From the NCBI GenBank assembly GCA_043808285.1, contig JAZDFA010000012.1:312-64311 (forward strand): DNA of 64,000 nucleotides. The letters run 5' to 3'. Below are positions 1-64,000 of the stretch, piece by piece. The stretch comes from an archaeon (GTDB lineage Archaea > Nanobdellota > Nanobdellia > Pacearchaeales > DTIR01). Within the stretch, counting starts at the first letter, position 1; each line of letters opens with the position of its first letter. The notes beneath the pieces are model-generated. The model was not told the origin of the DNA. It did not search any database and worked only from the letters and a program-made list of their open reading frames with translations. The translations under genes were made by a program, and so were the position numbers.

Positions 1-1
1 A

Positions 2-3000
2 CCAAACATAACTGAATCTGCAGTTAGCGTAACATATTTGGCAGGAAATGAAAGCAAGGTTAACAGAAGCTCTGGTATAAGCACACTAAGCATCAGAATA
101 AGAGATACAGAGAATAACACCTACTCAAATAACGTCAACACAACATTCTGGGTGACAACTCAAAATGGAAATTGGGACTCTGGCAATATGGTGAATACAA
201 ATATTTCAGGAACTGCTATTTACAACTTCACTCCTTCATGCTCTCCATATTACGAGGCTGGAGTGCAGAACTGGACAGGAGGTGTTAGTGATGCATGCTA
301 CCAGGATGTTAACTTGTCTGATTGGGTGAACACTACTGTTTATGGGATATTATCCACTTACTTAACACCAATTGTAATCCCCTCTTATTCCCATCCCCCA
401 ACAAAGGCAGAGTATCTAAGAGGAAGCAACATAACAATCATAGCAAATTTCACAGATGAGTGCAGCAATTTGAAAGATGTGGGCGTAGTAAATATTACTG
501 CAATTCAGAATAATACTGAAACAGAATTCCAATGCAAAAACATCCTTTCCCAATCAATAGGATATTACAACTGCACATTCAACACCTCTGCAAACCCCTC
601 AATAATGCCGACTAGATGGTATCATGTGAAGATAAATGGCACAAAGCAATATTACAATATGAGCTCATCTTTCAATCAGGATGCGTTCTGGATAGAAACC
701 AAGCCGATATTGAACAATTCAAATTACACTACATCTGATAATGTTAATATGGGGGGATGGGGGGAGACATGGATTTTCATGACTAATGTAACGAATGAAG
801 ATGAAGACCTGTTGGATGTAAGTCTCTGGCTGTTAAAAGAGGGACAAGGATGGCAGAACCCCTACTCTTTATTAATAACAGATAATTTCAGCACAGTAAC
901 CGCCATAGGACCTCTCGCATTCACAGCAGATGACAGGGGGAATTGGAGCTACATGTGGAATGTCACAGAGATAAATGGAACTGATGCTTATACTGGAGAG
1001 GCAGATGTATGGAATGACACAACTTCCATTTCAAACATAACTCTGATTAATGATGATGTTTCTATAGTCTGCAAGAGAGGATGCAATGGGGTGCTAAACA
1101 GAACAAATGCCTCAGACATTGTAACTTTCAAGGCAGAAGTAGACGATTCTGACAGGAATCAAGTAATTGCCACAGTAACGGATTCGGGGAGCATTTATGT
1201 TACTTCAAACGAAGATACAGAACTTTTAAATTCCTCCCAGTATCAATGGGTTACCGATATTTCTGAATTAGGAACTGACTCTGGAGGGTTCATACAGTGG
1301 GATTTCCCAACACTGACAAGATGCACATATTTAATAGGCCCTCAAAAATGGAGGGTAGAATTCATAGCAGACGGATGGAAGCCTACAAACTCATCATTCT
1401 TTAATGTAACACTAACGACGAACCCATTGACTGTTGCAATCGCCTCCACGAAATACAATTATAGTATAAGAAGAGGAGATGACCCAATCCCTTTCAGCGG
1501 GAATGTAAGCGATGATTGTGGGCTATTGACAAATGCATCGGTGCAATTCTCTGTCCCAGAACAAAATGCAAGATTCATAAATACAAGCAATAATGCATGG
1601 TATAACTATTCTGTGTATCCTCAAAATCATTCTTCGTGGAATTACGGAGTTCATAATCTTACAATCAATGCAAGCAAGAAATATTATAATGGTTCTGCAA
1701 CTGCATGGGAATATTCTTCTTTTAGGATATTAACAAACCCAAGGGCATACAATCCAACTGCATCAAGCAGGGCAACTGGAATCGGAGCATCAGATGGGGG
1801 ATGGGGAGAGGTTTGGACATTCAATGTAACAGTTGTTGACCTTGACCAGATAGAATCAGGATTAAATGAAGTTTTAAATATAACCCTATGGCTTAACACA
1901 AGCAACGGATGGAGAATTGCAAATTCAACAACTTGCATAGGAACATGCCAGACTCCTCAAGTAATGAGATTTGTGCAAACTAACGATTTCTCATGCAACG
2001 ATGTGTCAAGCCTGCAAGGCCCTATATTCTACCAGTTCAACGTGACAGATGCATACGGCTACAATAATGAGACCAATTCAACAATAAACTTGCAAAAAGA
2101 TTCTGTGTTCGTACAATTTGTTTCAGACCCATTGTCAATAAACAGGGAGTCTGGTGTAGGATTATTTAGCATGAGGGCAATGGATACTGATATAAGTGAT
2201 TCATGGCTGGGAAGCGGGGTAAGCACAAGATTCTGGTTCACTACAAATGGAGCATCATATGACGAATTATACTCAAATACTACAAATCTCTCTGGGAGCT
2301 CTATATACTCTTTTGATCCCGGATGTAGTATAAATGCAACAACCCAGAGATGGAAGGCGGGAACTTATAATGATGTATGCTATGAAAACAGAAACTTCAC
2401 AATACCATTTACCCAATATAGTTTTGATGTCTATGGAAACATAAGAGATTATCTTGTCTCTCCTGCCGCAAATCAGACTTATGCAGTCGGGGATTCAGTA
2501 AGTGTCAGGATGAATGCGACATCTGATTGTGGTTATGGTATCTCAAATTTGAGTGTAATTTGGATACAGGATACCAATCCGAACAACCAGACAGGAAATT
2601 GCAGCGCTACAATAAATGATGAAGGAGAGGGATATTACAATTGTACATGGGATACTTCATTCCACGTTGGAGGATGGTATGACCTGAGAATGCAGGCAAA
2701 CAAGAGCTATTACTATAGCAACTTAACTGTATGGAATGACTGGGTTTACTTAAACAACACAGCTCCAACAGCTGGAAATTTTTCAGTCACTCCTACTTTC
2801 GAAGGATGGGGCAAAACATATTCTTTCTATTCAGATGTTTATGATGCCCAGAGAGAGAATGTAACCTGCAAGATTTATGTGAGCACAAACAATCAGTCAA
2901 CATGGGCAGTAAAAAATCAGACAATCTTAAACACTTTAAGTGGGAATGGCAATGCTGTTTGCAATCTTACTGTATCTAATTTTGGATGCTCGGACATAGG

Positions 3001-6000
3001 AACAGACAATTACTTCAAGTTTGAATTGTCAGATGGAACTAATATTCTCAATACCACAATAAACGGCGGGCCAAATATAACCCGAGATGATGCTTATATA
3101 GAATATATCTCGGGGAATAACACTTTGGTTAACAGGGCAGGAATAAACACAACATTACTTGTTGCAAGAATTTATGATGTTGACAGAAACAATTTAACTG
3201 TCTCAGGAATAAATGGAACATTCTGGATAACAAGAGACTTGGTAAATTTCCAGACGCAACAGATAACCCAGACAAATAGCTCCGGTTATCTAAACTATTC
3301 TTTTGACCCCGGATGCTCTCCAAAATATGAGGTTGCAAAACAATATTGGTTTGCAGGAATAAATGATGCATGCTACACTCTAATGAACCTTTCAGTCAAT
3401 TACTCATTGAATATAACAGGAGACTTGGTAAGCGAGGTAGCTTATGTATACAATGACCAGGATCCATTTTCCCCTCCAATAAATGTAACAAAGGGAGAGC
3501 AGAATGTAACAATAGATTCTATAATAAAAGATGAATGCGGGACAGAGCAGGAAGGGGCTAATGTAATAATCTATTTAATGAATGTGTCAGGATACCAATA
3601 TCCTTGCGACCCAGTTGAATACCAGGGCTCTGGGATATATAGGTGCATGGAGAATACTAGCTACATGTCTGCCAAATGGTATTCTGTTATAATCAATGCG
3701 ACAAGGCCTTTCATGAACCCTCAGTATGTAGAGGAGAACAATATATTCTACATTCAGACAAGACCATTGCTAACTGACTTGCAGTGCCTAAATTGTCCTA
3801 GAGGGTGGGGAGAGACTTTCTCGTTCAATGTCACTATAAGCGATGAGGATGAGGATAATGTTACATTGGAATTGTTCGTGCAGAAGCCAAACAGCGGGGC
3901 ATGGGTGAAGAGAGAGGAGATAAATCTCATAGCCCCGATAGTTAACAGGCAGGTAACACTTAATTCCTCTGCAGGATTTTTTGAATGCCCCACAAATTTG
4001 GGCATTGGAGGATTCAGGTTTGATGCGACTGATTCAAGATTTCTTACAAGAAGCGAAGTAAATAATTTGACGGTAGAAAGAGATGACATAGAGATAATAC
4101 ATTCTTCTGGGAACAACGGGCTATGGTGGAGAAACGGGACACACACATTGCTGCTAAGCCTTCTTGTGAGAGACACAGACAGGGATTTATCCCTAGGGGC
4201 AGGGCAAGATGGCACATTCAGGGTTACTAAGAATGGAGCAGAAACATTTGATTCTGGAAAGACAGAATTTACGAATGAAAGCGGGTATCTTAATTACGAG
4301 TTTACAGAAGATTTCCTTCCAGAGCCAATATGCAATTATTCCCTTGGAGTACAGACATGGAATGCAGGGGTGAATGGAATATGCTACAAGGAGAAATACT
4401 CCAGTAATTATTCCATGACTAGAAAATCAGTGCTTAAACCAGTAATAATCATGCCTAATGGAGAAGGATACATCAGGGGGGGGAATATACCTTTAATAGG
4501 AAGGGTAGAGGACGAATGCTCCAACAGCACTTATGGGGTAGAGAATACTACTGTAATTTACAGGCTTGATTCAGGTTCTAACGTATACATCTGCACATTA
4601 GATACAAATAATGGATGGCAGGAAAATGGCGGTTCTTACAACTGCTCATGGAACTCTGCATCAAGGTCAACAGGATATTATAATCTGATGATGAATTCAA
4701 CAAAAGGATTTTATGAAGATAATTTCACATATAGGACTAATTCATTCCATTTAGGAAACATGCCTAAGTTATTTGATCCATCAGTTGACCATTCATCAGG
4801 GGGATGGGGAGAGACATATACCTTCTCAGTACTTGCCGCTGATGCAGATTTCCAATGGATTAATGTAAGCTTGTGGGGGAGCTATGACAACTCTACATGG
4901 TATATGCTGAATATAACTTCAGTAAGAGGAATCAACAGAACAGTAAATTTCCAGAATAGATTTTGGTGCGGGAACATGAGCACGAATGCAGATACTGGAA
5001 TAAAATACTTCAAATTCACAGTATATGACCCCTATAATTATTCAGATGAAACTATCCCTAAATCAATAAATCTGACATATGATGATGTTACCGCTTCTGT
5101 AACAACAAATACAACTTACAATGTAAGGAGAGTAGGGCAGTCAGCAACTTTGGAATTTAGAATAAGAGATACAGACATGACAGGAATTCCGTCCGGGAAT
5201 CGTTATGGAGAGTATCCTTCTGGTGCTTCAGGAAACATGTGGATTACCCAGAATACTAGCGATTATTCTTTTTATTACACATGCACATCAAATGGAGGAT
5301 ATTGCAACAGAACTTATGACCCGAGCTGCAACAGCACAGTTGGAATACAGAACTGGACAGGGGGGGTAATGGATTCATGCTATCTTCCAATAAACAGTTC
5401 AAGGACAAACCTGCAGGTTTTCGGGCAGCTTTATCCAATAATAACAAATCCTTTCAGTGGCAAAATAATAAACAGGAATACAACAACTTATTTCAATGCA
5501 ACAATAGTTGATGATTGTGATGCAGTAATCAGCCCAGCAGTTTCAAGGTGGTATAATGACACATTGAATTTCATTGCATTGGGAAATAATACTGCCTGGA
5601 ATGTATCTGCATTGTATGATTTGGGGGCAGAGATAATCAGGATAAATTCAACACAGCAGTATTATGACAACGGGACAAACAGCAGCTCAATATATGTTTA
5701 TGGCTGGGCTGAAGTGAGAAATATTATTCCATTAAATGGAACAAAGTTTTATTCAGGGTCTTATGTAGAATCTATATGCACAATAAGAGATGCAAATACT
5801 GAACAGCCAATCTCGGGATATTCTGTAAGCTTTTACAAGAATGACACTCTGCAGAACATTTCAATTACAGATTCAAACGGAAATGCAACATGGACTTGGT
5901 ATACTTTATCAGACCCAGATGGATTATACAATGTATCATGCAACATCTCCTCATCAATAGGCCTTTACTACAATGTGTCTTTAGCAGTAAATAGCACCAT

Positions 6001-9000
6001 AATAGAAATAGAGAGACCACTAAGAATAACAGAAATAAGCAAGGATAATTCAAACATCTTCAGGAATGATTCATTTAATCCTCACTATTCTAATTTGACA
6101 ATAAAGGTTGTAGAGGCAAGTTTGGGGGCATCACAGAACGCTAATGTAAGCTTTTACAACCAGACAGCAGGATATCTTGGATATTGCATTACAAACTCCA
6201 GAGGGAAATGCTCTTTCATATTCAATGCAACAGATGATGTCACCCCAGACATTTACACTCTGTACTTTAATGCAACAAAGACTGGCACAAAATCATCTTC
6301 AACAAATGTAACAACTGTCAAGGTGATGAGTGTCGCATACGGGAGTATAACAGAGCCCGTAAACGGTTCAGAATTCCCAAAGAACGATATCATTTCATTA
6401 TCGGTAGATGTTTGGGACGAAAACAACAATACATTCACAGCAACGGTAAAATGGTACAATGAAACAGCACAGGTTGCATCCGGCATGAGCACGATACTTG
6501 TTCTTAACAGCCAGAATACCGGATGGAGAAATATAACTTCATTGATAACAAGAAATTGCCTGAATGATTCATCGCAATTATGCTCCTCAACAGGAACTTC
6601 AGAAGTGTTCATATTGGTAAGAAGCCTTTCAGATGTAGGATTTATTTATCCACTTGCAAACAGCAATGTAACAATACTCCAGAAATTCAACGCAACCTGC
6701 AGGGTTTATGACGATTCAACATCCCAGGCAATTCCAAATTATCCTGTAAAGATGTGGTATACCCCAACAGGGGGAGCATACAATTATCTGGGAGAATTCT
6801 TTACAAATGGAAGTGGCGATGCAACATATGAATATTATCCATTAATCAAGGGAAATCTTACTTTCAAATGCAATATAACGGACAATCAAACATTGCAATA
6901 TGCAACAAACATATACGAATCTGAAAGCACATTCAACGTAAGGGACACATTGCCTCCTTTGATAAATTACACATTGATAGAGCCATATCAAAGAATAGAG
7001 GCTAATTACAACTATACAAACATAACAGCTTCGATAATAGATGAGATAGGAATAAATGCCGCATGGGCACAGATAAAACTTCCAAATGGAACACTTGCAA
7101 ATGTGACACTTGAAAAGTATCCTAATATCATAACATACAGGATAATCGAAAATGCTTCAGTAAGCACAAGTGCAGGATTCACATATATGGAAAACATAAG
7201 TGATTACGGAATAATGCATTACTTCAATATTACAATCTATAACTCCGGAAATGAAACATTCTATTTCAACTTGACTGTCAATGATATAGCGGTGGCATAC
7301 AATCAACCAGCTGTTAACGGAACAAACACGACTCTAAATGCAATTTACAATTCCTCATCATTTGGAGCGCCCGATAATTACACAATAAAAGTGGGGGTAA
7401 TGAATGCTTCAGGCTACAACCTGAACTTAAGCTATATATCCTTCATGAATTACAGAGTCAATGTAACTAGGTATGTCGGAAAGTATATACCTCCAATAGG
7501 GGGAACATACAATGTAACTGTGTTTGCACAGGACCTTATGCCTGAAGGAAACATAAACTCAATTAACGCAGGGCAGATATATGTATGGGGGACGAGCAGT
7601 TCAGGGCTTGCCAATATCCCCTCACAGCAGATAGCATCAGGAATAACACAAACAGGAAATTACAGTTTTAATCTGACATTAAATTTCAGCAATTTAGGAC
7701 CTGCGACTGCCTATTCTGTGAACATAACTGTTTTTGACAACTCGAATTACACAGTGTACAGCAGCAATCTTACAAACTGCGGGAATGTAAGTGCAAACTC
7801 TTCTTGCACTATGAAGCTGAACATAACATTAAACCCTGCCACTCCCCCTGTTGTGATAACTGTTTATTCATTTGCTGTATGGAGCAACGCAGATAAGACG
7901 AGCCAGAACGTGCAAAATCTTACTAATATTCTAGTTTCTGAAAACCCAGTTGTTGACATTCTTGAGAGTGATATAACAAACAATGCAACTCATGATGATA
8001 CTACTCTTGTAGGCAATATAACAATATTATCTCATGGAAATGCAGAGATAACAGATGTGGCACTGCAGACCCTCGGAGGCAATCTTGCATTAGATTGCCC
8101 ATTATGCAATGTCCAATTCATTCCCAATGAAACAGGATTATTGCTTGCAGGAGAGAATATTTCTTCAAATATTTACCTAACTGTCCCTGCTGGGCAGGCG
8201 CCGGGAGTTTACTGGAGCAAAATAAGGGTAACCACTTCAAATGCAGGTTATGATGAAATATTGCTCAACATAACCATTCCATTGAACAATACATGGATAA
8301 GAAGGCATAATTCAAATTTAGGAGTAATACTTGCTCCTTTGAATACTTCTGGAGGAGTAGGAACGATGCAGATTAAGAACCTAGGGAATGTGAGATTGAC
8401 TTTTAATCTGTATAGATCAGAGGCGGCTGCTCCTTTGATATCACTGCAGACACCAACATTTGACCTTCAAAAGCTTGTTGAAAGGAATGTAAGCATTAAT
8501 TTCTCTGTTGCAGCAGGAACAACACCAGGATTATATTATGGAAGAATCCTTTCAATGGTAAGAGATGAGAATACAAATACTGCATATCCCACAGATATCT
8601 CAAGCGGGCAGATAGCAGTCATAAATTTCACTCTTAATGTTACAGATATCCCTCCAACAATATCTGATGCAAATGTTACCCCCACAAGTTTTGAGGTAAT
8701 ATATGATACTGTGAATGTATCTGCAAATATAACTGACAATTTTGCTGTTGGCATTGCATGGATAAATGTCACAATGCCCAATGGAATGACTTACTCTGAA
8801 AGGATGAACAAGAGCGGAAATACATACTCTACAAATTACAACACAAGCATACCCGGGGTACATCAGGTTAGGATATGCGCTAATGACACGCAAGAATTAG
8901 AGGTGTGCGGCTCAATAATAAATGTAACTGCATCGGAGAATACAACTGTATTAGCATCCCCCAACTCAACAGTGATTACTTTAAGAAATATAAGCTTGTC

Positions 9001-12000
9001 GGATGGCCAGAATTTCTCAATCAGCATTGATGTAAACAATACAGGATATTCGAGGGCTTTTGGGGTAAACCTTACAATAGACAATATAAGCAACTGGTAT
9101 TCAGAGCCTTACTTCTTTGGCATAGGAACGTTGCTGAAACAGCAGTCTTACACCAATATAACATCAATATTCGTACCAGCAGGATTGTACCCTGGGAATT
9201 ACAGCATAAACTTCACAACTAACTGGACTAATCTAAATGGAATTAATGATGTCAACACCACGAATCTTACTGTAAGAGTATTATCTAATCCTTTATTGGA
9301 TGTGCTTGAGAACAGCATGAACATGACTGTTTATACTGGGGGATGGAACACACAGAACTTTACTTTATCTTCAATAGGAAATGACAATGCAACAAGTATC
9401 AATTTTTCATGCTCCTCTGGCGCAGTATGCAATAACTTTACAGTTGAATTCAATCCGATGAATCTTTCTTATCTTTCTGCAGGTGCTTGGGATTCAATAC
9501 GGGTGAATGTGAGCGTCCCAGTCAATTTCCCCACAGGTTCGTATTATGGGGTGATATCTGCGATTGCTGCAAGAAATGTTTTAACCTCTGTCCCAATACA
9601 TGTTGCTATTCCCGTGAATATATCCTGGGAACAAACACCTTTGATAATAACAAGAGAAGTAGTTGCAGGAAAGACAGGACCGTTTGGAGATGTGAAGATA
9701 ATCAATACAGGAAATGTTCCATTAATCGCAGAACTATTGACATACGGGAATGCATCTGCATATCTTGGTTTGAATGTTTCTTCCCCCTTAAGCATAGGGG
9801 CAGGCGAGACAAGTTTTATAGGAATATCATTTGATGCCCCAGCACCTTCAATGAAGACAAATTATATTGGCTACCTGGCAACAATAAACAATAGTGCGGT
9901 TATCTCCCAGCAAACAACAACATTAAACCTTACAGTGCATCCTTTCTTTGCAAATATAACTTCGCCGACAGAAGCCAAGCCAAAGATTAATGTTTCAGGA
10001 GGAGATGTAATAAATGCCTCTGTTAATATAACTTACAGGGGCGTTATACTCTCCGACAGTATAGTATTTAATGTAATGTTGCAGAACTCAACTTTCAGCA
10101 CCAATGCAAGCATTATCGCGGCGTCTTACTCTCTAGCAAACCGTTTATGGCTGGTAAATTTCACTGCCCCCAATCTTGCATCAGGGCATGCATATGATTT
10201 GAATATCACTGCAAACTACACCCTCCAAAAGATTGCATATTTTGATGTTGAAAACAGTTCAATAATCTACATAGACAATACACCTCCTTTTGTTGATATA
10301 GATGTGCCAACAGATGTTCCAGGAAACACAACTGCATTTATATCAATCAATGCAACTGATTCTGGAGGAATAAAGAATGTAACGGCAAATCTTACTGACC
10401 CTCAGAATGCAACATCTTCACTCATAGTGCTGAATTTCAGTTATAGAGATGGGAATATTTATGTTTATGATTTTGGATTCACAAACACTACACTTGTCGG
10501 AATATACAAGATAACTGCTAGAGCCTGCGATATATCAGGAAACTGCAATTTCTCAACTTCTCAATTCGGGGTGTTTCCAAGATTATGGTTTGTTGGAAGG
10601 ACAGTTAATGAAGAAGACCCATTAAAACCTGCAATAGTTGTCAACTTTGTATTCTATGAAGCTGGAACAAATACAGTGATATACAATTTCAGCTCAAATG
10701 CATTAGGGTATTACAACCAGTCTCTCCAAGTAAGAACTTACGACTTGGTATTCACACTGTTTAATGACACGATAAAAATGTTTAATGTTACCCTTGATTC
10801 TGACCTTTATAATCCAATTGTGTTTGGGAAGATTCCTCTTGCATTAATAGGAGATGGCTCAATAAAAGGCATAACTTACACAACAGTGATTAATTCAAGC
10901 CTTGGAAAAATTGAATTCTCATTGTCCCAATGCCTGATTTATGGAGAATGCGGTTCATTGACCGGATTAACAATAGATAATCTTGGGATATACACATGCA
11001 ATGGATGGGTAAGATATAATGGATGCAGGAACAGCACATGGCAGAGGGGTGGAGGAGTGTTTGAGAACGGCACAAAATCAATCTATTATTATTACGGAGA
11101 TAATTCCTCAATAGCAGGAACATGGACATTCTCTGCTGCAAAATATATCTGCGGGAACGGTGTTTGCGAAGAATTAACTGGAGAATCTACTGCTACATGC
11201 CCAAGAGATTGTCCTGGTGGCGGGGGAGCCGGAGCTGGAGGCGGAGCAGGTGGTGGTGGCGCAGGCGGCGGCGGTGGCGGGGGAGCTGAAGGCGGAGGCG
11301 GAGGCGGAGGAAAGAAAGGAGAAACTGGCCCAATACAAATCAATGTTCCAGTGATAGACATAACAATTTACCCGGGAGAGACAAAGATATTTGCAGTAGA
11401 AATAACAAACACCAAGGGAACTTCAATAGATGGAACATTGAGCGTTGAAGGACCTGTATGGAAAATAATTGAATTGCAGAAGAGCGAATTCGTGGTAGCA
11501 AACAAGATGACTGAGTCAATACAAGTAAAAGTAAGCCCAGATGCAAAGACACTGCCTGGAATATATACTGGAGATCTGATCATAGATGCGGGAGGAGAAA
11601 AGAGAAGAGTTCCTATAACTGTAGCTGTTGAAATATTGCAGGAGCCATTATTAGACGTAGTGATAAAAATGCTTACAAATAAGGTTAGGCCAGGTGATGA
11701 CCTGAAATTTGAAATTTCAGTAGTTAACATGGGAGGAACAACAACAGTTGAGGATGTTGTATTAAATTATTCATTAAGAAATCTTGAGTTTGAAAATATA
11801 ACCTTGTCATCAAGCGAGGAAACAATTGCAGTATCTGATGTTTCAACATTCAAGAAGACCATAAAGATTCCAACAAGCGCAATATCTGGAAAATATCTTG
11901 TTGATGTAAAGGCAAGATACTGGTATGCGAGGAAGCATGCTTCTGCATCAGAGTCATTTGATATTTATGTTGATGTGCCGCCTATGGCAATGCTAAAGAA

Positions 12001-13174
12001 ATTATTCAGCGCATGGATTACCTGGATAATTTTCTTCCTAGTTCTTCCATTGATATACTTTGGAATAAAACTTTATGGAAAATACAGGCTTGAAAGAATG
12101 AAGAAATCAAGATACATTATGCCTTCATTCGAGACACTGCCAAAAGATGGAGAGACCGCAATGGATTTGGGAAAAATAGCAGAGACAGACAAGAAGGCAT
12201 TCTTTGACATGGATGACTTAACTACTCACTTAATTGCAGCAGGAACTACTGGTTCAGGAAAGACAGTTTCAGCCATGGTATTGGCTGAGGAGATATTGAG
12301 AAAGAACAGGTCAGTTGTAGTATTCGACCCAACCGCACAGTGGACAGGATTCCTTGCTCCAAACAAAGACAAGAAGATGTTTGAGATGTACAAAAAGTTT
12401 GGATTAAAGAAAGAGGATACAAGGGCGTTTAAGGGAATGATACTAGATATAACCGACCCCAAGCAGGAAATAGATATAAGAGATTATCTCAAGCCTGGAG
12501 AGATAACTGTGTTTACATTGAACAGGCTTACAACAGAGCAATTCGATGTTGCTGTAAGAAACATAATAGGAGCAATATTCAAGCAGCATTGGGAGGAAAG
12601 CTCTGGATTGAAAGTATTGGTAGTGTTCGATGAAGTGCACAGACTGCTTGAGAAATACGGAGGAAAGGGGGGGTATACTGCACTTGAAAAGGCATGCAGA
12701 GAATTCAGAAAGTGGGGCATTGGAATTATGATGATATCCCAGATATTAGGAGATTTCAAAGATGCAGTCAAGGGTAACATATTAACTGAAATACAGCTGC
12801 ACACTAAAGGCGAAGAAGATATAGAGAGAGTAAGAAAGAAATACGGAGACTCTTATGCAGAGAGACTTACAAAGCAGCAGATTGGAGTAGGATTAATGCA
12901 AAATCCAAAATATAACGGTGGCAAGCCATGGTTTGTAAACTTCAGGCCTCTGCTTCACTCACCTCACAAGCTGTTCGAGGAAGAATTAGAAACATACAAG
13001 AAGCTTGGAGCAGAAATAGTTTCAATGAAGAAGAAGGTCAAGGACATGCAGGAGAAGAAAATAGAAACAAGAGACTTGGAGCTGGAACTCAAATTGGCAG
13101 AGGACAAGCTCAAAGTAGGCTCATTCAAGATGGTAGAGATTTACTTAGAGGGATTAAGAAGAAGATTCCAATAA
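2..13174 (+). CDS. giant surface protein (5'-partial), fused through one TM helix to a cytoplasmic HerA/DUF87-like P-loop ATPase
   Basis: The 13.1-kb ORF is uninterrupted and its frame stays open to base 2, so the true N-terminus lies upstream of the window. I count 9 N-x-S/T sequons in the first ~105 residues, with similar density throughout. It contains ~1-kb super-repeats and many CARDB/Ig-like signatures (for example IKNLGNVRLTF, IINTGNVPLIA). A 32-residue Gly/Ala hinge is followed by two beta-sandwich-like domains and the hydrophobic helix FSAWITWIIFFLVLPLIYFGIKLY. After that come DMDDLTTHLIAAGTTGSGKT (Walker A, 12242-12265) and VLVVFDEVH (Walker B, 12614-12640), then a C-terminal coiled coil. 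Confidence 0.9.
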   Translation, partial: PNITESAVSVTYLAGNESKVNRSSGISTLSIRIRDTENNTYSNNVNTTFWVTTQNGNWDSGNMVNTNISGTAIYNFTPSCSPYYEAGVQNWTGGVSDACYQDVNLSDWVNTTVYGILSTYLTPIVIPSYSHPPTKAEYLRGSNITIIANFTDECSNLKDVGVVNITAIQNNTETEFQCKNILSQSIGYYNCTFNTSANPSIMPTRWYHVKINGTKQYYNMSSSFNQDAFWIETKPILNNSNYTTSDNVNMGGWGETWIFMTNVTNEDEDLLDVSLWLLKEGQGWQNPYSLLITDNFSTVTAIGPLAFTADDRGNWSYMWNVTEINGTDAYTGEADVWNDTTSISNITLINDDVSIVCKRGCNGVLNRTNASDIVTFKAEVDDSDRNQVIATVTDSGSIYVTSNEDTELLNSSQYQWVTDISELGTDSGGFIQWDFPTLTRCTYLIGPQKWRVEFIADGWKPTNSSFFNVTLTTNPLTVAIASTKYNYSIRRGDDPIPFSGNVSDDCGLLTNASVQFSVPEQNARFINTSNNAWYNYSVYPQNHSSWNYGVHNLTINASKKYYNGSATAWEYSSFRILTNPRAYNPTASSRATGIGASDGGWGEVWTFNVTVVDLDQIESGLNEVLNITLWLNTSNGWRIANSTTCIGTCQTPQVMRFVQTNDFSCNDVSSLQGPIFYQFNVTDAYGYNNETNSTINLQKDSVFVQFVSDPLSINRESGVGLFSMRAMDTDISDSWLGSGVSTRFWFTTNGASYDELYSNTTNLSGSSIYSFDPGCSINATTQRWKAGTYNDVCYENRNFTIPFTQYSFDVYGNIRDYLVSPAANQTYAVGDSVSVRMNATSDCGYGISNLSVIWIQDTNPNNQTGNCSATINDEGEGYYNCTWDTSFHVGGWYDLRMQANKSYYYSNLTVWNDWVYLNNTAPTAGNFSVTPTFEGWGKTYSFYSDVYDAQRENVTCKIYVSTNNQSTWAVKNQTILNTLSGNGNAVCNLTVSNFGCSDIGTDNYFKFELSDGTNILNTTINGGPNITRDDAYIEYISGNNTLVNRAGINTTLLVARIYDVDRNNLTVSGINGTFWITRDLVNFQTQQITQTNSSGYLNYSFDPGCSPKYEVAKQYWFAGINDACYTLMNLSVNYSLNITGDLVSEVAYVYNDQDPFSPPINVTKGEQNVTIDSIIKDECGTEQEGANVIIYLMNVSGYQYPCDPVEYQGSGIYRCMENTSYMSAKWYSVIINATRPFMNPQYVEENNIFYIQTRPLLTDLQCLNCPRGWGETFSFNVTISDEDEDNVTLELFVQKPNSGAWVKREEINLIAPIVNRQVTLNSSAGFFECPTNLGIGGFRFDATDSRFLTRSEVNNLTVERDDIEIIHSSGNNGLWWRNGTHTLLLSLLVRDTDRDLSLGAGQDGTFRVTKNGAETFDSGKTEFTNESGYLNYEFTEDFLPEPICNYSLGVQTWNAGVNGICYKEKYSSNYSMTRKSVLKPVIIMPNGEGYIRGGNIPLIGRVEDECSNSTYGVENTTVIYRLDSGSNVYICTLDTNNGWQENGGSYNCSWNSASRSTGYYNLMMNSTKGFYEDNFTYRTNSFHLGNMPKLFDPSVDHSSGGWGETYTFSVLAADADFQWINVSLWGSYDNSTWYMLNITSVRGINRTVNFQNRFWCGNMSTNADTGIKYFKFTVYDPYNYSDETIPKSINLTYDDVTASVTTNTTYNVRRVGQSATLEFRIRDTDMTGIPSGNRYGEYPSGASGNMWITQNTSDYSFYYTCTSNGGYCNRTYDPSCNSTVGIQNWTGGVMDSCYLPINSSRTNLQVFGQLYPIITNPFSGKIINRNTTTYFNATIVDDCDAVISPAVSRWYNDTLNFIALGNNTAWNVSALYDLGAEIIRINSTQQYYDNGTNSSSIYVYGWAEVRNIIPLNGTKFYSGSYVESICTIRDANTEQPISGYSVSFYKNDTLQNISITDSNGNATWTWYTLSDPDGLYNVSCNISSSIGLYYNVSLAVNSTIIEIERPLRITEISKDNSNIFRNDSFNPHYSNLTIKVVEASLGASQNANVSFYNQTAGYLGYCITNSRGKCSFIFNATDDVTPDIYTLYFNATKTGTKSSSTNVTTVKVMSVAYGSITEPVNGSEFPKNDIISLSVDVWDENNNTFTATVKWYNETAQVASGMSTILVLNSQNTGWRNITSLITRNCLNDSSQLCSSTGTSEVFILVRSLSDVGFIYPLANSNVTILQKFNATCRVYDDSTSQAIPNYPVKMWYTPTGGAYNYLGEFFTNGSGDATYEYYPLIKGNLTFKCNITDNQTLQYATNIYESESTFNVRDTLPPLINYTLIEPYQRIEANYNYTNITASIIDEIGINAAWAQIKLPNGTLANVTLEKYPNIITYRIIENASVSTSAGFTYMENISDYGIMHYFNITIYNSGNETFYFNLTVNDIAVAYNQPAVNGTNTTLNAIYNSSSFGAPDNYTIKVGVMNASGYNLNLSYISFMNYRVNVTRYVGKYIPPIGGTYNVTVFAQDLMPEGNINSINAGQIYVWGTSSSGLANIPSQQIASGITQTGNYSFNLTLNFSNLGPATAYSVNITVFDNSNYTVYSSNLTNCGNVSANSSCTMKLNITLNPATPPVVITVYSFAVWSNADKTSQNVQNLTNILVSENPVVDILESDITNNATHDDTTLVGNITILSHGNAEITDVALQTLGGNLALDCPLCNVQFIPNETGLLLAGENISSNIYLTVPAGQAPGVYWSKIRVTTSNAGYDEILLNITIPLNNTWIRRHNSNLGVILAPLNTSGGVGTMQIKNLGNVRLTFNLYRSEAAAPLISLQTPTFDLQKLVERNVSINFSVAAGTTPGLYYGRILSMVRDENTNTAYPTDISSGQIAVINFTLNVTDIPPTISDANVTPTSFEVIYDTVNVSANITDNFAVGIAWINVTMPNGMTYSERMNKSGNTYSTNYNTSIPGVHQVRICANDTQELEVCGSIINVTASENTTVLASPNSTVITLRNISLSDGQNFSISIDVNNTGYSRAFGVNLTIDNISNWYSEPYFFGIGTLLKQQSYTNITSIFVPAGLYPGNYSINFTTNWTNLNGINDVNTTNLTVRVLSNPLLDVLENSMNMTVYTGGWNTQNFTLSSIGNDNATSINFSCSSGAVCNNFTVEFNPMNLSYLSAGAWDSIRVNVSVPVNFPTGSYYGVISAIAARNVLTSVPIHVAIPVNISWEQTPLIITREVVAGKTGPFGDVKIINTGNVPLIAELLTYGNASAYLGLNVSSPLSIGAGETSFIGISFDAPAPSMKTNYIGYLATINNSAVISQQTTTLNLTVHPFFANITSPTEAKPKINVSGGDVINASVNITYRGVILSDSIVFNVMLQNSTFSTNASIIAASYSLANRLWLVNFTAPNLASGHAYDLNITANYTLQKIAYFDVENSSIIYIDNTPPFVDIDVPTDVPGNTTAFISINATDSGGIKNVTANLTDPQNATSSLIVLNFSYRDGNIYVYDFGFTNTTLVGIYKITARACDISGNCNFSTSQFGVFPRLWFVGRTVNEEDPLKPAIVVNFVFYEAGTNTVIYNFSSNALGYYNQSLQVRTYDLVFTLFNDTIKMFNVTLDSDLYNPIVFGKIPLALIGDGSIKGITYTTVINSSLGKIEFSLSQCLIYGECGSLTGLTIDNLGIYTCNGWVRYNGCRNSTWQRGGGVFENGTKSIYYYYGDNSSIAGTWTFSAAKYICGNGVCEELTGESTATCPRDCPGGGGAGAGGGAGGGGAGGGGGGGAEGGGGGGGKKGETGPIQINVPVIDITIYPGETKIFAVEITNTKGTSIDGTLSVEGPVWKIIELQKSEFVVANKMTESIQVKVSPDAKTLPGIYTGDLIIDAGGEKRRVPITVAVEILQEPLLDVVIKMLTNKVRPGDDLKFEISVVNMGGTTTVEDVVLNYSLRNLEFENITLSSSEETIAVSDVSTFKKTIKIPTSAISGKYLVDVKARYWYARKHASASESFDIYVDVPPMAMLKKLFSAWITWIIFFLVLPLIYFGIKLYGKYRLERMKKSRYIMPSFETLPKDGETAMDLGKIAETDKKAFFDMDDLTTHLIAAGTTGSGKTVSAMVLAEEILRKNRSVVVFDPTAQWTGFLAPNKDKKMFEMYKKFGLKKEDTRAFKGMILDITDPKQEIDIRDYLKPGEITVFTLNRLTTEQFDVAVRNIIGAIFKQHWEESSGLKVLVVFDEVHRLLEKYGGKGGYTALEKACREFRKWGIGIMMISQILGDFKDAVKGNILTEIQLHTKGEEDIERVRKKYGDSYAERLTKQQIGVGLMQNPKYNGGKPWFVNFRPLLHSPHKLFEEELETYKKLGAEIVSMKKKVKDMQEKKIETRDLELELKLAEDKLKVGSFKMVEIYLEGLRRRFQ
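60..5420 (+). repeat. in-frame ~1-kb (~335 aa) super-repeats inside the giant ORF
   Basis: (G/R/E)GWG(E/K) codons start at 752, 1796, 2801, 3800 and 4799, giving spacings of 1044, 1005, 999 and 999 nt. Each unit also carries an R.RD.D...FW.T...Y.F.P.C...Q.W.(A/G)G...CY block. The units are diverged at the DNA level. Confidence 0.8.
11216..11311 (+). other. poly-Gly/Ala hinge (32 codons, GC-rich GGN tract) in the giant protein
   Basis: The translation is GGGGAGAGGGAGGGGAGGGGGGGAEGGGGGGG. It sits immediately before the membrane-proximal beta-sandwich domains. The antisense poly-Pro ORF at 11092..11361 is its shadow. Confidence 0.9.
12130..12960 (+). other. HerA/DUF87-like ATPase domain (cytoplasmic part of the giant protein)
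   Basis: It has Walker A GTTGSGKT, Walker B hhhhDE (VLVVFDEVH), and a downstream GIGIMMISQ segment. The ...L..H..I.G.TGSGKT context is typical of HerA/DUF87-type ATPases. It follows the only C-terminal TM helix. Confidence 0.65.
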
Positions 13175-13210
13175 TCTTTTTCTCTCCCTCCTTTTTTCTT
13201 TTTTGTTTGA
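13175..13210 (+). terminator. oligo-T terminator region after the giant gene
   Basis: T5, T6 and T6 runs lie at 13177-13181, 13192-13197 and 13199-13204, directly after the TAA stop. Archaeal terminators are oligo-T tracts. Confidence 0.5.
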
Positions 13211-13282
13211 GATATATTAAAATCTTCTATCCCACCTCTCAATTAGAATTAAACTCTAATGGACCAGACGTGCTTTGTACCG

Positions 13283-13320
13283 GTGGTACAAATCACTTGG
13301 GTTTGAACTACTTCTAGATG
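13283..13320 (+). repeat. 38-bp direct repeat, left copy, flanking the TA cassette
   Basis: gtggtAcaaatcacttgggtttgaactacttctAgatg matches 13960-13997 at 36 of 38 positions. Confidence 0.9.
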
Positions 13321-13377
13321 ATTCTTAGGGCATTTTGTTTAAAAAAGATTAGCATAATTGTATATAGAAATTGAGGT

Positions 13378-13659
13378 CTATCTTTTGTAAACTTTATCAT
13401 GATGGTCAAAGTCTAGAAATTTAATTTTATTCTCTTCTTTGATAAAGCTGAAAACAAGAATAAAATGCCCTATATGAACTCTTTTTTTATCTTTCAAATC
13501 ATATCTGAGATTCTTGTAATGCTCAACATCTGAAGAGTTTATTATTTCTTCAATTTTCTTGAGTACCTGTTCATATAACTCCTTATCTTTTTTTGACAGT
13601 TTATTGAGGATTTTTTGCAAAGAAGGAATCACCTCATAAACATACATTTTAATCCTCAA
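13378..13659 (-). CDS. RelE/ParE-superfamily type II toxin (archaeal RelE-like)
   Basis: This 93-aa protein carries ...YKNLRYDLKDKKRVHIGHFILVFSF...FLDFDHHDKVY, a typical small RelE-like pattern. It overlaps the upstream antitoxin gene by 11 nt. Confidence 0.65.
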   Translation of the reverse strand: MRIKMYVYEVIPSLQKILNKLSKKDKELYEQVLKKIEEIINSSDVEHYKNLRYDLKDKKRVHIGHFILVFSFIKEENKIKFLDFDHHDKVYKR

Positions 13660-13888
13660 TTATCTTTCTTAATTGATTAATATTATTAAAATTTATTCCT
13701 TTTTCTTTCTCAAGAAGCTGTAATTTTTCAAGGTATTCTGGCCTTAATTCAGGCTCTAAAATATTTGCCCCGCATTCTATAACTATCTTTGTGATTGCCT
13801 CGCTTTTTGTCTTTAAGTTATACCTAGCTTTCACTATATTTAGTATCTGGTTTGCTTCTTTAGGAATTTCGATCATTGCTTGTACCAT
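13649..13888 (-). CDS. antitoxin partner (resembles the archaeal DUF2683-type MVQA...NIVKA.Y.LK.KSEAI family)
   Basis: This 79-aa protein lies immediately upstream of the toxin and overlaps it. The N-terminal MVQAMIEIPKEANQILNIVKARYNLKTKSEAI pattern supports the call. Confidence 0.55.
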   Translation of the reverse strand: MVQAMIEIPKEANQILNIVKARYNLKTKSEAITKIVIECGANILEPELRPEYLEKLQLLEKEKGINFNNINQLRKIIED

Positions 13889-13959
13889 TTTTCCTCATAT
13901 ATATTTAATATATATATCATATATATACTATGTATATAAACCTTTCGTTCAAAAAACTA

Positions 13960-13997
13960 GTGGTGCAAATCACTTGGGTTTGAACTACTTCTTGATG
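13960..13997 (+). repeat. 38-bp direct repeat, right copy, flanking the TA cassette
   Basis: See 13283-13320. The two copies are 677 bp apart and enclose only the TA pair. Confidence 0.9.
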
Positions 13998-14005
13998 CTT
14001 TTCTA

Positions 14006-14126
14006 ATGTCAAGAACACTTGACACAAACTACACACCCGCAAAAAACTCTGGTTTTTTTGGGCATAGGAAATCTTATTAGATTTCCTCTGTTTAGGGTGA
14101 AAGTAAAACTCAAGGAATTTTTTGAT
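14006..14126 (+). ncRNA. short copy of the hairpin element (candidate structured RNA or regulatory DNA)
   Basis: By my hand alignment it matches the first ~95 nt and the last ~25 nt (gtaaaactcaaggaattttttgat) of the 44984-45278 element at roughly 85% identity. It keeps hairpins gtcaag/cttgac, aaaaaac/gtttttt and aggaaatc/gatttcct. The ORF at 14019..14231 over it is probably spurious. Confidence 0.3.
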
Positions 14127-14274
14127 ATATCAGTTTTTCGCAAAATTGCCCCAATATCCCAATTATCACTATTTTTTTTATTTTTTATCCTGAAATATGA
14201 TATAAGGATAAATTTTAACAGTAAAATTTAAATAATTTTTATTACTTATAGGTAATACAGAATAAGAGAGTAAA

Positions 14275-15792
14275 ATGGTAAAAAAGGTGGTACTTGTCAA
14301 TTATAATTCATATCCCACAACGTTAAGCTCTTTTCTTCCAGACAATGGATTAGCAGGGCTCGCTGCATGCCTCAAGAAAGAAGGGTATGACACAGTAATA
14401 CTTGATTATAACACCCCAGACATAATAAATAAGCTCTATTCTAAAGAACAATCAGAAATAGAAAGCAGGGAAGAAAGATATTGCAAAGAGATAGCAGATT
14501 ATATTACCTGTATTGATGACCTCTGTTTTGTAGGGTTCAAACTCTGGACAGGAAATGGCTTTAAGGGTTCTGTCAAGATTGCAGAGAATATAAAGAAAAG
14601 AGACAAAGCAATAAGGATTTTTGGAGGAGGCCCGCACGTCTCAACGTTCAAGGATGAGATATACAAATATACAGATGTTTTTGATGCGCTTGTCTATGAT
14701 GAAGGAGAGGAGCCAATAGTTGAACTTGGAAAATTTAGCAACGGGAAGATAACATTAGAGAATATCCCAAACATTATTTTTAGAAAAGAAAACAGGATAA
14801 TCACGACAGAAAGAAAAAAGTTATCAGGTCTTGAATGCATGCCATTTCCGGCATATGATCGGGAGACATATCCTTCAATAAACAAAAAGATAAAAATAAT
14901 AGTGAGCGAATGGGCACGGGGCTGTGTAAATGAATGCAATTTCTGCATTCATCCAAAGAAAAGCGGCAAGGGATACAGGTTAAAGAGCATAGAAAGGATA
15001 ATCTCTGAGCTAAAAAACTGCATTAATCAGGGAATAAGAACTTTTAAGAGCGGCGATTCTAACACTCCTTTGAAGCATGCAGAGAAAGTCGCATCAGCGA
15101 TAATAGAAAATTCCCTCGATATAGAATATGCCGGAATCGGTTCTGTGGGCAATATAAGCAGCATTGATTTGAATCTCTTGAAGAAAGCGGGATGGTACAG
15201 CATATTCTTCGGGATAGAATCAGGCAGTGAATATATCTTAAGAAAAGCAATGAACAAGGGGACAGATATCAAAGAGGCGAGAGATACAATAAAAAGAGTA
15301 AAGAATGCAGGAATAAATGCAGTTGCGAGTTTTATAATGCCTTCGCCTTATGAGAGTGAGGAAACAAAAAAGGAGACACTGGAATTTATTCTTGACACAA
15401 TGCCCTCAAGTGCACCAATTAATCTGCCTATGATAATACCTGGAACGGAATGGGCAAGCAACCCCCAGAAATTCGGAATAGAACTCGCAAAAGATTACGT
15501 TTACAAATCAATGTTCTTTAGCCCTACATTATTACTCCAGCCGATAAAATGGAATTTTATGGATTACAGGATTAACGGGAAGGATTTCTTTAAGATTGCA
15601 GAGGAATCAAACAATTTTGCAAAAGAGGTTGAAAGCCGGGGAATAACAACACAGGCAATAGATGACATTATGATAATGGCAGAACACTGCAATATGCCTG
15701 TAACGGAATTCAGGAATGAGATTATAAAACATCTTTCAACAGGCAATCATGAATCTATAGAGAAAATAGTAAATAGAATAAACAGCAGCTAA
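14275..15792 (+). CDS. B12-binding-domain radical SAM enzyme
   Basis: The CxxxCxxC cluster motif is present (GCVNECNFCIHP). The N-terminal Rossmann-like region (VVLVNYN...LAGLAACLKKEGYDTVILDYN) is typical of class B radical SAM proteins. Confidence 0.8.
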   Translation: MVKKVVLVNYNSYPTTLSSFLPDNGLAGLAACLKKEGYDTVILDYNTPDIINKLYSKEQSEIESREERYCKEIADYITCIDDLCFVGFKLWTGNGFKGSVKIAENIKKRDKAIRIFGGGPHVSTFKDEIYKYTDVFDALVYDEGEEPIVELGKFSNGKITLENIPNIIFRKENRIITTERKKLSGLECMPFPAYDRETYPSINKKIKIIVSEWARGCVNECNFCIHPKKSGKGYRLKSIERIISELKNCINQGIRTFKSGDSNTPLKHAEKVASAIIENSLDIEYAGIGSVGNISSIDLNLLKKAGWYSIFFGIESGSEYILRKAMNKGTDIKEARDTIKRVKNAGINAVASFIMPSPYESEETKKETLEFILDTMPSSAPINLPMIIPGTEWASNPQKFGIELAKDYVYKSMFFSPTLLLQPIKWNFMDYRINGKDFFKIAEESNNFAKEVESRGITTQAIDDIMIMAEHCNMPVTEFRNEIIKHLSTGNHESIEKIVNRINSS

Positions 15793-15793
15793 A

Positions 15794-16456
15794 ATGGACA
15801 TCTGGGACATTTATGCCAAGGCGTATGACAGGATAATGCCTTCTCTTTCATATTATAAGGAGCTACTTGGAAAGACAAGCAATGCATTGTCAGGATGCAA
15901 AAAGATTCTAGATGCAGGAACAGGCACAGGAATATTTGCAAGCGCACTTACCTCGGAAGAAAGAGAGATTTATGGCATAGACAGCAATGAGTCAATGCTT
16001 TCCTATGCAAAAAAGAAAATTAAATTGGGAGGTAATCTCAATTTTCTAAAGAGAGATATATGCAAAACAGATTTTGTTGAGGGCTTCTTTGATGGGGTAA
16101 TCTGCATAAATGTGATTTATTCCCTTGATGAGCCAGTTACTACACTGATAGAATTAAGGAGAGTGTTAAAAAAGGAAGGCATTTTTGTTGTTTCAGGACC
16201 AAAGAAAAATGTTGACAAAGGACTTCTGAGCAGGATATTCTACGGGGAAATAAAAAATAATCTGAATTTAGAAGAGATAAGAGATGAACTAAACGCGTTT
16301 GAGGAATGCAATAAAAAACTGCTTTCCGGACTTAAAAATACATACAGCAACAGAGAACTCGAGGAATTGCTTGTTGGAGAAGCAGGTTTTTCAAGGATTA
16401 TTATTTCAGATGAGGCTTTTGCAGGCCAGAATTATTTTATTGTTGCTATGAATTAA
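15794..16456 (+). CDS. class I SAM-dependent methyltransferase
   Basis: Motif I is ILDAGTGTGIFA. The gene starts 2 nt after the stop of the radical SAM gene. Confidence 0.8.
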   Translation: MDIWDIYAKAYDRIMPSLSYYKELLGKTSNALSGCKKILDAGTGTGIFASALTSEEREIYGIDSNESMLSYAKKKIKLGGNLNFLKRDICKTDFVEGFFDGVICINVIYSLDEPVTTLIELRRVLKKEGIFVVSGPKKNVDKGLLSRIFYGEIKNNLNLEEIRDELNAFEECNKKLLSGLKNTYSNRELEELLVGEAGFSRIIISDEAFAGQNYFIVAMN

Positions 16457-16474
16457 ATAAAAAAGAGGTGATAA

Positions 16475-17071
16475 ATGGGATTGGAATTTCATATAGCGAG
16501 AGCTATGAAAGACAAAGAAGAATCATTCAAGGTAAGGTATAAAGTATTTTGCGAGGAATGCTCTCTTATAGATAAAGAGAAGTTTGAAACAGGGATAGAA
16601 ACAGACAAGTATGACTTATCGGACAATACATTCCATTTTGTTGCATTCCATGAGGGAAAGGCAGTTGGAACAGTGCGGCTAATTATCTCTCCTTCTGATA
16701 TGAACGGCAGATACGGGTTTCCTGTAGAGGAAATTGTTGATTTATCTCACTACAAGAAGAATAATGTAAATGTTGCGGAAATATCAAGGTCATGCGCATT
16801 GCCGGAGTATAGGAAGAAAGTGATAATGATGAATCTATGGAAATGCACTTATCAGTTTTCCCGGAAGAATAATATCACCCATTTTTGCACATCTGCCCAT
16901 CCAGGCAAGGCAGAGATGTACGGCAAACTCGGCTTTTTCAAGATAGGGGAAGAAAAAAAATATTCTGCAGTAAGAAACAACCCTGCGCTGCCTTTGATGA
17001 TGATACTTGATAAGATACCAGAGCCATATAAGACATTTTTTGAGGAAGAAAGCAGAAATATCTTTGTATAG
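16475..17071 (+). CDS. GNAT-fold N-acyltransferase resembling N-acyl amino acid / autoinducer-synthase-like enzymes
   Basis: The motifs are FKVRYKVFCEE...ETDKYD....HFVAF.EGKAVGTVRLI....AEISR.....YR. A GGTG Shine-Dalgarno site precedes the ATG. Confidence 0.55.
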   Translation: MGLEFHIARAMKDKEESFKVRYKVFCEECSLIDKEKFETGIETDKYDLSDNTFHFVAFHEGKAVGTVRLIISPSDMNGRYGFPVEEIVDLSHYKKNNVNVAEISRSCALPEYRKKVIMMNLWKCTYQFSRKNNITHFCTSAHPGKAEMYGKLGFFKIGEEKKYSAVRNNPALPLMMILDKIPEPYKTFFEEESRNIFV

Positions 17072-17072
17072 C

Positions 17073-17735
17073 TCAAGAAGGCAGGGATAAATATGGTTCC
17101 ATCTTCGCACCAAGGTTCTTCATATCTGGCAGTTGAGTAAATATTTGTTCTTTTACTAACCTGTCTTTTTTATCCCATTCGCCAAATTGCTTTATAACAA
17201 ATTCGCAGTATTCATGCCCCATCGCAATGCATTTTGTTTCAACACAAAGCATTTTTTTCCCTGTTAACTCTTCTATGTAACCGGCACCCTGCCCCCTCAT
17301 GAAGTGGTCAACAGGCATTTTTTGAATCCCGAAAAATCTTTTATACTCTTCTGCAAGCGTCGACTTGCCAACAACAAGGAAAAGATTTTTTTCAAAATCC
17401 ATCTTAATCCATTTGTATTTTCCAGTTCCTACAATTTCTGACTGGCCCGTGTTGAATTCCAATAATCTTCTTTTGCTTTCTATAGATTTTGCATAGCCAA
17501 AGTGTTTTGCAGTCATCCTGAATCCCTGGATGGCCTGAAACCTGCCAAGATTATAGAGAATATTAGCGGCTTCCTTGGCGTGAAGTTTTTCCATGAGACG
17601 CTGCTGGTAGACAGTAACGTATAATGCGCTTAACAGCCCTGGGATATTCCATAATGTAAGCTTGCCATCTTTATGCTTTATTGCCTTAAGCCGTATAACT
17701 CTTTGAAGCAATGGGGAGGGCTCATTAAAGAACAT
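17073..17735 (-). CDS. V4R (4-vinyl-reductase-type) domain protein
   Basis: The C-terminal GQGAGYIEELTGKKMLCVETKCIAMGHEYCEFVI has the V4R-like G...G...E..C...G...C.F pattern. Confidence 0.6.
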   Translation of the reverse strand: MFFNEPSPLLQRVIRLKAIKHKDGKLTLWNIPGLLSALYVTVYQQRLMEKLHAKEAANILYNLGRFQAIQGFRMTAKHFGYAKSIESKRRLLEFNTGQSEIVGTGKYKWIKMDFEKNLFLVVGKSTLAEEYKRFFGIQKMPVDHFMRGQGAGYIEELTGKKMLCVETKCIAMGHEYCEFVIKQFGEWDKKDRLVKEQIFTQLPDMKNLGAKMEPYLSLPS

Positions 17736-17736
17736 T

Positions 17737-18435
17737 TTACTTGCCTATGTTATGCACTATTAATCCATTTTTTCCTATCTCAAGGGGGTGAATATCTTCA
17801 TCGTTGTCTGTATTCCTCATCTTTCTTACAATCAAGCTTCGTGAGAACTCTCCACCCATTGACTCAAATATTATATGGATTATCCCATCGCATATAAACT
17901 CAGAGACGCTATCCTGTGAGAGCTGGGAGTCATTGGAGGTATGAGATATAAGGAGAGAAGTTATGCCCTTCATTTCCTTCAGAGAGGTTATGAAAGAGCA
18001 AATAAACCTTTTTACTGTAAACTCATTAAGCTCTTCTATTTTTATTGTTGGCGTGTTTACGTATAATGTTGAAAGAGAGTCAATGACAAGCCGCTTGATA
18101 CCATTCTCATTTATAATTTCAGTTATCTCGCGTATTGTGTTCTTGCTTATCTCACTTGGTGGAATGAAGATTATCTTTATCATGCTCTTTTTTTCAAGCT
18201 CTTTCAAGCCCCATCCAAATTGCGCTGCCTGGTCTTGCAGCTCTTCTATTGTCTGCTCGAAACTAATATACAGCCCTTTCTCATTGAATTTTTGGGAGCC
18301 ATTGAAAAGGTACTGCAGAGCAAATATTGTCTTTCCTGTTGCAGGAGTACCGCTAAGCAGAATAACAGAACCAGCAGGAAAACCATCTGCTATAAGTTCA
18401 TCAAATCCCTTAATCCCAGTCTTTACTCTGTCCAT
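17737..18435 (-). CDS. KaiC-like (RecA-superfamily) single-domain ATPase
   Basis: GIKGFDELIADGFPAGSVILLSGTPATGKTIFALQYL contains Walker A. LVIDSLS is the Walker B-like segment. Confidence 0.85.
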   Translation of the reverse strand: MDRVKTGIKGFDELIADGFPAGSVILLSGTPATGKTIFALQYLFNGSQKFNEKGLYISFEQTIEELQDQAAQFGWGLKELEKKSMIKIIFIPPSEISKNTIREITEIINENGIKRLVIDSLSTLYVNTPTIKIEELNEFTVKRFICSFITSLKEMKGITSLLISHTSNDSQLSQDSVSEFICDGIIHIIFESMGGEFSRSLIVRKMRNTDNDEDIHPLEIGKNGLIVHNIGK

Positions 18436-18436
18436 T

Positions 18437-18739
18437 TTATGCCTTTAGCTTATCTATTATATAAACAAAAATTACCTTTGATTTTGTCTCAATTTTCTGA
18501 CATGATGTCTTGTTCTTGTAACTCAGGTTCTTTCTTAATTCCTTGGGTATTAGAAAATATTTTGTTGCCTCATTTTTGCCACGCTGTGCAATATTTGCCT
18601 TTATATTTGAGGCATTCTCAGAGAATATATGGATATTCTCAATATTGCCTTTAAGCTGCAATGCCTCTTCATAGTCAAGGCATGATTCAACAACTATTTT
18701 TCCATCTTCCCTCACTCTTGAGCTTAATATAGAACCCAT
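18437..18739 (-). CDS. hypothetical protein, first gene of the KaiC-like/V4R operon
   Basis: This 100-aa ORF abuts the KaiC-like gene with a 1-nt gap. I recognise no motif beyond a weak AbrB-like KYFLIPKELRKNL segment. Confidence 0.45.
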   Translation of the reverse strand: MGSILSSRVREDGKIVVESCLDYEEALQLKGNIENIHIFSENASNIKANIAQRGKNEATKYFLIPKELRKNLSYKNKTSCQKIETKSKVIFVYIIDKLKA

Positions 18740-18901
18740 AATAGAATTTACCTACGGGACTATTTAAATTTTTTGGATAAATTATCGGGATTTTTTACTA
18801 AAAGGGGGTAAAATTTATCCCATCTTAAAATTAACCCTAAAATAAGGAAATAAAAAGGTTTTTAATTGGCAAAGATATCTATTTAAAAAGAGGAGAGACG
18901 T

Positions 18902-20629
18902 ATGAAGACTGCTAATTCTAAAATCATCAAAAGAATAAGAAAAGATGGCAAGACAATAAAATCTAATGCATCAGGCATTGCAGAGCATAAAAAAAATGAA
19001 GGGGGCCTTAAAGGGGAGAGTTTTTTAAAAAATGTTATTGATTCTTTCGCATATCCATTTTATGTTACAGGCAATAATTACAAGATAAATTTAGTAAACA
19101 GAGCGGCAAGAGAGAAGGGAATTAACATGGGAGATTATTGTTATAAAGTAACGCATAACAGAAAAAGTCCCTGCAAGGGAGAGCATAACTGCCCCCTAAG
19201 AGAAGTTTTTACATTAAAGAAGCCAGTTATAATGGAGCATATTCATTACGACAAGAATGGAAAAAAGAGATGTATGAATGTGCATGGCGACCCTATATTT
19301 AATGATAAAGGAGAAGTAATTCAGATGATAGAATATTCAATTGACGTGACTGAAATAAAAAATACTGGGGAAAAATTAAAAGAAAGCGAGACAAAATTCA
19401 AGGAGCTTTTTGACAATATGCACAGTGGAGTTGCTATTTACAAAGCAACAAAAAATGGAAATGATTTTATATTCTCAGATTTTAACAAAGCTGCTGAAAA
19501 GATAGACAAGATTAAAAAAGAGGAGATTATTGGCAAAAGCGTTCTTAAAGAATTTCCCGGGGTGAAAAAATTTGGGTTATTTGATGTTTTCAATAGAGTC
19601 TATAAAACTGGGAAGGCAGAGCTATTTCCTGCTTCTTTTTACAAGGACGGAAGAATTGAAGGATGGAGGGAAAATTTTGTTTATAAACTTCCTTCAGAAG
19701 AGATTGTGTCTGTTTATGATGATATTACAGGGCGCAAGAAGGTGGAAGAAAATCTTAATAGTTCTAAAGAAATGTTGCAGAGAATAATAGACATTCTTCC
19801 TATAAGAGTATTTTGGAAAGATGAAAATTTGAGATATCTTGGATGCAATGAGATTTTTGCGAAAGATGCAGGAAAAAATAGACCAGAAGACCTGATTGGC
19901 AAGGACGATTTCGAAATGGGCTGGAAGGAGCAGGCTAAAAGTTATCGGGAAGATGACTTAGAGGTCATAAAGTCAGGAAAATCTAAACTTAACTTTGAAG
20001 AACTTCAAACTACTCCTAAAGGAGATACAATCTGGTTAAAAACATCCAAATTACCTTTAAGCGATTTGCAAAGGAATTCAGTGGGCATTTTAGGAACTTA
20101 TGATGATATTACAGAGCGCAAGAAATCTGAAGAGGAATATAAGAATATCGTTCATGGCAGCATTGATGGTTTTTGGATAATTGACTTGAAAGGGCATTTT
20201 CTTGAGGTGAATGATACTTATTGCTATTTGATGGGCTATAGCCATGATGAGCTGCTGAAAATGGAGATATCAGATATAGAAGCCAAAGAAAAACCAGTAG
20301 ATATTAAAAAACGCATTCAAGAGATATTAAAGAATGGAAAAGCCAAATTTGAAACCAGACACAAATGCAAAGACGGTAAGATTCTAGATTTTGATGTAAG
20401 TGTCAGCTATATAAAAGAGAGCGAGAAATTATTTGTATTCCTTAGAGATATTACAGAGCGCAAGAAATCTGAAGAGCAGCTAAATAAGTTAAATGAATCG
20501 CTAAGGATAAAAATTGAGGACCTCGAAAAGTTCAATAAATTATCTGTGGGAAGAGAACTAAGAATGATAGAATTAAAAAACAAGATAGCAGACCTTGAAC
20601 AAAAATTAAAAGGGCAAATGGAAAAATGA
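18902..20629 (+). CDS. multi-PAS-domain sensor protein without a transmitter domain
   Basis: DIT(E/G)RKK PAS/PAC boundary motifs are repeated (3 copies). The N-terminal region is Cys-rich (CYKVTHNRKSPCKGEHNCP). The C-terminal coil is GRELRMIELKNKIADLEQKL. An AGGAGAG Shine-Dalgarno site precedes the ATG. Confidence 0.8.
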   Translation: MKTANSKIIKRIRKDGKTIKSNASGIAEHKKNEGGLKGESFLKNVIDSFAYPFYVTGNNYKINLVNRAAREKGINMGDYCYKVTHNRKSPCKGEHNCPLREVFTLKKPVIMEHIHYDKNGKKRCMNVHGDPIFNDKGEVIQMIEYSIDVTEIKNTGEKLKESETKFKELFDNMHSGVAIYKATKNGNDFIFSDFNKAAEKIDKIKKEEIIGKSVLKEFPGVKKFGLFDVFNRVYKTGKAELFPASFYKDGRIEGWRENFVYKLPSEEIVSVYDDITGRKKVEENLNSSKEMLQRIIDILPIRVFWKDENLRYLGCNEIFAKDAGKNRPEDLIGKDDFEMGWKEQAKSYREDDLEVIKSGKSKLNFEELQTTPKGDTIWLKTSKLPLSDLQRNSVGILGTYDDITERKKSEEEYKNIVHGSIDGFWIIDLKGHFLEVNDTYCYLMGYSHDELLKMEISDIEAKEKPVDIKKRIQEILKNGKAKFETRHKCKDGKILDFDVSVSYIKESEKLFVFLRDITERKKSEEQLNKLNESLRIKIEDLEKFNKLSVGRELRMIELKNKIADLEQKLKGQMEK

Positions 20630-21903
20630 AGATAAGAATCAAGATTTTTTTAGGCTTTCTAATACTCTTACTGTTAAGCATTATTTTCTTCTTTTTACTT
20701 CAAAGAATATATTCTAATGCCTTTGAATCCCAGATAAGTAACGGAGTGGAGAATAAGGCTTATTTTTTAATCAATGCTATAGATATTTTGTTGTATCAGT
20801 ATACTCTGGACCTTAAGAGCGTATCATCTGAGATAGGCGATATAAACCTCAGCAATTCTTCTGAGATAGATACATTCTTAAAAAAGAAAATAGAGAATTA
20901 TGATTATGAATCAATGTCTTACTTTGATATAAACAGGATAAGAATAGCAGATACCAAAGATATCGGAATAGGCAAGCAGCATCCTCTTGAGGGATTCTGG
21001 TTCGATGTCTTAGATGGGAACCTAAGTCTTGGGCATGATGTCAGGATTGGCCCTGAAAGAAAATTTCCAGTAATCTTTTTTGCAACGCCTATTAAAAGAA
21101 ATGGGGAAATTGTAGGGGTTTTAGTGATAAGGCAAATTCCTGAAGAGATTAATAACATTCTTTCAACAACTAAAACATCAGATTATTATATTACTTTGGT
21201 TAAGGAGGATAAGAAAATACTATTCTCCAATGAGCCTTTATATGAGGAGAACTATCTGAATAGCACTCTAAGAGGAACTTTTTCTTCCGAGAATATTAAT
21301 GGCTCAGGGGTCGTCAGAGAATACAGGGGGGAATATCATGGCTTTGTTATAATCGGATACTGCTTTGAAAGCGGATATAAGGACTTTAAAGGCAATAATT
21401 GGTTATTATTAGTCTCTTTAGAAGAGAGCAAGATTTTAGAGCCTGTTCGCAGGATTAAAGCAGCAGTTTTTATTTATTTTGTTCTCTTTTTTATTTTCTT
21501 GTCGATATTGGGCTGGTATCTGTCAAAAATATTAACAAAACCCCTGGTTAATCTTAAAAATTTCTCCGAGGAGGTGGCTAAGGGCAATTTTAATGTTAGA
21601 CTGGATATCAAGTCAGGAGATGAGATTGAAGAGCTCTCGTCTAAATTTAACGAGATGGTCGTGGAGCTTAAAGAGGCAAGATGTGAGATTAAAAAATATA
21701 ACAGTCAATTAAGAGTAGATTTGTCAAAGACTTCCAAAAAAGTTATAAAAAACTCAAATCAGGCTGAGCGCTTTAACAGACTTGCAATTGGGAGGGAATT
21801 AAAAATGATAGAGCTCAAGAAGAAGATAGCAGAGCTTGAAGAGAAGCTGAAGATTAATGGAAAAACTGAAGAAAATGGAAAAACTAAACAAGATACTAGC
21901 TAA
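20626..21903 (+). CDS. membrane sensor: TM, extracytoplasmic (Cache-like) domain, TM, HAMP, coiled coil
   Basis: The start overlaps the upstream stop in an ATGA. Two hydrophobic helices flank ~260 aa. The HAMP domain reads LTKPLVNLKNFSEEVAKGNFNVRLDIKSGDEIEELSSKFNEM. The C-terminal coil is GRELKMIELKKKIAELEEKL. Confidence 0.7.
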   Translation: MKIRIKIFLGFLILLLLSIIFFFLLQRIYSNAFESQISNGVENKAYFLINAIDILLYQYTLDLKSVSSEIGDINLSNSSEIDTFLKKKIENYDYESMSYFDINRIRIADTKDIGIGKQHPLEGFWFDVLDGNLSLGHDVRIGPERKFPVIFFATPIKRNGEIVGVLVIRQIPEEINNILSTTKTSDYYITLVKEDKKILFSNEPLYEENYLNSTLRGTFSSENINGSGVVREYRGEYHGFVIIGYCFESGYKDFKGNNWLLLVSLEESKILEPVRRIKAAVFIYFVLFFIFLSILGWYLSKILTKPLVNLKNFSEEVAKGNFNVRLDIKSGDEIEELSSKFNEMVVELKEARCEIKKYNSQLRVDLSKTSKKVIKNSNQAERFNRLAIGRELKMIELKKKIAELEEKLKINGKTEENGKTKQDTS

Positions 21904-22087
21904 AGAAGAATTCAGATTTCTATTCTTTGCAGTAGGGCTGATTGCTTTTTTATGGATCTTTTTTTCAAGTAAAATAAGAAAGAGCCTATACTTGCTTTTT
22001 AATTATCAATTTATAATCTGGGGGTTAATAATACTCATTTTATTCTTGATAAATTATAAATCTGAAGAGGAGGGGGGGGGGAGATAA
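21857..22087 (+). CDS. small 2-TM membrane protein (possible small subunit for the downstream symporter domain)
   Basis: This 76-aa ORF has two hydrophobic helices and ends 2 nt before the symporter-kinase gene. Its start is uncertain, and it overlaps the upstream gene by 47 nt. Confidence 0.35.
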   Translation: MEKLKKMEKLNKILAKEEFRFLFFAVGLIAFLWIFFSSKIRKSLYLLFNYQFIIWGLIILILFLINYKSEEEGGGR

Positions 22088-22089
22088 AA

Positions 22090-24966
22090 ATGTTTAGTCC
22101 TTTAATAATCTTGATTGTGTCTTTGGCGTATCTTTTCTTGATGTTTATTCTCGCCTTGTTTGTGCAAAGGAATTACACAAAATACAGCAGAATTTTTAGC
22201 AATCCTTTTATTTATTCATTGGGCCTTGCTGTTTACTGCACTGCATGGACTTTTTATGGAAGCATTGGATTAGCAGCAAATTCAAAGGACTTGTTTTTGA
22301 CAGTTTATACTGGGCCAACAATAGCAATAATATTATGGTGGGGCATATTAAGAAAGGCTGTGAGAGCAAAGAATGCTTACAGCATCACAAGCATAGCCGA
22401 TTTTATCTCTGCAAGATACAATAAATCACAGGCAGTTGCAGTTATAGTAACTTCAATAGCAATAATTGGGATAGTCCCCTACATAGCATTGCAGCTCAAA
22501 GCAATAATCACCTCATTTGTGGTTATTAGCTCCTTTGATATAAACCTATATCCTGCCCTAAGATATTCTGTTGGGCTCGTAATAGTCTTTGTAATGGCTT
22601 TATTTACAATATTATTCGGGGTAAGAAGAATTGACCCGACTGAAAGGCATCCAGGAATGGTTTTTGTCATAGCAGTCATGGCTATAGTAAAGATTATGGC
22701 ATTCATTGCAGCAGGAATTTTTATAACTTATTTTGTTCATCATGGATTTAACGATTTATTTAATCATGTGACAGAATCTTCTTCTCTTTCGCATTTGTCT
22801 AATCCCGATAACCCTCCTTTTTCAACGTGGATTTCATATTTCCTGCTTTCAATGTCTGCCATACTTTTCCTTCCAAGGCAGTTTCATATGGCTGTTGTGG
22901 AGAATTCTAATGAAAAACACATAAGGACTGCTATGTGGATGTTTCCTCTATACATGCTGCTAATAAATCTTTTTGTAATGCCAATAGCAGTTTCTGGATT
23001 GGTAGCAGGATATAGCATTAAAGATGCTGACAATTTTATCTTGCAACTGCCTTTGCACTACAATAATTCCTGGCTTGCATTGTTTGTCTTTATTGGGGGC
23101 TTGTCAGCTGCTGTAAGCATGATAATGATATGTGCAATGACTCTTTCAACTATGGCGACTAATCATCTTTTTATTCCCTTGGTTAACAAGGCAAAGCCAT
23201 TTGGGATGTTCAAGAGATACATACTTCAAGTCAAATGGATTATAGTGGTATTAATACTCTTAGCAGCATACCTGTTTAAGCTTATTGTCGGAGATTCACA
23301 GATGCTTGTAAGCATAGGAATGATATCTTTTGCTGCAGTTATGCAGTTCGCCCCCCCTTTTATCATCGGCATGTATTGGAAAGGGGGGAATAAAACAGGG
23401 GCAATAATGGGGCTAACAGCAGGATTAATAGTATGGATTTATACTTCATTCTTCCCAGCACTCATAAAAGGGGGGCTGATTTATTCTCATATACTGGAGA
23501 ATGGCCTTTTTGGAATATCCTGGCTTAATCCCGAGAGATTATTTGGAGTGTCTTTTCCCCATCCGATTACAAATACATTGTTCTTTTCAATGATTTTTAA
23601 TATTGGCTTTTATGTCATTGGCTCTATACTTTTCTCAGCAAATAAGGAAGAGCAATCATCAAATGAAGAATTTTTCTCTATTTTAAACGGAATTAAGGTA
23701 TTTGGAGGTGGAAGCCAGAAAGAGGATATAATCTTGAAAGCAAAAACAAAGATTATAAGAGGTATCTTCTTAAATTATTTTGATAGACAAAAAGTAGATG
23801 CTTTAACAGAAAAGATATTGAAAAATGCAGGTGTGGCGAATAACAAATTTATCTCAATTGCAGAATTGGCTGATTTGAATCATAGAGCAGAAATAGTTCT
23901 TTCAGGTTCAATTGGCATTTCTTCTGCTCATGCTTCATTGAAAGAGAGCGGGCTTTTTTCAGAAGATGAGTCAAAAGAGCTATCAAAAACATATGGAGAA
24001 ATGCTTGCAAGCCTAAAATTAACTCCTGAGCAGATTAAAAGCAAGATAGATTTTTATGCGAGCAAGGAAAAACTGCTTGAGAAAGAGAGAGTGCATCTTG
24101 AACATGAAGTTATGAAAAGAACAAAAGAATTGAATAAAAATGTTAAAGAGCTAGAGGACAGCAAGGTTGCAACTCTGAATATGATGGAAGATATAGATGA
24201 GTCAAACAAGCAGTTAATTGAAACGCAAAGCAATCTGAAGAAAAGCTATTTAGAGCTTAAAAAATTAGATGTCAAGAAAGATGAGTTCATATCAATTGCT
24301 GCACATGAGCTAAAAACCCCCCTAACTTCAATACATGGATTTTCGCAGCTAATGCAGAATGAGAGTATTATGAAAGACAAATCGAAAAGAAATGAATATC
24401 TAGGAATAATTGATAAGGAAAGCAAGAGGCTTGGCAATCTAGTAACAGAAATCTTAGAGCTGTCAAGAATTGATTTGGGGACAATAAAGCTAGTTTGGGA
24501 AAGAGTTGATCTTAGAGAATTAATAAAAAGCGTAGTAACTGAGATGAGAATTAATGTAGAAAAACAAGGGCTGTACTTAAATCTAAAAATAGGCAAAGAA
24601 ATTGACTTTGTTTATATGGACGAGGAAAGGATGCCCCAAGTTATAATCAATCTTATAAATAACTCGATTAAATTTACTCCTAAGGGGGGGATAGAATTAA
24701 ATTTGGAAAAAGAGGGAAAGAATATCCATTTTTCTGTCAAGGATACAGGAATAGGGATAGATAAAGAGCATTTTGGCAAGATATTCACAAGATTCTTTCA
24801 GGTTGACTCATCTTATACGAGAAAGGCAGGAGGAACGGGATTGGGATTATCATTGTGCAAAGAATATGTTGAATTAATGGGGGGGAAAATATGGTTTGAG
24901 AGCGAAGTTAACAAAGGAACTACTTTTCATTTTACTTTACCTATCAATAACCCCAATCAAACTTAA
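22090..24966 (+). CDS. sodium:solute-symporter-domain sensor histidine kinase
   Basis: About 520 aa form a polytopic membrane domain with an SSS-like character. A coiled coil follows. HisKA is ISIAAHELKTPLTSIHGFSQLM and HATPase_c is GGTGLGLSLCKEYVELMGGKIWFESEVNKGTTFHFTLP. Confidence 0.85.
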   Translation: MFSPLIILIVSLAYLFLMFILALFVQRNYTKYSRIFSNPFIYSLGLAVYCTAWTFYGSIGLAANSKDLFLTVYTGPTIAIILWWGILRKAVRAKNAYSITSIADFISARYNKSQAVAVIVTSIAIIGIVPYIALQLKAIITSFVVISSFDINLYPALRYSVGLVIVFVMALFTILFGVRRIDPTERHPGMVFVIAVMAIVKIMAFIAAGIFITYFVHHGFNDLFNHVTESSSLSHLSNPDNPPFSTWISYFLLSMSAILFLPRQFHMAVVENSNEKHIRTAMWMFPLYMLLINLFVMPIAVSGLVAGYSIKDADNFILQLPLHYNNSWLALFVFIGGLSAAVSMIMICAMTLSTMATNHLFIPLVNKAKPFGMFKRYILQVKWIIVVLILLAAYLFKLIVGDSQMLVSIGMISFAAVMQFAPPFIIGMYWKGGNKTGAIMGLTAGLIVWIYTSFFPALIKGGLIYSHILENGLFGISWLNPERLFGVSFPHPITNTLFFSMIFNIGFYVIGSILFSANKEEQSSNEEFFSILNGIKVFGGGSQKEDIILKAKTKIIRGIFLNYFDRQKVDALTEKILKNAGVANNKFISIAELADLNHRAEIVLSGSIGISSAHASLKESGLFSEDESKELSKTYGEMLASLKLTPEQIKSKIDFYASKEKLLEKERVHLEHEVMKRTKELNKNVKELEDSKVATLNMMEDIDESNKQLIETQSNLKKSYLELKKLDVKKDEFISIAAHELKTPLTSIHGFSQLMQNESIMKDKSKRNEYLGIIDKESKRLGNLVTEILELSRIDLGTIKLVWERVDLRELIKSVVTEMRINVEKQGLYLNLKIGKEIDFVYMDEERMPQVIINLINNSIKFTPKGGIELNLEKEGKNIHFSVKDTGIGIDKEHFGKIFTRFFQVDSSYTRKAGGTGLGLSLCKEYVELMGGKIWFESEVNKGTTFHFTLPINNPNQT

Positions 24967-25029
24967 AAATTATGGGGGTATCCTCTCTTTCTTAGAAGCA
25001 TTTTTATAGTCCAATTCATTCTCATAAAA

Positions 25030-25461
25030 ATGAGCAATATAGACTCTGAAGATCGGATATTGAAGATTTATTTTTATATCCTTTTATTCATGATGGTATA
25101 CTCTCTTTTTGTAGGGTTTAAGCTGCAGGATATGCTGAGGGCAAAAGAGGATATTTCCTCTCTTTTGAAAGCAGCGCATTCTCACATACTATGCAATTCA
25201 TTCTTGATGCTTTTTTTAGTTTATGATTCCAGGATAAGACTATCTAAAGAAAAAAGCATGCCCTTCTTTAGAACCCTCAAATCAATATTGGGAATAGGAA
25301 TAATAGGGCACATCTTGACAACAATAGGATTTTCAATTGCAGGATTCGTTCCGAGTCTTACTGGTAATGGAATGAGCATTGCAGGAATAGGCGAGCCAAT
25401 GATGTTTTTTTCTTTATTCCTGTATATTATAATCTCTATAATTGGAGAAGTTTACAAATGA
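25030..25461 (+). CDS. 4-TM membrane protein
   Basis: This 143-aa protein has four hydrophobic segments and a His-rich AAHSHILCNS motif. The downstream gene starts in an ATGA overlap. Confidence 0.6.
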   Translation: MSNIDSEDRILKIYFYILLFMMVYSLFVGFKLQDMLRAKEDISSLLKAAHSHILCNSFLMLFLVYDSRIRLSKEKSMPFFRTLKSILGIGIIGHILTTIGFSIAGFVPSLTGNGMSIAGIGEPMMFFSLFLYIIISIIGEVYK

Positions 25462-25787
25462 GCTATATCATTCCACTTGAGCTTTCTATTTCAGACATAA
25501 TAAGCGGCATATTTCTTATTGCAGGCGGTTTTTTTCTGATATCATTGTTCCTAAGGTTTAAAGACAGGAAAATAAGGGCATACCTAATAATAATCTCTGT
25601 GCTCATATCATTATATGGTTTTGTTCATGAATTTGACGAGGCAATTTATGGATTATTCAATATAGACCTGGGTTTTTTTGTAAGAGTTTCTCCTGTGATA
25701 ATCTCTTTGTCCTATCTGCTTTTTGCTGTTTTATTAGAAAGAAGAATAAAAAAATTAATCAAATTTAATTACAAGAAGCATGGTTAG
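25458..25787 (+). CDS. 3-TM membrane protein with an HEFxE motif
   Basis: This 109-aa protein is a paralog of the next gene and carries YGFVHEFDEAIYG. Confidence 0.6.
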   Translation: MSYIIPLELSISDIISGIFLIAGGFFLISLFLRFKDRKIRAYLIIISVLISLYGFVHEFDEAIYGLFNIDLGFFVRVSPVIISLSYLLFAVLLERRIKKLIKFNYKKHG

Positions 25788-26109
25788 CCCAAATTCATTT
25801 TCAAACCCTTTATTTTTCATAATTGATTTTATCTCAGCTATTGTAATATTTGTTGCGACTCTTTTTTTTATAAGATTTTTTAATGGGTCAAAACTGAAGC
25901 GTGAGATAATGCTATTGGGGGCAGGGCTGATTCTACATGCCTTGTTTCATGAGTTTGGGGAATTTGTATGCAGGGCAGGGATTCATGGGGGCTTTCCAAA
26001 AACTTTCTGGGGATCTTTTCATATACTAATTTTAGGCTCAATAGGCGCAATTATCTTTTTTATAGGAAGCATCATGCTGAAAAAGAGGTATTCTAAATTG
26101 TTAGAGTAA
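25780..26109 (+). CDS. 3-TM membrane protein with an HEFxE motif (paralog)
   Basis: This 109-aa protein carries HALFHEFGEFVCRAG and overlaps the upstream gene by 8 nt. Confidence 0.6.
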   Translation: MVSPNSFSNPLFFIIDFISAIVIFVATLFFIRFFNGSKLKREIMLLGAGLILHALFHEFGEFVCRAGIHGGFPKTFWGSFHILILGSIGAIIFFIGSIMLKKRYSKLLE

Positions 26110-26112
26110 AAA

Positions 26113-26334
26113 ATGGGATTGAAAGAAGATTCTGAGGGGATTATAAGAGAGTTGTTTGGAGAGGAGATTTCAAAAGCAGTAGAAGGATTTGATGACCCTC
26201 GGAGATATCCTGATGATTTTATAGAAGAATGCATTTATTTTTTAGGGCAATTAATAGGAGAAGGAATAGCGAAAAAGAAATTTATGCCTTTAATTGAGAG
26301 ATATTCAAAGAACAAGCGAAAGATTAATAAATAA
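26113..26334 (+). CDS. small hypothetical cytoplasmic protein
   Basis: This 73-aa ORF lies in operon context. I recognise no motif. Confidence 0.4.
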   Translation: MGLKEDSEGIIRELFGEEISKAVEGFDDPRRYPDDFIEECIYFLGQLIGEGIAKKKFMPLIERYSKNKRKINK

Positions 26335-26376
26335 TAATAACAATAATTTATGTAAAAGTAATTAAAAAAGGGCAAA

Positions 26377-26745
26377 ATGGCAAAGAAAGTAATGGTTGTT
26401 GATGACGAGCAGGACATTGTTACATTACTGACTGCAGTGCTTGAAAATGAAGGGTTTAAGACAATCAGCGCATCAAGCGGGCAGGAATGCCTTGACAAGC
26501 TCAAGACAGCAAAACCAGACCTTATTCTTTTGGACATGATGATGCCTGGAATGTCAGGAAGAGAAGTGTGCGAGAGGATAAGGAAAGACCCCAAGACAAA
26601 AAATCTCAAGATTGCTTTTGTGACAGTTGCAAGATTCTCCGAGATAGGAAAGGAAAAATTAAAGGATATGAATGTTTCTGATTATATAACCAAGCCGTTT
26701 GACAACGATGAATTGATAAAGAGAGTAAAGAAGATATTGGGGTAA
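26377..26745 (+). CDS. stand-alone CheY-like response regulator receiver
   Basis: The receiver-domain pattern VMVVDDEQDIV...PDLILLDMMMPGMSG...KPF is present, including the phospho-acceptor Asp context LLD. Confidence 0.9.
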   Translation: MAKKVMVVDDEQDIVTLLTAVLENEGFKTISASSGQECLDKLKTAKPDLILLDMMMPGMSGREVCERIRKDPKTKNLKIAFVTVARFSEIGKEKLKDMNVSDYITKPFDNDELIKRVKKILG

Positions 26746-26835
26746 ATCTTAATTATCCAGAGCAGGTTTATTTTTAGAAATTTTTATTGGCTTATGAAGA
26801 TTATTTGGGATTTGGCAGTATCATTTATTTTGGAC

Positions 26836-27190
26836 TCTTCCCCCACCTGCCCACGTTACGGTTGATAATTGACGTGAAATCAAGCAGTATAGGAGCAAGG
26901 CTCACGAGTTGTTTTTTTGGTTTGCAGACGGGGTTTTTCTTTGTTGGCAGAGGAGTATTCTTTTGACACTTGAATTGTTTCTTTACGCATAACTCAGATT
27001 TGCTTCCCCCTATCTTCAACCCCCGAAAAATATCCTCCCCCATTTCCATCCTTGCCCCCACTCAAAAGCCCTTACTCCTAACATCTTTACGACGACTAAA
27101 TTAAATAATTATTAATCCACTTGGTTGTTTAGCAGTTAATGGAGTAAGGTTACTCAATGTTTTTTTTTGGATTTAGCAGAATTAGTGTAA
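26836..27190 (+). repeat. intergenic repeat family, locus a (one full unit plus the start of a second)
   Basis: The blocks are collinear with loci b, c and d: cccccacctgcccacgttacgg, aagcagtataggagcaaggc, tttgcaga, acacttgaattgttt, cgcataactcagatttg, gcccttactcctaac, ctaaattaaataattattaa, then gtttagcagttaatggagtaagg + T9. Confidence 0.8.
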
Positions 27191-27191
27191 T

Positions 27192-27728
27192 TCAGATATC
27201 AATTGTCTTATCAGCAAACATTTCAAGGTCTGCCCTTAATATCTTGATATCTGCTTCTGGAATAGAGTTTCTCTTTAACACTATAAACACCTTTTTTGTA
27301 TCCTGCTGCTCAGAAACAAGGTTATGTGTAAATTTGATTATCTCAGAATTCTCCTGATATATCAGCAAGCTTGAGACAGTATCGAAGAATATTATCTTGC
27401 ATTTTTCTTTTGCGAGGACTTCTTTTAAGGCATAATTTACACTTGCTAGGTTCACAGGAGAAGGCAGGAAGAGGCAATTTTTTTCTTTAGCATGTTCGCC
27501 ATAATAACTGCTCAACGTATCTATAAAGAAGAATCTTTTTATATCTATACCCTCTTCTTTGAAGTTATTTGCAACATCCTTATAAGGCCTGCTTAAGCAG
27601 ACAAAGCAGATTTTGCATTTGGTTTTTTTTACAAATTTTATCATATCCCTTAATTTCTTAAGATAGCCCTCCTCATCAAGAAGCACAAGGGCAAAATTAT
27701 GCTTTGTTATATCCTGAAGTAAGTTCAT
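27192..27728 (-). CDS. KaiC-fold protein lacking a P-loop (DUF835-like)
   Basis: This 178-aa protein is a paralog of 27970..28479 and 49037..49591. The shared motifs are ICFVCLSRP, FFIDT, SPVNL, IIFFDTVSSLLIYQ and DLEMFADKTIDI. There is no GxxxxGK[ST]. Confidence 0.6.
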   Translation of the reverse strand: MNLLQDITKHNFALVLLDEEGYLKKLRDMIKFVKKTKCKICFVCLSRPYKDVANNFKEEGIDIKRFFFIDTLSSYYGEHAKEKNCLFLPSPVNLASVNYALKEVLAKEKCKIIFFDTVSSLLIYQENSEIIKFTHNLVSEQQDTKKVFIVLKRNSIPEADIKILRADLEMFADKTIDI

Positions 27729-27969
27729 TGTTTCACCTTTTTTTTTTGATAGTATGCTATCAGAGTATTATGGAGCCGATTATTTAAATATTTCTAATTA
27801 TTCCTATTTTTAGCACTTTTATTAGCTATTCTGGATAAATATGCAATATTATAGGATAATCACCCCGTATCTGCTTCATAACTATAATATGCATTGTTTA
27901 GGCGTTATCAAAAAACAAAACTACAACATTTATTTAAACATGTGTTGAAATTAAGAAGCAGCAAGACTA

Positions 27970-28479
27970 TCATAACGTAATTGTATTGTCAGCAAACATT
28001 TCCAAGTCCTTGACAAGCGTTTGGGCTATGTCTTCTTTTGGGCAGGGAAAAATGCCTTTGCATGATGAGTTTCTTATCTTCCCTATGACTGACTGGGCAA
28101 ACTGTATCACAAGGATTTCTTTGTTGTATGCAAGAAGGGTTGAAAGCGAGTCGAATATGATAGCATCAACTTTCTCTTCAGCCAATAATTTCGTTATAGA
28201 CAAGCTAATTCTGAATAAATCGCTTGGCGAGGATACTGGGATGCAGTTTTTTATTTCCCCCCGGCATTGAGATATGCAGTCAACAAATGCTATTTTGTCT
28301 TCATCTATCTTGCCTTTTAAGAGAGAAGAAAGAACTGCAGGAGACCTATTCAAGCAGACATATCCTATTTTTTTGAATTTTACCTCTTTTAGAATCTTTC
28401 CGATCTCATTGGAATATTTATTGTTAGGTATCAACAATAGTGTTATCTGATTACTTTCTATTTCCTTTTTTATCTCCAT
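27970..28479 (-). CDS. KaiC-fold protein lacking a P-loop (DUF835-like), paralog
   Basis: This 169-aa protein carries IGYVCLNRSP, AFVDC, SPSDL, IIFDSLSTLLAYN and DLEMFADNTITL. Confidence 0.6.
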   Translation of the reverse strand: MEIKKEIESNQITLLLIPNNKYSNEIGKILKEVKFKKIGYVCLNRSPAVLSSLLKGKIDEDKIAFVDCISQCRGEIKNCIPVSSPSDLFRISLSITKLLAEEKVDAIIFDSLSTLLAYNKEILVIQFAQSVIGKIRNSSCKGIFPCPKEDIAQTLVKDLEMFADNTITL

Positions 28480-29275
28480 TTTTTTCTTTCTCGCTGATTT
28501 TTCGATATTTTTCCTGCATCAATGGAAGCAGCTCTTCAATTTCTATTATCCTTTGCTGGTATCTCTCTATTGATTGGGTATACCTTTCTTTAGACATCGA
28601 ATTTGTCTCGAAATAATCCTGCTGTGCTTCTTTTATAAGAGAGATTATTGTTTCTTTCTCTTTTTTAAGATTCCTTATCTTCACTTTCAGGATTATTGAT
28701 GATGCTATCCTGCCAATGAGCGACAATATTATAATTGCCGCTATAAAAGCAGGGATTAGTATATACCAGTATTTCTTGAGAATATAAATAGCTTTCTCTC
28801 TAATCTGCGTTTTTCTTATTGATTTAATAAGGAAGGGCTGGCTTTCAATCTCGTTTATCTTTTGATATATGTTTTGGATTGTGTTTTCAGCATCTTCGTA
28901 CCTGTTTTCATCCAATGCATTTTGCCCAGCAGCAATCTCTTCAGAAAATTCATCTTTTTGCAGGTATTTCGATTCTGCTATCTTCTGTTTTGTCTTGTTT
29001 ATGAAATCAGTTATCACAATTGCCCTGTTTTTTGAATCTGCTATCTGCTGTGTTAATTCAGAGACAGATTCATAATCTCCCTCTTCGAAGTAGGAATAGG
29101 CCTCATTAAGAAGGTCATTTGCATAATGGGTGGTAAGCCCTGCATTTCTCATTTCCATTACGCTTTGATTCGCTTTTTCAAGAAGAGGGAGGGCATCTTC
29201 TTTGGAAATAGCTGAAACAAGATTAGACACAATCAGAAATGAAATAACGAAAACAGCGATTAATTTGCCATTCAT
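28451..29275 (-). CDS. membrane-anchored protein: signal peptide, helical hairpins, TM, cytoplasmic SHOCT-like coiled coil
   Basis: The signal peptide is LIAVFVISFLIVSNLVSA. The helical motifs are AYSYFEEGDYESVSELTQQ and NALDENRYEDAENTIQN. The TM helix is ILIPAFIAAIIILSLIG. The tail LIKEAQQDYFETNSMSKERYTQSIERYQQRI is homologous to the tail of the 1374-aa protein. Confidence 0.7.
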   Translation of the reverse strand: MNGKLIAVFVISFLIVSNLVSAISKEDALPLLEKANQSVMEMRNAGLTTHYANDLLNEAYSYFEEGDYESVSELTQQIADSKNRAIVITDFINKTKQKIAESKYLQKDEFSEEIAAGQNALDENRYEDAENTIQNIYQKINEIESQPFLIKSIRKTQIREKAIYILKKYWYILIPAFIAAIIILSLIGRIASSIILKVKIRNLKKEKETIISLIKEAQQDYFETNSMSKERYTQSIERYQQRIIEIEELLPLMQEKYRKISEKEKNGDKKGNRK

Positions 29276-29655
29276 TTTTTTGCCATTATTATGCCTCCGG
29301 CATTGTAAAGAGTGAGTGTTATCTCGCTGTTTTTAGGAGTGATACAAAAGTTTTCAGCAGTTTCGAGGGTAGATATATGGAAAGAAGATATTTTACCGTT
29401 TTCTATGAGATAGAGAACATCATCTTTCTGCATGAAACATACCCTTTCTATGCTTTTCTCAAGAGAAACTGTGTATTTCATTTCGAATCCCTTGCTTAAT
29501 AATCTCATCTCGTCAACTTTTCTTTGCATGAATATAACAAACTCTTCAGAAGGGATAGTCCCAGCACTGTTATTTTTTGATAATAGATAATACGCAGAGA
29601 ATCCTATTGCAATCAATGTTGCAACCAATATCACAATCTTAATCTCTTTTTTCAT
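29272..29655 (-). CDS. small N-terminally anchored protein
   Basis: This 127-aa protein has the N-terminal helix IVILVATLIAIGFSAYYLL and overlaps the downstream gene by 4 nt. Confidence 0.55.
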   Translation of the reverse strand: MKKEIKIVILVATLIAIGFSAYYLLSKNNSAGTIPSEEFVIFMQRKVDEMRLLSKGFEMKYTVSLEKSIERVCFMQKDDVLYLIENGKISSFHISTLETAENFCITPKNSEITLTLYNAGGIIMAKK

Positions 29656-29662
29656 TTCTATA

Positions 29663-32600
29663 TCATGATTTCTTCTTGTTTTCTATCATTTTTATCTGCT
29701 TTTTCAGGTCTATAATTCTTTCGTTATACCCTTCTGATATCTTTTCATAGGCAGAATAGGGAATCTCCTTCCTGTCATAATAACTTGTTTGGAGCTCTTT
29801 TAATGTTTCTTCTATCCTGCAGGACTCTTCTTTAAGCGCTTTCAAATTGCCCTTGTTCTTTATCTGCGAAATAATCTTCGTCCTTGTCTTTAGAGTCTCT
29901 ATTTCTATTGCAGCCATATCCTCCCGATACTTATTTATTGTCTTGTTATAAAGTGCCTCCCCGATTATTCTTTTTTCAAAATACGCTTCCTGTGCCTGCT
30001 TCATCAATTCCAAGATTTTTTCTTTCTTTCTTTTAAACAGCACAATTCTTCTTTTAGACAAAATGATTAATGAGGACTTAGTAATTACTGCAAGCAACAC
30101 AAATACCATGAAAAGCCCTGCTATTGAATACTGCCAATATTTAATTGCAAGATTAAACAGGTACATCATGTCGACAGGTTCACTCTTCTCTATCTCACTT
30201 ACAAGAAGGGCCTGATTTGCCATCTTTAATGCCTCATTATAATCTCCCATGCCGAAAGAATCTATTGCCAATCCTAGAATTTTTATTGTCTGGGAAACAT
30301 CAGCACCGCTAATAATAGCATTTTCTATTCTTTTTCTGCTTTCATTTATCAAATCAGCAGCTAAAACAGCTTTTTCCTTGTCTTCGATAACCTGTTCTGA
30401 AAGTTGGTAAGCTTCCTTGAATCTTCCATCATTAAAAGCTCGGTCTGCCTTGTCAATTATGCTGCTTAAGTAGAATGTGCTATATCCTCTTTCTTGCAAG
30501 GAACTAATGGATTTTTTTGCATCTTTCAATTTGGAAAGGGATTCGTTCCTGTCGAATTCATTTATTGTAAGCAGGAATGTTTTGCTTCTTGTTATTGTTG
30601 AATTGCCGCTTTGGGCATCAACAGAGAAGTTAAGCGTGTATTTCTGATACTGAGAGTATATCGGAGCTTCAATGAGAATAGTGAAATATGTGCTTTCATT
30701 ATATTCCAATCTCACTATTTTATTTGGAGAAATTTTAAAATAATCTTTTTTGTAACCTATCAACTGGGCAGTTATATTTCCTAAACTATTCGTTTTCTCA
30801 AGGGATGTTATTTTTGCCTTTATTGTGACATTCTTCCCACTTATAACCTCATTATCTGAGGAGATAGTTAATAATAATGTGTCAGAGATTATAATTGTTG
30901 TTCCTCCACCGCCCCCTCCTCCCCCTCCAGTACTCCCGCTTGTGCCACCAGAAGGGGTTGATGGGGGATTACTTACCGTAGTAGTTTTCGTGTCAGAATC
31001 AGAAGCTCCCTCACTGCAGTTTACATTAACGCTTATTGATTGGGTGCCGGTAGAAGCAGTGCTTCCTATATCTACTGAAACAGAGTGAGTTGTCAGACCC
31101 CCCACACTAAGATTGCCTATGCTTTCACTGAGATGTCTTCCTGTCCATCCAGAAGGAATTGTCCAGCTAATATTAACATTAGTGGCGGTGGCATTTCCAA
31201 GATTATAAATTGTAGCAGTCATATTGCTTAAATGGTCTCCGATGGTAACAGTTGAATCGTAAACAGTTATCAACGCATAAAGATGTGGGCCGGAAAGATA
31301 GGTTGAGAGGGTTGTATTAGAAAACCTAAATCTGGGGGAGGCAGTATCATTTGTAGAATTCACAAGAACTTTTATAGCATATTCTGAGGCAGTCAGAGGG
31401 CAGGTAGCATTTACTTCCAATACCTTAATTTGTTTTGCACTAAGCGAGAAAGAACTACTTTCATTGAACCATATTAAAGGGGTGGTGCCATAAGAGCTTA
31501 ACTGGAATTCCAAGGCATAATCTCCAGTATTATTTATTGTAAGATTAAAAAGAGTAATATTTGTTTCTATTACTCCACCGATTGCATCTGTTGTTGCGGG
31601 GGAGAGAATCCAGGAATAATCGTAGTAAACAGACACATTTATTGCATTGCTGCTATTAGCATTATTTGACCAATCTTTTGTCAGGATTTTGAAACTCCAA
31701 TTTCCTTCGCTGTTAGGGGTTATATTCTCGATAAAAATATTAAGAGAGGAATTTATCATGCTTTGATTAGTCCACGAGGATTCTGTTGAATTCTTATACT
31801 GAAGTGTTGCATTTGCAACACCTCCAAAATCAGTGATATTCACAGTAATAGACAAGAGAATATTTGGGTCTATTACATCAGCATTACTGGGAGTATAAGA
31901 AACAGACTCTATAATCGGGGAGAATGTGTCATTAACTGTAAAGTTGATCGCTGAGGTGTAATTCTGGTTATTCAATGAGTCGTTTAGATATATCCTAAAT
32001 GAGATGTTTCCTGCTCTGGAGGGGGAGAAGGTATAATTGTAAAGATTGCTTCCCTCATAATTCATAGTATGGTTAGCAGAATCATATTCCACAGATACAC
32101 TAGAAACATAACTTCCTTGGTCAGTTACAGTAACTTTAATTGTCTGATTATTCCCCACCTCTATACTTGATGAATAAGTAATATTGCTGTAGGCTGGCGC
32201 AATGTTATCCAAGCTGAAAGATATTGAAGAAACTTCAAGATGACCCAAGGAATTAGCGGCATATACTGTAATATTGTTTAAGCTGTTTATTGATATCCTA
32301 TCCCTGTATCTGTAAGAGTCATAAATCCTGAAAAGAAAATCCCTTGAACTATTAATGCTTGATTCTCCGAAAGGATATATTCCATTGTCGTTTGTTTCCC
32401 ATTCGTAATGATTTGATGCAGAACTGCTTCCATTCAGGAAAATCCAGTATTTTGTATTTGCCTGAATCCTTACAGTTGCATTCAAGGTTATATTCACCCA
32501 TGTGAAGCCCGCAGTATCTATGCTGCTATTACTGAAGTTGCCTATGCCTATTACTGAATTTAGAGGTGTAGAATTTCCAATCATTATTTGAACCGTTGCA

Positions 32601-33787
32601 TTCTGGGAACCTGTTCCGGCCATTCTCAGCCGAATAGAGATATTTGATATGTCCATTGTTTCCTGGGGAGTAAATGACTGGGAGATATTGAGGTAGTTCT
32701 CATTAGATTCGTTAAGCCCTGAATCGCTGGAATCAAGAGAGATATTCAATACATTCGAGAGAGTGGTATTCCCAAGATAATTAAGGTTGTAGGAAACAAG
32801 ATTGATTGTCGAGTTTGCATCATTGGAGATTATGGTGAGATTTAAATCAATGAGAGTAGCATTGAACAAGCTGCCATTTGAAGGGTTCACAAATGTTATT
32901 GTGATATTTGGAAGAATATTAACTGTCCTTTTTGTAGTGATATTCTGATTGCCGTAGGTGTCATTGACAATCAGATAGTAGCTGTATTGCCCGGCAGACA
33001 GCCCGTATTTTGTTATATTGGTATAATTGCCGATATAGTAATAAGTTTCATTAGCCCCGTTCCAATTCAGAGTTATAGTATCTGGATGAGATTCTACATG
33101 AGAAACATTTATCAGGAATGTCCTGGATGTCTGGTTGCTGTTATTAGCAGGAGTGGGAGAGATTATGTCAACTAATGGATTTGTAACATCCGGAGACTCT
33201 GCCTGAACAAGAAAAGTTACATCATCTGTATCAGAATAAATTTCATGACCATTATAACCGCATGTTTGGTTTGAGGCAGCAGTATATGCTATAGCCCCTC
33301 TTATTGAATGATTTCCTGCTAGGTTATCTAGAGTTATGTTTATACTTTTATTGACCCATGATGCAGTATTGCATGTAGCCCCATATATTACTTTCCAGAG
33401 ATTTGGATTTGATGAGCAGTCTTCTGTGCTGTTGCAATAAACTATATTCATCATGTCATATGCATCATTGTCACAATTATAGCTGACAATTATCTGAACT
33501 GTATCTCCCTTAACAAAAATGCTCCTGTTAAGTGAGGTGATAAATATGTCATGAACCCATTCCCAAACAACCTCACTCCCATCAGAGCAGGAATCAATGG
33601 TGTTCCATCCAGGTTCGGCAGGGGCGGTATTTCTTATGCCATCTGAAGTAACTCCCCGACAATTTGTTCCACAGGAGCACGGGGAAGAAGTGCAGAAATT
33701 TCCAGTAGTTGCATAAACAGAATTAGAAAAAAATAGGAGGAGGAGTATAGCTCCCAAGACATAACACCATTGTTTTATCTTTATCAT
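29663..33787 (-). CDS. giant sequon-rich surface protein (1374 aa) with poly-Gly hinge, Ig-like domain, helical hairpins, TM and cytoplasmic coiled coil
   Basis: The signal peptide is LGAILLLLFFSNSVYA. The protein has dense N-x-S/T sequons, Ig-like repeats (D.F.P.I....Y.P...) and a CARDB-like LTINNTGDYALEF segment. The hinge is GGTSGSTGGGGGGGGGTT (~30900-30965). Helical motifs are RAFNDGRFKEAYQLSEQ and SFGMGDYNEALKMANQA. The TM helix is IAGLFMVFVLLAVI. The tail carries two SHOCT-like motifs. Confidence 0.9.
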   Translation of the reverse strand: MIKIKQWCYVLGAILLLLFFSNSVYATTGNFCTSSPCSCGTNCRGVTSDGIRNTAPAEPGWNTIDSCSDGSEVVWEWVHDIFITSLNRSIFVKGDTVQIIVSYNCDNDAYDMMNIVYCNSTEDCSSNPNLWKVIYGATCNTASWVNKSINITLDNLAGNHSIRGAIAYTAASNQTCGYNGHEIYSDTDDVTFLVQAESPDVTNPLVDIISPTPANNSNQTSRTFLINVSHVESHPDTITLNWNGANETYYYIGNYTNITKYGLSAGQYSYYLIVNDTYGNQNITTKRTVNILPNITITFVNPSNGSLFNATLIDLNLTIISNDANSTINLVSYNLNYLGNTTLSNVLNISLDSSDSGLNESNENYLNISQSFTPQETMDISNISIRLRMAGTGSQNATVQIMIGNSTPLNSVIGIGNFSNSSIDTAGFTWVNITLNATVRIQANTKYWIFLNGSSSASNHYEWETNDNGIYPFGESSINSSRDFLFRIYDSYRYRDRISINSLNNITVYAANSLGHLEVSSISFSLDNIAPAYSNITYSSSIEVGNNQTIKVTVTDQGSYVSSVSVEYDSANHTMNYEGSNLYNYTFSPSRAGNISFRIYLNDSLNNQNYTSAINFTVNDTFSPIIESVSYTPSNADVIDPNILLSITVNITDFGGVANATLQYKNSTESSWTNQSMINSSLNIFIENITPNSEGNWSFKILTKDWSNNANSSNAINVSVYYDYSWILSPATTDAIGGVIETNITLFNLTINNTGDYALEFQLSSYGTTPLIWFNESSSFSLSAKQIKVLEVNATCPLTASEYAIKVLVNSTNDTASPRFRFSNTTLSTYLSGPHLYALITVYDSTVTIGDHLSNMTATIYNLGNATATNVNISWTIPSGWTGRHLSESIGNLSVGGLTTHSVSVDIGSTASTGTQSISVNVNCSEGASDSDTKTTTVSNPPSTPSGGTSGSTGGGGGGGGGTTIIISDTLLLTISSDNEVISGKNVTIKAKITSLEKTNSLGNITAQLIGYKKDYFKISPNKIVRLEYNESTYFTILIEAPIYSQYQKYTLNFSVDAQSGNSTITRSKTFLLTINEFDRNESLSKLKDAKKSISSLQERGYSTFYLSSIIDKADRAFNDGRFKEAYQLSEQVIEDKEKAVLAADLINESRKRIENAIISGADVSQTIKILGLAIDSFGMGDYNEALKMANQALLVSEIEKSEPVDMMYLFNLAIKYWQYSIAGLFMVFVLLAVITKSSLIILSKRRIVLFKRKKEKILELMKQAQEAYFEKRIIGEALYNKTINKYREDMAAIEIETLKTRTKIISQIKNKGNLKALKEESCRIEETLKELQTSYYDRKEIPYSAYEKISEGYNERIIDLKKQIKMIENKKKS

Positions 33788-33804
33788 TCATTTATTTTTC
33801 CTTT

Positions 33805-34671
33805 TTAGGGTTTTGCTTTTATTTCTTCCACGAAAATATCCTCTGAAGGGTATATTTCCATGCCTTTCCCCTCTATAATATCAAGAGGCACTATCTTCTT
33901 CTTATGCTGAGCGCCTCTTAGTTTCACTATCTCCATTGCACTTGTCCTATTGCCGCCCTGAACAAGGTTATAAAAAGAGATTATAGCATCTGCCAAAAAT
34001 TCTTCAACACCTGAATTGCTGTATCTTTCTGAAGTTTGCTGAACCTCACTTATAAGGAATGAAGTAACATTCAATTTTTCAAGGACTTTAAAGAGCTGTT
34101 CTATATAGACCCTGTAACCGTCTTCTTTTCCAATGAATGCGGCAGATATAGCACTAAGAGAATCAAGAACAATTATTGAGGGGGTAAATCCTGGAGGAAT
34201 AAGCTCCTTGATGTGGTCTATTTTTATCAAAAGCTCTCCTCTTGCTTCGGCAAGAAGCCCTTCTATAGAACGGGAGATTAAGAACGGATCCATTCTTTTT
34301 ATCATAAGAGTTCCTTTTTTTTCAAGTTCATCTGGTTTGAGACCATATTTTCTCATATGTTCCTTTAATCTTTCCTCGCTTTCTTCGAATGAGAGATAGA
34401 GGCACTTTTCGTTTCTTGAAGCAAGATTATTCAAGAGATGAAGGCAGAAAGTTGTTTTTCCAGTTCCGGGACCACCGCAAACCAAGATAGAAATACCTCT
34501 TGGTATTCCTCCCTCAATCATCTGATCAAATCCGGGGATACCCAAATTGAGCTTATCAGAAACCTCCTTCACTGCTTTTTTATTTTGCTTTTTATTGTTT
34601 TTCAGAGAAACCTTTTTTGCTTTCTTCAACTTATTCATGCCTTTTTTACTAATATGCCCTCTTTTCACCAT
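33805..34671 (-). CDS. KaiC-like ATPase with a basic N-terminal extension
   Basis: GIPGFDQMIEGGIPRGISILVCGGPGTGKTTFCLHLL contains Walker A. IIVLDSLS is the Walker B-like segment. It is the first gene of the minus-strand surface module. Confidence 0.85.
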   Translation of the reverse strand: MVKRGHISKKGMNKLKKAKKVSLKNNKKQNKKAVKEVSDKLNLGIPGFDQMIEGGIPRGISILVCGGPGTGKTTFCLHLLNNLASRNEKCLYLSFEESEERLKEHMRKYGLKPDELEKKGTLMIKRMDPFLISRSIEGLLAEARGELLIKIDHIKELIPPGFTPSIIVLDSLSAISAAFIGKEDGYRVYIEQLFKVLEKLNVTSFLISEVQQTSERYSNSGVEEFLADAIISFYNLVQGGNRTSAMEIVKLRGAQHKKKIVPLDIIEGKGMEIYPSEDIFVEEIKAKP

Positions 34672-34763
34672 TTTTTATGTAAAGATAAAGCGCTCTTTAT
34701 TTTAAAATCCTTTCTTTTTGCATTATTTCTCTTTAGAGGGTTTTTAAGAGAATAATAATTCTT

Positions 34764-35160
34764 TTTTACGCCCCAACTAATTCATCCACGAGTGTTCAAC
34801 GTTTTCTAATGGACGTGGTTGTTTAGCAGTGTAAGGAGTAGGGCTCACCGAATTGTTTTTTCTTGCTTTGCAGATAAAAATTTATTCTGATTCAAAACAA
34901 AAGAAGAAGCCCCATCTTTTCTGCCTTACTCCATTAAAACCTAAAAACGTCGAATAATTAGAAATTTTTAATAGTTGTATTTTTCCGCTTTTAGCAGTTT
35001 CGGAGTAATGGCTTACGAATTGTTTTTTCTTGGTTTTGAAGAGGGGAGATTTTTTTATACTTGAATTATCCAAGAAATTTTACCCTTAAGAATCCTTTTT
35101 GCCCACCTTTACTGCCCCCTAACTAACTAAACGACAGATAATTAGTAATTATAAACAGAA
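34764..35160 (+). repeat. intergenic repeat family, locus b (two shortened units)
   Basis: Its sequence runs tttacgccccaac...ccacg...cgtgg, gtttagcagtgtaaggagtagggc + T6, tttgcaga, ctgccttactcc, cgaataattag, ttttagcagtttcggagtaatggc + T6, acttgaatt, ctttactgccccctaac, acgacagataattagtaatta. It lies between divergent genes. Confidence 0.7.
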
Positions 35161-35254
35161 TAAGTATCTAATACTTTTCCTCTTGGTTAACTTTATATAT
35201 CTTTTTAACCTCTTCATACAAGGTAAAAAATGACGATTAATAAGGAGTAATTAA

Positions 35255-36130
35255 ATGGGCAAAAATTGGATTATTTTTTGCATAATTTTGATAGTTGCAA
35301 ACTCATTTGTAGGAGCAGAAATATTCATTGATTATGACCATGAGGCGATGCTGATGCCAGATTCAAGCGTAAATCTGCCTGTTTTAATAACAAATTTTGG
35401 AGGCAGCATGATGGAGGCAGAGGTAACATGCAGTTATCCTAGCAATATAACTACGAAATGCATAGATTCACTAACTCTAAATCCTTATGAGATGAAATCA
35501 ATAAATCTTGTTGCAAAATCTGGAGGAGATTTGGGAGTATTTCCGCTAGGTTTCAAAATAGGCGATTTGCTGGGAAGCATAAACATAAGGGTTAGCAACG
35601 CTCCTGTCTCTTTATTGAATATACTTAATGATTACAATTATTCCTTGTCGGAGCTAAAGAAAAGCGAGAGAACAAATGCAGAAGAAATAGAAAATGCATT
35701 ATTCTCGCTAGGTAATGCGTATTCTTTTTATTCAAATGGCAATTATTACAAGGCGAATGAATTGGCTGGGGAACTGGGATTGAAACTTGGAAATCTTTCG
35801 AAGAAAACATCTGAAGTGGAGATATCAAGAGTTAGAGGGTTAGTGGGCTTCTCAATAGCAGACACTGCAGACAATATTTATACCTCTGCAGAGCCATACT
35901 CTTATCTTATAATCCCCCTAATATTAGCAGTTTTTATTGCATTGGCAATAATTTCACATAATCTTCCTAAGGCGATAAGAAAGGAAAAATTAAGCTTTAG
36001 GCAAGGAATATCCGGAGTAAGCAAGGAGTTAATACCAGAGAGAATAGAACAGAAAACATTTAGAAATCCTTTTAGAAAATCAAAGAATAAAAAGAAATCT
36101 AACAGCATGCTAAATGAATTATTTGAATAG
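35255..36130 (+). CDS. anchored surface protein: signal peptide, Ig-like domain, helical hairpin, TM, basic tail
   Basis: An AAGGAG Shine-Dalgarno site precedes the ATG. The signal peptide is IIFCIILIVANSFVGA. The CARDB-like segment is VNLPVLITNFGGSMMEAEV. The helical motif is AYSFYSNGNYYKANELAGE and the TM helix is LIIPLILAVFIALAII. Confidence 0.75.
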   Translation: MGKNWIIFCIILIVANSFVGAEIFIDYDHEAMLMPDSSVNLPVLITNFGGSMMEAEVTCSYPSNITTKCIDSLTLNPYEMKSINLVAKSGGDLGVFPLGFKIGDLLGSINIRVSNAPVSLLNILNDYNYSLSELKKSERTNAEEIENALFSLGNAYSFYSNGNYYKANELAGELGLKLGNLSKKTSEVEISRVRGLVGFSIADTADNIYTSAEPYSYLIIPLILAVFIALAIISHNLPKAIRKEKLSFRQGISGVSKELIPERIEQKTFRNPFRKSKNKKKSNSMLNELFE

Positions 36131-36159
36131 ACTTAATAATCAAAAAAACAGAGGTGAAA

Positions 36160-37893
36160 ATGGCGAAGAAAAAACAGAGGACAATAGGCGACCAGCTTAA
36201 AGAAGAGGGGATGATCCAAGAACCTCAAAGAACAGATGACGAGGTTACTGTTGAGAAGAAAACAGAATTGAGCGAGCTTATTGTAAAAATAGACAGATTA
36301 GAAGGCAAGCTGGAGATGTTAAAAGAGGTTAGCGATGCCATTAATTCAAGGATTTCTGATATAAATGAGAGGATGGGAGACCTAAGAAGAATGGTCCTTG
36401 ACAGCGAGCAGGTTGTAGGAGAATTGAAAGCCAGTTTTGAGAAAGTAAAGGATATAGTAAAGGAGCTTGAGCCCCAGAAACTTGTAAGGGACTTGCAGAA
36501 ATTCGAAGGAGAGATGACAAACGGGAATGCAAAAATAGAGAAAGCAGGCATAGCTGTAGAGAATTTCAACCAGAGAATAAAGAGAATTGAAGAAGAATTT
36601 AACAAGATAAAAAGCTTTGACAATATGGTTGATGTCTTGAAAAGAATAACTGAAAAAGAAAAGGGGATAGAGGAAGCAAGGAGATATGCAGACCGGGTCG
36701 GTGCAAAAGTAGATTCAATATTCTCAGATATCAATGAAAAAGTTGCAGAGCTTACACAAGAGAGGCTTACTATTGTAAATCTAGATGAACTCTCAAATAA
36801 GATGGTAAAGGATTTAGCAGATTTGCAGTTCAAATTTAATGAGAAAACTCTAAAAAAAGATGATTTGGAGATGGTGAAGGAAACAATTGCAAAAGATATT
36901 GTAGGGATAAATCCCCTTTCTTTTGAATCCTTGAGAAAAAAGGTTTCATTGATTGAATTTCAGGCAAAAACAACTGATGAGCTAGAAGAAGAAAAGAAGA
37001 GGCTGCAACATCTGCTTGACACTGCAAAAGCTGATTTTGATGCAAAAAAACTGAGCCCAAAAAGCTACGAGGAGCTAAGGAATGCATGCCAGATAAAAAT
37101 TGCAGAGGTTGAAATTACACTTGCAAAGAAAAAAGCACCCAAGGATAAAAATGCAAAAGAGCTCAAAGAAGAGATTACAAAAGCGATTAAAGAAGAGATA
37201 ACACAAGGAAAAATAAATGAGAAAAAGGAAGAAGAGAAGAAGGAAAAAGAGCAAGAGAAAAACAAAAAACATGTAAAAGAAAAGAAAGCGATAATACATA
37301 AATTAAGAGAAGCAGTCCATAGCAGCAAGGGAAGAAGGATAAAGAAAAAGGAGATAAAAATTTCTGCCAAGAGGGAAACAACAACAAACAAAGAACTTGA
37401 ATCTCTTCTTTTAACAGAGGCAGTAGCCAAAGATGAATTGTTTAGCAAGCTAAAAGAAGTATACGCTCCTGCAAAAGAAAAAAAGAAATCCCCTCAAAAA
37501 ACAAAAAAAAGGAAGGAAGAAAATATTACACCCCTTGTAAAAATACCTATTCAGGAGGGTAATAACGAAAGGAACAAAGTAGAAGAGCATGTAGAAGAAA
37601 CACTTCTGGAAGAAGAAACAACTTCAGAAGAAGAGCAGCCAATCCAAGAAAACAAGCAGAAAGCAGAGAAAGAAGAAAAAGAAGAAAAAGAAGAAAATGA
37701 TAATTCAGGATCTCTAGAAGAAAAAGAGAAAATAGTTGAAGAATTAATGAGGGAAGCGGAAGACGATTCAAAAAAATTGGAAAATGCGCTGCATGAGATG
37801 GAGAAGAGAGATTCAGAGGTAACAGCAAGCAGCGAAAAGCGGGATAATTTCTTTGCAAGATTCAGAAAGGTTTTGGGAAAAAAGAATAAATAA
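36160..37893 (+). CDS. cytoplasmic K/E-rich coiled-coil protein with a SHOCT-like motif
   Basis: The ATG at 36160 is preceded by GAGGTG; the ORF track starts at a GTG at 36154. Long heptad-like stretches are present. AKADFDAKKLSPKSYEELRNA resembles the tails of the anchored proteins. The C-terminal half is low-complexity K/E. There is no TM helix. Confidence 0.75.
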   Translation: MAKKKQRTIGDQLKEEGMIQEPQRTDDEVTVEKKTELSELIVKIDRLEGKLEMLKEVSDAINSRISDINERMGDLRRMVLDSEQVVGELKASFEKVKDIVKELEPQKLVRDLQKFEGEMTNGNAKIEKAGIAVENFNQRIKRIEEEFNKIKSFDNMVDVLKRITEKEKGIEEARRYADRVGAKVDSIFSDINEKVAELTQERLTIVNLDELSNKMVKDLADLQFKFNEKTLKKDDLEMVKETIAKDIVGINPLSFESLRKKVSLIEFQAKTTDELEEEKKRLQHLLDTAKADFDAKKLSPKSYEELRNACQIKIAEVEITLAKKKAPKDKNAKELKEEITKAIKEEITQGKINEKKEEEKKEKEQEKNKKHVKEKKAIIHKLREAVHSSKGRRIKKKEIKISAKRETTTNKELESLLLTEAVAKDELFSKLKEVYAPAKEKKKSPQKTKKRKEENITPLVKIPIQEGNNERNKVEEHVEETLLEEETTSEEEQPIQENKQKAEKEEKEEKEENDNSGSLEEKEKIVEELMREAEDDSKKLENALHEMEKRDSEVTASSEKRDNFFARFRKVLGKKNK

Positions 37894-37900
37894 ACATCAA

Positions 37901-40900
37901 ATGAAGAATCTTGTCGTAGAAGAAAAAAGGAAAGCATTATTGCTAATTCTAGTTGCAACTATCTTTTTTCTTTCAATCAATCTTGCAAGCGCAACAGGTT
38001 GGTGGGATGCAAAATGGCAGTATAGGATTGGGGTAGAGATAAATTCAATGGCATACAGCAGGACTGACTGGCCGATAGAAATAGAGCTTAATTTTACTTC
38101 TCTCTTATCAAATTTTTCAGGATATTTTGACAGGAATTCAACAAGGCTGGAGGAATGCAATTCTTCCTGGGATGATCTTGCAGAAATAAGAAGCCAATTT
38201 GATGAGGGAGATAATTTCAATGAAACAACCAATGCAATTGGAACGTTTGTTTTTCTTATGAATGGCACAACAGAAGGAAATAACTCTAGATTTTATTACA
38301 TTTATTTTGGGACAACTGATTTAAGAAAAAGCAATATAACCTACTATTCTAATTTCTCCTATGCTGGAACGAACGAGGAGGAATTTAACGTGAATCTTAC
38401 AATCGGAAGCAAGGGGCTAAGATTTTATGGAGATACTAGAAGAGGAGAGAATTCTTCAGGACTTTACAAGGTCCAAGATAACATAGGAAATAACCTCTTT
38501 AATATCCCCCCATCAAATGAGAACACTATAGAATATATCCAATACACCAATGGGACATCAAACTTCACATTTGATTTAAGAAACAGCACCATATTTAGGC
38601 ATGCAGGGCCAATCAGAGTGGTTATAGAACAGATAGGAAATGAAACTCTCTGGAATGATTACGGCACAATATCTGAAGGAAGGATGACAAAGAAATATAC
38701 CTTCTATGCAGAAAATCAGTGGATAAAGATTGAGACTAATTTCACTAATAATGCAGCCTATACAATAAACAGAAGCTCAACTCCTTCTGGCGCGGTAGTG
38801 ATAAATATTTTAGCTGCAGGATTATACAGTGATTTGACATATGGAAATTCCTCAAATCCAGGTTCATGGTGGTGGTATCCAAATCCTCTCCCCGTAAGCA
38901 GGCATATAGGAGTAATACAGATTAACTCTTCATCAAATTTCTTTTCATCAAATAGAAGCGAGTTAGGCAGGGGGGGAATTGAACTGCCCCCTACTTCTAT
39001 CAACACAGGAGAATCAGTATGGATGAGGGCCGCATTTCATTTCAATAGCCCAGTAGATATAGGGGGCTCGCCAAGTGACATACAAATTGAGGACCTTAGA
39101 AATAGATTAACTATAGCTGAGAATGTAACACTCTTTCCTTTGGAGAGATGGGAAGCAAGAGCAGAAACCTCAGTAGACTACACAATATACAATAGGGGAG
39201 AGAATGCATTGATAACAATAAATGTGAGCTATGACTCCAGCGGGGTAGTCTCAAAACTCAACTCAAGTTTCATAACCTCTTTTGGAGACAACTACACAAT
39301 CGTATTATATGATGATGGAACTCATGGAGATGCCACTTCAGGGGACAAGAATTTTACAAATTACTTTAACATCTCCTCAACAGAGAATCTTGGGAGATGG
39401 AATGTGACTTCTTATGTATATGATTCTACAGGATTTTTTCTCAATAAGAGTTATTCTTTCTTGAATGTGACTGAAGTTTATGATATAACAACTGTTATAG
39501 GAAATCCAGTAGGGCTGACTGAAAGACAAGTGAATGTAAGCATTCATGTGAAGAATTATCGGAAAGATACATTTGTGATGAATGCATCCTTAAACTGCAG
39601 TTTTTTGGGCACATTGCTCAATATAAATCCCTGGAATGGAAACGGAACATATGAATTTAATTTTACCGCTCCAGACTATTTTGGCTTATTTATACTTAAC
39701 TGCAGTGTTAACAAGTCTGGCAATCAGGGCTCAGATATAGATTATTTCCTTACAGAATCTCCAAATACGAACTTGAACATAACCTTTGAATATGTTATAC
39801 CTGGATGGAGTGCAGACAATGTAACTCTAGAGGGAAATGAATCATTTGAACTGAAGGTTAATCTAAGCAATATAGGGAACAGCACGGCATACAACTCCAA
39901 TGTAACCTTTGCATTACCTCTGGGGTGGAGCGCAAATGAGACAATTTATTTTTTTGGCAACATATCTGTTTCAAACTCAACAACAAGAAAAGTTCTACTA
40001 ACTGTTGGAAACGGAACAGCCCCTTCAATATACCTAGTTAATGCAACAGTCAATTGGTCCAATCTTGCAGATGTGAGCAGAACAACCAATTCCTCGTTTA
40101 ATGTTACGGTCAATGCAAATCCTCTTCTAAACGTTTCAGAAGAACTTATACTTGCTATAACCCCCCCAGGACAAATAACTCCGGTAGGAAATTTCACAAT
40201 ATACTCAATAGGAAACGCAAATATCTCCCTTATAACCTATAATATCACTTCGGTAGGATGGAATAATGGAGTAAACATAACTTTCTCACCCCAAAGCATA
40301 TCAGATTTTGCAATAAGAAATTCATCAAAAGTCCAGATTAGCGTTGCAGTCCCACTCAACCATACTGGAGGATTTTTCAACGGGACTGTGAACATCAATT
40401 CCTCAACAGGGGGATTTGATAATTTGACATTAAGGATAATGATTCCATTGACTAACATGAGCATTATAGCATCCCCCGAAAATGTCACAATAACAAACAT
40501 GAGATGGTTTGAATATCGAAATTTTTCCATTTCTGTAAATGCGACAAACACAGAGTCAGCCACAGCATATAATGTCAATATAAGCGTTCAATTGCCAGCC
40601 TATTGGACAAGCGAATCAGCACTCAACACATCATCATGCGGAGATATGGGGATTAATGATGTCTGTAATGCAACATTCAGCATACTGGCAAAAAAGAGCT
40701 TGGCAGGAAATCACACATTCAATGTTACTGTGAGATGGACTAATCCTGGTGTGGGAGTAGCATCAAATACGACGATTGTAGGAGTGACAGCAAATGAAAA
40801 TCCTGAATTCTTAGTAAGCAACAGTTCAGTTGATTCTGCAAACAGGACTGCAGAGCATGGCACACAATCGCTTGTTGGCAATTTCACATTAAAATCTATA

Positions 40901-43714
40901 GGGAATGCCAATGTTCTGCTTGAAAATTATCTTGTGTTAGGATTCTCAAGTAATCTAAGCGTTACATTCAATCCAACAATAGCTCAATTTTCAATCCTAT
41001 CCCCCGGCCAAAACAGGACAATAAATGTTTATGCAAATATAACAGCAGGAACTCCTGCGGCAGAATACAATGGAACAATAAACATAACTACATTCAATAA
41101 CGGCTCGAATCTTATCACAATGAATGTTACCATTCCTTTAAACAGGTCATGGACTCTAAGCAAAGTTCCAGCAGAATGCAGCAAGGTTACATTCGAGGAT
41201 GAAGCAACTGTATGCAATATCACCATCAACAACAGGGGAAATACAAACATAAATTTCTCAATAAATGTAACCCAAACAAACTGGAATAATGTAGTGAATG
41301 TAACTTACGCAAATGAAACCTCATTTATCCTCCCCACGCAGCAATCAAAGACAATCTCTATATGGTGGAATGTTACAGGGATAGTAAAAGCATTCTATCT
41401 TACCAACTATAGTATCATTGGTTTTGGTGGCAATCCTGCAAACAGAACAATAAATGTTTCATTGCTTCCTTATTCTGCGCCAATAATCAATGCAACAACA
41501 AATAGATCGGTAGAAAAGCAGACTGGTTCTGTGATGATAATAGCAGATGTCACAGACACCTCTGGAGCTGGGATAATTCTTGCAAGAGCAATTGTAACTA
41601 ATCCTTTGGGGGAGGAATACACCACAGATATGACGTTGACAACAATTAATGACATGATATACACTTATCAATTGGAATATCCCCAAGCCTGGGCTGAATC
41701 TGACAATTATGGATATTATAATGTCAGCATTTCTGCTACAGATGGCGTTGGGATGACGGGAGCAACAAATACCTCTTTCTATCTGCATCCAGTAATGAGT
41801 GGCGTAACAAAGAGCGGATGGAATGATTACTTCCTGGGGGAATCAGGCTCTGTGTACTGCAATGTAAGTGATATTCTCGGGGGACAACTGCTCTCCAATG
41901 TCACAATCTCAGTTTACAACTCTAAAAATTTAATGCTATCCAACGGGTCATATGTTACAGGTGTGAATGGGACATTGACAACAATTCCAACATTTAACAT
42001 TCCCTCCGATGGCTCAACTGGGAATTATACTTTATCTTGCAAGGGAGATTATACTCCTCCAGTTTCAATGAGTTCTTTGCCTAATTTTGCCTCAAATTAC
42101 AGCTTTGAGGTGCATGAAAGATATAATGTAGAATTTGAAACTGCGATAGTGTGGTATCTTTCAGAGACGATAATGACATTCTATATAATGCTTTACACAG
42201 ACAACCAGATAGAAGAGCCAGACTGGATAAATTTCACAGTTTATGACCCTGCACAGCAGGTTTATTTCCAGGACCATGACAAGGCAAATTTCGGAGTAGT
42301 GTCAAGGACGAATACTAGCATAATCTACCGTTACCAGCATACAATATCTCCCACTACAGTTGCGGGATATTACTTGGCAGACCTCTCACTGCATCAGGGA
42401 AGCAGGCAGACAAAGAAAATAAAAACATTCAGATTTTCTGAAGGCGGCCCATACGACTTGGTTATATCCAGATTGCAGTCAGAAGTAGAGAGGGGAGGAA
42501 CACAAAATTTCACGATATTGCTTGAGAACATGGGAGATGTTCCTCAAGATGTTTATTTGGATTATTGGATATCCTCGCTAGATAATTCAACAATTTATGC
42601 CTCTGTATACAACCAGCCAGTTTTTGTTGATGCTGGGGCAAACAGGAGTTTTGACAGAAGTTTGAATATATATTCTGACCAGTCAGTAGGAGATTATTAC
42701 TTGCATGCAAGAATGAGGTATTCCACAATAAAACCAATGCTTCATACCCAGCAGAGTTTTAGAGTTAAAGAAGCAACACAATCTCAACCCCCAGTAATAA
42801 CTCCTTCTGGTGGCGGCGGTGGCGGGGGAGTTGTTTATCCAAGGGCAGCAGCTACAAACAGAACAAGAATAATGAATATTTTCCCTTCTGAACTATTGAT
42901 TGAAAGGGGGGGGATAGCGTATGTAATCATGGAAGTGAAGAATATTCATTCATCAGAGATATACAAGGTTTCAAGCATGTTTGGGGGAATTCCCTTTGAC
43001 TGGTTTGATACTATTAGAGAGATAGATATGCTAGAACCCGGAGCTTCAGGATATATAATAACCAAATTTAAAATTCCTTCGGATACCCAACAGAATGTAT
43101 ATCCTAGCAAGCTCAAAGTAAGCGCGATAGGAGCAGACGATTTGGCACAAGACTATAATATAGAAGTATTTGAGTCAAAAGAGGAATTGCTAAATGCCAA
43201 GATAAAGAAAGCTAGGGAACTCTTAATTGTTCTAGAAACAAAATCAGGAGAGGTTGCACAAGAGGGAGGAGATGTAACAAATGTTTTTAGGCTATTAGAG
43301 AGGGCAAACAGCCTAGTAGAAATAAGCGAAAAATATCTTGCTGAAAAAAGATTGATAGAGACAATGCAGAGTGTTGAAGAGGCATCTAATGTTTTAGAAC
43401 AGGCGAGGTATGAATTATCAATTGCAAAACCCATCAAGTCAAGGATTGTTTCAATAATCCCTGTATGGGTATATATTATAGTGGGAGTATTTGTAATTAC
43501 CTCTTCGGTTACTGTTGTGCTGCTGCGACACTTGTTCAAGAAGAAAATAGCTGAAGTGGCAAAGATTGCAACAGACAAGATTGTTGAAAAGAATGAAGAG
43601 AGCAAGGCACCCCCAACTTCAAAGGATTTGATAGACATGATAAGGGGGCAATATGAATCAGGCCACTTGTCAAAAGAGGCTTATAATGAATTAAGAAAGA
43701 GGTATTTGGCTTAG
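37901..43714 (+). CDS. giant sequon-rich surface protein (~1938 aa) with DUF2341-like N-terminus, CARDB/Ig arrays, poly-Gly hinge, TM and SHOCT-like tail
   Basis: I prefer the ATG at 37901, right after the upstream TAA; the track ORF opens at 37853. The signal peptide is ALLLILVATIFFLSINLASA. TGWWDAKWQYRIGVEI matches the W..W.YR DUF2341 start. CARDB-like segments include LSNIGNSTAYN, TIYSIGNANISL, INNRGNTNINF and LENMGDVPQDV. The hinge GGGGGGG is at 42809-42829. The TM helix is IIPVWVYIIVGVFVITSSVTVVLL and the tail is MIRGQYESGHLSKEAYNELRKRYLA. Confidence 0.9.
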   Translation: MKNLVVEEKRKALLLILVATIFFLSINLASATGWWDAKWQYRIGVEINSMAYSRTDWPIEIELNFTSLLSNFSGYFDRNSTRLEECNSSWDDLAEIRSQFDEGDNFNETTNAIGTFVFLMNGTTEGNNSRFYYIYFGTTDLRKSNITYYSNFSYAGTNEEEFNVNLTIGSKGLRFYGDTRRGENSSGLYKVQDNIGNNLFNIPPSNENTIEYIQYTNGTSNFTFDLRNSTIFRHAGPIRVVIEQIGNETLWNDYGTISEGRMTKKYTFYAENQWIKIETNFTNNAAYTINRSSTPSGAVVINILAAGLYSDLTYGNSSNPGSWWWYPNPLPVSRHIGVIQINSSSNFFSSNRSELGRGGIELPPTSINTGESVWMRAAFHFNSPVDIGGSPSDIQIEDLRNRLTIAENVTLFPLERWEARAETSVDYTIYNRGENALITINVSYDSSGVVSKLNSSFITSFGDNYTIVLYDDGTHGDATSGDKNFTNYFNISSTENLGRWNVTSYVYDSTGFFLNKSYSFLNVTEVYDITTVIGNPVGLTERQVNVSIHVKNYRKDTFVMNASLNCSFLGTLLNINPWNGNGTYEFNFTAPDYFGLFILNCSVNKSGNQGSDIDYFLTESPNTNLNITFEYVIPGWSADNVTLEGNESFELKVNLSNIGNSTAYNSNVTFALPLGWSANETIYFFGNISVSNSTTRKVLLTVGNGTAPSIYLVNATVNWSNLADVSRTTNSSFNVTVNANPLLNVSEELILAITPPGQITPVGNFTIYSIGNANISLITYNITSVGWNNGVNITFSPQSISDFAIRNSSKVQISVAVPLNHTGGFFNGTVNINSSTGGFDNLTLRIMIPLTNMSIIASPENVTITNMRWFEYRNFSISVNATNTESATAYNVNISVQLPAYWTSESALNTSSCGDMGINDVCNATFSILAKKSLAGNHTFNVTVRWTNPGVGVASNTTIVGVTANENPEFLVSNSSVDSANRTAEHGTQSLVGNFTLKSIGNANVLLENYLVLGFSSNLSVTFNPTIAQFSILSPGQNRTINVYANITAGTPAAEYNGTINITTFNNGSNLITMNVTIPLNRSWTLSKVPAECSKVTFEDEATVCNITINNRGNTNINFSINVTQTNWNNVVNVTYANETSFILPTQQSKTISIWWNVTGIVKAFYLTNYSIIGFGGNPANRTINVSLLPYSAPIINATTNRSVEKQTGSVMIIADVTDTSGAGIILARAIVTNPLGEEYTTDMTLTTINDMIYTYQLEYPQAWAESDNYGYYNVSISATDGVGMTGATNTSFYLHPVMSGVTKSGWNDYFLGESGSVYCNVSDILGGQLLSNVTISVYNSKNLMLSNGSYVTGVNGTLTTIPTFNIPSDGSTGNYTLSCKGDYTPPVSMSSLPNFASNYSFEVHERYNVEFETAIVWYLSETIMTFYIMLYTDNQIEEPDWINFTVYDPAQQVYFQDHDKANFGVVSRTNTSIIYRYQHTISPTTVAGYYLADLSLHQGSRQTKKIKTFRFSEGGPYDLVISRLQSEVERGGTQNFTILLENMGDVPQDVYLDYWISSLDNSTIYASVYNQPVFVDAGANRSFDRSLNIYSDQSVGDYYLHARMRYSTIKPMLHTQQSFRVKEATQSQPPVITPSGGGGGGGVVYPRAAATNRTRIMNIFPSELLIERGGIAYVIMEVKNIHSSEIYKVSSMFGGIPFDWFDTIREIDMLEPGASGYIITKFKIPSDTQQNVYPSKLKVSAIGADDLAQDYNIEVFESKEELLNAKIKKARELLIVLETKSGEVAQEGGDVTNVFRLLERANSLVEISEKYLAEKRLIETMQSVEEASNVLEQARYELSIAKPIKSRIVSIIPVWVYIIVGVFVITSSVTVVLLRHLFKKKIAEVAKIATDKIVEKNEESKAPPTSKDLIDMIRGQYESGHLSKEAYNELRKRYLA

Positions 43715-43779
43715 AATATTCTCTGTGAAAAATAGCTAAGTTAATTGCTTTTTTGGAACTAAACGCAAAAAGAAAAAGA

Positions 43780-43787
43780 TTTATAAA
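43780..43787 (+). promoter_or_regulatory. TATA-like box for a leaderless MNT/HEPN transcript
   Basis: tttataaa is centred ~27 nt upstream of the ATG at 43811. Confidence 0.45.
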
Positions 43788-43792
43788 CACTT

Positions 43793-43808
43793 GTTATAAT
43801 ATTATAAC
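43793..43808. promoter_or_regulatory. perfect 16-bp palindrome (candidate autoregulatory operator)
   Basis: gttataatattataac lies between the TATA-like box and the start codon of the wHTH-nucleotidyltransferase gene. Confidence 0.45.
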
Positions 43809-43810
43809 AT

Positions 43811-44335
43811 ATGTTAGATAAATATAACAGATATAAGTTATTGAAATTGTTTTTAGATTCACCTACTGACAGTTTTAGATTAAGAGAAATTGCAAGATTA
43901 ACAAAGATATCTCCTCCATCTGCTATGAATTATCTTAAGGAGTTTGAAAATGGAGGGTTAATCAAGAAGCAAATCAAGCGGGAGATACCATTCTATACTG
44001 CAATGAGGGATAGCTCAAATTTTGTGCTCTATCAAAAAATCAGCATTATTTTTGAATTAAATAATGGGGGTTTAATAGATTATTTATGGGATAAACTTTC
44101 TCCCCAAGCCATTGTTCTTTATGGAAGTTTTGCAAAAGGAGAATCAATAGAGAATTCAGATATTGATTTATTTATTCTAGGAAAAGAGAAAAAAGTAGAG
44201 ATTATTGAGTTTGAGAAGAAATTGAATAAAAAAGCTCACCTGTTGTTCAAAGAATCGCTAAAAGAAATTCCTAATGAATTGAAGAATAATATTTTAAACG
44301 GGATAATACTTAAGGGATACATAAAGGTGTTTTAA
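43811..44335 (+). CDS. wHTH + minimal nucleotidyltransferase (MNT-type antitoxin-like)
   Basis: The N-terminal wHTH is FRLREIARLTKISPPSAMNYLKEFENGGLI. The Pol-beta-type NTase motif is LYGSFAKGESIENSDIDLFILG. Confidence 0.8.
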   Translation: MLDKYNRYKLLKLFLDSPTDSFRLREIARLTKISPPSAMNYLKEFENGGLIKKQIKREIPFYTAMRDSSNFVLYQKISIIFELNNGGLIDYLWDKLSPQAIVLYGSFAKGESIENSDIDLFILGKEKKVEIIEFEKKLNKKAHLLFKESLKEIPNELKNNILNGIILKGYIKVF

Positions 44336-44369
44336 AATCATAATTAAAATAATTTCTGACAAAGAAAAA

Positions 44370-44735
44370 GTGAAATCAATTTTAGAATTAACAAGAGAAA
44401 GAGAAGATTTTGTTTCTACAATTGACCATGAAAAGTTCTCTACAAATGTCTCTGAAAATTATTATGAAATAATTAAAGAATTGGCCAATGCCTTATTGCT
44501 TTTAGATGGATTAAAAACAACAGGAGAATATGCACATAAAGACTTAATTGATTACCTGATAAATTATAAAGAATTTAGGGAATCAGATATTTTGTTTATT
44601 AATGATTTAAGGATAAAGAGAAATAATAGCGCATACGATGGCAAAAAGATTGATCCCAGCTATTTGACTAATAATAAAAATAGGATATTAGAACTGACAG
44701 AGAGATTGAAGAAGATAATTAGAAAGAAATTGTAA
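44370..44735 (+). CDS. HEPN-domain protein (partner of the MNT)
   Basis: It lies immediately downstream of the NTase gene. It is helical and carries LRIKRNNSAYDG, an R-x-x-R-N-containing HEPN-like motif with Y in place of the usual H. The start is uncertain: GTG at 44370, and the frame is open back to 44337. Confidence 0.6.
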   Translation: MKSILELTREREDFVSTIDHEKFSTNVSENYYEIIKELANALLLLDGLKTTGEYAHKDLIDYLINYKEFRESDILFINDLRIKRNNSAYDGKKIDPSYLTNNKNRILELTERLKKIIRKKL

Positions 44736-44805
44736 TAAGACTAGTATTCTCTAAAATTAACCAATAAGTTTTTTAATCACAGATACATGGATAATCAGAC
44801 AAAAA

Positions 44806-44964
44806 ATGGCAAAGTTTCAATGCACAGCCTGTAACTACGAATTTGAAGGCAGCGAGAGACCTCCAAAGAAATGTCCTTATTGCGGCAAGTTCGGGGCTGT
44901 AAAAAGAGAGAAAAGCGCAACAGAAATCCTCAATGAAGTTGATTACTTCATGAAAGGTGGATAA
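44806..44964 (+). CDS. small zinc-ribbon protein (52 aa; below the ORF-track cutoff)
   Basis: The translation is MAKFQCTACNYEFEGSERPPKKCPYCGKFGAVKREKSATEILNEVDYFMKGG. The CxxC...CxxC pattern is a typical archaeal rubredoxin-like zinc ribbon. Confidence 0.6.
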   Translation: MAKFQCTACNYEFEGSERPPKKCPYCGKFGAVKREKSATEILNEVDYFMKGG

Positions 44965-44983
44965 TTCTGGTTAAATTCTTCTG

Positions 44984-45278
44984 ATGTCAAGAACACTTGA
45001 CAAAAACCATATACCCGCGAAAACCTATGGTTTTCGGGGCATAGGAAATCCTTTAGGAAATTTCCTCTGTTTAGTATGTGGTCGCGTGTTCTTGAGCACA
45101 AGAAAATCCTAAAAAGGTCCATCTGAAGATGGAGGCAACCAGATTTTCTGTGCAGGAAATTCAAAAGAATTTCCTTGCATCCCAATCAAGAAAAGCTTAT
45201 GCTTTTCTGGAACCTGAAAATCAGCAAGATTTTCATGTAATTCCAAAACATGCAGTAAAACTCAAGGAATTTTTTGAT
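44984..45278 (+). ncRNA. densely hairpinned ~295-nt element (candidate structured RNA or iteron-like palindrome array)
   Basis: Stem-loops lie at 44986-45001, 45014-45039, 45043-45066, 45089-45104, 45118-45133, 45151-45179, 45189-45208 and 45215-45235. A longer-range pair joins 45101-45108 to 45142-45149. The only ORF here, at 44943..45185 on the minus strand, looks spurious. Confidence 0.4.
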
Positions 45279-45397
45279 GAATAACTAAATTTCTTAGTAG
45301 TAAAAGTCAAAAGTATCTTCTGGAAGTTAACAAAAGGTTTTTAAATTGGATTTAGCTTTGAGAATTATCAAAAGAGGTTAGTGGTTAGATATTTAGA

Positions 45398-48300
45398 ATG
45401 GACAAAAGAGGTAAATCATTATTGGCAGTTGCAGGAATTCTGGCAATTATCTTAGTAATTGGATTATATTTTGTTTTTGCTGCAAATGTTGAACTTGCAT
45501 TAGTCAGCCCTGGTGGGACGATAAATGGAAGCGCGCAAATAACATTTAATGTAACAATAAATAATACAGAATTTAATGCTACTGGCGGGCCTTCTGTAAA
45601 TATAACGCATGTAAATATAACTATTGATGGAACATTTATTCTTAATATCCTGACAAACGGCAGTGATGTTTTAGAGCCAGGGCTTGCTACAGGACCTACA
45701 TTCTCAAATACTACAAACGGCACGTTATCTGTTTTAGAATGGAAGAATGCAACCGATGGATTGATACAGAATGCAACAGTCCCTCTGCCATTTTTCCAGA
45801 CAAGATATTTCTGGATTAATATTACCCCCACTGCTGAGGGGATGTATCCATTTGTTATTGATACACTTGATTCAAATGGCATGCCTAGCCCGACAGCCGC
45901 CATTTATACTATAAGTGTTAATGACCCCAATGAAAAACCTGCAGTAAATATTGTAGCAGGGCCCCCATATGGCTTAATTTACAACACTACAAATGCAAGC
46001 TTTAATCTGGACATAAATTTCAGTTGCAATGCGACTGATGGTTTCGGGCTTAATCAAATAGCACTTTTCCTGACTCAGCAAGATGGACCTTGGATAGTAA
46101 CCCAAACAAATGTTACCGGAACTTATAATCAAACAAATTTCACAAAGAGGATGTCATTTCCTGGAAATTTCTCTTGGTATTGCCAAGCTTTGGGCAACCA
46201 AGGGCATGATAATGCAACCCTTTCAAGAGCATTGAGAATAAACATGTTTTATATTTCAGGAAGAGTAATAAAATCAGACTTGACTAACGCATCTGGGGCA
46301 AATGTAAGCATTTACGAAGAAACTATGCAGATGAATGGACCTCCCATATCAACTCTGATAAATCAGACAATTGCAGATTCAACAGGATATTTCACATTAA
46401 TAGTGCCTAATAGTTCAAGAGGAAGCATGGAACCAGGACCACCAGGAGCTAATTACAAACTAAAGTTCAGATTAGAAAATGCACAGGGATTAGTAATAGA
46501 AGTAGGACCATCATTGCCTCAGATGCCAAGAGAACCATTTGTATTCAGCATGAATGGGGGAAATATTTACCTGCAGAAGGCAGTAACATTGCAGTTATAT
46601 GCAAATAATGTAAATGCAACAGGACAAGGAGCAAGACAGCTTTTTGGTTATGAAGTAATTGATAATTCCTTAGGATATCCTATGGAGAGCAATGTCCAGT
46701 CAAATGTTTCAACTGTAAATGTTACAGTTCCAATCGGAAGGAGTTATACTGTAATGTTTGCAAGAAGCCCTGAATTTTTTAATGAGAGTGAGGAATGCTG
46801 GGATCAAGAGAATGGAAATATGGGATGGTTAATGAATGATACACATTGCCCTACTCCTCCAATAAACATAAATCTTAATTGGTCATGCATTAATGCATCT
46901 GCTAACGGAGTTTATGGGGCGGGATGCAATACAACTGAAGCAAATTTCTCCCAATATTTAGTAAAAATCAATAAGAGCCTTATTTACACGCCTCTATTTT
47001 TAGAGGGATGCATAAATATTGCAGGGAATATAACTGATGTTAATCTTACTGATATAAAGACAAAGATGATACCATGGACTGGGTTTATCCCTTCTATGAC
47101 TGGTGAAATAACAGATTTTAATCCAGACGAGTCCAAATATTATACTAAAGGCAGAGGAGAACCCGGAGGGAATTATTCTGGCTGCACCGTAGGGAATTAT
47201 AGTTTACAAGTGGTTGGCGCTTCTACAGGAATGCAGTTCATGATGGAAGCATATGCGGAGAGTTCAACAGGAGCCGCAGGAAACAGAGAATATTATGCAG
47301 CATTCAAGAATCTTACATTTACTACTTTAGACCAAGAGTATAACTTTACACTTGTTAAATTGCTCGGAACATACGCGCCTGCAGATGATATTTCCACAAA
47401 GAGAATAAGCGTGAATATAACTGATGAAAATGGGACAGCCCCAAGAGACATGTTTGTTGAAGTTACGGTAAAGAATAATGCATCTGAGTCATTCCATTAC
47501 ATGATAGGAACTATAGAAAACGGGATATTCAATATTACATTATTGAATAACACCCAAAAAGCAGAAGTAAAGGTATACAGCAGCCAATATGCCCCCAAAG
47601 AGCAGAAGATTAACTTGGGTGCAGCGATGACAAATGTAACACTCTATTCATTCAAGCCCCAAAGGATTGAGAAAGGGGGGATTAATAACAGCAAGATGTC
47701 TGGGAATGAGTTAATAATGAGATTCATGAGCAATAGTGCAGCATGCAACGTTTATACTCCTGCTGCATCATGCAAGATTGGAGATGACAAGAGCGCTAAT
47801 TTTGACCCTATGCAAGCAATGATGGCTGGGAAGGCAAACTTGTGGATGAAAACCTCTTCAAATGTAACATTATATTTTATCAATGTAGACATGATGGCTT
47901 CAGGACCTCCTGATGCGATGATAAGCGATGATGTTTCAAGAGCAAGAGGGGGAGCATCTTCTTCTACAGGATTAGAACAAGCATGGAAGTTTGGTTCTTC
48001 AGCCCCAGATGTATATGACTATGTAATGATTGGAATTCCTTATAATACCAGCATTAATGAGACAACAACTGGGGGAAGCGGCAACTGGACTTATTCAATC
48101 AAGATGTCTAATCTATATGATAATGAATGGAATGTTGTATGGAACGCGACACTTAATGGAAGCGTACAACTGCCCTCAGATTACTCCGATTTTAATTCCT
48201 CATGGTTTACTTCTGGAATGAACTGTTCAACATCATCAACTCTCGGAACTCAGCAATGCTATATGAACATGTCAGACATAGGAGGTCATGCAGGATATTT

Positions 48301-48991
48301 TTGGATTACTATTCCTCACTTTTCAAGCACTGAAAGCACGATAACTGGAGGAGTAACAAGCCTTCCATCACAAGATGCTGGCAGCACGCCAGGCTCAACC
48401 AGCGGCAGCGGGGGAATAAACACTGTAATCTATGATATGGGAGATTATGCTTTCGCAAAAACAACAACAAGAGACATGGATGTTGGAGACTATGTAAAAT
48501 TCACTTTGGCAGGAAAAACAAATCATACAATAAAACTTTCAGGAGTGACTTCAACAAGAATTTCAGTCCAGATAAAGACAATTAACATGATTGTGACAAA
48601 GACTGTTGACGTAAACAAATCAATACAGGTGGATGTGAACAATGACGGAATTGCAGACATAGAAATAATCGCAAAGAGCACGCATACCTCCGCTTCATTA
48701 TCTTCCGCAGTATTGGAGATAAGATCATTATCTCTTGCTTCTGGGTCTGATATAACAACCCCACAGAATGCAACAGAAACAACAACCCCTGCAGCACAGA
48801 CTGGCAATGAGAATGCAACGGGACAAACAGGCGGACAAGAAATAGTTGCGCAGAAAACTGCCACTAAGATGTCTGCATTGCAAATAATCTTGATAGTAAT
48901 AGTGATAATAATTGCTATTGTCGCTATAACTCTAATCTCAAAAGCAACAAAGAAAAAAGTAATACCCCAAGTAATAATAAAGAAGAAATAA
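45398..48991 (+). CDS. large sequon-rich surface protein (1197 aa) with an N-terminal signal/anchor and a C-terminal TM anchor
   Basis: The N-terminal helix is LLAVAGILAIILVIGLYFVFA. N-x-S/T sequons are dense. A Ser/Thr/Gly/Pro linker (TPGSTSGSGG, TTPQNATETTTPAAQTG) is present. The C-terminal helix is ALQIILIVIVIIIAIVAITLI, followed by KKK. Confidence 0.85.
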   Translation: MDKRGKSLLAVAGILAIILVIGLYFVFAANVELALVSPGGTINGSAQITFNVTINNTEFNATGGPSVNITHVNITIDGTFILNILTNGSDVLEPGLATGPTFSNTTNGTLSVLEWKNATDGLIQNATVPLPFFQTRYFWINITPTAEGMYPFVIDTLDSNGMPSPTAAIYTISVNDPNEKPAVNIVAGPPYGLIYNTTNASFNLDINFSCNATDGFGLNQIALFLTQQDGPWIVTQTNVTGTYNQTNFTKRMSFPGNFSWYCQALGNQGHDNATLSRALRINMFYISGRVIKSDLTNASGANVSIYEETMQMNGPPISTLINQTIADSTGYFTLIVPNSSRGSMEPGPPGANYKLKFRLENAQGLVIEVGPSLPQMPREPFVFSMNGGNIYLQKAVTLQLYANNVNATGQGARQLFGYEVIDNSLGYPMESNVQSNVSTVNVTVPIGRSYTVMFARSPEFFNESEECWDQENGNMGWLMNDTHCPTPPININLNWSCINASANGVYGAGCNTTEANFSQYLVKINKSLIYTPLFLEGCINIAGNITDVNLTDIKTKMIPWTGFIPSMTGEITDFNPDESKYYTKGRGEPGGNYSGCTVGNYSLQVVGASTGMQFMMEAYAESSTGAAGNREYYAAFKNLTFTTLDQEYNFTLVKLLGTYAPADDISTKRISVNITDENGTAPRDMFVEVTVKNNASESFHYMIGTIENGIFNITLLNNTQKAEVKVYSSQYAPKEQKINLGAAMTNVTLYSFKPQRIEKGGINNSKMSGNELIMRFMSNSAACNVYTPAASCKIGDDKSANFDPMQAMMAGKANLWMKTSSNVTLYFINVDMMASGPPDAMISDDVSRARGGASSSTGLEQAWKFGSSAPDVYDYVMIGIPYNTSINETTTGGSGNWTYSIKMSNLYDNEWNVVWNATLNGSVQLPSDYSDFNSSWFTSGMNCSTSSTLGTQQCYMNMSDIGGHAGYFWITIPHFSSTESTITGGVTSLPSQDAGSTPGSTSGSGGINTVIYDMGDYAFAKTTTRDMDVGDYVKFTLAGKTNHTIKLSGVTSTRISVQIKTINMIVTKTVDVNKSIQVDVNNDGIADIEIIAKSTHTSASLSSAVLEIRSLSLASGSDITTPQNATETTTPAAQTGNENATGQTGGQEIVAQKTATKMSALQIILIVIVIIIAIVAITLISKATKKKVIPQVIIKKK

Positions 48992-49036
48992 CAAAAGAAT
49001 TTTAAATAACATTATCTGATTCTTATATAAATAAAG

Positions 49037-49591
49037 ATGGTGAAAAAGCAAAAAAAAGATGATCTAGAAACCTTGCAGTCATTAAAAGATTATGTGGCAT
49101 TGGCTACAGTAAATGCTGAAAAATACCAGAAGATGAATATAAAGATAATAAAGAGTTTTACAGACAAGAAGATACCTGGTGTTTATGTAACTCTTAGCAA
49201 GCCGGTTGTTACAGTAAAGAAACTATTGGAGGAGGCTGGGGTTGATACGAGGATTGTAATATTCATAGACGCAATAACAAAGACAATTGATGGGACTGAG
49301 AAGAAGGATAACTGCCTTTTTATTGGAACTCCTGAAAATCTCAGTGATATAAGCATTGCAATGGACCAAGCAGTAACTGCATTGCCAGCACAGAAATTCA
49401 TATTTTTTGATTCTTTAAGCGTGTTGCTAGTTTACAACCAGCCTGCGCTGGTTGCAAAGTTCATACACCTGATTGCTGGAAAGATGCATATATGGAAAGT
49501 AAAGGGGATAATTATTTCATTACGTAGAAAGGAAGACGAAGAACTTATAAAGGAACTCTTCCAATTCTGTGATATAAAAATAGATTTATAA
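49037..49591 (+). CDS. KaiC-fold protein lacking a P-loop (DUF835-like), third paralog
   Basis: This 184-aa protein carries PGVYVTLSKP, IFIDA, TPENL, FIFFDSLSVLLVYN and a C-terminal FCDIKIDL. It has no Walker A. Confidence 0.6.
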   Translation: MVKKQKKDDLETLQSLKDYVALATVNAEKYQKMNIKIIKSFTDKKIPGVYVTLSKPVVTVKKLLEEAGVDTRIVIFIDAITKTIDGTEKKDNCLFIGTPENLSDISIAMDQAVTALPAQKFIFFDSLSVLLVYNQPALVAKFIHLIAGKMHIWKVKGIIISLRRKEDEELIKELFQFCDIKIDL

Positions 49592-49604
49592 AAAGAGGAA
49601 AAAG

Positions 49605-50045
49605 ATGAAGATTGCGGAGATTGTGTGGGTAATAACAATCGCAATTGGCATAGGCTCAATATTCGGAATTTCTTCATTATTCCCTAAATCCCAGTTCGAG
49701 ATAGGAATTAATTCAATAATAACTTCACTGGCAATACTTGCATTGGTATGGATACATATTGCAAGGATAAGCCTTAGTCCTGCTTCAAATTTGAGGCATC
49801 TTGCAGTTTACATATTCTTATGCCTTATATTCATGTTCTTGTTTTCTTCATGGAATCTTATAACGACAATATTCGATTTTAAGGATTACTGGGGATACAT
49901 ATTCATTGCATTTGCTTTTATGTTCTTGATAATGGCTTCTTACAAGCTGATGAGAATAGGAACAGAATTTGGATTTTCTGCCCAGGCAAAAGGGATAACC
50001 AAGCTAATTAAGGCAGAAAAGAAAATCAAACAAAAGAAGAAGTGA
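49605..50045 (+). CDS. 4-TM membrane protein with a basic tail
   Basis: This 146-aa protein has four hydrophobic helices and the tail KAEKKIKQKKK. Confidence 0.6.
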   Translation: MKIAEIVWVITIAIGIGSIFGISSLFPKSQFEIGINSIITSLAILALVWIHIARISLSPASNLRHLAVYIFLCLIFMFLFSSWNLITTIFDFKDYWGYIFIAFAFMFLIMASYKLMRIGTEFGFSAQAKGITKLIKAEKKIKQKKK

Positions 50046-50107
50046 AGTTTTATTCTTGGATAATTTAGTACACAAGTATTTTATTAGGATTTGGGAGAAT
50101 AAGAAGA

Positions 50108-50400
50108 TCTACGCCCCACCCCCACCCACGTTACGGCTACGAATCGGTTGTTAATGGACGTGACATTTAGCAGTTAGGAGTAAGGCAGTTTTGGATTTGC
50201 AGAAGAATTAGTTTCTATTTCCTACACACTTGAATTGTTTTAATAGCATTACTCAGATTTGTCTCTTATCCAGAACAAGCCAAGAAATTTGTCCTTTCTT
50301 ATTCCTTGACCTCCCCAATCCAACTGCTCCAAGCTATAATACCTAAAACTACCGCTAAATTAATAATTATTAATCAAAGTAGTTATTTAGGCAGTTAGAA
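50108..50400 (+). repeat. intergenic repeat family, locus c
   Basis: Its blocks are tacgccccacccccacccacgttacgg, tttagcagttaggagtaaggcag (50165-50187), atttgcagaagaattagtttc, acacttgaattgtttt, cattactcagatttg, and ctaaattaataattattaa with the perfect palindrome ttaataattattaa at 50359-50372. Confidence 0.8.
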
Positions 50401-50414
50401 GGAGGAAATTTTCT

Positions 50415-51389
50415 TCATACTATACCTGAAAATATATTATTGATTATCCATCTTACAAAGAAAAACATTCCAAGACTGAAACCAAGAAGCATTGGCATGT
50501 ATCTTATTCCCTCTTTGAGGTCCCCTTTTTTTATGAAACCTAGTGCCAATGAGCCGCAGATACAAAGAGTGGCAAGGGTTATTATTATAAATCCCAGCAC
50601 AAAATTGCTGCTTATCGGGATTGCATTTACACTTATAGGTATAGACAAACCTTTAGGCATTTCTATGCTGGATATCTGTTTCTTTATTACTTCTGCAAGG
50701 AAAGAAGACAACGCAAACAGCACAGGAGAAGCAAAAGCTACTGCAGAAAGAATGAATATAAAATAAGCCATTGCAGAAGACTGCATTCTTTTTTCAACAA
50801 GCATTTGATTTCTTAGATTTTGCGCAGTTTGACTCAATAATATTGCAAGTTCCCCACCGCTTGCAATTCCCTGCACGATAAGCATCATTGTTTTTTCCAG
50901 TTTCTTGCTTTTAACAGTCCTTGTTATGTCTATCAATGCTTCTTCTATGCTTCTTCCAGTGGCTATTTCTTTTCCGATATTGGTTAATTGGTCTGAGAAC
51001 ATGCCGAATTCCGGCCTTGCGCTTAGTAGCAATGCCCGCTCGACAGTGTAGCCTGCCTTAAGATTGGAAGCAGTCAATTGCAATGCGTCAGGCAGTATAG
51101 ACTCAATAAATTTTGCCTTGCCATCTGCCTTGAGAATTAGATTAAGATAAGACCCTATTTGCATAAGGAAGAAGATTACTACACCGATGCCCAGATTTAG
51201 GGAATAATGAAGAGCAGTATCCATAAAAATAATCAATGAAACTGGCACTAGTATCGCAAGAATCACGCTGAATATGAAAGTGAAACCAATAAACTTTTCA
51301 ACTTTTGTATTATCGCCACCGCTAGCTAGCAATTCTTTGATATCCTCTCTTAATTTTCTGGGGTACATGCGAGATATAATTTTGTACAT
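50415..51389 (-). CDS. type IV pilus/archaellum-type platform protein, TadC/PilC-like half
   Basis: A single T2SSF-like domain (LPDALQLTASNLKAGYTVERAL...IGKEIATGRSIEEAL...LLSQTAQNL) is flanked by TM helices. Confidence 0.75.
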   Translation of the reverse strand: MYKIISRMYPRKLREDIKELLASGGDNTKVEKFIGFTFIFSVILAILVPVSLIIFMDTALHYSLNLGIGVVIFFLMQIGSYLNLILKADGKAKFIESILPDALQLTASNLKAGYTVERALLLSARPEFGMFSDQLTNIGKEIATGRSIEEALIDITRTVKSKKLEKTMMLIVQGIASGGELAILLSQTAQNLRNQMLVEKRMQSSAMAYFIFILSAVAFASPVLFALSSFLAEVIKKQISSIEMPKGLSIPISVNAIPISSNFVLGFIIITLATLCICGSLALGFIKKGDLKEGIRYMPMLLGFSLGMFFFVRWIINNIFSGIV

Positions 51390-51390
51390 T

Positions 51391-52224
51391 TTAGAGCAGG
51401 TTAGGCCTCCTTGAATTTATCAAACCGACGAACATTATCTGGGAGAATAATATTCCTGCATAAAGCACATAGAATATTGCCTTTGCAGCACTTGCAGAGA
51501 GGCCGCTGAATGAAAGGAAAAGCAATATGAATGTTATGCTCAGCGCAGGAATTATCACTGCTGCAAACATGTAAAACATTGCCATTGGAGCAAGCTTGAC
51601 TCCATAATCCTGTATTTGTATTATCTGCTCTTCAGACAGCGAAGAGATTGTTTCTTTTACAACTAATGAGATATCTGAGCCAGATTTCATGCCGTTTATT
51701 ATCTGCCAGATGGATCTTCTAAAAAATAGAGAGGGATTTCTTGCTGCCAAGTCTTCTAATGCATCAATCTGAGGCTTGCCCCCGTTTATTTCCTTCACTA
51801 CTTTTATAAATTCTTTAGATATCGTGCCATGATTCGCCTTGGATATATTTACGATTATTTCAAATAAGACTACTCCAGAGTTCATTTGCACAAGGATACT
51901 TTGAAGAACAGGAAGAAGATTCCTTTCTATGTTTTTTATTCTTGAGCCAGCAATTATTATTGGATAAATTATCTTTTGCATGAATATAAAAAATGAGAAT
52001 ATCGCAGCAATAAGAAATGAGATCTTGAAATCGTTCATCTCGAAAACAAAAAGAACGACGGAAAAAATCACAAACAAGGTTACAAACCAAAAAAAAGACA
52101 TCGCAATTGCAGAAGCTACATACTCTCTTTCTTCTTTTTCTATATCTGCCTGCAGCAACTTAATTTTTAGATTTGGAACTAGCTTTCTTACTACATCTGC
52201 TATCCCGAGAAAAAATGTGCTCAT
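51391..52224 (-). CDS. type IV pilus platform protein, TadB/PilC-like half
   Basis: The T2SSF-like domain is LLPVLQSILVQMNSGVVLFEII...EINGGKPQIDALEDLA. TM helices are present, and the gene overlaps the ATPase gene by 4 nt. Confidence 0.75.
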   Translation of the reverse strand: MSTFFLGIADVVRKLVPNLKIKLLQADIEKEEREYVASAIAMSFFWFVTLFVIFSVVLFVFEMNDFKISFLIAAIFSFFIFMQKIIYPIIIAGSRIKNIERNLLPVLQSILVQMNSGVVLFEIIVNISKANHGTISKEFIKVVKEINGGKPQIDALEDLAARNPSLFFRRSIWQIINGMKSGSDISLVVKETISSLSEEQIIQIQDYGVKLAPMAMFYMFAAVIIPALSITFILLFLSFSGLSASAAKAIFYVLYAGILFSQIMFVGLINSRRPNLL

Positions 52225-53690
52225 TTTATTTGCTTTAATATCTTTGTCTTATCTATATAATAATCTTTTAAAATTGCCCCAATTTCTTCTATGCTTCTTA
52301 TGTTCTTTAATACCAGGAAATCAATTATTTTCTCTTTTTCCGCAAGGTCTGCATTTATTTCCTGCTGAGTCATTCCTGTAACTCTTTCAATGCTATCTAT
52401 AAAAGAGAGGCTTTTTGAGTGGGGGATGACTTTATCGTCAGATGCCCTATAACGGTATAATATATTTGGAGATATTTTTACTCCGCTGGGTTCTTCTGAT
52501 GAGATAAATTCACCTATTTGGTAGAGCCTTCTTACGCCCTTTCTTCTGTCCCTAAACATGACGACGCAAAGATTAACGCCTTGAAGAAGGTTAGCTGGAA
52601 TGGATATTGGAGGATTAGAAAGCCTGTTGATTGTTTCTGTTATAGTATTTGCGTGAAGTGTTGCATAAACTGAATGTCCTGTGTGCATTGCTTCAAATAA
52701 TACTTCTGCTTCCTCTTTTCTTCTAATCTCTCCCATTACGATTCTGTCAGGACGCATTCTAAGAGCGTTTATGAGCAAATCAAGCATGTTCACTTCCCCT
52801 TTCCCTTCAGGATTTGGAAGTCTCGTTACAAGCGGGCACCAATAAAGGAAAGAAGGCAATTGGAGTTCTCTTGTTTGCTCTATTGTAAGTATTCTTTGAT
52901 TTGGGGGGATGAAAGGAATAACTGCGTTGAGAATGGATGTTTTTCCTGATGCTGTTCCTCCAGAAATTATAACATTCATCTCATATTGTATTGCAAGCCA
53001 TATCAATGAAACTACCTTGGAGGTTATCGTGTCATTTTTTATCAAGTCAACAAAAGTCCATGGGTCTCTTGCAAATTTTCTTATTGTTATTGTATGCCCT
53101 TTAGTAGATATAGGATAGAGAACTGCATTAGCTCTATCCCCGCTTACCATATGTGCATCAAGCAAGGGGGTAAGAACAGTTACCTGCCTTCCAACTCTTC
53201 TTGCTATTATGTTTGCGTAATTCATTATTTTTTCATCACTCTCAATTACTATGTTTGTCTGCAGCCATCCATATTTTTTATGGAAGACTCTTATTGGTTC
53301 TTTAGGAGACAAGATTACTACCTCCTCAAGATTGGGGTCGTTAATCAAGAATTCCATGTCTCCCAAGCCTAGCATCTCTTTCATCAGGAAACATATCATA
53401 ATCTGCTTTATGTCTTTTTCAAGCTTTATCCTTTCATCAAGCATTGTGGATGCTCTTTGCCTAAACTTATCTTTTGTTTCTTCTATAAGCCTTGGGTCTA
53501 GTATCTCTGCAGTGCTTATTGATACCTCAGTCATAAGGCTTTTTCTTACTTCAGAAAGCAATGCGAGAGTTGCCGGTGCAAGTTTTGGAGTGAAGAATTT
53601 GTATTCCAATGCTTTTCCATTTTCTCCTTCTATCGCTATGTTTATCTTTATTCCTTCAAGTTCAATGTCATATTTTTCAATAATCATCAT
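52221..53690 (-). CDS. type II/IV secretion-family ATPase (archaeal PilB/ArlI-like)
   Basis: The motifs are GLGDMEFLINDPNLEEV, TIRKFARDP, Walker A SGGTASGKTS, TIEQTREL and RPDRIVMGEIRRKEEAEVLFEAMHTGHS. Confidence 0.9.
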   Translation of the reverse strand: MMIIEKYDIELEGIKINIAIEGENGKALEYKFFTPKLAPATLALLSEVRKSLMTEVSISTAEILDPRLIEETKDKFRQRASTMLDERIKLEKDIKQIMICFLMKEMLGLGDMEFLINDPNLEEVVILSPKEPIRVFHKKYGWLQTNIVIESDEKIMNYANIIARRVGRQVTVLTPLLDAHMVSGDRANAVLYPISTKGHTITIRKFARDPWTFVDLIKNDTITSKVVSLIWLAIQYEMNVIISGGTASGKTSILNAVIPFIPPNQRILTIEQTRELQLPSFLYWCPLVTRLPNPEGKGEVNMLDLLINALRMRPDRIVMGEIRRKEEAEVLFEAMHTGHSVYATLHANTITETINRLSNPPISIPANLLQGVNLCVVMFRDRRKGVRRLYQIGEFISSEEPSGVKISPNILYRYRASDDKVIPHSKSLSFIDSIERVTGMTQQEINADLAEKEKIIDFLVLKNIRSIEEIGAILKDYYIDKTKILKQIK

Positions 53691-53691
53691 T

Positions 53692-54585
53692 TTATTTTTT
53701 CCTCAGCTCTTCCTCTCCAAAAGCAGGATATTTCATTATTGCAAGATTGCTTTGTTCCATTATAGCAGCCCATTCTTCAGCTTTTTTGTGGTCTATGCCA
53801 AAAGCAGTGGATATTTCACTTATCTTTAATTTTCCAAATTGCTCCAAAAGAAGCAAAAGCTTGTCAAAATCAGTTTCAGTAGGCTTCCTTATTTTTTGAA
53901 GCTCCCTTACAGCCTTTATTATTTCATTTTTGCGTGATTTCTCTTTAATTAATGCAGGAGTAAGAGAAGAAATTGACATTGCGATTATTGCAATAATAAA
54001 GGATATGAAATTTCTCTTGAATAAGGAGCTTACTGCCAATCCGACGACAAATGGCCATGTTACAATGTAGATCATCATTTTTCTTTTAGTGCTGTCAATA
54101 GCAGCCATGTAACAAATAAGAGTGAACACCATAATCACAATTGATATAGAAAATGAGAGGATATTTTCGCTTAGCAATGACATTATTGCAAGTGCAAGAC
54201 TGACAATAATAAAACAAGAATATATCACTTTGTATTTTGAAAGCTCTTGATTCCTCACTTTAACGCCTCTTGCAACAAGGGCATGCTGTTCTTTTTCAGC
54301 AAACCATCCCCTCTTTTTTTGAGGCTTGCCAAATGCCTGAGCCCTTGTTTTCTCTACTGCCTTTTGAACTTTTTTATCAGAAATTTTAATTGGCTTGCTT
54401 TTTGGAAGAAGAAAACTAAAACTTTTTTGCTCTTTTACTTCTTCCTTAGGTTCGGGAGCATCTGTTTTCTTTTTGGCAAAAAAAAGATTTAATCCCCTGG
54501 CTTTTGGTTTTTTAGCTTCAGGATTCTTTTTATCTCTTTTATTCAATTTTGCCTTTAGCTTAACCTCTTTTTTCTTCTTCACCAT
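53692..54585 (-). CDS. Lys-rich, 4-TM membrane protein with a C-terminal wHTH-like domain
   Basis: The N-terminus is basic, four hydrophobic helices follow, and the C-terminus reads LKISEISTAFGIDHKKAEEWAAIMEQSNLAI. It lies directly upstream of the pilus ATPase. Confidence 0.55.
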   Translation of the reverse strand: MVKKKKEVKLKAKLNKRDKKNPEAKKPKARGLNLFFAKKKTDAPEPKEEVKEQKSFSFLLPKSKPIKISDKKVQKAVEKTRAQAFGKPQKKRGWFAEKEQHALVARGVKVRNQELSKYKVIYSCFIIVSLALAIMSLLSENILSFSISIVIMVFTLICYMAAIDSTKRKMMIYIVTWPFVVGLAVSSLFKRNFISFIIAIIAMSISSLTPALIKEKSRKNEIIKAVRELQKIRKPTETDFDKLLLLLEQFGKLKISEISTAFGIDHKKAEEWAAIMEQSNLAIMKYPAFGEEELRKK

Positions 54586-54625
54586 CTTCTTTAATATATA
54601 TCTCGAGATGTTTATAAATTTTTAT

Positions 54626-55501
54626 TTATTCGCCTGAAGTGATATACACAGAGTCTATCTTTTCTGCTTTCAATTCGGGGAAACTTACATTAAGCACATT
54701 CTCAAAAAGTTTTACTCTCATCCCAGAATCTGTTCTATTGAAGTTATCTATTTTTGTGCTTATAATCATGTTATCTGGATTATTCGTCCATATTTCTAGG
54801 ATATTGTTTATGAGGTCTATTTTTACCTTATTTCCTCCTTTAAAGAATATCTGAACCTGATGATTGTCCGCAGGGTCTACATTAGCTTTTTTTACTTCTC
54901 TATGTCCATAATTATCTACACCAATAACACTAAAAGTGAATGTTCCAGTATCCCTAAACTGAGAACTTAAATTATCTATCTGAACAATTGTGCTGTTTAC
55001 TTCAATATCATAAGACTTAAAGTTTATTTCTTTAGGGACTACTCTTAATGTTACGTGCCCAGTTCCCCAAGCTCTTGAGTAGGTTACATTATAGGGGTTT
55101 ATGACAATCGGGGTTTCTTTTTGCTGCATGCCAGTAAGATTAATCTTTATGTGGGGTTCCTGCGCCTCCACAAAATCCCTGTAGTTTTCAACTATTGAAT
55201 TAAATTCCTCTCCCCATTCGTCGCTTCTGCTAGAGATATTGTCTACAATTGTAACATTAAGATATCTAGAGTCCTTTTCTATAATCATCTTGCAGCTGTA
55301 ATATGCATTGAATATGTCTCTTATGCCTGATTTGGTAGATGTAGACAAGTCAGATATCCTATCTACTGCAAAGCTTTCACTCATCTTTAAATCTGATGCA
55401 GAGATAGTCCATATAGTTATTATTGCCGGAAGCAGAAATAGAATACTTATTGTAAAGAAAAGTGCTTTTTTATTTTTTAAGTAGTGAATCATTTTTTCCA
55501 T
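54626..55501 (-). CDS. pilus-locus protein with an N-terminal hydrophobic helix (possible prepilin-like)
   Basis: The N-terminus is KNKKALFFTISILFLLPAIITIWTISA. The rest is a beta-rich extracellular domain. Confidence 0.5.
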   Translation of the reverse strand: MEKMIHYLKNKKALFFTISILFLLPAIITIWTISASDLKMSESFAVDRISDLSTSTKSGIRDIFNAYYSCKMIIEKDSRYLNVTIVDNISSRSDEWGEEFNSIVENYRDFVEAQEPHIKINLTGMQQKETPIVINPYNVTYSRAWGTGHVTLRVVPKEINFKSYDIEVNSTIVQIDNLSSQFRDTGTFTFSVIGVDNYGHREVKKANVDPADNHQVQIFFKGGNKVKIDLINNILEIWTNNPDNMIISTKIDNFNRTDSGMRVKLFENVLNVSFPELKAEKIDSVYITSGE

Positions 55502-55941
55502 ATCCTATAGTTTATCACGCCAAATTTTGATATCTGATTGTTATTTTTTATCACAAAAAATCTTTTGCCAGAGCTTACAAATCCTTCAGGATAAGGAGAT
55601 GTAGTAAAATTAAGAGAGGATCTTCCACTAAGGTCAGTATTAAAGGTAGTTATGTTAATCTCCACATTTTCCATCTGGGTGATATTGCTTATTTCCTGCC
55701 TCAACAGTGTAGAATTTAATGAATTAATCAGGTTATTGTTATCCACTAGCGCTGCAATATCGCTTCCTGTTTTGGCAAGATAAATCTGATTTAATGATTC
55801 TTTGTTCTGCATTGTTGAGGATAGCACAGCTATGACAACAAATACCAAGATTATTGATACCAAGGCATCAAGGCTTAGCACAAATCCTTTATTCCCATAG
55901 CGTAACTTGCAATACTCCATCTTTTCCCTCGAAAAATACAT
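55489..55941 (-). CDS. prepilin-like protein (class III signal peptide candidate)
   Basis: The N-terminus is GNKG|FVLSLDALVSIILVFVVIAVL. The start codon is uncertain. Confidence 0.55.
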   Translation of the reverse strand: MYFSREKMEYCKLRYGNKGFVLSLDALVSIILVFVVIAVLSSTMQNKESLNQIYLAKTGSDIAALVDNNNLINSLNSTLLRQEISNITQMENVEINITTFNTDLSGRSSLNFTTSPYPEGFVSSGKRFFVIKNNNQISKFGVINYRIWKK

Positions 55942-56356
55942 TTCTTTTTATGTTCACCGCTTTGTCTCCATTCGGAGCAGAACCGCATTGAACTGTGCGG
56001 TTCCCAGTCAGTGAAAAATAAAGATGATATTGGATTCGAAACATGTCTTTGGTATCATTCTGATTAATAAGGCAGAACTGGTCAACTTTTTGAGAGGAGA
56101 TCATCCGGTCATCATATGCCAAGCCAGGCATCTTAACATTTGTAGAATCCCAAGAATATGGAATCCCCGGATTTCTTGAGAGATAATCACTTATTTGTAT
56201 TGCATTTACAATCATGTATTTGTAGTCAGTTTCTGTCAGTGCCTTTATTTCAGCTTCTGTGATTGCAGATATTGCATATGCAAGAACTATGCTAAATATG
56301 AATACTGCAGTTAGAAAATCCATTGTGCTTATCTGGGCTTTTTTTATTTTAATCAT
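55889..56356 (-). CDS. prepilin-like protein (class III signal peptide)
   Basis: The N-terminus is MIKIKKA|QISTMDFLTAVFIFSIVLAYAI. Confidence 0.65.
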   Translation of the reverse strand: MIKIKKAQISTMDFLTAVFIFSIVLAYAISAITEAEIKALTETDYKYMIVNAIQISDYLSRNPGIPYSWDSTNVKMPGLAYDDRMISSQKVDQFCLINQNDTKDMFRIQYHLYFSLTGNRTVQCGSAPNGDKAVNIKRNVFFEGKDGVLQVTLWE

Positions 56357-56358
56357 TT

Positions 56359-58050
56359 TTATTGCTGGGTTATGTATACCTCATTGTCAATGTTTTGTAT
56401 GCGCATATTGCCTGTAAATTGGCCTATCGTGTTTATATCTCCTGAATAACTGCATGATAATTGCGAGGTTCTAGGCAATATCGAGAGCTGGTAAATTCGT
56501 TCAATAAGCTCTGCTATCTTTTCAGAATAATCCTCTTGGTTTGCTGCAACCTGGAAATCCCCAAAGTAGAATACTTTTCCAAGACCATAATTCCAAAATA
56601 TCATGGCAGGATTGCCATCTGCGTTATATGCTGCAACAACAGAATCCTGCTTGAGGTTTGATGCAGTAATATTTATTGAAGCAGAGTCTATTACTAGGAA
56701 AGAATCTTTGTTATTGCCATTATAATATGCGAGATTTAACCTTATTTTGATTATTTTATTGCTGCTTAAGAAATTGCTTATATTCCCCGAAGGGGAATAA
56801 GAGTTTGATACTTCAAGCCCCACATCATCAGTTCTCAATAAGCCGATATTCTGCCAAATGCCTGAAGAGTAATTGTAAATATTAACTGCTTGGGCGCCTT
56901 CAATATTGCCTTCTGCCGCATCACCGTCACATGCAGCAGGTGCTGCATCGCTGCCGTCATGGCAATAATTAACTGAAAAATTAATGCTTTGTATGTCTTT
57001 TTGCTGTATTGTCAAATTGCTTAGGTTAAATATCAATTCAGCATATGCACTTATATTATAGCCATTGTTTGCGCTTCCAAAATACCAATAGACATTGTCA
57101 TCTGTAGAAGCATCTAAATATGACCCGCCGCTTGAAGAATACGTTCCGTTGAGAGCACCGCTGTAAGCATTTTTGTAATTGCTAGATTCTAGAATGATGT
57201 AAGAATTCTCTTCAAAGTCAAAAGTATCTCCTTTATGTATTTCTGGATAATAGTCTTCTGGGGGATCTATAATTACCGTAAGAGGATGGCCATAACTGCC
57301 GCTTCGTTGAGTTATATTAGCTCCAAAGACATTCCATTTATCTGAATTGTATCCTGGAGGGTTGCACTGATAGGAAGTGGAAGCAAAAATTCCAGAGCTT
57401 TGCTCTCTGCACATGACATGCTCTGCAAATATCAGCGTATTGCCTTTGGCTATCCATTCCTCAAATATTTGAAGATATGTCTTGCCATTATACATTGCAT
57501 TATACCCCAAGTGGGGGTCTTCAAGGTAGATGACTGTGTAATCATCTATATCTCTTACTAAATCATCAAGGGTCTTGCCTATACTGTCCCATGTAGGGAC
57601 ACTTATTCCTGGAGTCTGCCACTGCTGGCAGCCTGCACCGCTTCCAATATCGCTAAAACATGTCTTGTACCATACTGGATTGAATTTTGAATTAAGGTTG
57701 TCATAAAAACTTTGTGTAGACTCTCCTGCTTCTGAAGCTAGAACTGCGATTCTTGTCCGCTCTACTGTAAGATTTTCAATATTTTTTATCATGATGCTGT
57801 CATTGTAGAATATTGCAGCATATTCTGTTTTTGTTCCAACAGATGTGCCATCTTCTGCATTTGCAACAGAAGAAACAAGATTTGAAATCCTAAGGCATTC
57901 CCTCCTTTTTTCAACATAATCTTTTATATCCTTGCTTTCCCTTTGCCTTTCCATTCCAAATATCAAGAGGGTTACAAACATTCCCAATAGAACTATTATT
58001 ATCATTAACAGCTCAATATCAGCCTGTGACTTGGATTGTGTTATTCTCAT
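56359..58050 (-). CDS. large (563 aa) prepilin-like protein, candidate pilus-associated adhesin
   Basis: The N-terminus MRITQSKS|QADIELLMIIIVLLGMFVTLLIF has Q at +1 and E at +5. A large extracellular domain follows. Confidence 0.6.
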   Translation of the reverse strand: MRITQSKSQADIELLMIIIVLLGMFVTLLIFGMERQRESKDIKDYVEKRRECLRISNLVSSVANAEDGTSVGTKTEYAAIFYNDSIMIKNIENLTVERTRIAVLASEAGESTQSFYDNLNSKFNPVWYKTCFSDIGSGAGCQQWQTPGISVPTWDSIGKTLDDLVRDIDDYTVIYLEDPHLGYNAMYNGKTYLQIFEEWIAKGNTLIFAEHVMCREQSSGIFASTSYQCNPPGYNSDKWNVFGANITQRSGSYGHPLTVIIDPPEDYYPEIHKGDTFDFEENSYIILESSNYKNAYSGALNGTYSSSGGSYLDASTDDNVYWYFGSANNGYNISAYAELIFNLSNLTIQQKDIQSINFSVNYCHDGSDAAPAACDGDAAEGNIEGAQAVNIYNYSSGIWQNIGLLRTDDVGLEVSNSYSPSGNISNFLSSNKIIKIRLNLAYYNGNNKDSFLVIDSASINITASNLKQDSVVAAYNADGNPAMIFWNYGLGKVFYFGDFQVAANQEDYSEKIAELIERIYQLSILPRTSQLSCSYSGDINTIGQFTGNMRIQNIDNEVYITQQ

Positions 58051-58411
58051 TTTTAATTGTTACATGATAGGTGCCTTCTTTTATTGGGATGCTTCCAGTT
58101 ATATTCCCCTTAGTTTCCTGGCTTATCTGAGAATTTCCGTTGAATATTGATAATGTAAGAACGATTTCTTTGCCGCTTATTGTTATATTCCTCACCCCTC
58201 CAGGAACTTTTACCTGTATAGTATCTTGCGAGCCTATGCCAAGAGAGTAGAGAGTATCTGCAGTATTTGCAACACTCTTTACAAGGTTGTCTGCTTCATT
58301 CATCTTTATTGTCTGGACAGATGTTGAAAATGAATAGTAGAAAACCGGGCCAAGAAGCAAGATTATGAGCCCTACCATTAGGAGATATTCAAAAGATATT
58401 TGCGCTTTCAT
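58019..58411 (-). CDS. archaeal type IV pilin (class III signal peptide)
   Basis: The N-terminus MKA|QISFEYLLMVGLIILLLGPVFYY has the canonical [KR][GA]Q.S.E(Y/F) motif. Confidence 0.8.
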   Translation of the reverse strand: MKAQISFEYLLMVGLIILLLGPVFYYSFSTSVQTIKMNEADNLVKSVANTADTLYSLGIGSQDTIQVKVPGGVRNITISGKEIVLTLSIFNGNSQISQETKGNITGSIPIKEGTYHVTIKNENNTIQVTG

Positions 58412-58483
58412 CCTCTTTATTTATGAACTATTTATATATAGATTTTTATTAATCTGTTGTTATGTCAATAGAAAACAATAAGG

Positions 58484-58491
58484 TTTATATA
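58484..58491 (+). promoter_or_regulatory. TATA-like box for the divergent pilin gene
   Basis: tttatata is centred ~26 nt upstream of the ATG at 58513, consistent with a leaderless start. Confidence 0.4.
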
Positions 58492-58512
58492 TATAGATGT
58501 TGGAATATTAAA

Positions 58513-58971
58513 ATGACAATTAAAATGGAAAAAAGAGGACAAGCAGCTCTAGAGTTCTTGATGACTTACGGATGGGCTATTCTTGTTGTCTTAGTCGCAA
58601 TAGGCGCATTGGCTTATTTCGGAGTATTAAGGCCAGAAAGGTTATTACCTGAAAAATGTGTAATAGCAACAGGTTCTGGAGTATACTGCGATGATTTCAG
58701 TGCTACAACAACTGGCGTGACTTTTAGACTTAAGAATATGTTGCCAGAATCCATAACTTTATCGAGCGTTAGCATAACAGCTACTGGTGAGACATGTGCT
58801 GCAAACACAAACGCGACTGTAATTGCTTCAGATGCAACAGGCGATGTTATCGTGACTTGCTCAACACTTGCTTCAGGCGATAAGTTAAAGGGTGATGTGG
58901 CAATAGCATACACAAAGAGTGGCGGATTGTCAAAGCAGACTACCGGACAACTTGTTACAGTAGTGCCTTAA
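58513..58971 (+). CDS. archaeal type IV pilin (class III signal peptide)
   Basis: The N-terminus is MTIKMEKRG|QAALEFLMTYGWAILVVLVAIGALAYF. The track ORF opens earlier, at 58462. A T8 terminator lies at ~59011. Confidence 0.8.
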   Translation: MTIKMEKRGQAALEFLMTYGWAILVVLVAIGALAYFGVLRPERLLPEKCVIATGSGVYCDDFSATTTGVTFRLKNMLPESITLSSVSITATGETCAANTNATVIASDATGDVIVTCSTLASGDKLKGDVAIAYTKSGGLSKQTTGQLVTVVP

Positions 58972-59102
58972 AAATCCCTATTGAAAAGCTCGTCTAAAAG
59001 TTAGAACTTGTTTTTTTTATTTTTATATCTTTTTCTTTATTTTTATCTTATATTGTGTTTTTTGGATAATCTCTAGTTAGAAGGATGGACTATTCATTAT
59101 TA

Positions 59103-59400
59103 ATTTACGCCCCACCCGCCCACCCAAGGCTAAGACATTTACTTTTGTTAATTGCTGTATCCTCCTTTAGCAGTTAGGAGTGGGGCAGCTAGGAGGGGTA
59201 ATTTAAAAATTTGCAGATGAATTAGTTTTCCTTCCTTCCCTTCACACTTGAATCATCCTACGCATAACTCTATAATTTTCTTAACCCTTAATAATTTCTA
59301 GAATAATTAGCCCCCCCCAATTCTTCTTTGGTTTGTCCCATCTTTTTTGCCCCCTATCAAGAAGCCGACTGCTAAATTAATAATTATTAACAATGCCTTA
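59103..59400 (+). repeat. intergenic repeat family, locus d
   Basis: Its blocks are tttacgccccacccgcccaccc, tttagcagttaggagtggggcag (59166-59188), atttgcagatgaattagttttc, cacacttgaat, cgcataactc, a C8 run, and actgctaaattaataattattaa with the palindrome at 59377-59390. Confidence 0.8.
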
Positions 59401-59423
59401 GAACTCATCAGAACTTAGAAATA

Positions 59424-60149
59424 TCAGCCGTTCCCGTTTATGGACAATACTGATTTGATGTTAACTTCCAAACCTTTTTTGCTTATCTTGAAAGGAAAAA
59501 CTTTTTCAGGAGTAGGAGTGCCCCTCATTTTTATGATCTCTATTCCTCTTTTTCTTATGCCCTTTTGCAGAGCGTGATAAAGAAGGGTTATGCTGTCTAC
59601 TTCAAATTCAACACCTGGAGAAATAATTGTCTCATTAATCATCATTTGAGATGTGAGAATAGCCGTGCAATTCCATTTGCTAATCAGCTCAAAAAATGCC
59701 AATGCCGCCTCTTTTTTTGTAAGCTCATCCTGATAGAGGAGAGCAAAAGATGTTATGCTGTCAATCACAAGCCTTGTGGTTTTTGTTTTTTCTATTATCG
59801 TCTCTATTTCTCCTCCCCCTTCTGTTATGAGCCTTTTGATTTGCTCTGGGGTATATTCAATAAAGAACAGTTTGCCTTTCTTTTCATACTCTGCCAAATC
59901 CCATCCAAATCCCAGCATATCTCCGTAAGTCTTGTCTTTTTTTTCTTCGAATGTGATGTACAATACATTTTCCCCATTCTTGAGTCCTTCAACAAGGAAT
60001 TGCATAGCCATTATCGTCTTTCCAGAACCTGCGCTTCCTGCTATGAGATTTATGGAGTTCTTTCTAAAACCCCCAATCATTTTGTCTATGGTTTCTATTC
60101 CTGATTTTACTCTTTCATTAGTTTTCACTGGTTTTTTGGATTTTGCCAT
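59424..60149 (-). CDS. KaiC-like ATPase
   Basis: GIETIDKMIGGFRKNSINLIAGSAGSGKTIMAMQFL contains Walker A. LVIDSITS is the Walker B-like segment. Confidence 0.85.
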   Translation of the reverse strand: MAKSKKPVKTNERVKSGIETIDKMIGGFRKNSINLIAGSAGSGKTIMAMQFLVEGLKNGENVLYITFEEKKDKTYGDMLGFGWDLAEYEKKGKLFFIEYTPEQIKRLITEGGGEIETIIEKTKTTRLVIDSITSFALLYQDELTKKEAALAFFELISKWNCTAILTSQMMINETIISPGVEFEVDSITLLYHALQKGIRKRGIEIIKMRGTPTPEKVFPFKISKKGLEVNIKSVLSINGNG

Positions 60150-60150
60150 T

Positions 60151-60840
60151 TTATTTTAATGAGAAAGGAACCTGCTTTGTGTATACTTTTATTCCCCCTT
60201 TGTCTATTAGGAATGGAAAAATATTGAGAAGATGCTCCTGGCCTCTCATCTTTACCACATTAATGCATCTTTCAAAGCTTTCTCCTTTTCTTATTTTTGC
60301 AAGAAGAACCAATCCGTCAAAAAGAAAATCCTGAGCCTTGTAATTAATCAGGTCTATGCTTGGGGTATTTTCCTGAGAGACGACTAATGCTGTAACTTTT
60401 GCGTCTCTTATTATGTCCATGAATTGGAGAAGGCTTTTACGGAACTCTAATTCTGATGGTGCAGCGTATTCAAAATAAGTGAGGGAATCCAGGACAACCC
60501 TTTTGATTTTTTTTGTTTTTATTATTTCCATTGCCTTTGCAATTGAAACAGGCCTTGATACAGAGATATTTTCTTTGAGGAAATGCATTATTCCTTTTTT
60601 CTCAAAATCATCAAAGTTTAGACCAATGTTTTGGGCATAAGATTTTATCATGTCTACTGTTTCTTCACAGCTTATATAGAGGCATGGTTCTTTATTGAGG
60701 CAGCCTTGATATATGAATTGCAATGCAAGAATGCTTTTTCCTGTTCCCGGAGCGCCTGTAACAAGAATAGAAGAATTTTCATTGAAGCCGCCTTTTAGAA
60801 TCTCGTCCAGCCCTTCTATGCCTGTTTTTACTCTGCTCAT
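60151..60840 (-). CDS. KaiC-like ATPase (tandem paralog)
   Basis: GIEGLDEILKGGFNENSSILVTGAPGTGKSILALQFI contains Walker A. VVLDSLT is the Walker B-like segment. The gap to the next KaiC-like gene is 1 nt. Confidence 0.85.
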   Translation of the reverse strand: MSRVKTGIEGLDEILKGGFNENSSILVTGAPGTGKSILALQFIYQGCLNKEPCLYISCEETVDMIKSYAQNIGLNFDDFEKKGIMHFLKENISVSRPVSIAKAMEIIKTKKIKRVVLDSLTYFEYAAPSELEFRKSLLQFMDIIRDAKVTALVVSQENTPSIDLINYKAQDFLFDGLVLLAKIRKGESFERCINVVKMRGQEHLLNIFPFLIDKGGIKVYTKQVPFSLK

Positions 60841-60908
60841 AGTTATTTAATTCATGCATGAAATCTTTAAAAACCTTTTCAAAATTTTTATCAAATTAAC
60901 ATATCTTA

Positions 60909-62564
60909 TTAGTTGAAAAGATTAGCATTAAATACCAGGCTAAGAAATGCAATAAAACTGAGAATTCCACCTATAATCCCGAGTATTCTGCCTATTGCAG
61001 CAGTCCTTGTGGGTTTTCTTAGCTTTTGGAGTGTGGAAAGCCATATAGCTATCATTGAGAAAGGATAGCCGATGATAGGCCATAACGCAGTTATAATTCC
61101 AAGAATGCCTAATATGAGGGCTAATCTGCTCAAATCTTTTTTGTTCTTATCTTTTTGCTGCAACTTTGCCTTTGCTATACTTTTGGTCCCGAACACCACA
61201 AAAATAAGTGCGAATATGACTATCACTATAAGAGTTATCCAAGTGTATACTTTTATCCAGTAAGCTATTGCATCCTCCATTTTTTCAGTTTCATCCTTGT
61301 AAAAGTTACCTCCAAGAGATTCCCAATACCCTGACATAAATTTTTTATAATCCATCTCTCCGTTTGGATAAATCATGCAGTAATAACCTGCTGAAAGATT
61401 TAAGACATACTTTGCCGAATAAATTTCTAATTTTCCTTCTTTAAGGACTACTTCAGTAGTATTTGTTGTTTCATTGTAATTAACAATAAATTCAGTGCCT
61501 TTGCTGAAAATACCTGCATTTGGTGTGTCTATTTCAAATTTCTGTGTATCGAGCAATTTTATTTTTGATTTCAGTGTGCCTCTTGCAAGATAATATTGGT
61601 CTAGAAGGGCATTGCCAACTCTTAATTCTGTGTTGGGCCCAAGATTTATCCTTCCAGCATCTGAGAATATGATGTTTACTTTAGCATCTTTGCCTGTAAT
61701 GACTTTGTCTTTAACATTTAGGTAAAGCTCATGACCTGGAATAACCTTTGTGCCATCTGACCTTTCAACATATGCATCTCCTAAATATCCGCCCATGTTA
61801 GGGTTCATTCTTCCGAATTCATCTCTGCCCCTATCAGAATTTGTATTAAATTCTGGCTCTAGCTCATCAGCTAAACCTCCGTAACTAGGAGTTCCTGTTC
61901 CATCAGCTGTTTGAGTATCCTGTTGTGCTGCCTCTTTTTGCGCATCATCCAGTTCTTTTTTTGCTCTCTCAACATTTGCGGCTAATTCTGCCAAGTATTC
62001 CTTATCATAGGGTATAAGATATTCCAACCTAGTGATATCTTGATTTACTTCATCAAGCTCGTCTTCTTTTTTATTCATTGGTTGTGCAGCATCATATGCT
62101 TCTGATTCCCATTCTGCGCAGGACTTTCCTTCCCATATCCCCCCCGTATCAGCATACAGGCATTCTAGCTGTTTGCCTGCCGGGACATCATATATAGCCT
62201 TCAAAGCAGCGAATTGAGGAGATAATATCTCTCTTCTAGCCTTTAAATCATTCAATTCCTGTTCTGCCTCTTGAATCTTTTTTAATTGCTCATCATAATA
62301 TGTTTGTGTTTCTTGATACCATGTTTGTATTTCTTGAACAGGGTCATAGGATTCACTCCCAGATTCATAGCCACCAGCAGACCCTGTTTCATCAGCACCG
62401 TCAACAGGCCCTGAATCTCCAATTGGCGGTACGCATAAATTATATGGGGTGGATTCTTCTCCCGGAGCACAATCTCTTGCAAAAACATTTGGGGAATAGA
62501 CAGTGAATAATAAAAATCCTAAAAGAATCCACAGAAGAATGAATGTCAATCCTCCTCTTTTCAT
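60909..62564 (-). CDS. membrane protein: signal peptide, extracellular coiled coil, FecR-like domain, 3 C-terminal TM helices
   Basis: I prefer the ATG at 62564 (MKRGGLTFILLWILLGFLLFTVYSPNVFA); the track opens at a TTG at 62606. The FecR-like pattern is GRINLGPNTELRVGN...GTLKSKIK...FEIDTPNAGIFSKGTEFIVNY. Confidence 0.65.
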   Translation of the reverse strand: MKRGGLTFILLWILLGFLLFTVYSPNVFARDCAPGEESTPYNLCVPPIGDSGPVDGADETGSAGGYESGSESYDPVQEIQTWYQETQTYYDEQLKKIQEAEQELNDLKARREILSPQFAALKAIYDVPAGKQLECLYADTGGIWEGKSCAEWESEAYDAAQPMNKKEDELDEVNQDITRLEYLIPYDKEYLAELAANVERAKKELDDAQKEAAQQDTQTADGTGTPSYGGLADELEPEFNTNSDRGRDEFGRMNPNMGGYLGDAYVERSDGTKVIPGHELYLNVKDKVITGKDAKVNIIFSDAGRINLGPNTELRVGNALLDQYYLARGTLKSKIKLLDTQKFEIDTPNAGIFSKGTEFIVNYNETTNTTEVVLKEGKLEIYSAKYVLNLSAGYYCMIYPNGEMDYKKFMSGYWESLGGNFYKDETEKMEDAIAYWIKVYTWITLIVIVIFALIFVVFGTKSIAKAKLQQKDKNKKDLSRLALILGILGIITALWPIIGYPFSMIAIWLSTLQKLRKPTRTAAIGRILGIIGGILSFIAFLSLVFNANLFN

Positions 62565-62669
62565 GTTTTTATCAAGCAATGCATAGAATTTAAATCTTTT
62601 GAGCAAAAGAAAATATAACTCACGCTGACTCTCTGCCTATATCAAAAGTGATACACTTCTTCTTTTCTG

Positions 62670-63401
62670 TCAAAACAAATTTAGCTTGAAGCATTTTATC
62701 AAACTCACGCCATTTCTTTCTATTAGAAGATTTATCTGCCAGTTCTCCAGCCCTTTTTTTCTTGCTCTTCTAGCAGCATTAGCAATCCTTTTTTCTGAGA
62801 CTGAAGGTTTAGGAACTTCAAACGGTTTTGCATCATACATATTACAAAGCAAAAATATCGCCCTAGAGTTTTTAATTGATTTTGAAATATCTCCAAAGTG
62901 CTTTATTATCCTGTCAAAACTCATTAATGGCTTTTTATTCTCCTTGTGATTTTTATGCCCTTCTGTTGGAATCAACATCAGGGGTGTTTTAACCTCTAAA
63001 TAATCTCTGTTATTAATTAGGAAGTCAATTCTTGATTTCCCCAATTTAACCTCTCTTTTTAACTCTTTAACTTCACCAAGCATATTTTTTAGCAATCCAG
63101 ATTTAATAAAAAATTCAACATATTCATTAGCTTTTGTTTGGTTTATTCCTATCCATTTTTTATTTAAGGCAGAGGATTCATCAAGAGAAAAAGCCTCCAC
63201 GGTGCAGGGAGTTTTTCTATCTGAGTTTTTACTTTCAGATAGCAGACAGGGGATATCTTCAAATTTAATGTTCCCTATTCTTCCGGTTGAAGGGCAATGG
63301 CATTTATGCAATTTTCCATTTATCAGAACATTCATAATAAAACGATTAGGTCTAGACTTAATTATTCCTTCTTGGAGCGGCTGTTCAAATAAGTACTTCA
63401 T
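62670..63401 (-). CDS. sfsA: SfsA-family (sugar fermentation stimulation / nuclease-fold) protein
   Basis: GIIKSRPNRFIMNVLINGKLHKCHCPSTGRIG matches the SfsA N-terminal RPNRF...H.pNtGr signature, and the length is right. Confidence 0.75.
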   Translation of the reverse strand: MKYLFEQPLQEGIIKSRPNRFIMNVLINGKLHKCHCPSTGRIGNIKFEDIPCLLSESKNSDRKTPCTVEAFSLDESSALNKKWIGINQTKANEYVEFFIKSGLLKNMLGEVKELKREVKLGKSRIDFLINNRDYLEVKTPLMLIPTEGHKNHKENKKPLMSFDRIIKHFGDISKSIKNSRAIFLLCNMYDAKPFEVPKPSVSEKRIANAARRARKKGLENWQINLLIERNGVSLIKCFKLNLF

Positions 63402-63520
63402 AATAAATCCAGATATACTGACTTTTTAACAATTACTAAATTCCTAGAAATAAAGTACGTCGACGCCCGGGGTCAATAAAAAGTGTCGCACGCCGGAAGA
63501 GTCTTTATTAAACCCTTTCT

Positions 63521-63775
63521 CTAGCCTCCGTCATAAACATCTTTTCTATGCTCAAATCTCAAAAGAATTAGAGTACTATTAGCAAAAGAGTAAATAACTC
63601 TGTATGGCTTGATGTAAACTGTCCTTTCACCTTTAAGAGAGTATCTTAATGGCTTTCCTATTTCTGGTCTTTCATGAATCTTCCTTATTTGTTTGAGGAT
63701 TTTTTCTCTTGTAGCAGAATCCTTTACATGGCTAAACTCCTGCTCAAACTTCTGCGTCCATAGCAGTTTTACCAT
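63521..63775 (-). CDS. RelE/ParE-family type II toxin
   Basis: This 84-aa protein carries GKPLRYSLKGERTVYIKPYRVIYSF...LILLRFEHRKDVY. It overlaps the antitoxin gene by 7 nt. Confidence 0.7.
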   Translation of the reverse strand: MVKLLWTQKFEQEFSHVKDSATREKILKQIRKIHERPEIGKPLRYSLKGERTVYIKPYRVIYSFANSTLILLRFEHRKDVYDGG

Positions 63776-64000
63776 TTTCTGGCTTGTTCTTCAAATTCTT
63801 CTATAGTTCCAGTTTTATACCTGCCTTTCTCAATGTCTTCCCATGCCTCTTCAACGAGTTTCATTGTGTTCATATCTTCTTTAGTCAAGGGATTGTCTAT
63901 CTTTTTAAGAATAAGAGTGCTATCGCAGGAAGCAACTGCAAACATACTGCCCTCTTTCACTTTTAGTCTCTGCCTTATGCTTTGGGGTATAACTATCTGT
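63769..64000 (-). CDS. AbrB/SpoVT-type antitoxin (5'-partial; runs off the window)
   Basis: The frame is open to the window edge. The translation reads ...QIVIPQSIRQRLKVKEGSMFAVASCDSTLILKKI, the swapped-hairpin AbrB/MazE pattern. Confidence 0.6.
   Translation of the reverse strand, partial: QIVIPQSIRQRLKVKEGSMFAVASCDSTLILKKIDNPLTKEDMNTMKLVEEAWEDIEKGRYKTGTIEEFEEQARKW

Follow-up and report, generated by a model that had tools for sequence, protein, structure and literature searches.

An intergenic mosaic repeat at four operon boundaries of a DPANN archaeon, possibly of the BIME/BOX/MITE kind

Introduction

BOX elements of Streptococcus pneumoniae are intergenic, non-coding mosaics in which boxA, boxB(n) and boxC keep a fixed order and the internal modules vary in number; their end modules are partly complementary, they encode no transposase of their own, and the copies are numerous and well conserved. 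The repeat described here occupies four spacers of a 64,000-nucleotide stretch of a Pacearchaeales contig (JAZDFA010000012.1) from the Woesearchaeota-like MAG of an uncultured DPANN archaeon; this stretch is referred to below as the window. Like BOX it is a non-coding, intergenic, fixed-order modular mosaic with variable internal modules, partly complementary end modules and no transposase of its own. Its sequence is unrelated to BOX, however, and its hairpin is centred on an AT palindrome at the junction between units, whereas that of BOX is formed from the two ends.

The BIME, REP and REPIN sequences of Proteobacteria (E. coli, Pseudomonas) share further features with the repeat: they are extragenic, most of them between ORFs in convergent or unidirectional arrangement, a short motif alternates in orientation with alternating long and short conserved linkers, inverted dimers form a long hairpin, unit number varies between clusters, and roles in termination and mRNA stability have been proposed (PMC3733652, PMC3116915). 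The published REP pattern is a location between convergent ORFs with inverted dimers folding into larger structures, and the REP unit is a 20-40-bp imperfect palindrome with a GTAG or CGTC tag at one end (PMC3733652). The position of the elements in the window is REP-like in this sense, since they are extragenic, three of the four lie between convergent gene ends, and units of opposite orientation fold into a larger hairpin in loci a and c (more weakly in b, not in d). Unlike in BIME/REP, the core motif, block 2 (TTTAGCAGTTAGGAGTAAGG), is not self-complementary, is not a 20-40-bp GC-rich palindrome and carries neither the GTAG nor the CGTC tag; the units are ∼170-250 bp rather than ∼40-100 bp long, the copies are ∼60% identical rather than highly similar, and the host is an archaeon.

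MITEs such as Sulfolobus SM1-4 and the Neisseria Correia elements resemble the repeat in being 100-400 bp long, non-coding and AT-rich, in intergenic insertion that is missing at orthologous sites in relatives, and in possible promoter- or terminator-like signals (PMC10969869). Clear cases of the terminal inverted repeats and target-site duplications that define MITEs were not found at the four loci (the inverted repeat of locus d is partly ancestral), the copies are far more diverged than those of active MITE families, and no partner insertion sequence was identified in the window. In an archaeal system, the intergenic repeats of halovirus HF2 are likewise reiterated cassettes at the borders of gene blocks, with an AT-rich motif conjectured to be a promoter; they are 29 and 58 bp long and located upstream of genes, and their promoter activity has been demonstrated experimentally (PMC8707807). 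In contrast, three of the four copies in the window are at gene 3' ends, and the AT palindrome matches a promoter only weakly.

Results and Discussion

Copies and similarity

The four loci at 26.8 kb (a), 34.8 kb (b), 50.1 kb (c) and 59.1 kb (d) form one family of ordered blocks, ∼270-400 bp long, with the blocks in fixed order and in one orientation at all four. An earlier note on this DNA had described four collinear, same-orientation loci at operon boundaries, and leave-one-out nhmmer searches bore this out: the profile of the other three loci recovered a with E 2.6e-23, c with 2.2e-24, d with 1.3e-17, and b in two matches (E 7.6e-11 and 1.3e-7). In the rest of the window the family profiles gave no additional match at E <0.1. 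A tRNA/tmRNA origin was looked for, and none was found.

End to end, the four copies are 57-62% identical in pairwise comparison, a-c and c-d being the most similar pairs and b the most divergent copy; at such values there is no sign of recent mobility. Identity is concentrated in the blocks, significantly so in a permutation test (P = 0.0002 for c-d, ∼0.01 for both a-c and a-d), and the blocks are 80-100% identical between copies; this clumping is suggestive of a function, as opposed to junk, in a genome this streamlined. Exact copies of TACGCCCCACC lie at 50110 and 59106, and a copy with one mismatch at 34767; the counterpart in locus a is the degenerate cttcccccacc (26837-26848). On the + strand TTTAGCAG occurs eight times in the window, six of them within the four spacers (2.9% of its length). 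Block 2 as a 20-mer has two occurrences against 0.01 expected, and the 19-mer CTAAATTAATAATTATTAA has two exact occurrences and three with at most three mismatches against 0.25 expected. The left boundary varies: ∼30 nt 5' of the head block are common to a and c and not to d.

Unit architecture

Read on the + strand, the unit starts with a C-rich head with a small stem, followed by block 2 (TTTAGCAG..GGAGTAAGG), an oligo-T run and TTTGCAGA(AGAATTAG); its 3' part consists of ACACTTGAAT, CGCATAACTCAGATTTG, a C-rich tract, an inverted block 2 and the AT palindrome. Block 2 alternates in orientation along the elements, and the structure is modular: block 2 through AT palindrome can be repeated as one segment within a locus. 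A second block 2/oligo-T/TTTGCAG segment is present in locus a (27128-27185) and locus b (34990-35042), the two loci in which the earlier note had seen more than one unit; TRF detected no tandem array at any of the four loci; in locus c the second block 2 is degenerate (50386-50405). Nearly all of the blocks quoted earlier lie where they had been placed, including the inverted block 2 at 27068-27082 and 34921-34932. The perfect 14-bp palindrome inside CTAAATTAATAATTATTAA of locus c, given before as 50359-50372, is at 50360-50373. Two features listed as conserved hold for part of the family: the CACGT/ACGTG stem is found in a and c, is displaced by one base in b and is missing in d, and the oligo-T run after block 2 is T6-T9 solely in a and b, being reduced to T4 in c and absent from d.

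In locus a, the head block (26836-26877, + strand, H profile E 5e-9) has a C-rich tract (26840-26853) and a stem formed by CACGT (26852-26856) and ACGTG (26872-26876). Unit 1 (26880-26928, +) contains block 2 (tcaagcagtataggagcaaggc), T7 (26912-26918) and ggTTTGCAGa, and is followed on the same strand (26966-27003) by ACACTTGAAT (26966-26975) and CGCATAACTCAGATTTG (26987-27003) and then by four C5 tracts, G5 on the minus strand (27004-27059, +). An imperfect palindrome of ∼87 nt (27064-27150) comprises the inverted block 2, CTAAATTAAATAATTATTAA (27096-27115) and block 2 of unit 2 (27128-27149). Unit 2 continues with T9 (27160-27168) and ggATTTAGCAGAATTAG (27160-27185 together, +) and ends 6 nt from the stop codon of the minus-strand gene at 27192-27728. 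The head block of locus b (34767-34818, +) carries TACGCCCCAAC and a stem of CCACG (34786-34790) and CGTGG (34814-34818), with GGTTTTTAA upstream at 34739. Unit 1 of locus b (34822-34874, +) consists of block 2, T6 (34856-34861) and TTTGCAGA; an internal palindrome (34921-35012) is made up of the inverted block 2, an AT-rich palindrome-like sequence (34951-34973) and block 2 of unit 2 (34990-35012). The remainder of unit 2 (35023-35155, +, X-to-P profile E 7e-17) runs through T6 (35023-35028), ttttgaaga and ATACTTGAAT (35057-35066) to a C-rich tract with a degenerate inverted block 2 (35100-35128) and GATAATTAGTAATTATAAA (35137-35155).

Locus c begins with a head block (50110-50164, +) of TACGCCCCACCCCCACCC and a CACGT (50127-50131)/ACGTG (50158-50162) stem, followed by block 2 (TTTAGCAGTTAGGAGTAAGGCAG), the T4 run and GGATTTGCAGAAGAATTAG (50166-50211, +), and by ACACTTGAAT (50226-50235) and AGCATTACTCAGATTTG (50245-50261; both +, spanning 50226-50261). 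Its palindrome of ∼96 nt (50310-50405) contains CCTCCCCAATCCAACTGCT, CTAAATTAATAATTATTAA (50355-50373) and the degenerate block 2 TTTAGGCAGTTAGAAGGAGG, and ends 9 nt short of the T2SSF stop codon (50415-50417). Locus d has a left inverted copy of the AT palindrome, TATTCATTATTAATTTA (59091-59107; 17 nt, 88%), and a stemless head block, TACGCCCCACCCGCCCACCC (59106-59165, +). Then follow, on the + strand, block 2 (TTTAGCAGTTAGGAGTGGGGCAG) and, with no oligo-T, TTTGCAGATGAATTAG (59210-59225; the segment spans 59166-59225), ACACTTGAAT (59244-59253) and CGCATAACTC (59261-59270) within 59244-59270, and a last segment (59311-59390) with C8/C5 tracts, a split inverted block 2 (TGCCCCCTA...ACTGCTAAA, 59348-59376) and CTAAATTAATAATTATTAA (59372-59390).

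A coding or pseudogene origin was rejected, in agreement with the earlier note: there is no translated or nucleotide similarity elsewhere in the window, and in the TTG/ATG + TTTTTT 'MFF...' mini-ORFs TTTGCAGA is read in differing frames between copies, the frame shifts being visible directly in a, b and c.

Comparison with relatives

Loci a, c and d lie in convergent spacers and locus b in a divergent one, as had been noticed before; the element occupies the whole spacer and the adjoining genes are intact. The accompanying statement that the elements are not simply promoters or terminators of the flanking genes was right. Junction c, where a T2SSF gene faces a 146-aa gene, is conserved in relatives: the spacer measures -16 bp in L011, 14 bp in L012 and 44-45 bp in L013/14, compared with 369 bp in the window. 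Junction d, where the second KaiC gene faces a 169-aa gene, recurs in L038, the closest relative, whose spacer of 144 bp compares with 452 bp in the window; the T-rich left flank and ATTAATTTA are orthologous in this element-free spacer, and the ∼290-bp core is missing. Since the same convergent junctions are element-free in the nearest relatives, c and d are lineage-specific insertions into pre-existing short inter-operon spacers, and the gene order around them is older than the element.

The family profiles matched none of the relative loci examined, and the orthologue search for the gene to the right of b (35255-36130) returned the protein itself as its sole match. The compound pattern TTTAGCAGTN{1,4}GGAGTN{10,40}TTTGCAGA gave 10 matches in GTDB species genomes, 17 in JGI metagenomes and 0 in IMG/VR; all of the GTDB and JGI matches are chance occurrences lacking the other blocks. 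Searches with 16- and 20-mers against IMG/VR gave chance matches or none, and BLAST against phage and plasmid sequences was negative. Segmental duplication together with flanking paralogues was rejected, the paralogues being ∼30% identical at the protein level versus 80-100% for the blocks. DPANN genomes are very compact, the spacers of relatives spanning -16 to 144 bp where these junctions recur; non-coding inserts of 270-400 bp that carry conserved blocks and are retained at four places are therefore unusual for the group.

The preferred reading

We tentatively read the four loci as an old, diverged, non-autonomous, non-coding and lineage-specific mosaic repeat of the BIME/BOX/MITE kind, possibly with terminator side-effects of its hairpin and oligo-T modules. 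It resembles most closely the bacterial mosaic "junk-or-terminator" repeats. The copies may have come from one source through trans-mobilisation or duplicative recombination and may have persisted through 'safe' insertion sites at operon boundaries. The hairpin and oligo-T modules would perhaps help to terminate or stabilise the transcripts of converging operons, and the block-clumped identity could reflect selection or gene conversion acting on a few motifs while the linkers decay.

Convincing terminal inverted repeats were not found at the four loci: locus a has nothing of the kind, in c the sole pair is internal, 10 nt long and formed by block 2 with its inverted copy, and the left arm of the inverted repeat of locus d, ATTAATTTA, pre-exists in L038. 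Candidate target-site duplications are of low complexity (ATTATTAA at d, TTTTaTTC/TTTTcTTC at c) and follow no cross-locus pattern. Among the 42 window ORFs scanned there was no transposase, integrase or invertase domain. Along with these negatives, the divergence of the copies, the clumping of identity into blocks, the number of just four known loci and the differing left boundaries count against the reading. If the repeat is mobilised in trans, 'resident' repeats of the BIME/REPIN type would extend to archaea; for the present, the value of a lineage-restricted repeat is mainly that of an annotation flag.

Alternative explanations

The earlier note had listed, among three possibilities, a family of small RNA genes, which we consider unlikely. 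According to this model, + strand non-coding transcripts would initiate at or near TACGCCCC (past the AT palindrome in second units), comprise an unstructured, C-rich 5' region followed by block 2, and terminate in the oligo-T run. They could act in trans if their C-rich tracts, or the GGAG of block 2, which resembles a Shine-Dalgarno sequence, paired with other RNAs. As in archaeal sRNA genes, which have a BRE/TATA promoter and an oligo-T terminator, the loci are intergenic with AT-rich or TATA-like sequence upstream, and in a and b T6-T9 lies downstream of a conserved ∼25-nt core. All four units of these two loci have this run, and locus b has no upstream + strand gene to terminate. Conserved blocks separated by variable linkers and the strand asymmetry also fit such transcripts: the + strand GC skew is -0.24 to -0.29 (C over G) in a, c and d, and 14 of the 115 runs of at least four C fall in the element regions (+ strand), 1.9% of the window. 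The model is opposed by the missing oligo-T in c and d, and about two thirds of each unit would lie outside the putative transcript. The element is absent from relatives, so any sRNA role would be lineage-specific.

Promoter and structure searches bear on the same model. A promoter matrix was trained on 15 window promoters, whose own sites score 5.2-11.3. The AT palindrome, proposed earlier as a TATA-like element, reached 4.4, a weak score (296 window positions score at least 4); the locus b site fell below 4, and a, c and d have no site within the good-promoter range. GGTTTTTAA is found four times in the window, three copies preceding the initial ATG of an operon by 35-62 nt and the fourth preceding TACGCCCC by 29 nt in b, the one locus with this sequence ahead of its head block; in locus c, the centre of TATTTTATTA is ∼27 nt 5' of TACG. 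Both placements would suit a transcript start. The window gave no Rfam match at gathering thresholds, and locus c gave noise alone at E<=10. Whole units folded no better than shuffled sequences on either strand (z -0.2 to -1.4). RNAalifold found essentially no consensus structure from head to block 2 (-0.5 kcal/mol) and 0 pairs from block 2 through the oligo-T; its other predictions were -6.6 kcal/mol with a positive covariation term on the + strand and -25 kcal/mol with ∼0 covariation on the minus strand. No consistent covariation was found in a test whose power is low because it comprised 3-6 sequences. A 16-bp minus-strand helix predicted by RNAalifold between the G-rich complement of the head and the complement of block 2 was rejected, as composition-preserving shuffles performed equally (z -0.6 to -1.5) and base composition accounts for the duplex. 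Small terminator hairpins after block 2, visible by eye in a1, a2, b1 and b2, were also rejected; their columns are non-homologous between the four units, so that no consensus exists. Two of eight arm pairs are specific to their own partner, the locus c palindrome arms pairing specifically with each other, and the 5'/3' stem proposed between block 2 and its inverted copy is partner-specific in d alone (one of five pairs). There is no good evidence for the repeat as a structured small-RNA gene. Within the reach of the searches run, neither further copies nor covariation appeared, the combination that the earlier note had set against its own proposals.

Rather unlikely, in our estimate, are selected cis-acting boundary cassettes serving as bidirectional terminators or insulators, in which the oligo-T would halt + strand read-through while the hairpin and minus-strand G-tracts would stop or stabilise minus-strand transcripts, averting operon collision. 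The three convergent inter-operon spacers, filled by the element, are the context expected for this. The + strand genes have a run of at least five T near the stop, ahead of the element, and the minus-strand genes have none. Near the stop of the right-hand minus-strand operon in a and c, a ∼90-nt hairpin of inverted block 2, AT palindrome and next block 2 begins 42 nt (a) and 9 nt (c) past the stop codon. The palindrome of locus a folds at -24.2 (+) and -24.9 (-) kcal/mol, with z -2.9 on both strands, and that of locus c at -20.1 kcal/mol (z -2.8) on the + strand versus -31.0 kcal/mol (z -3.4) on the minus strand. The sole canonical G-quadruplex motif of the window is on the minus strand of the locus d head block, and two of the three relaxed motifs also fall in elements on the minus strand. 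The earlier terminator or insulator proposal is at most partly tenable: a and b have the oligo-T and a and c the stable hairpin; d has neither. The internal palindrome of b is weaker (z -1.1 on +, -1.8 on -), and at d the gene end lacks an adjacent hairpin (z +1.5 on +, 0.1 on -). Also against cassettes, locus b lies between divergent starts, the same junctions need just -16 to 144 bp in relatives, a bacterial-type terminator scan was empty, and all copies have a single orientation despite the symmetric convergent context.

Quite unlikely is a further reading, in which the loci would be either trans-acting sRNA genes that co-regulate the surface-protein, pilus and KaiC operons, or the first described BIME/REPIN-like, trans-mobilised boundary elements of DPANN doubling as terminators. 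The sRNAs may in that case combine a 5' seed rich in C with a core resembling a Shine-Dalgarno sequence and an oligo-U tail, and may have been seeded at operon borders in a lineage-specific manner. A role in host contact is assumed for the surface, pilus and KaiC modules, and if the loci are transcribed they would offer a first handle on RNA- or termination-level control of these modules.

Very unlikely, too, are non-autonomous derivatives of single-strand transposons, either PATEs of the IS200/IS605 type or REPIN-like elements, mobilised by a trans-acting Y1 (HUH) transposase whose gene lies elsewhere and inserting 3' of TYTA in one strand orientation. The asymmetric ends with no clear TIR or TSD, the subterminal palindromes (head stem and AT palindrome) and the inverted-dimer hairpin would suit such elements, as would TTTA, TCTA and TTTA directly 5' of CGCCCC in b, c and d, respectively (locus a is degenerate), and the uninterrupted L038 site AATTTA|AACCC. 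All four copies share one orientation regardless of gene orientation, but this has a chance probability of 1/8; no sequence relationship links the left stem to the right AT palindrome, whereas left and right hairpins are similar in IS200/IS605 family members; a and c are homologous upstream of the supposed left end; and TnpA or RAYT was not found in the window, RAYT/REPIN systems being described as bacterial.

Recombination sites, whether as scars or substrates of module shuffling, for excision of the operon between two direct copies or for inverton-like inversion of the ∼180 bp between block 2 and its inverted copy, are equally improbable: the lineage of the closest relatives (L038, L013) has the window order across c and d and is element-free, so that the rearrangement predates the element or is independent of it, which for c and d argues against the scars proposed earlier. 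The inverted repeats are short (9-15 bp) and imperfect, the retained part varies between loci, and the window encodes no recombinase, although block 2 and its inverted copy enclose ∼170-190 bp, the geometry of known invertons. Att-like pairs were rejected on the pattern of pairwise similarity: direct copies bracket discrete modules (a/b the 27192-34671 operon, c/d the pilus operon and the 169-aa gene), but the bracketing pairs are not the most similar. The window/L038, L011 and L040 differ in the order or orientation of the modules that they share, namely the 169-aa gene together with the pilus operon, the 146-aa gene together with DUF7504, and the KaiC pair; three arrangements occur, and L011 has its own direct repeat of 29 nt (90%) at two corresponding boundaries.

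Architecture of the repeat family

Reading and alignment of the spacers at 26.8 kb (locus a), 34.8 kb (b), 50.1 kb (c) and 59.1 kb (d) showed that all four belong to a single collinear family on the + strand. The unit opens with a C-rich head (TACGCCCCACC...), which in most copies has a CACGT/ACGTG stem, followed on the same strand by block 2 (TTTAGCAG-TTAGGAGTAAGG), an oligo-T run, TTTGCAGA(AGAATTAG), ACACTTGAAT, CGCATAACTCAGATTTG and a C-rich tract; it closes with block 2 again, now inverted and degenerate, and with CTAAATTAATAATTATTAA, which holds a perfect 14-bp AT palindrome. Locus d has one unit and locus b two, both shortened; in locus a the palindrome is followed by a second segment (block 2, T9 and TTTAGCAGAATTAG), and locus c carries an additional, degenerate block 2. 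The block 2 20-mer occurs twice (0.01 expected), motif counts far exceed chance, and six of the eight TTTAGCAG sites of the window lie inside the four spacers (2.9% of its length). In leave-one-out searches the omitted locus was regained by the profile of the other three (E 1e-7 to 1e-24); these three-locus profiles matched no further copies in the window. Alignment, motif counts and profiles thus agree with the one collinear, same-orientation family described in the earlier note. Its details needed amendment: the palindrome at c, placed at 50359-50372, lies at 50360-50373; the head stem is usual but missing in d; T6-T9 runs are present in a and b but not in c and d; and TRF reported no tandem array.

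Overall identity among the copies is only 57-62%, and it is clumped: at an overall 61%, exact matches extend over 20, 16 and 11 nt (by permutation, P = 0.0002 for c-d and ∼0.01 for both a-c and a-d). This clumping points to selection or gene conversion acting on a few blocks. C strongly outweighs G on the + strand (GC skew of about -0.25 at a, c and d), and 14 of the window's 115 runs of at least four C fall within the elements, which cover 1.9% of it. The sole canonical G-quadruplex motif of the 64-kb window, GGGTGGGCGGGTGGGG, is on the minus strand in the head block of d (59110-59125). At 27006-27059 locus a has four G5 tracts with loops of 9-13 nt.

Gene context and comparison with related genomes

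The genes of the window include those for two-component sensors, giant surface proteins and eight KaiC-superfamily ATPases (KaiC and DUF7504), together with a type IV pilus operon of the archaeal kind. The T2SSF protein flanking an element is 100% identical to NCBI MFH1249228.1 and has homologues in Woesearchaeota and Nanoarchaeota. The element occupies the entire spacer between convergent operon ends at a, c and d, and the spacer between divergent starts at b; since all four copies fill inter-operon spacers, their description as markers of module boundaries is correct. To the right of b, at the start of a giant-protein operon, the orphan gene at 35255-36130 encodes a 291-aa protein with no Pfam domain, whose sole match among 5.8 billion clustered proteins is itself.

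At c the T2SSF gene converges on the 146-aa gene and DUF7504; three relatives (T2SSF 55-62% identical) keep this junction, with spacers of -16, 14 and 44 bp vs 369 bp in the window. At d, the closest lineage (L038; 78 and 73% identity in the first and second KaiC genes) is collinear with the window, its second KaiC gene facing the 169-aa gene with the pilus operon adjoining; its spacer is 144 bp vs 452 bp, and it retains, in orthologous form, ATTAATTTA and the T-rich stretch that follows the 169-aa gene, without the ∼290-bp element core. Family profiles run on all relative loci gave no match, and no relatives of the repeat were found by pattern scans of GTDB species genomes, JGI metagenomes and IMG/VR or by BLAST against phages and plasmids. 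Protein paralogues beside different copies are only ∼30% identical, which rules out that the repeat was carried along by old segmental duplications. The repeat is real, lineage-specific, modular and intergenic, and it entered short inter-operon spacers; the copies compared at c and d are insertions, not conserved elements.

Nature of the repeat

Our preferred reading, to which we give somewhat less than an even chance, is that of an old mosaic repeat, non-autonomous and of the BIME/BOX/MITE kind, whose hairpin and oligo-T may have terminator side-effects. By the defining tests of MITE, REP and PATE the repeat falls outside each, and would therefore be a variant of that kind and not a member.

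Unstructured sRNA genes are an unsupported reading, and we consider them unlikely. Some features do speak for transcription. T6-T9 follows block 2 in every a and b unit, even in b, which has no upstream + gene; at c a TATA-like TATTTTATTA lies ∼27 nt upstream of TACG. The motif GGTTTTTAA occurs four times, always intergenic (18857, 34739 and 45336 on the + strand, 60867-60875 on the minus strand): three copies lie 35-62 nt upstream of operon-first ATGs, inside the local promoter consensus AAAAGGTTTTTAAA, and the fourth points into locus b, 29 nt upstream of TACGCCCC. Against this, the repeat has no Rfam match and no tRNA, and for neither strand does a whole unit fold better than shuffled sequences (z -0.2 to -1.4). 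RNAalifold gave -6.6 kcal/mol with a positive covariation term for the + strand and -25 kcal/mol for the minus strand; the minus-strand value came mainly from a helix that pairs the complement of the head, which is G-rich, with that of block 2, which is rich in pyrimidines. This helix did not outdo composition-preserving shuffles and was rejected. No consensus structure was obtained for the putative transcript from head through block 2 to oligo-T (-0.5 kcal/mol) or for six segments from block 2 through oligo-T. On a promoter matrix trained on the regions upstream of 15 operon-first genes in the window (consensus AAAAGATTTATAAAGA), the AT palindrome scores 4.4, compared with 5.2-11.3 for the training sites; a score of 4 or more is reached at 296 positions of the window, and the scan found no better site in a, c or d. 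The small-RNA family with a TATA-like palindrome and a pairing stem, as first proposed, is not borne out.

Terminators selected at operon boundaries are also improbable.

An imperfect palindrome of ∼90 nt is built around the AT palindrome, with inverted block 2 as one arm and the next block 2 as the other. Its stability is significant at a (z -2.9 for the + and the minus strand alike) and at c (z -2.8 for the + and -3.4 for the minus strand) and weaker at b; folding detected no such hairpin at d or at the end of b. The c hairpin begins 9 nt past the T2SSF stop codon and is far more stable as minus-strand RNA (-31 vs -20 kcal/mol). Partner-specific arm pairing was seen only in c (the two arms around the palindrome) and d (block 2 and its inverted copy, GGGGCA/TGCCCC); in the other six arm pairs non-partner arms paired as well or better, and the likeness of the arms therefore comes mainly from homology.

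No clear terminal inverted repeats or target duplications were found at the loci, and the left arm of the d inverted repeat is partly present already in the element-free relative. Derivatives of a single-strand transposon are very unlikely: TTTA or TCTA directly before CGCCCC in b, c and d, the common orientation and the asymmetric ends are reminiscent of the IS200/IS605 type, but the two end hairpins are unrelated, a and c are homologous upstream of the supposed end, and the window has no transposase or recombinase domain.

Equally doubtful are recombination sites. Three modules (the 169-aa gene with the pilus operon, the 146-aa gene with DUF7504, and the KaiC pair) are arranged in three ways, in the window and L038, in L011 and in L040, and L011 carries a direct repeat at matching boundaries; boundaries within the clade are therefore prone to rearrangement. 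The closest lineage, however, has the window order without the element, and module-bracketing copies are not the most similar pairs; thus the element neither caused the arrangement seen here nor is its scar, contrary to one of the three possibilities in the earlier note. Across relatives, where the gene that accompanies the pilus operon encodes 150-170 aa, the three modules stand in three different orders or orientations, and circular permutation of the L011 block gives the window order. The L011 repeat (3380-3408 and 13400-13428; 29 nt at 90%, or ∼29-45 nt; TCCTGTAATTTTrTGGTATyTGATwTAAA) lies at two boundaries that match the two sides of junction d and whose joining would give that junction; it is absent from the window.

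Other intergenic elements in the window

A second, unrelated hairpin-rich intergenic repeat was found on the + strand at 14001-14140 and 44979-45285. Both copies have the 5' part TTCTrATGTCAAGAACACTTGAC...CCCGC(r)AAAA..GGTTTT..GGGCATAGGAAATC..TTTCCTCTGTTTAG and the 3' part GTAAAACTCAAGGAATTTTTTGAT, the 45-kb copy having an insert of ∼150 nt; one stem shows compensatory differences (CCCGCAAAAAAC/GGTTTTTTTGGG vs CCCGCGAAAACC/GGTTTTCGGGG). They lie ∼110-135 nt upstream of + genes, a radical-SAM/B12 gene (14275) and that of a 1197-aa protein (45398). No Rfam family matched this repeat, even at E≤1. We consider it a candidate for a cis-leader or an ncRNA.

Two copies of a 41-bp direct repeat, 93% identical, flank a pair of minus-strand genes from 13283-13323 on one side and 13960-14000 on the other. 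One gene (13378-13659) encodes 93 aa and is RelE-like by eye, and the other (13649-13888) encodes 79 aa; together they look like a toxin-antitoxin cassette inserted with target duplication. At 22068-22089, in a genome of 36% GC, a very G-rich ribosome-binding region (gaggaggggggggggag) adjoins the 5' side of the histidine-kinase/SSF fusion gene at 22090; it includes a G10 run that may be slippage-prone.
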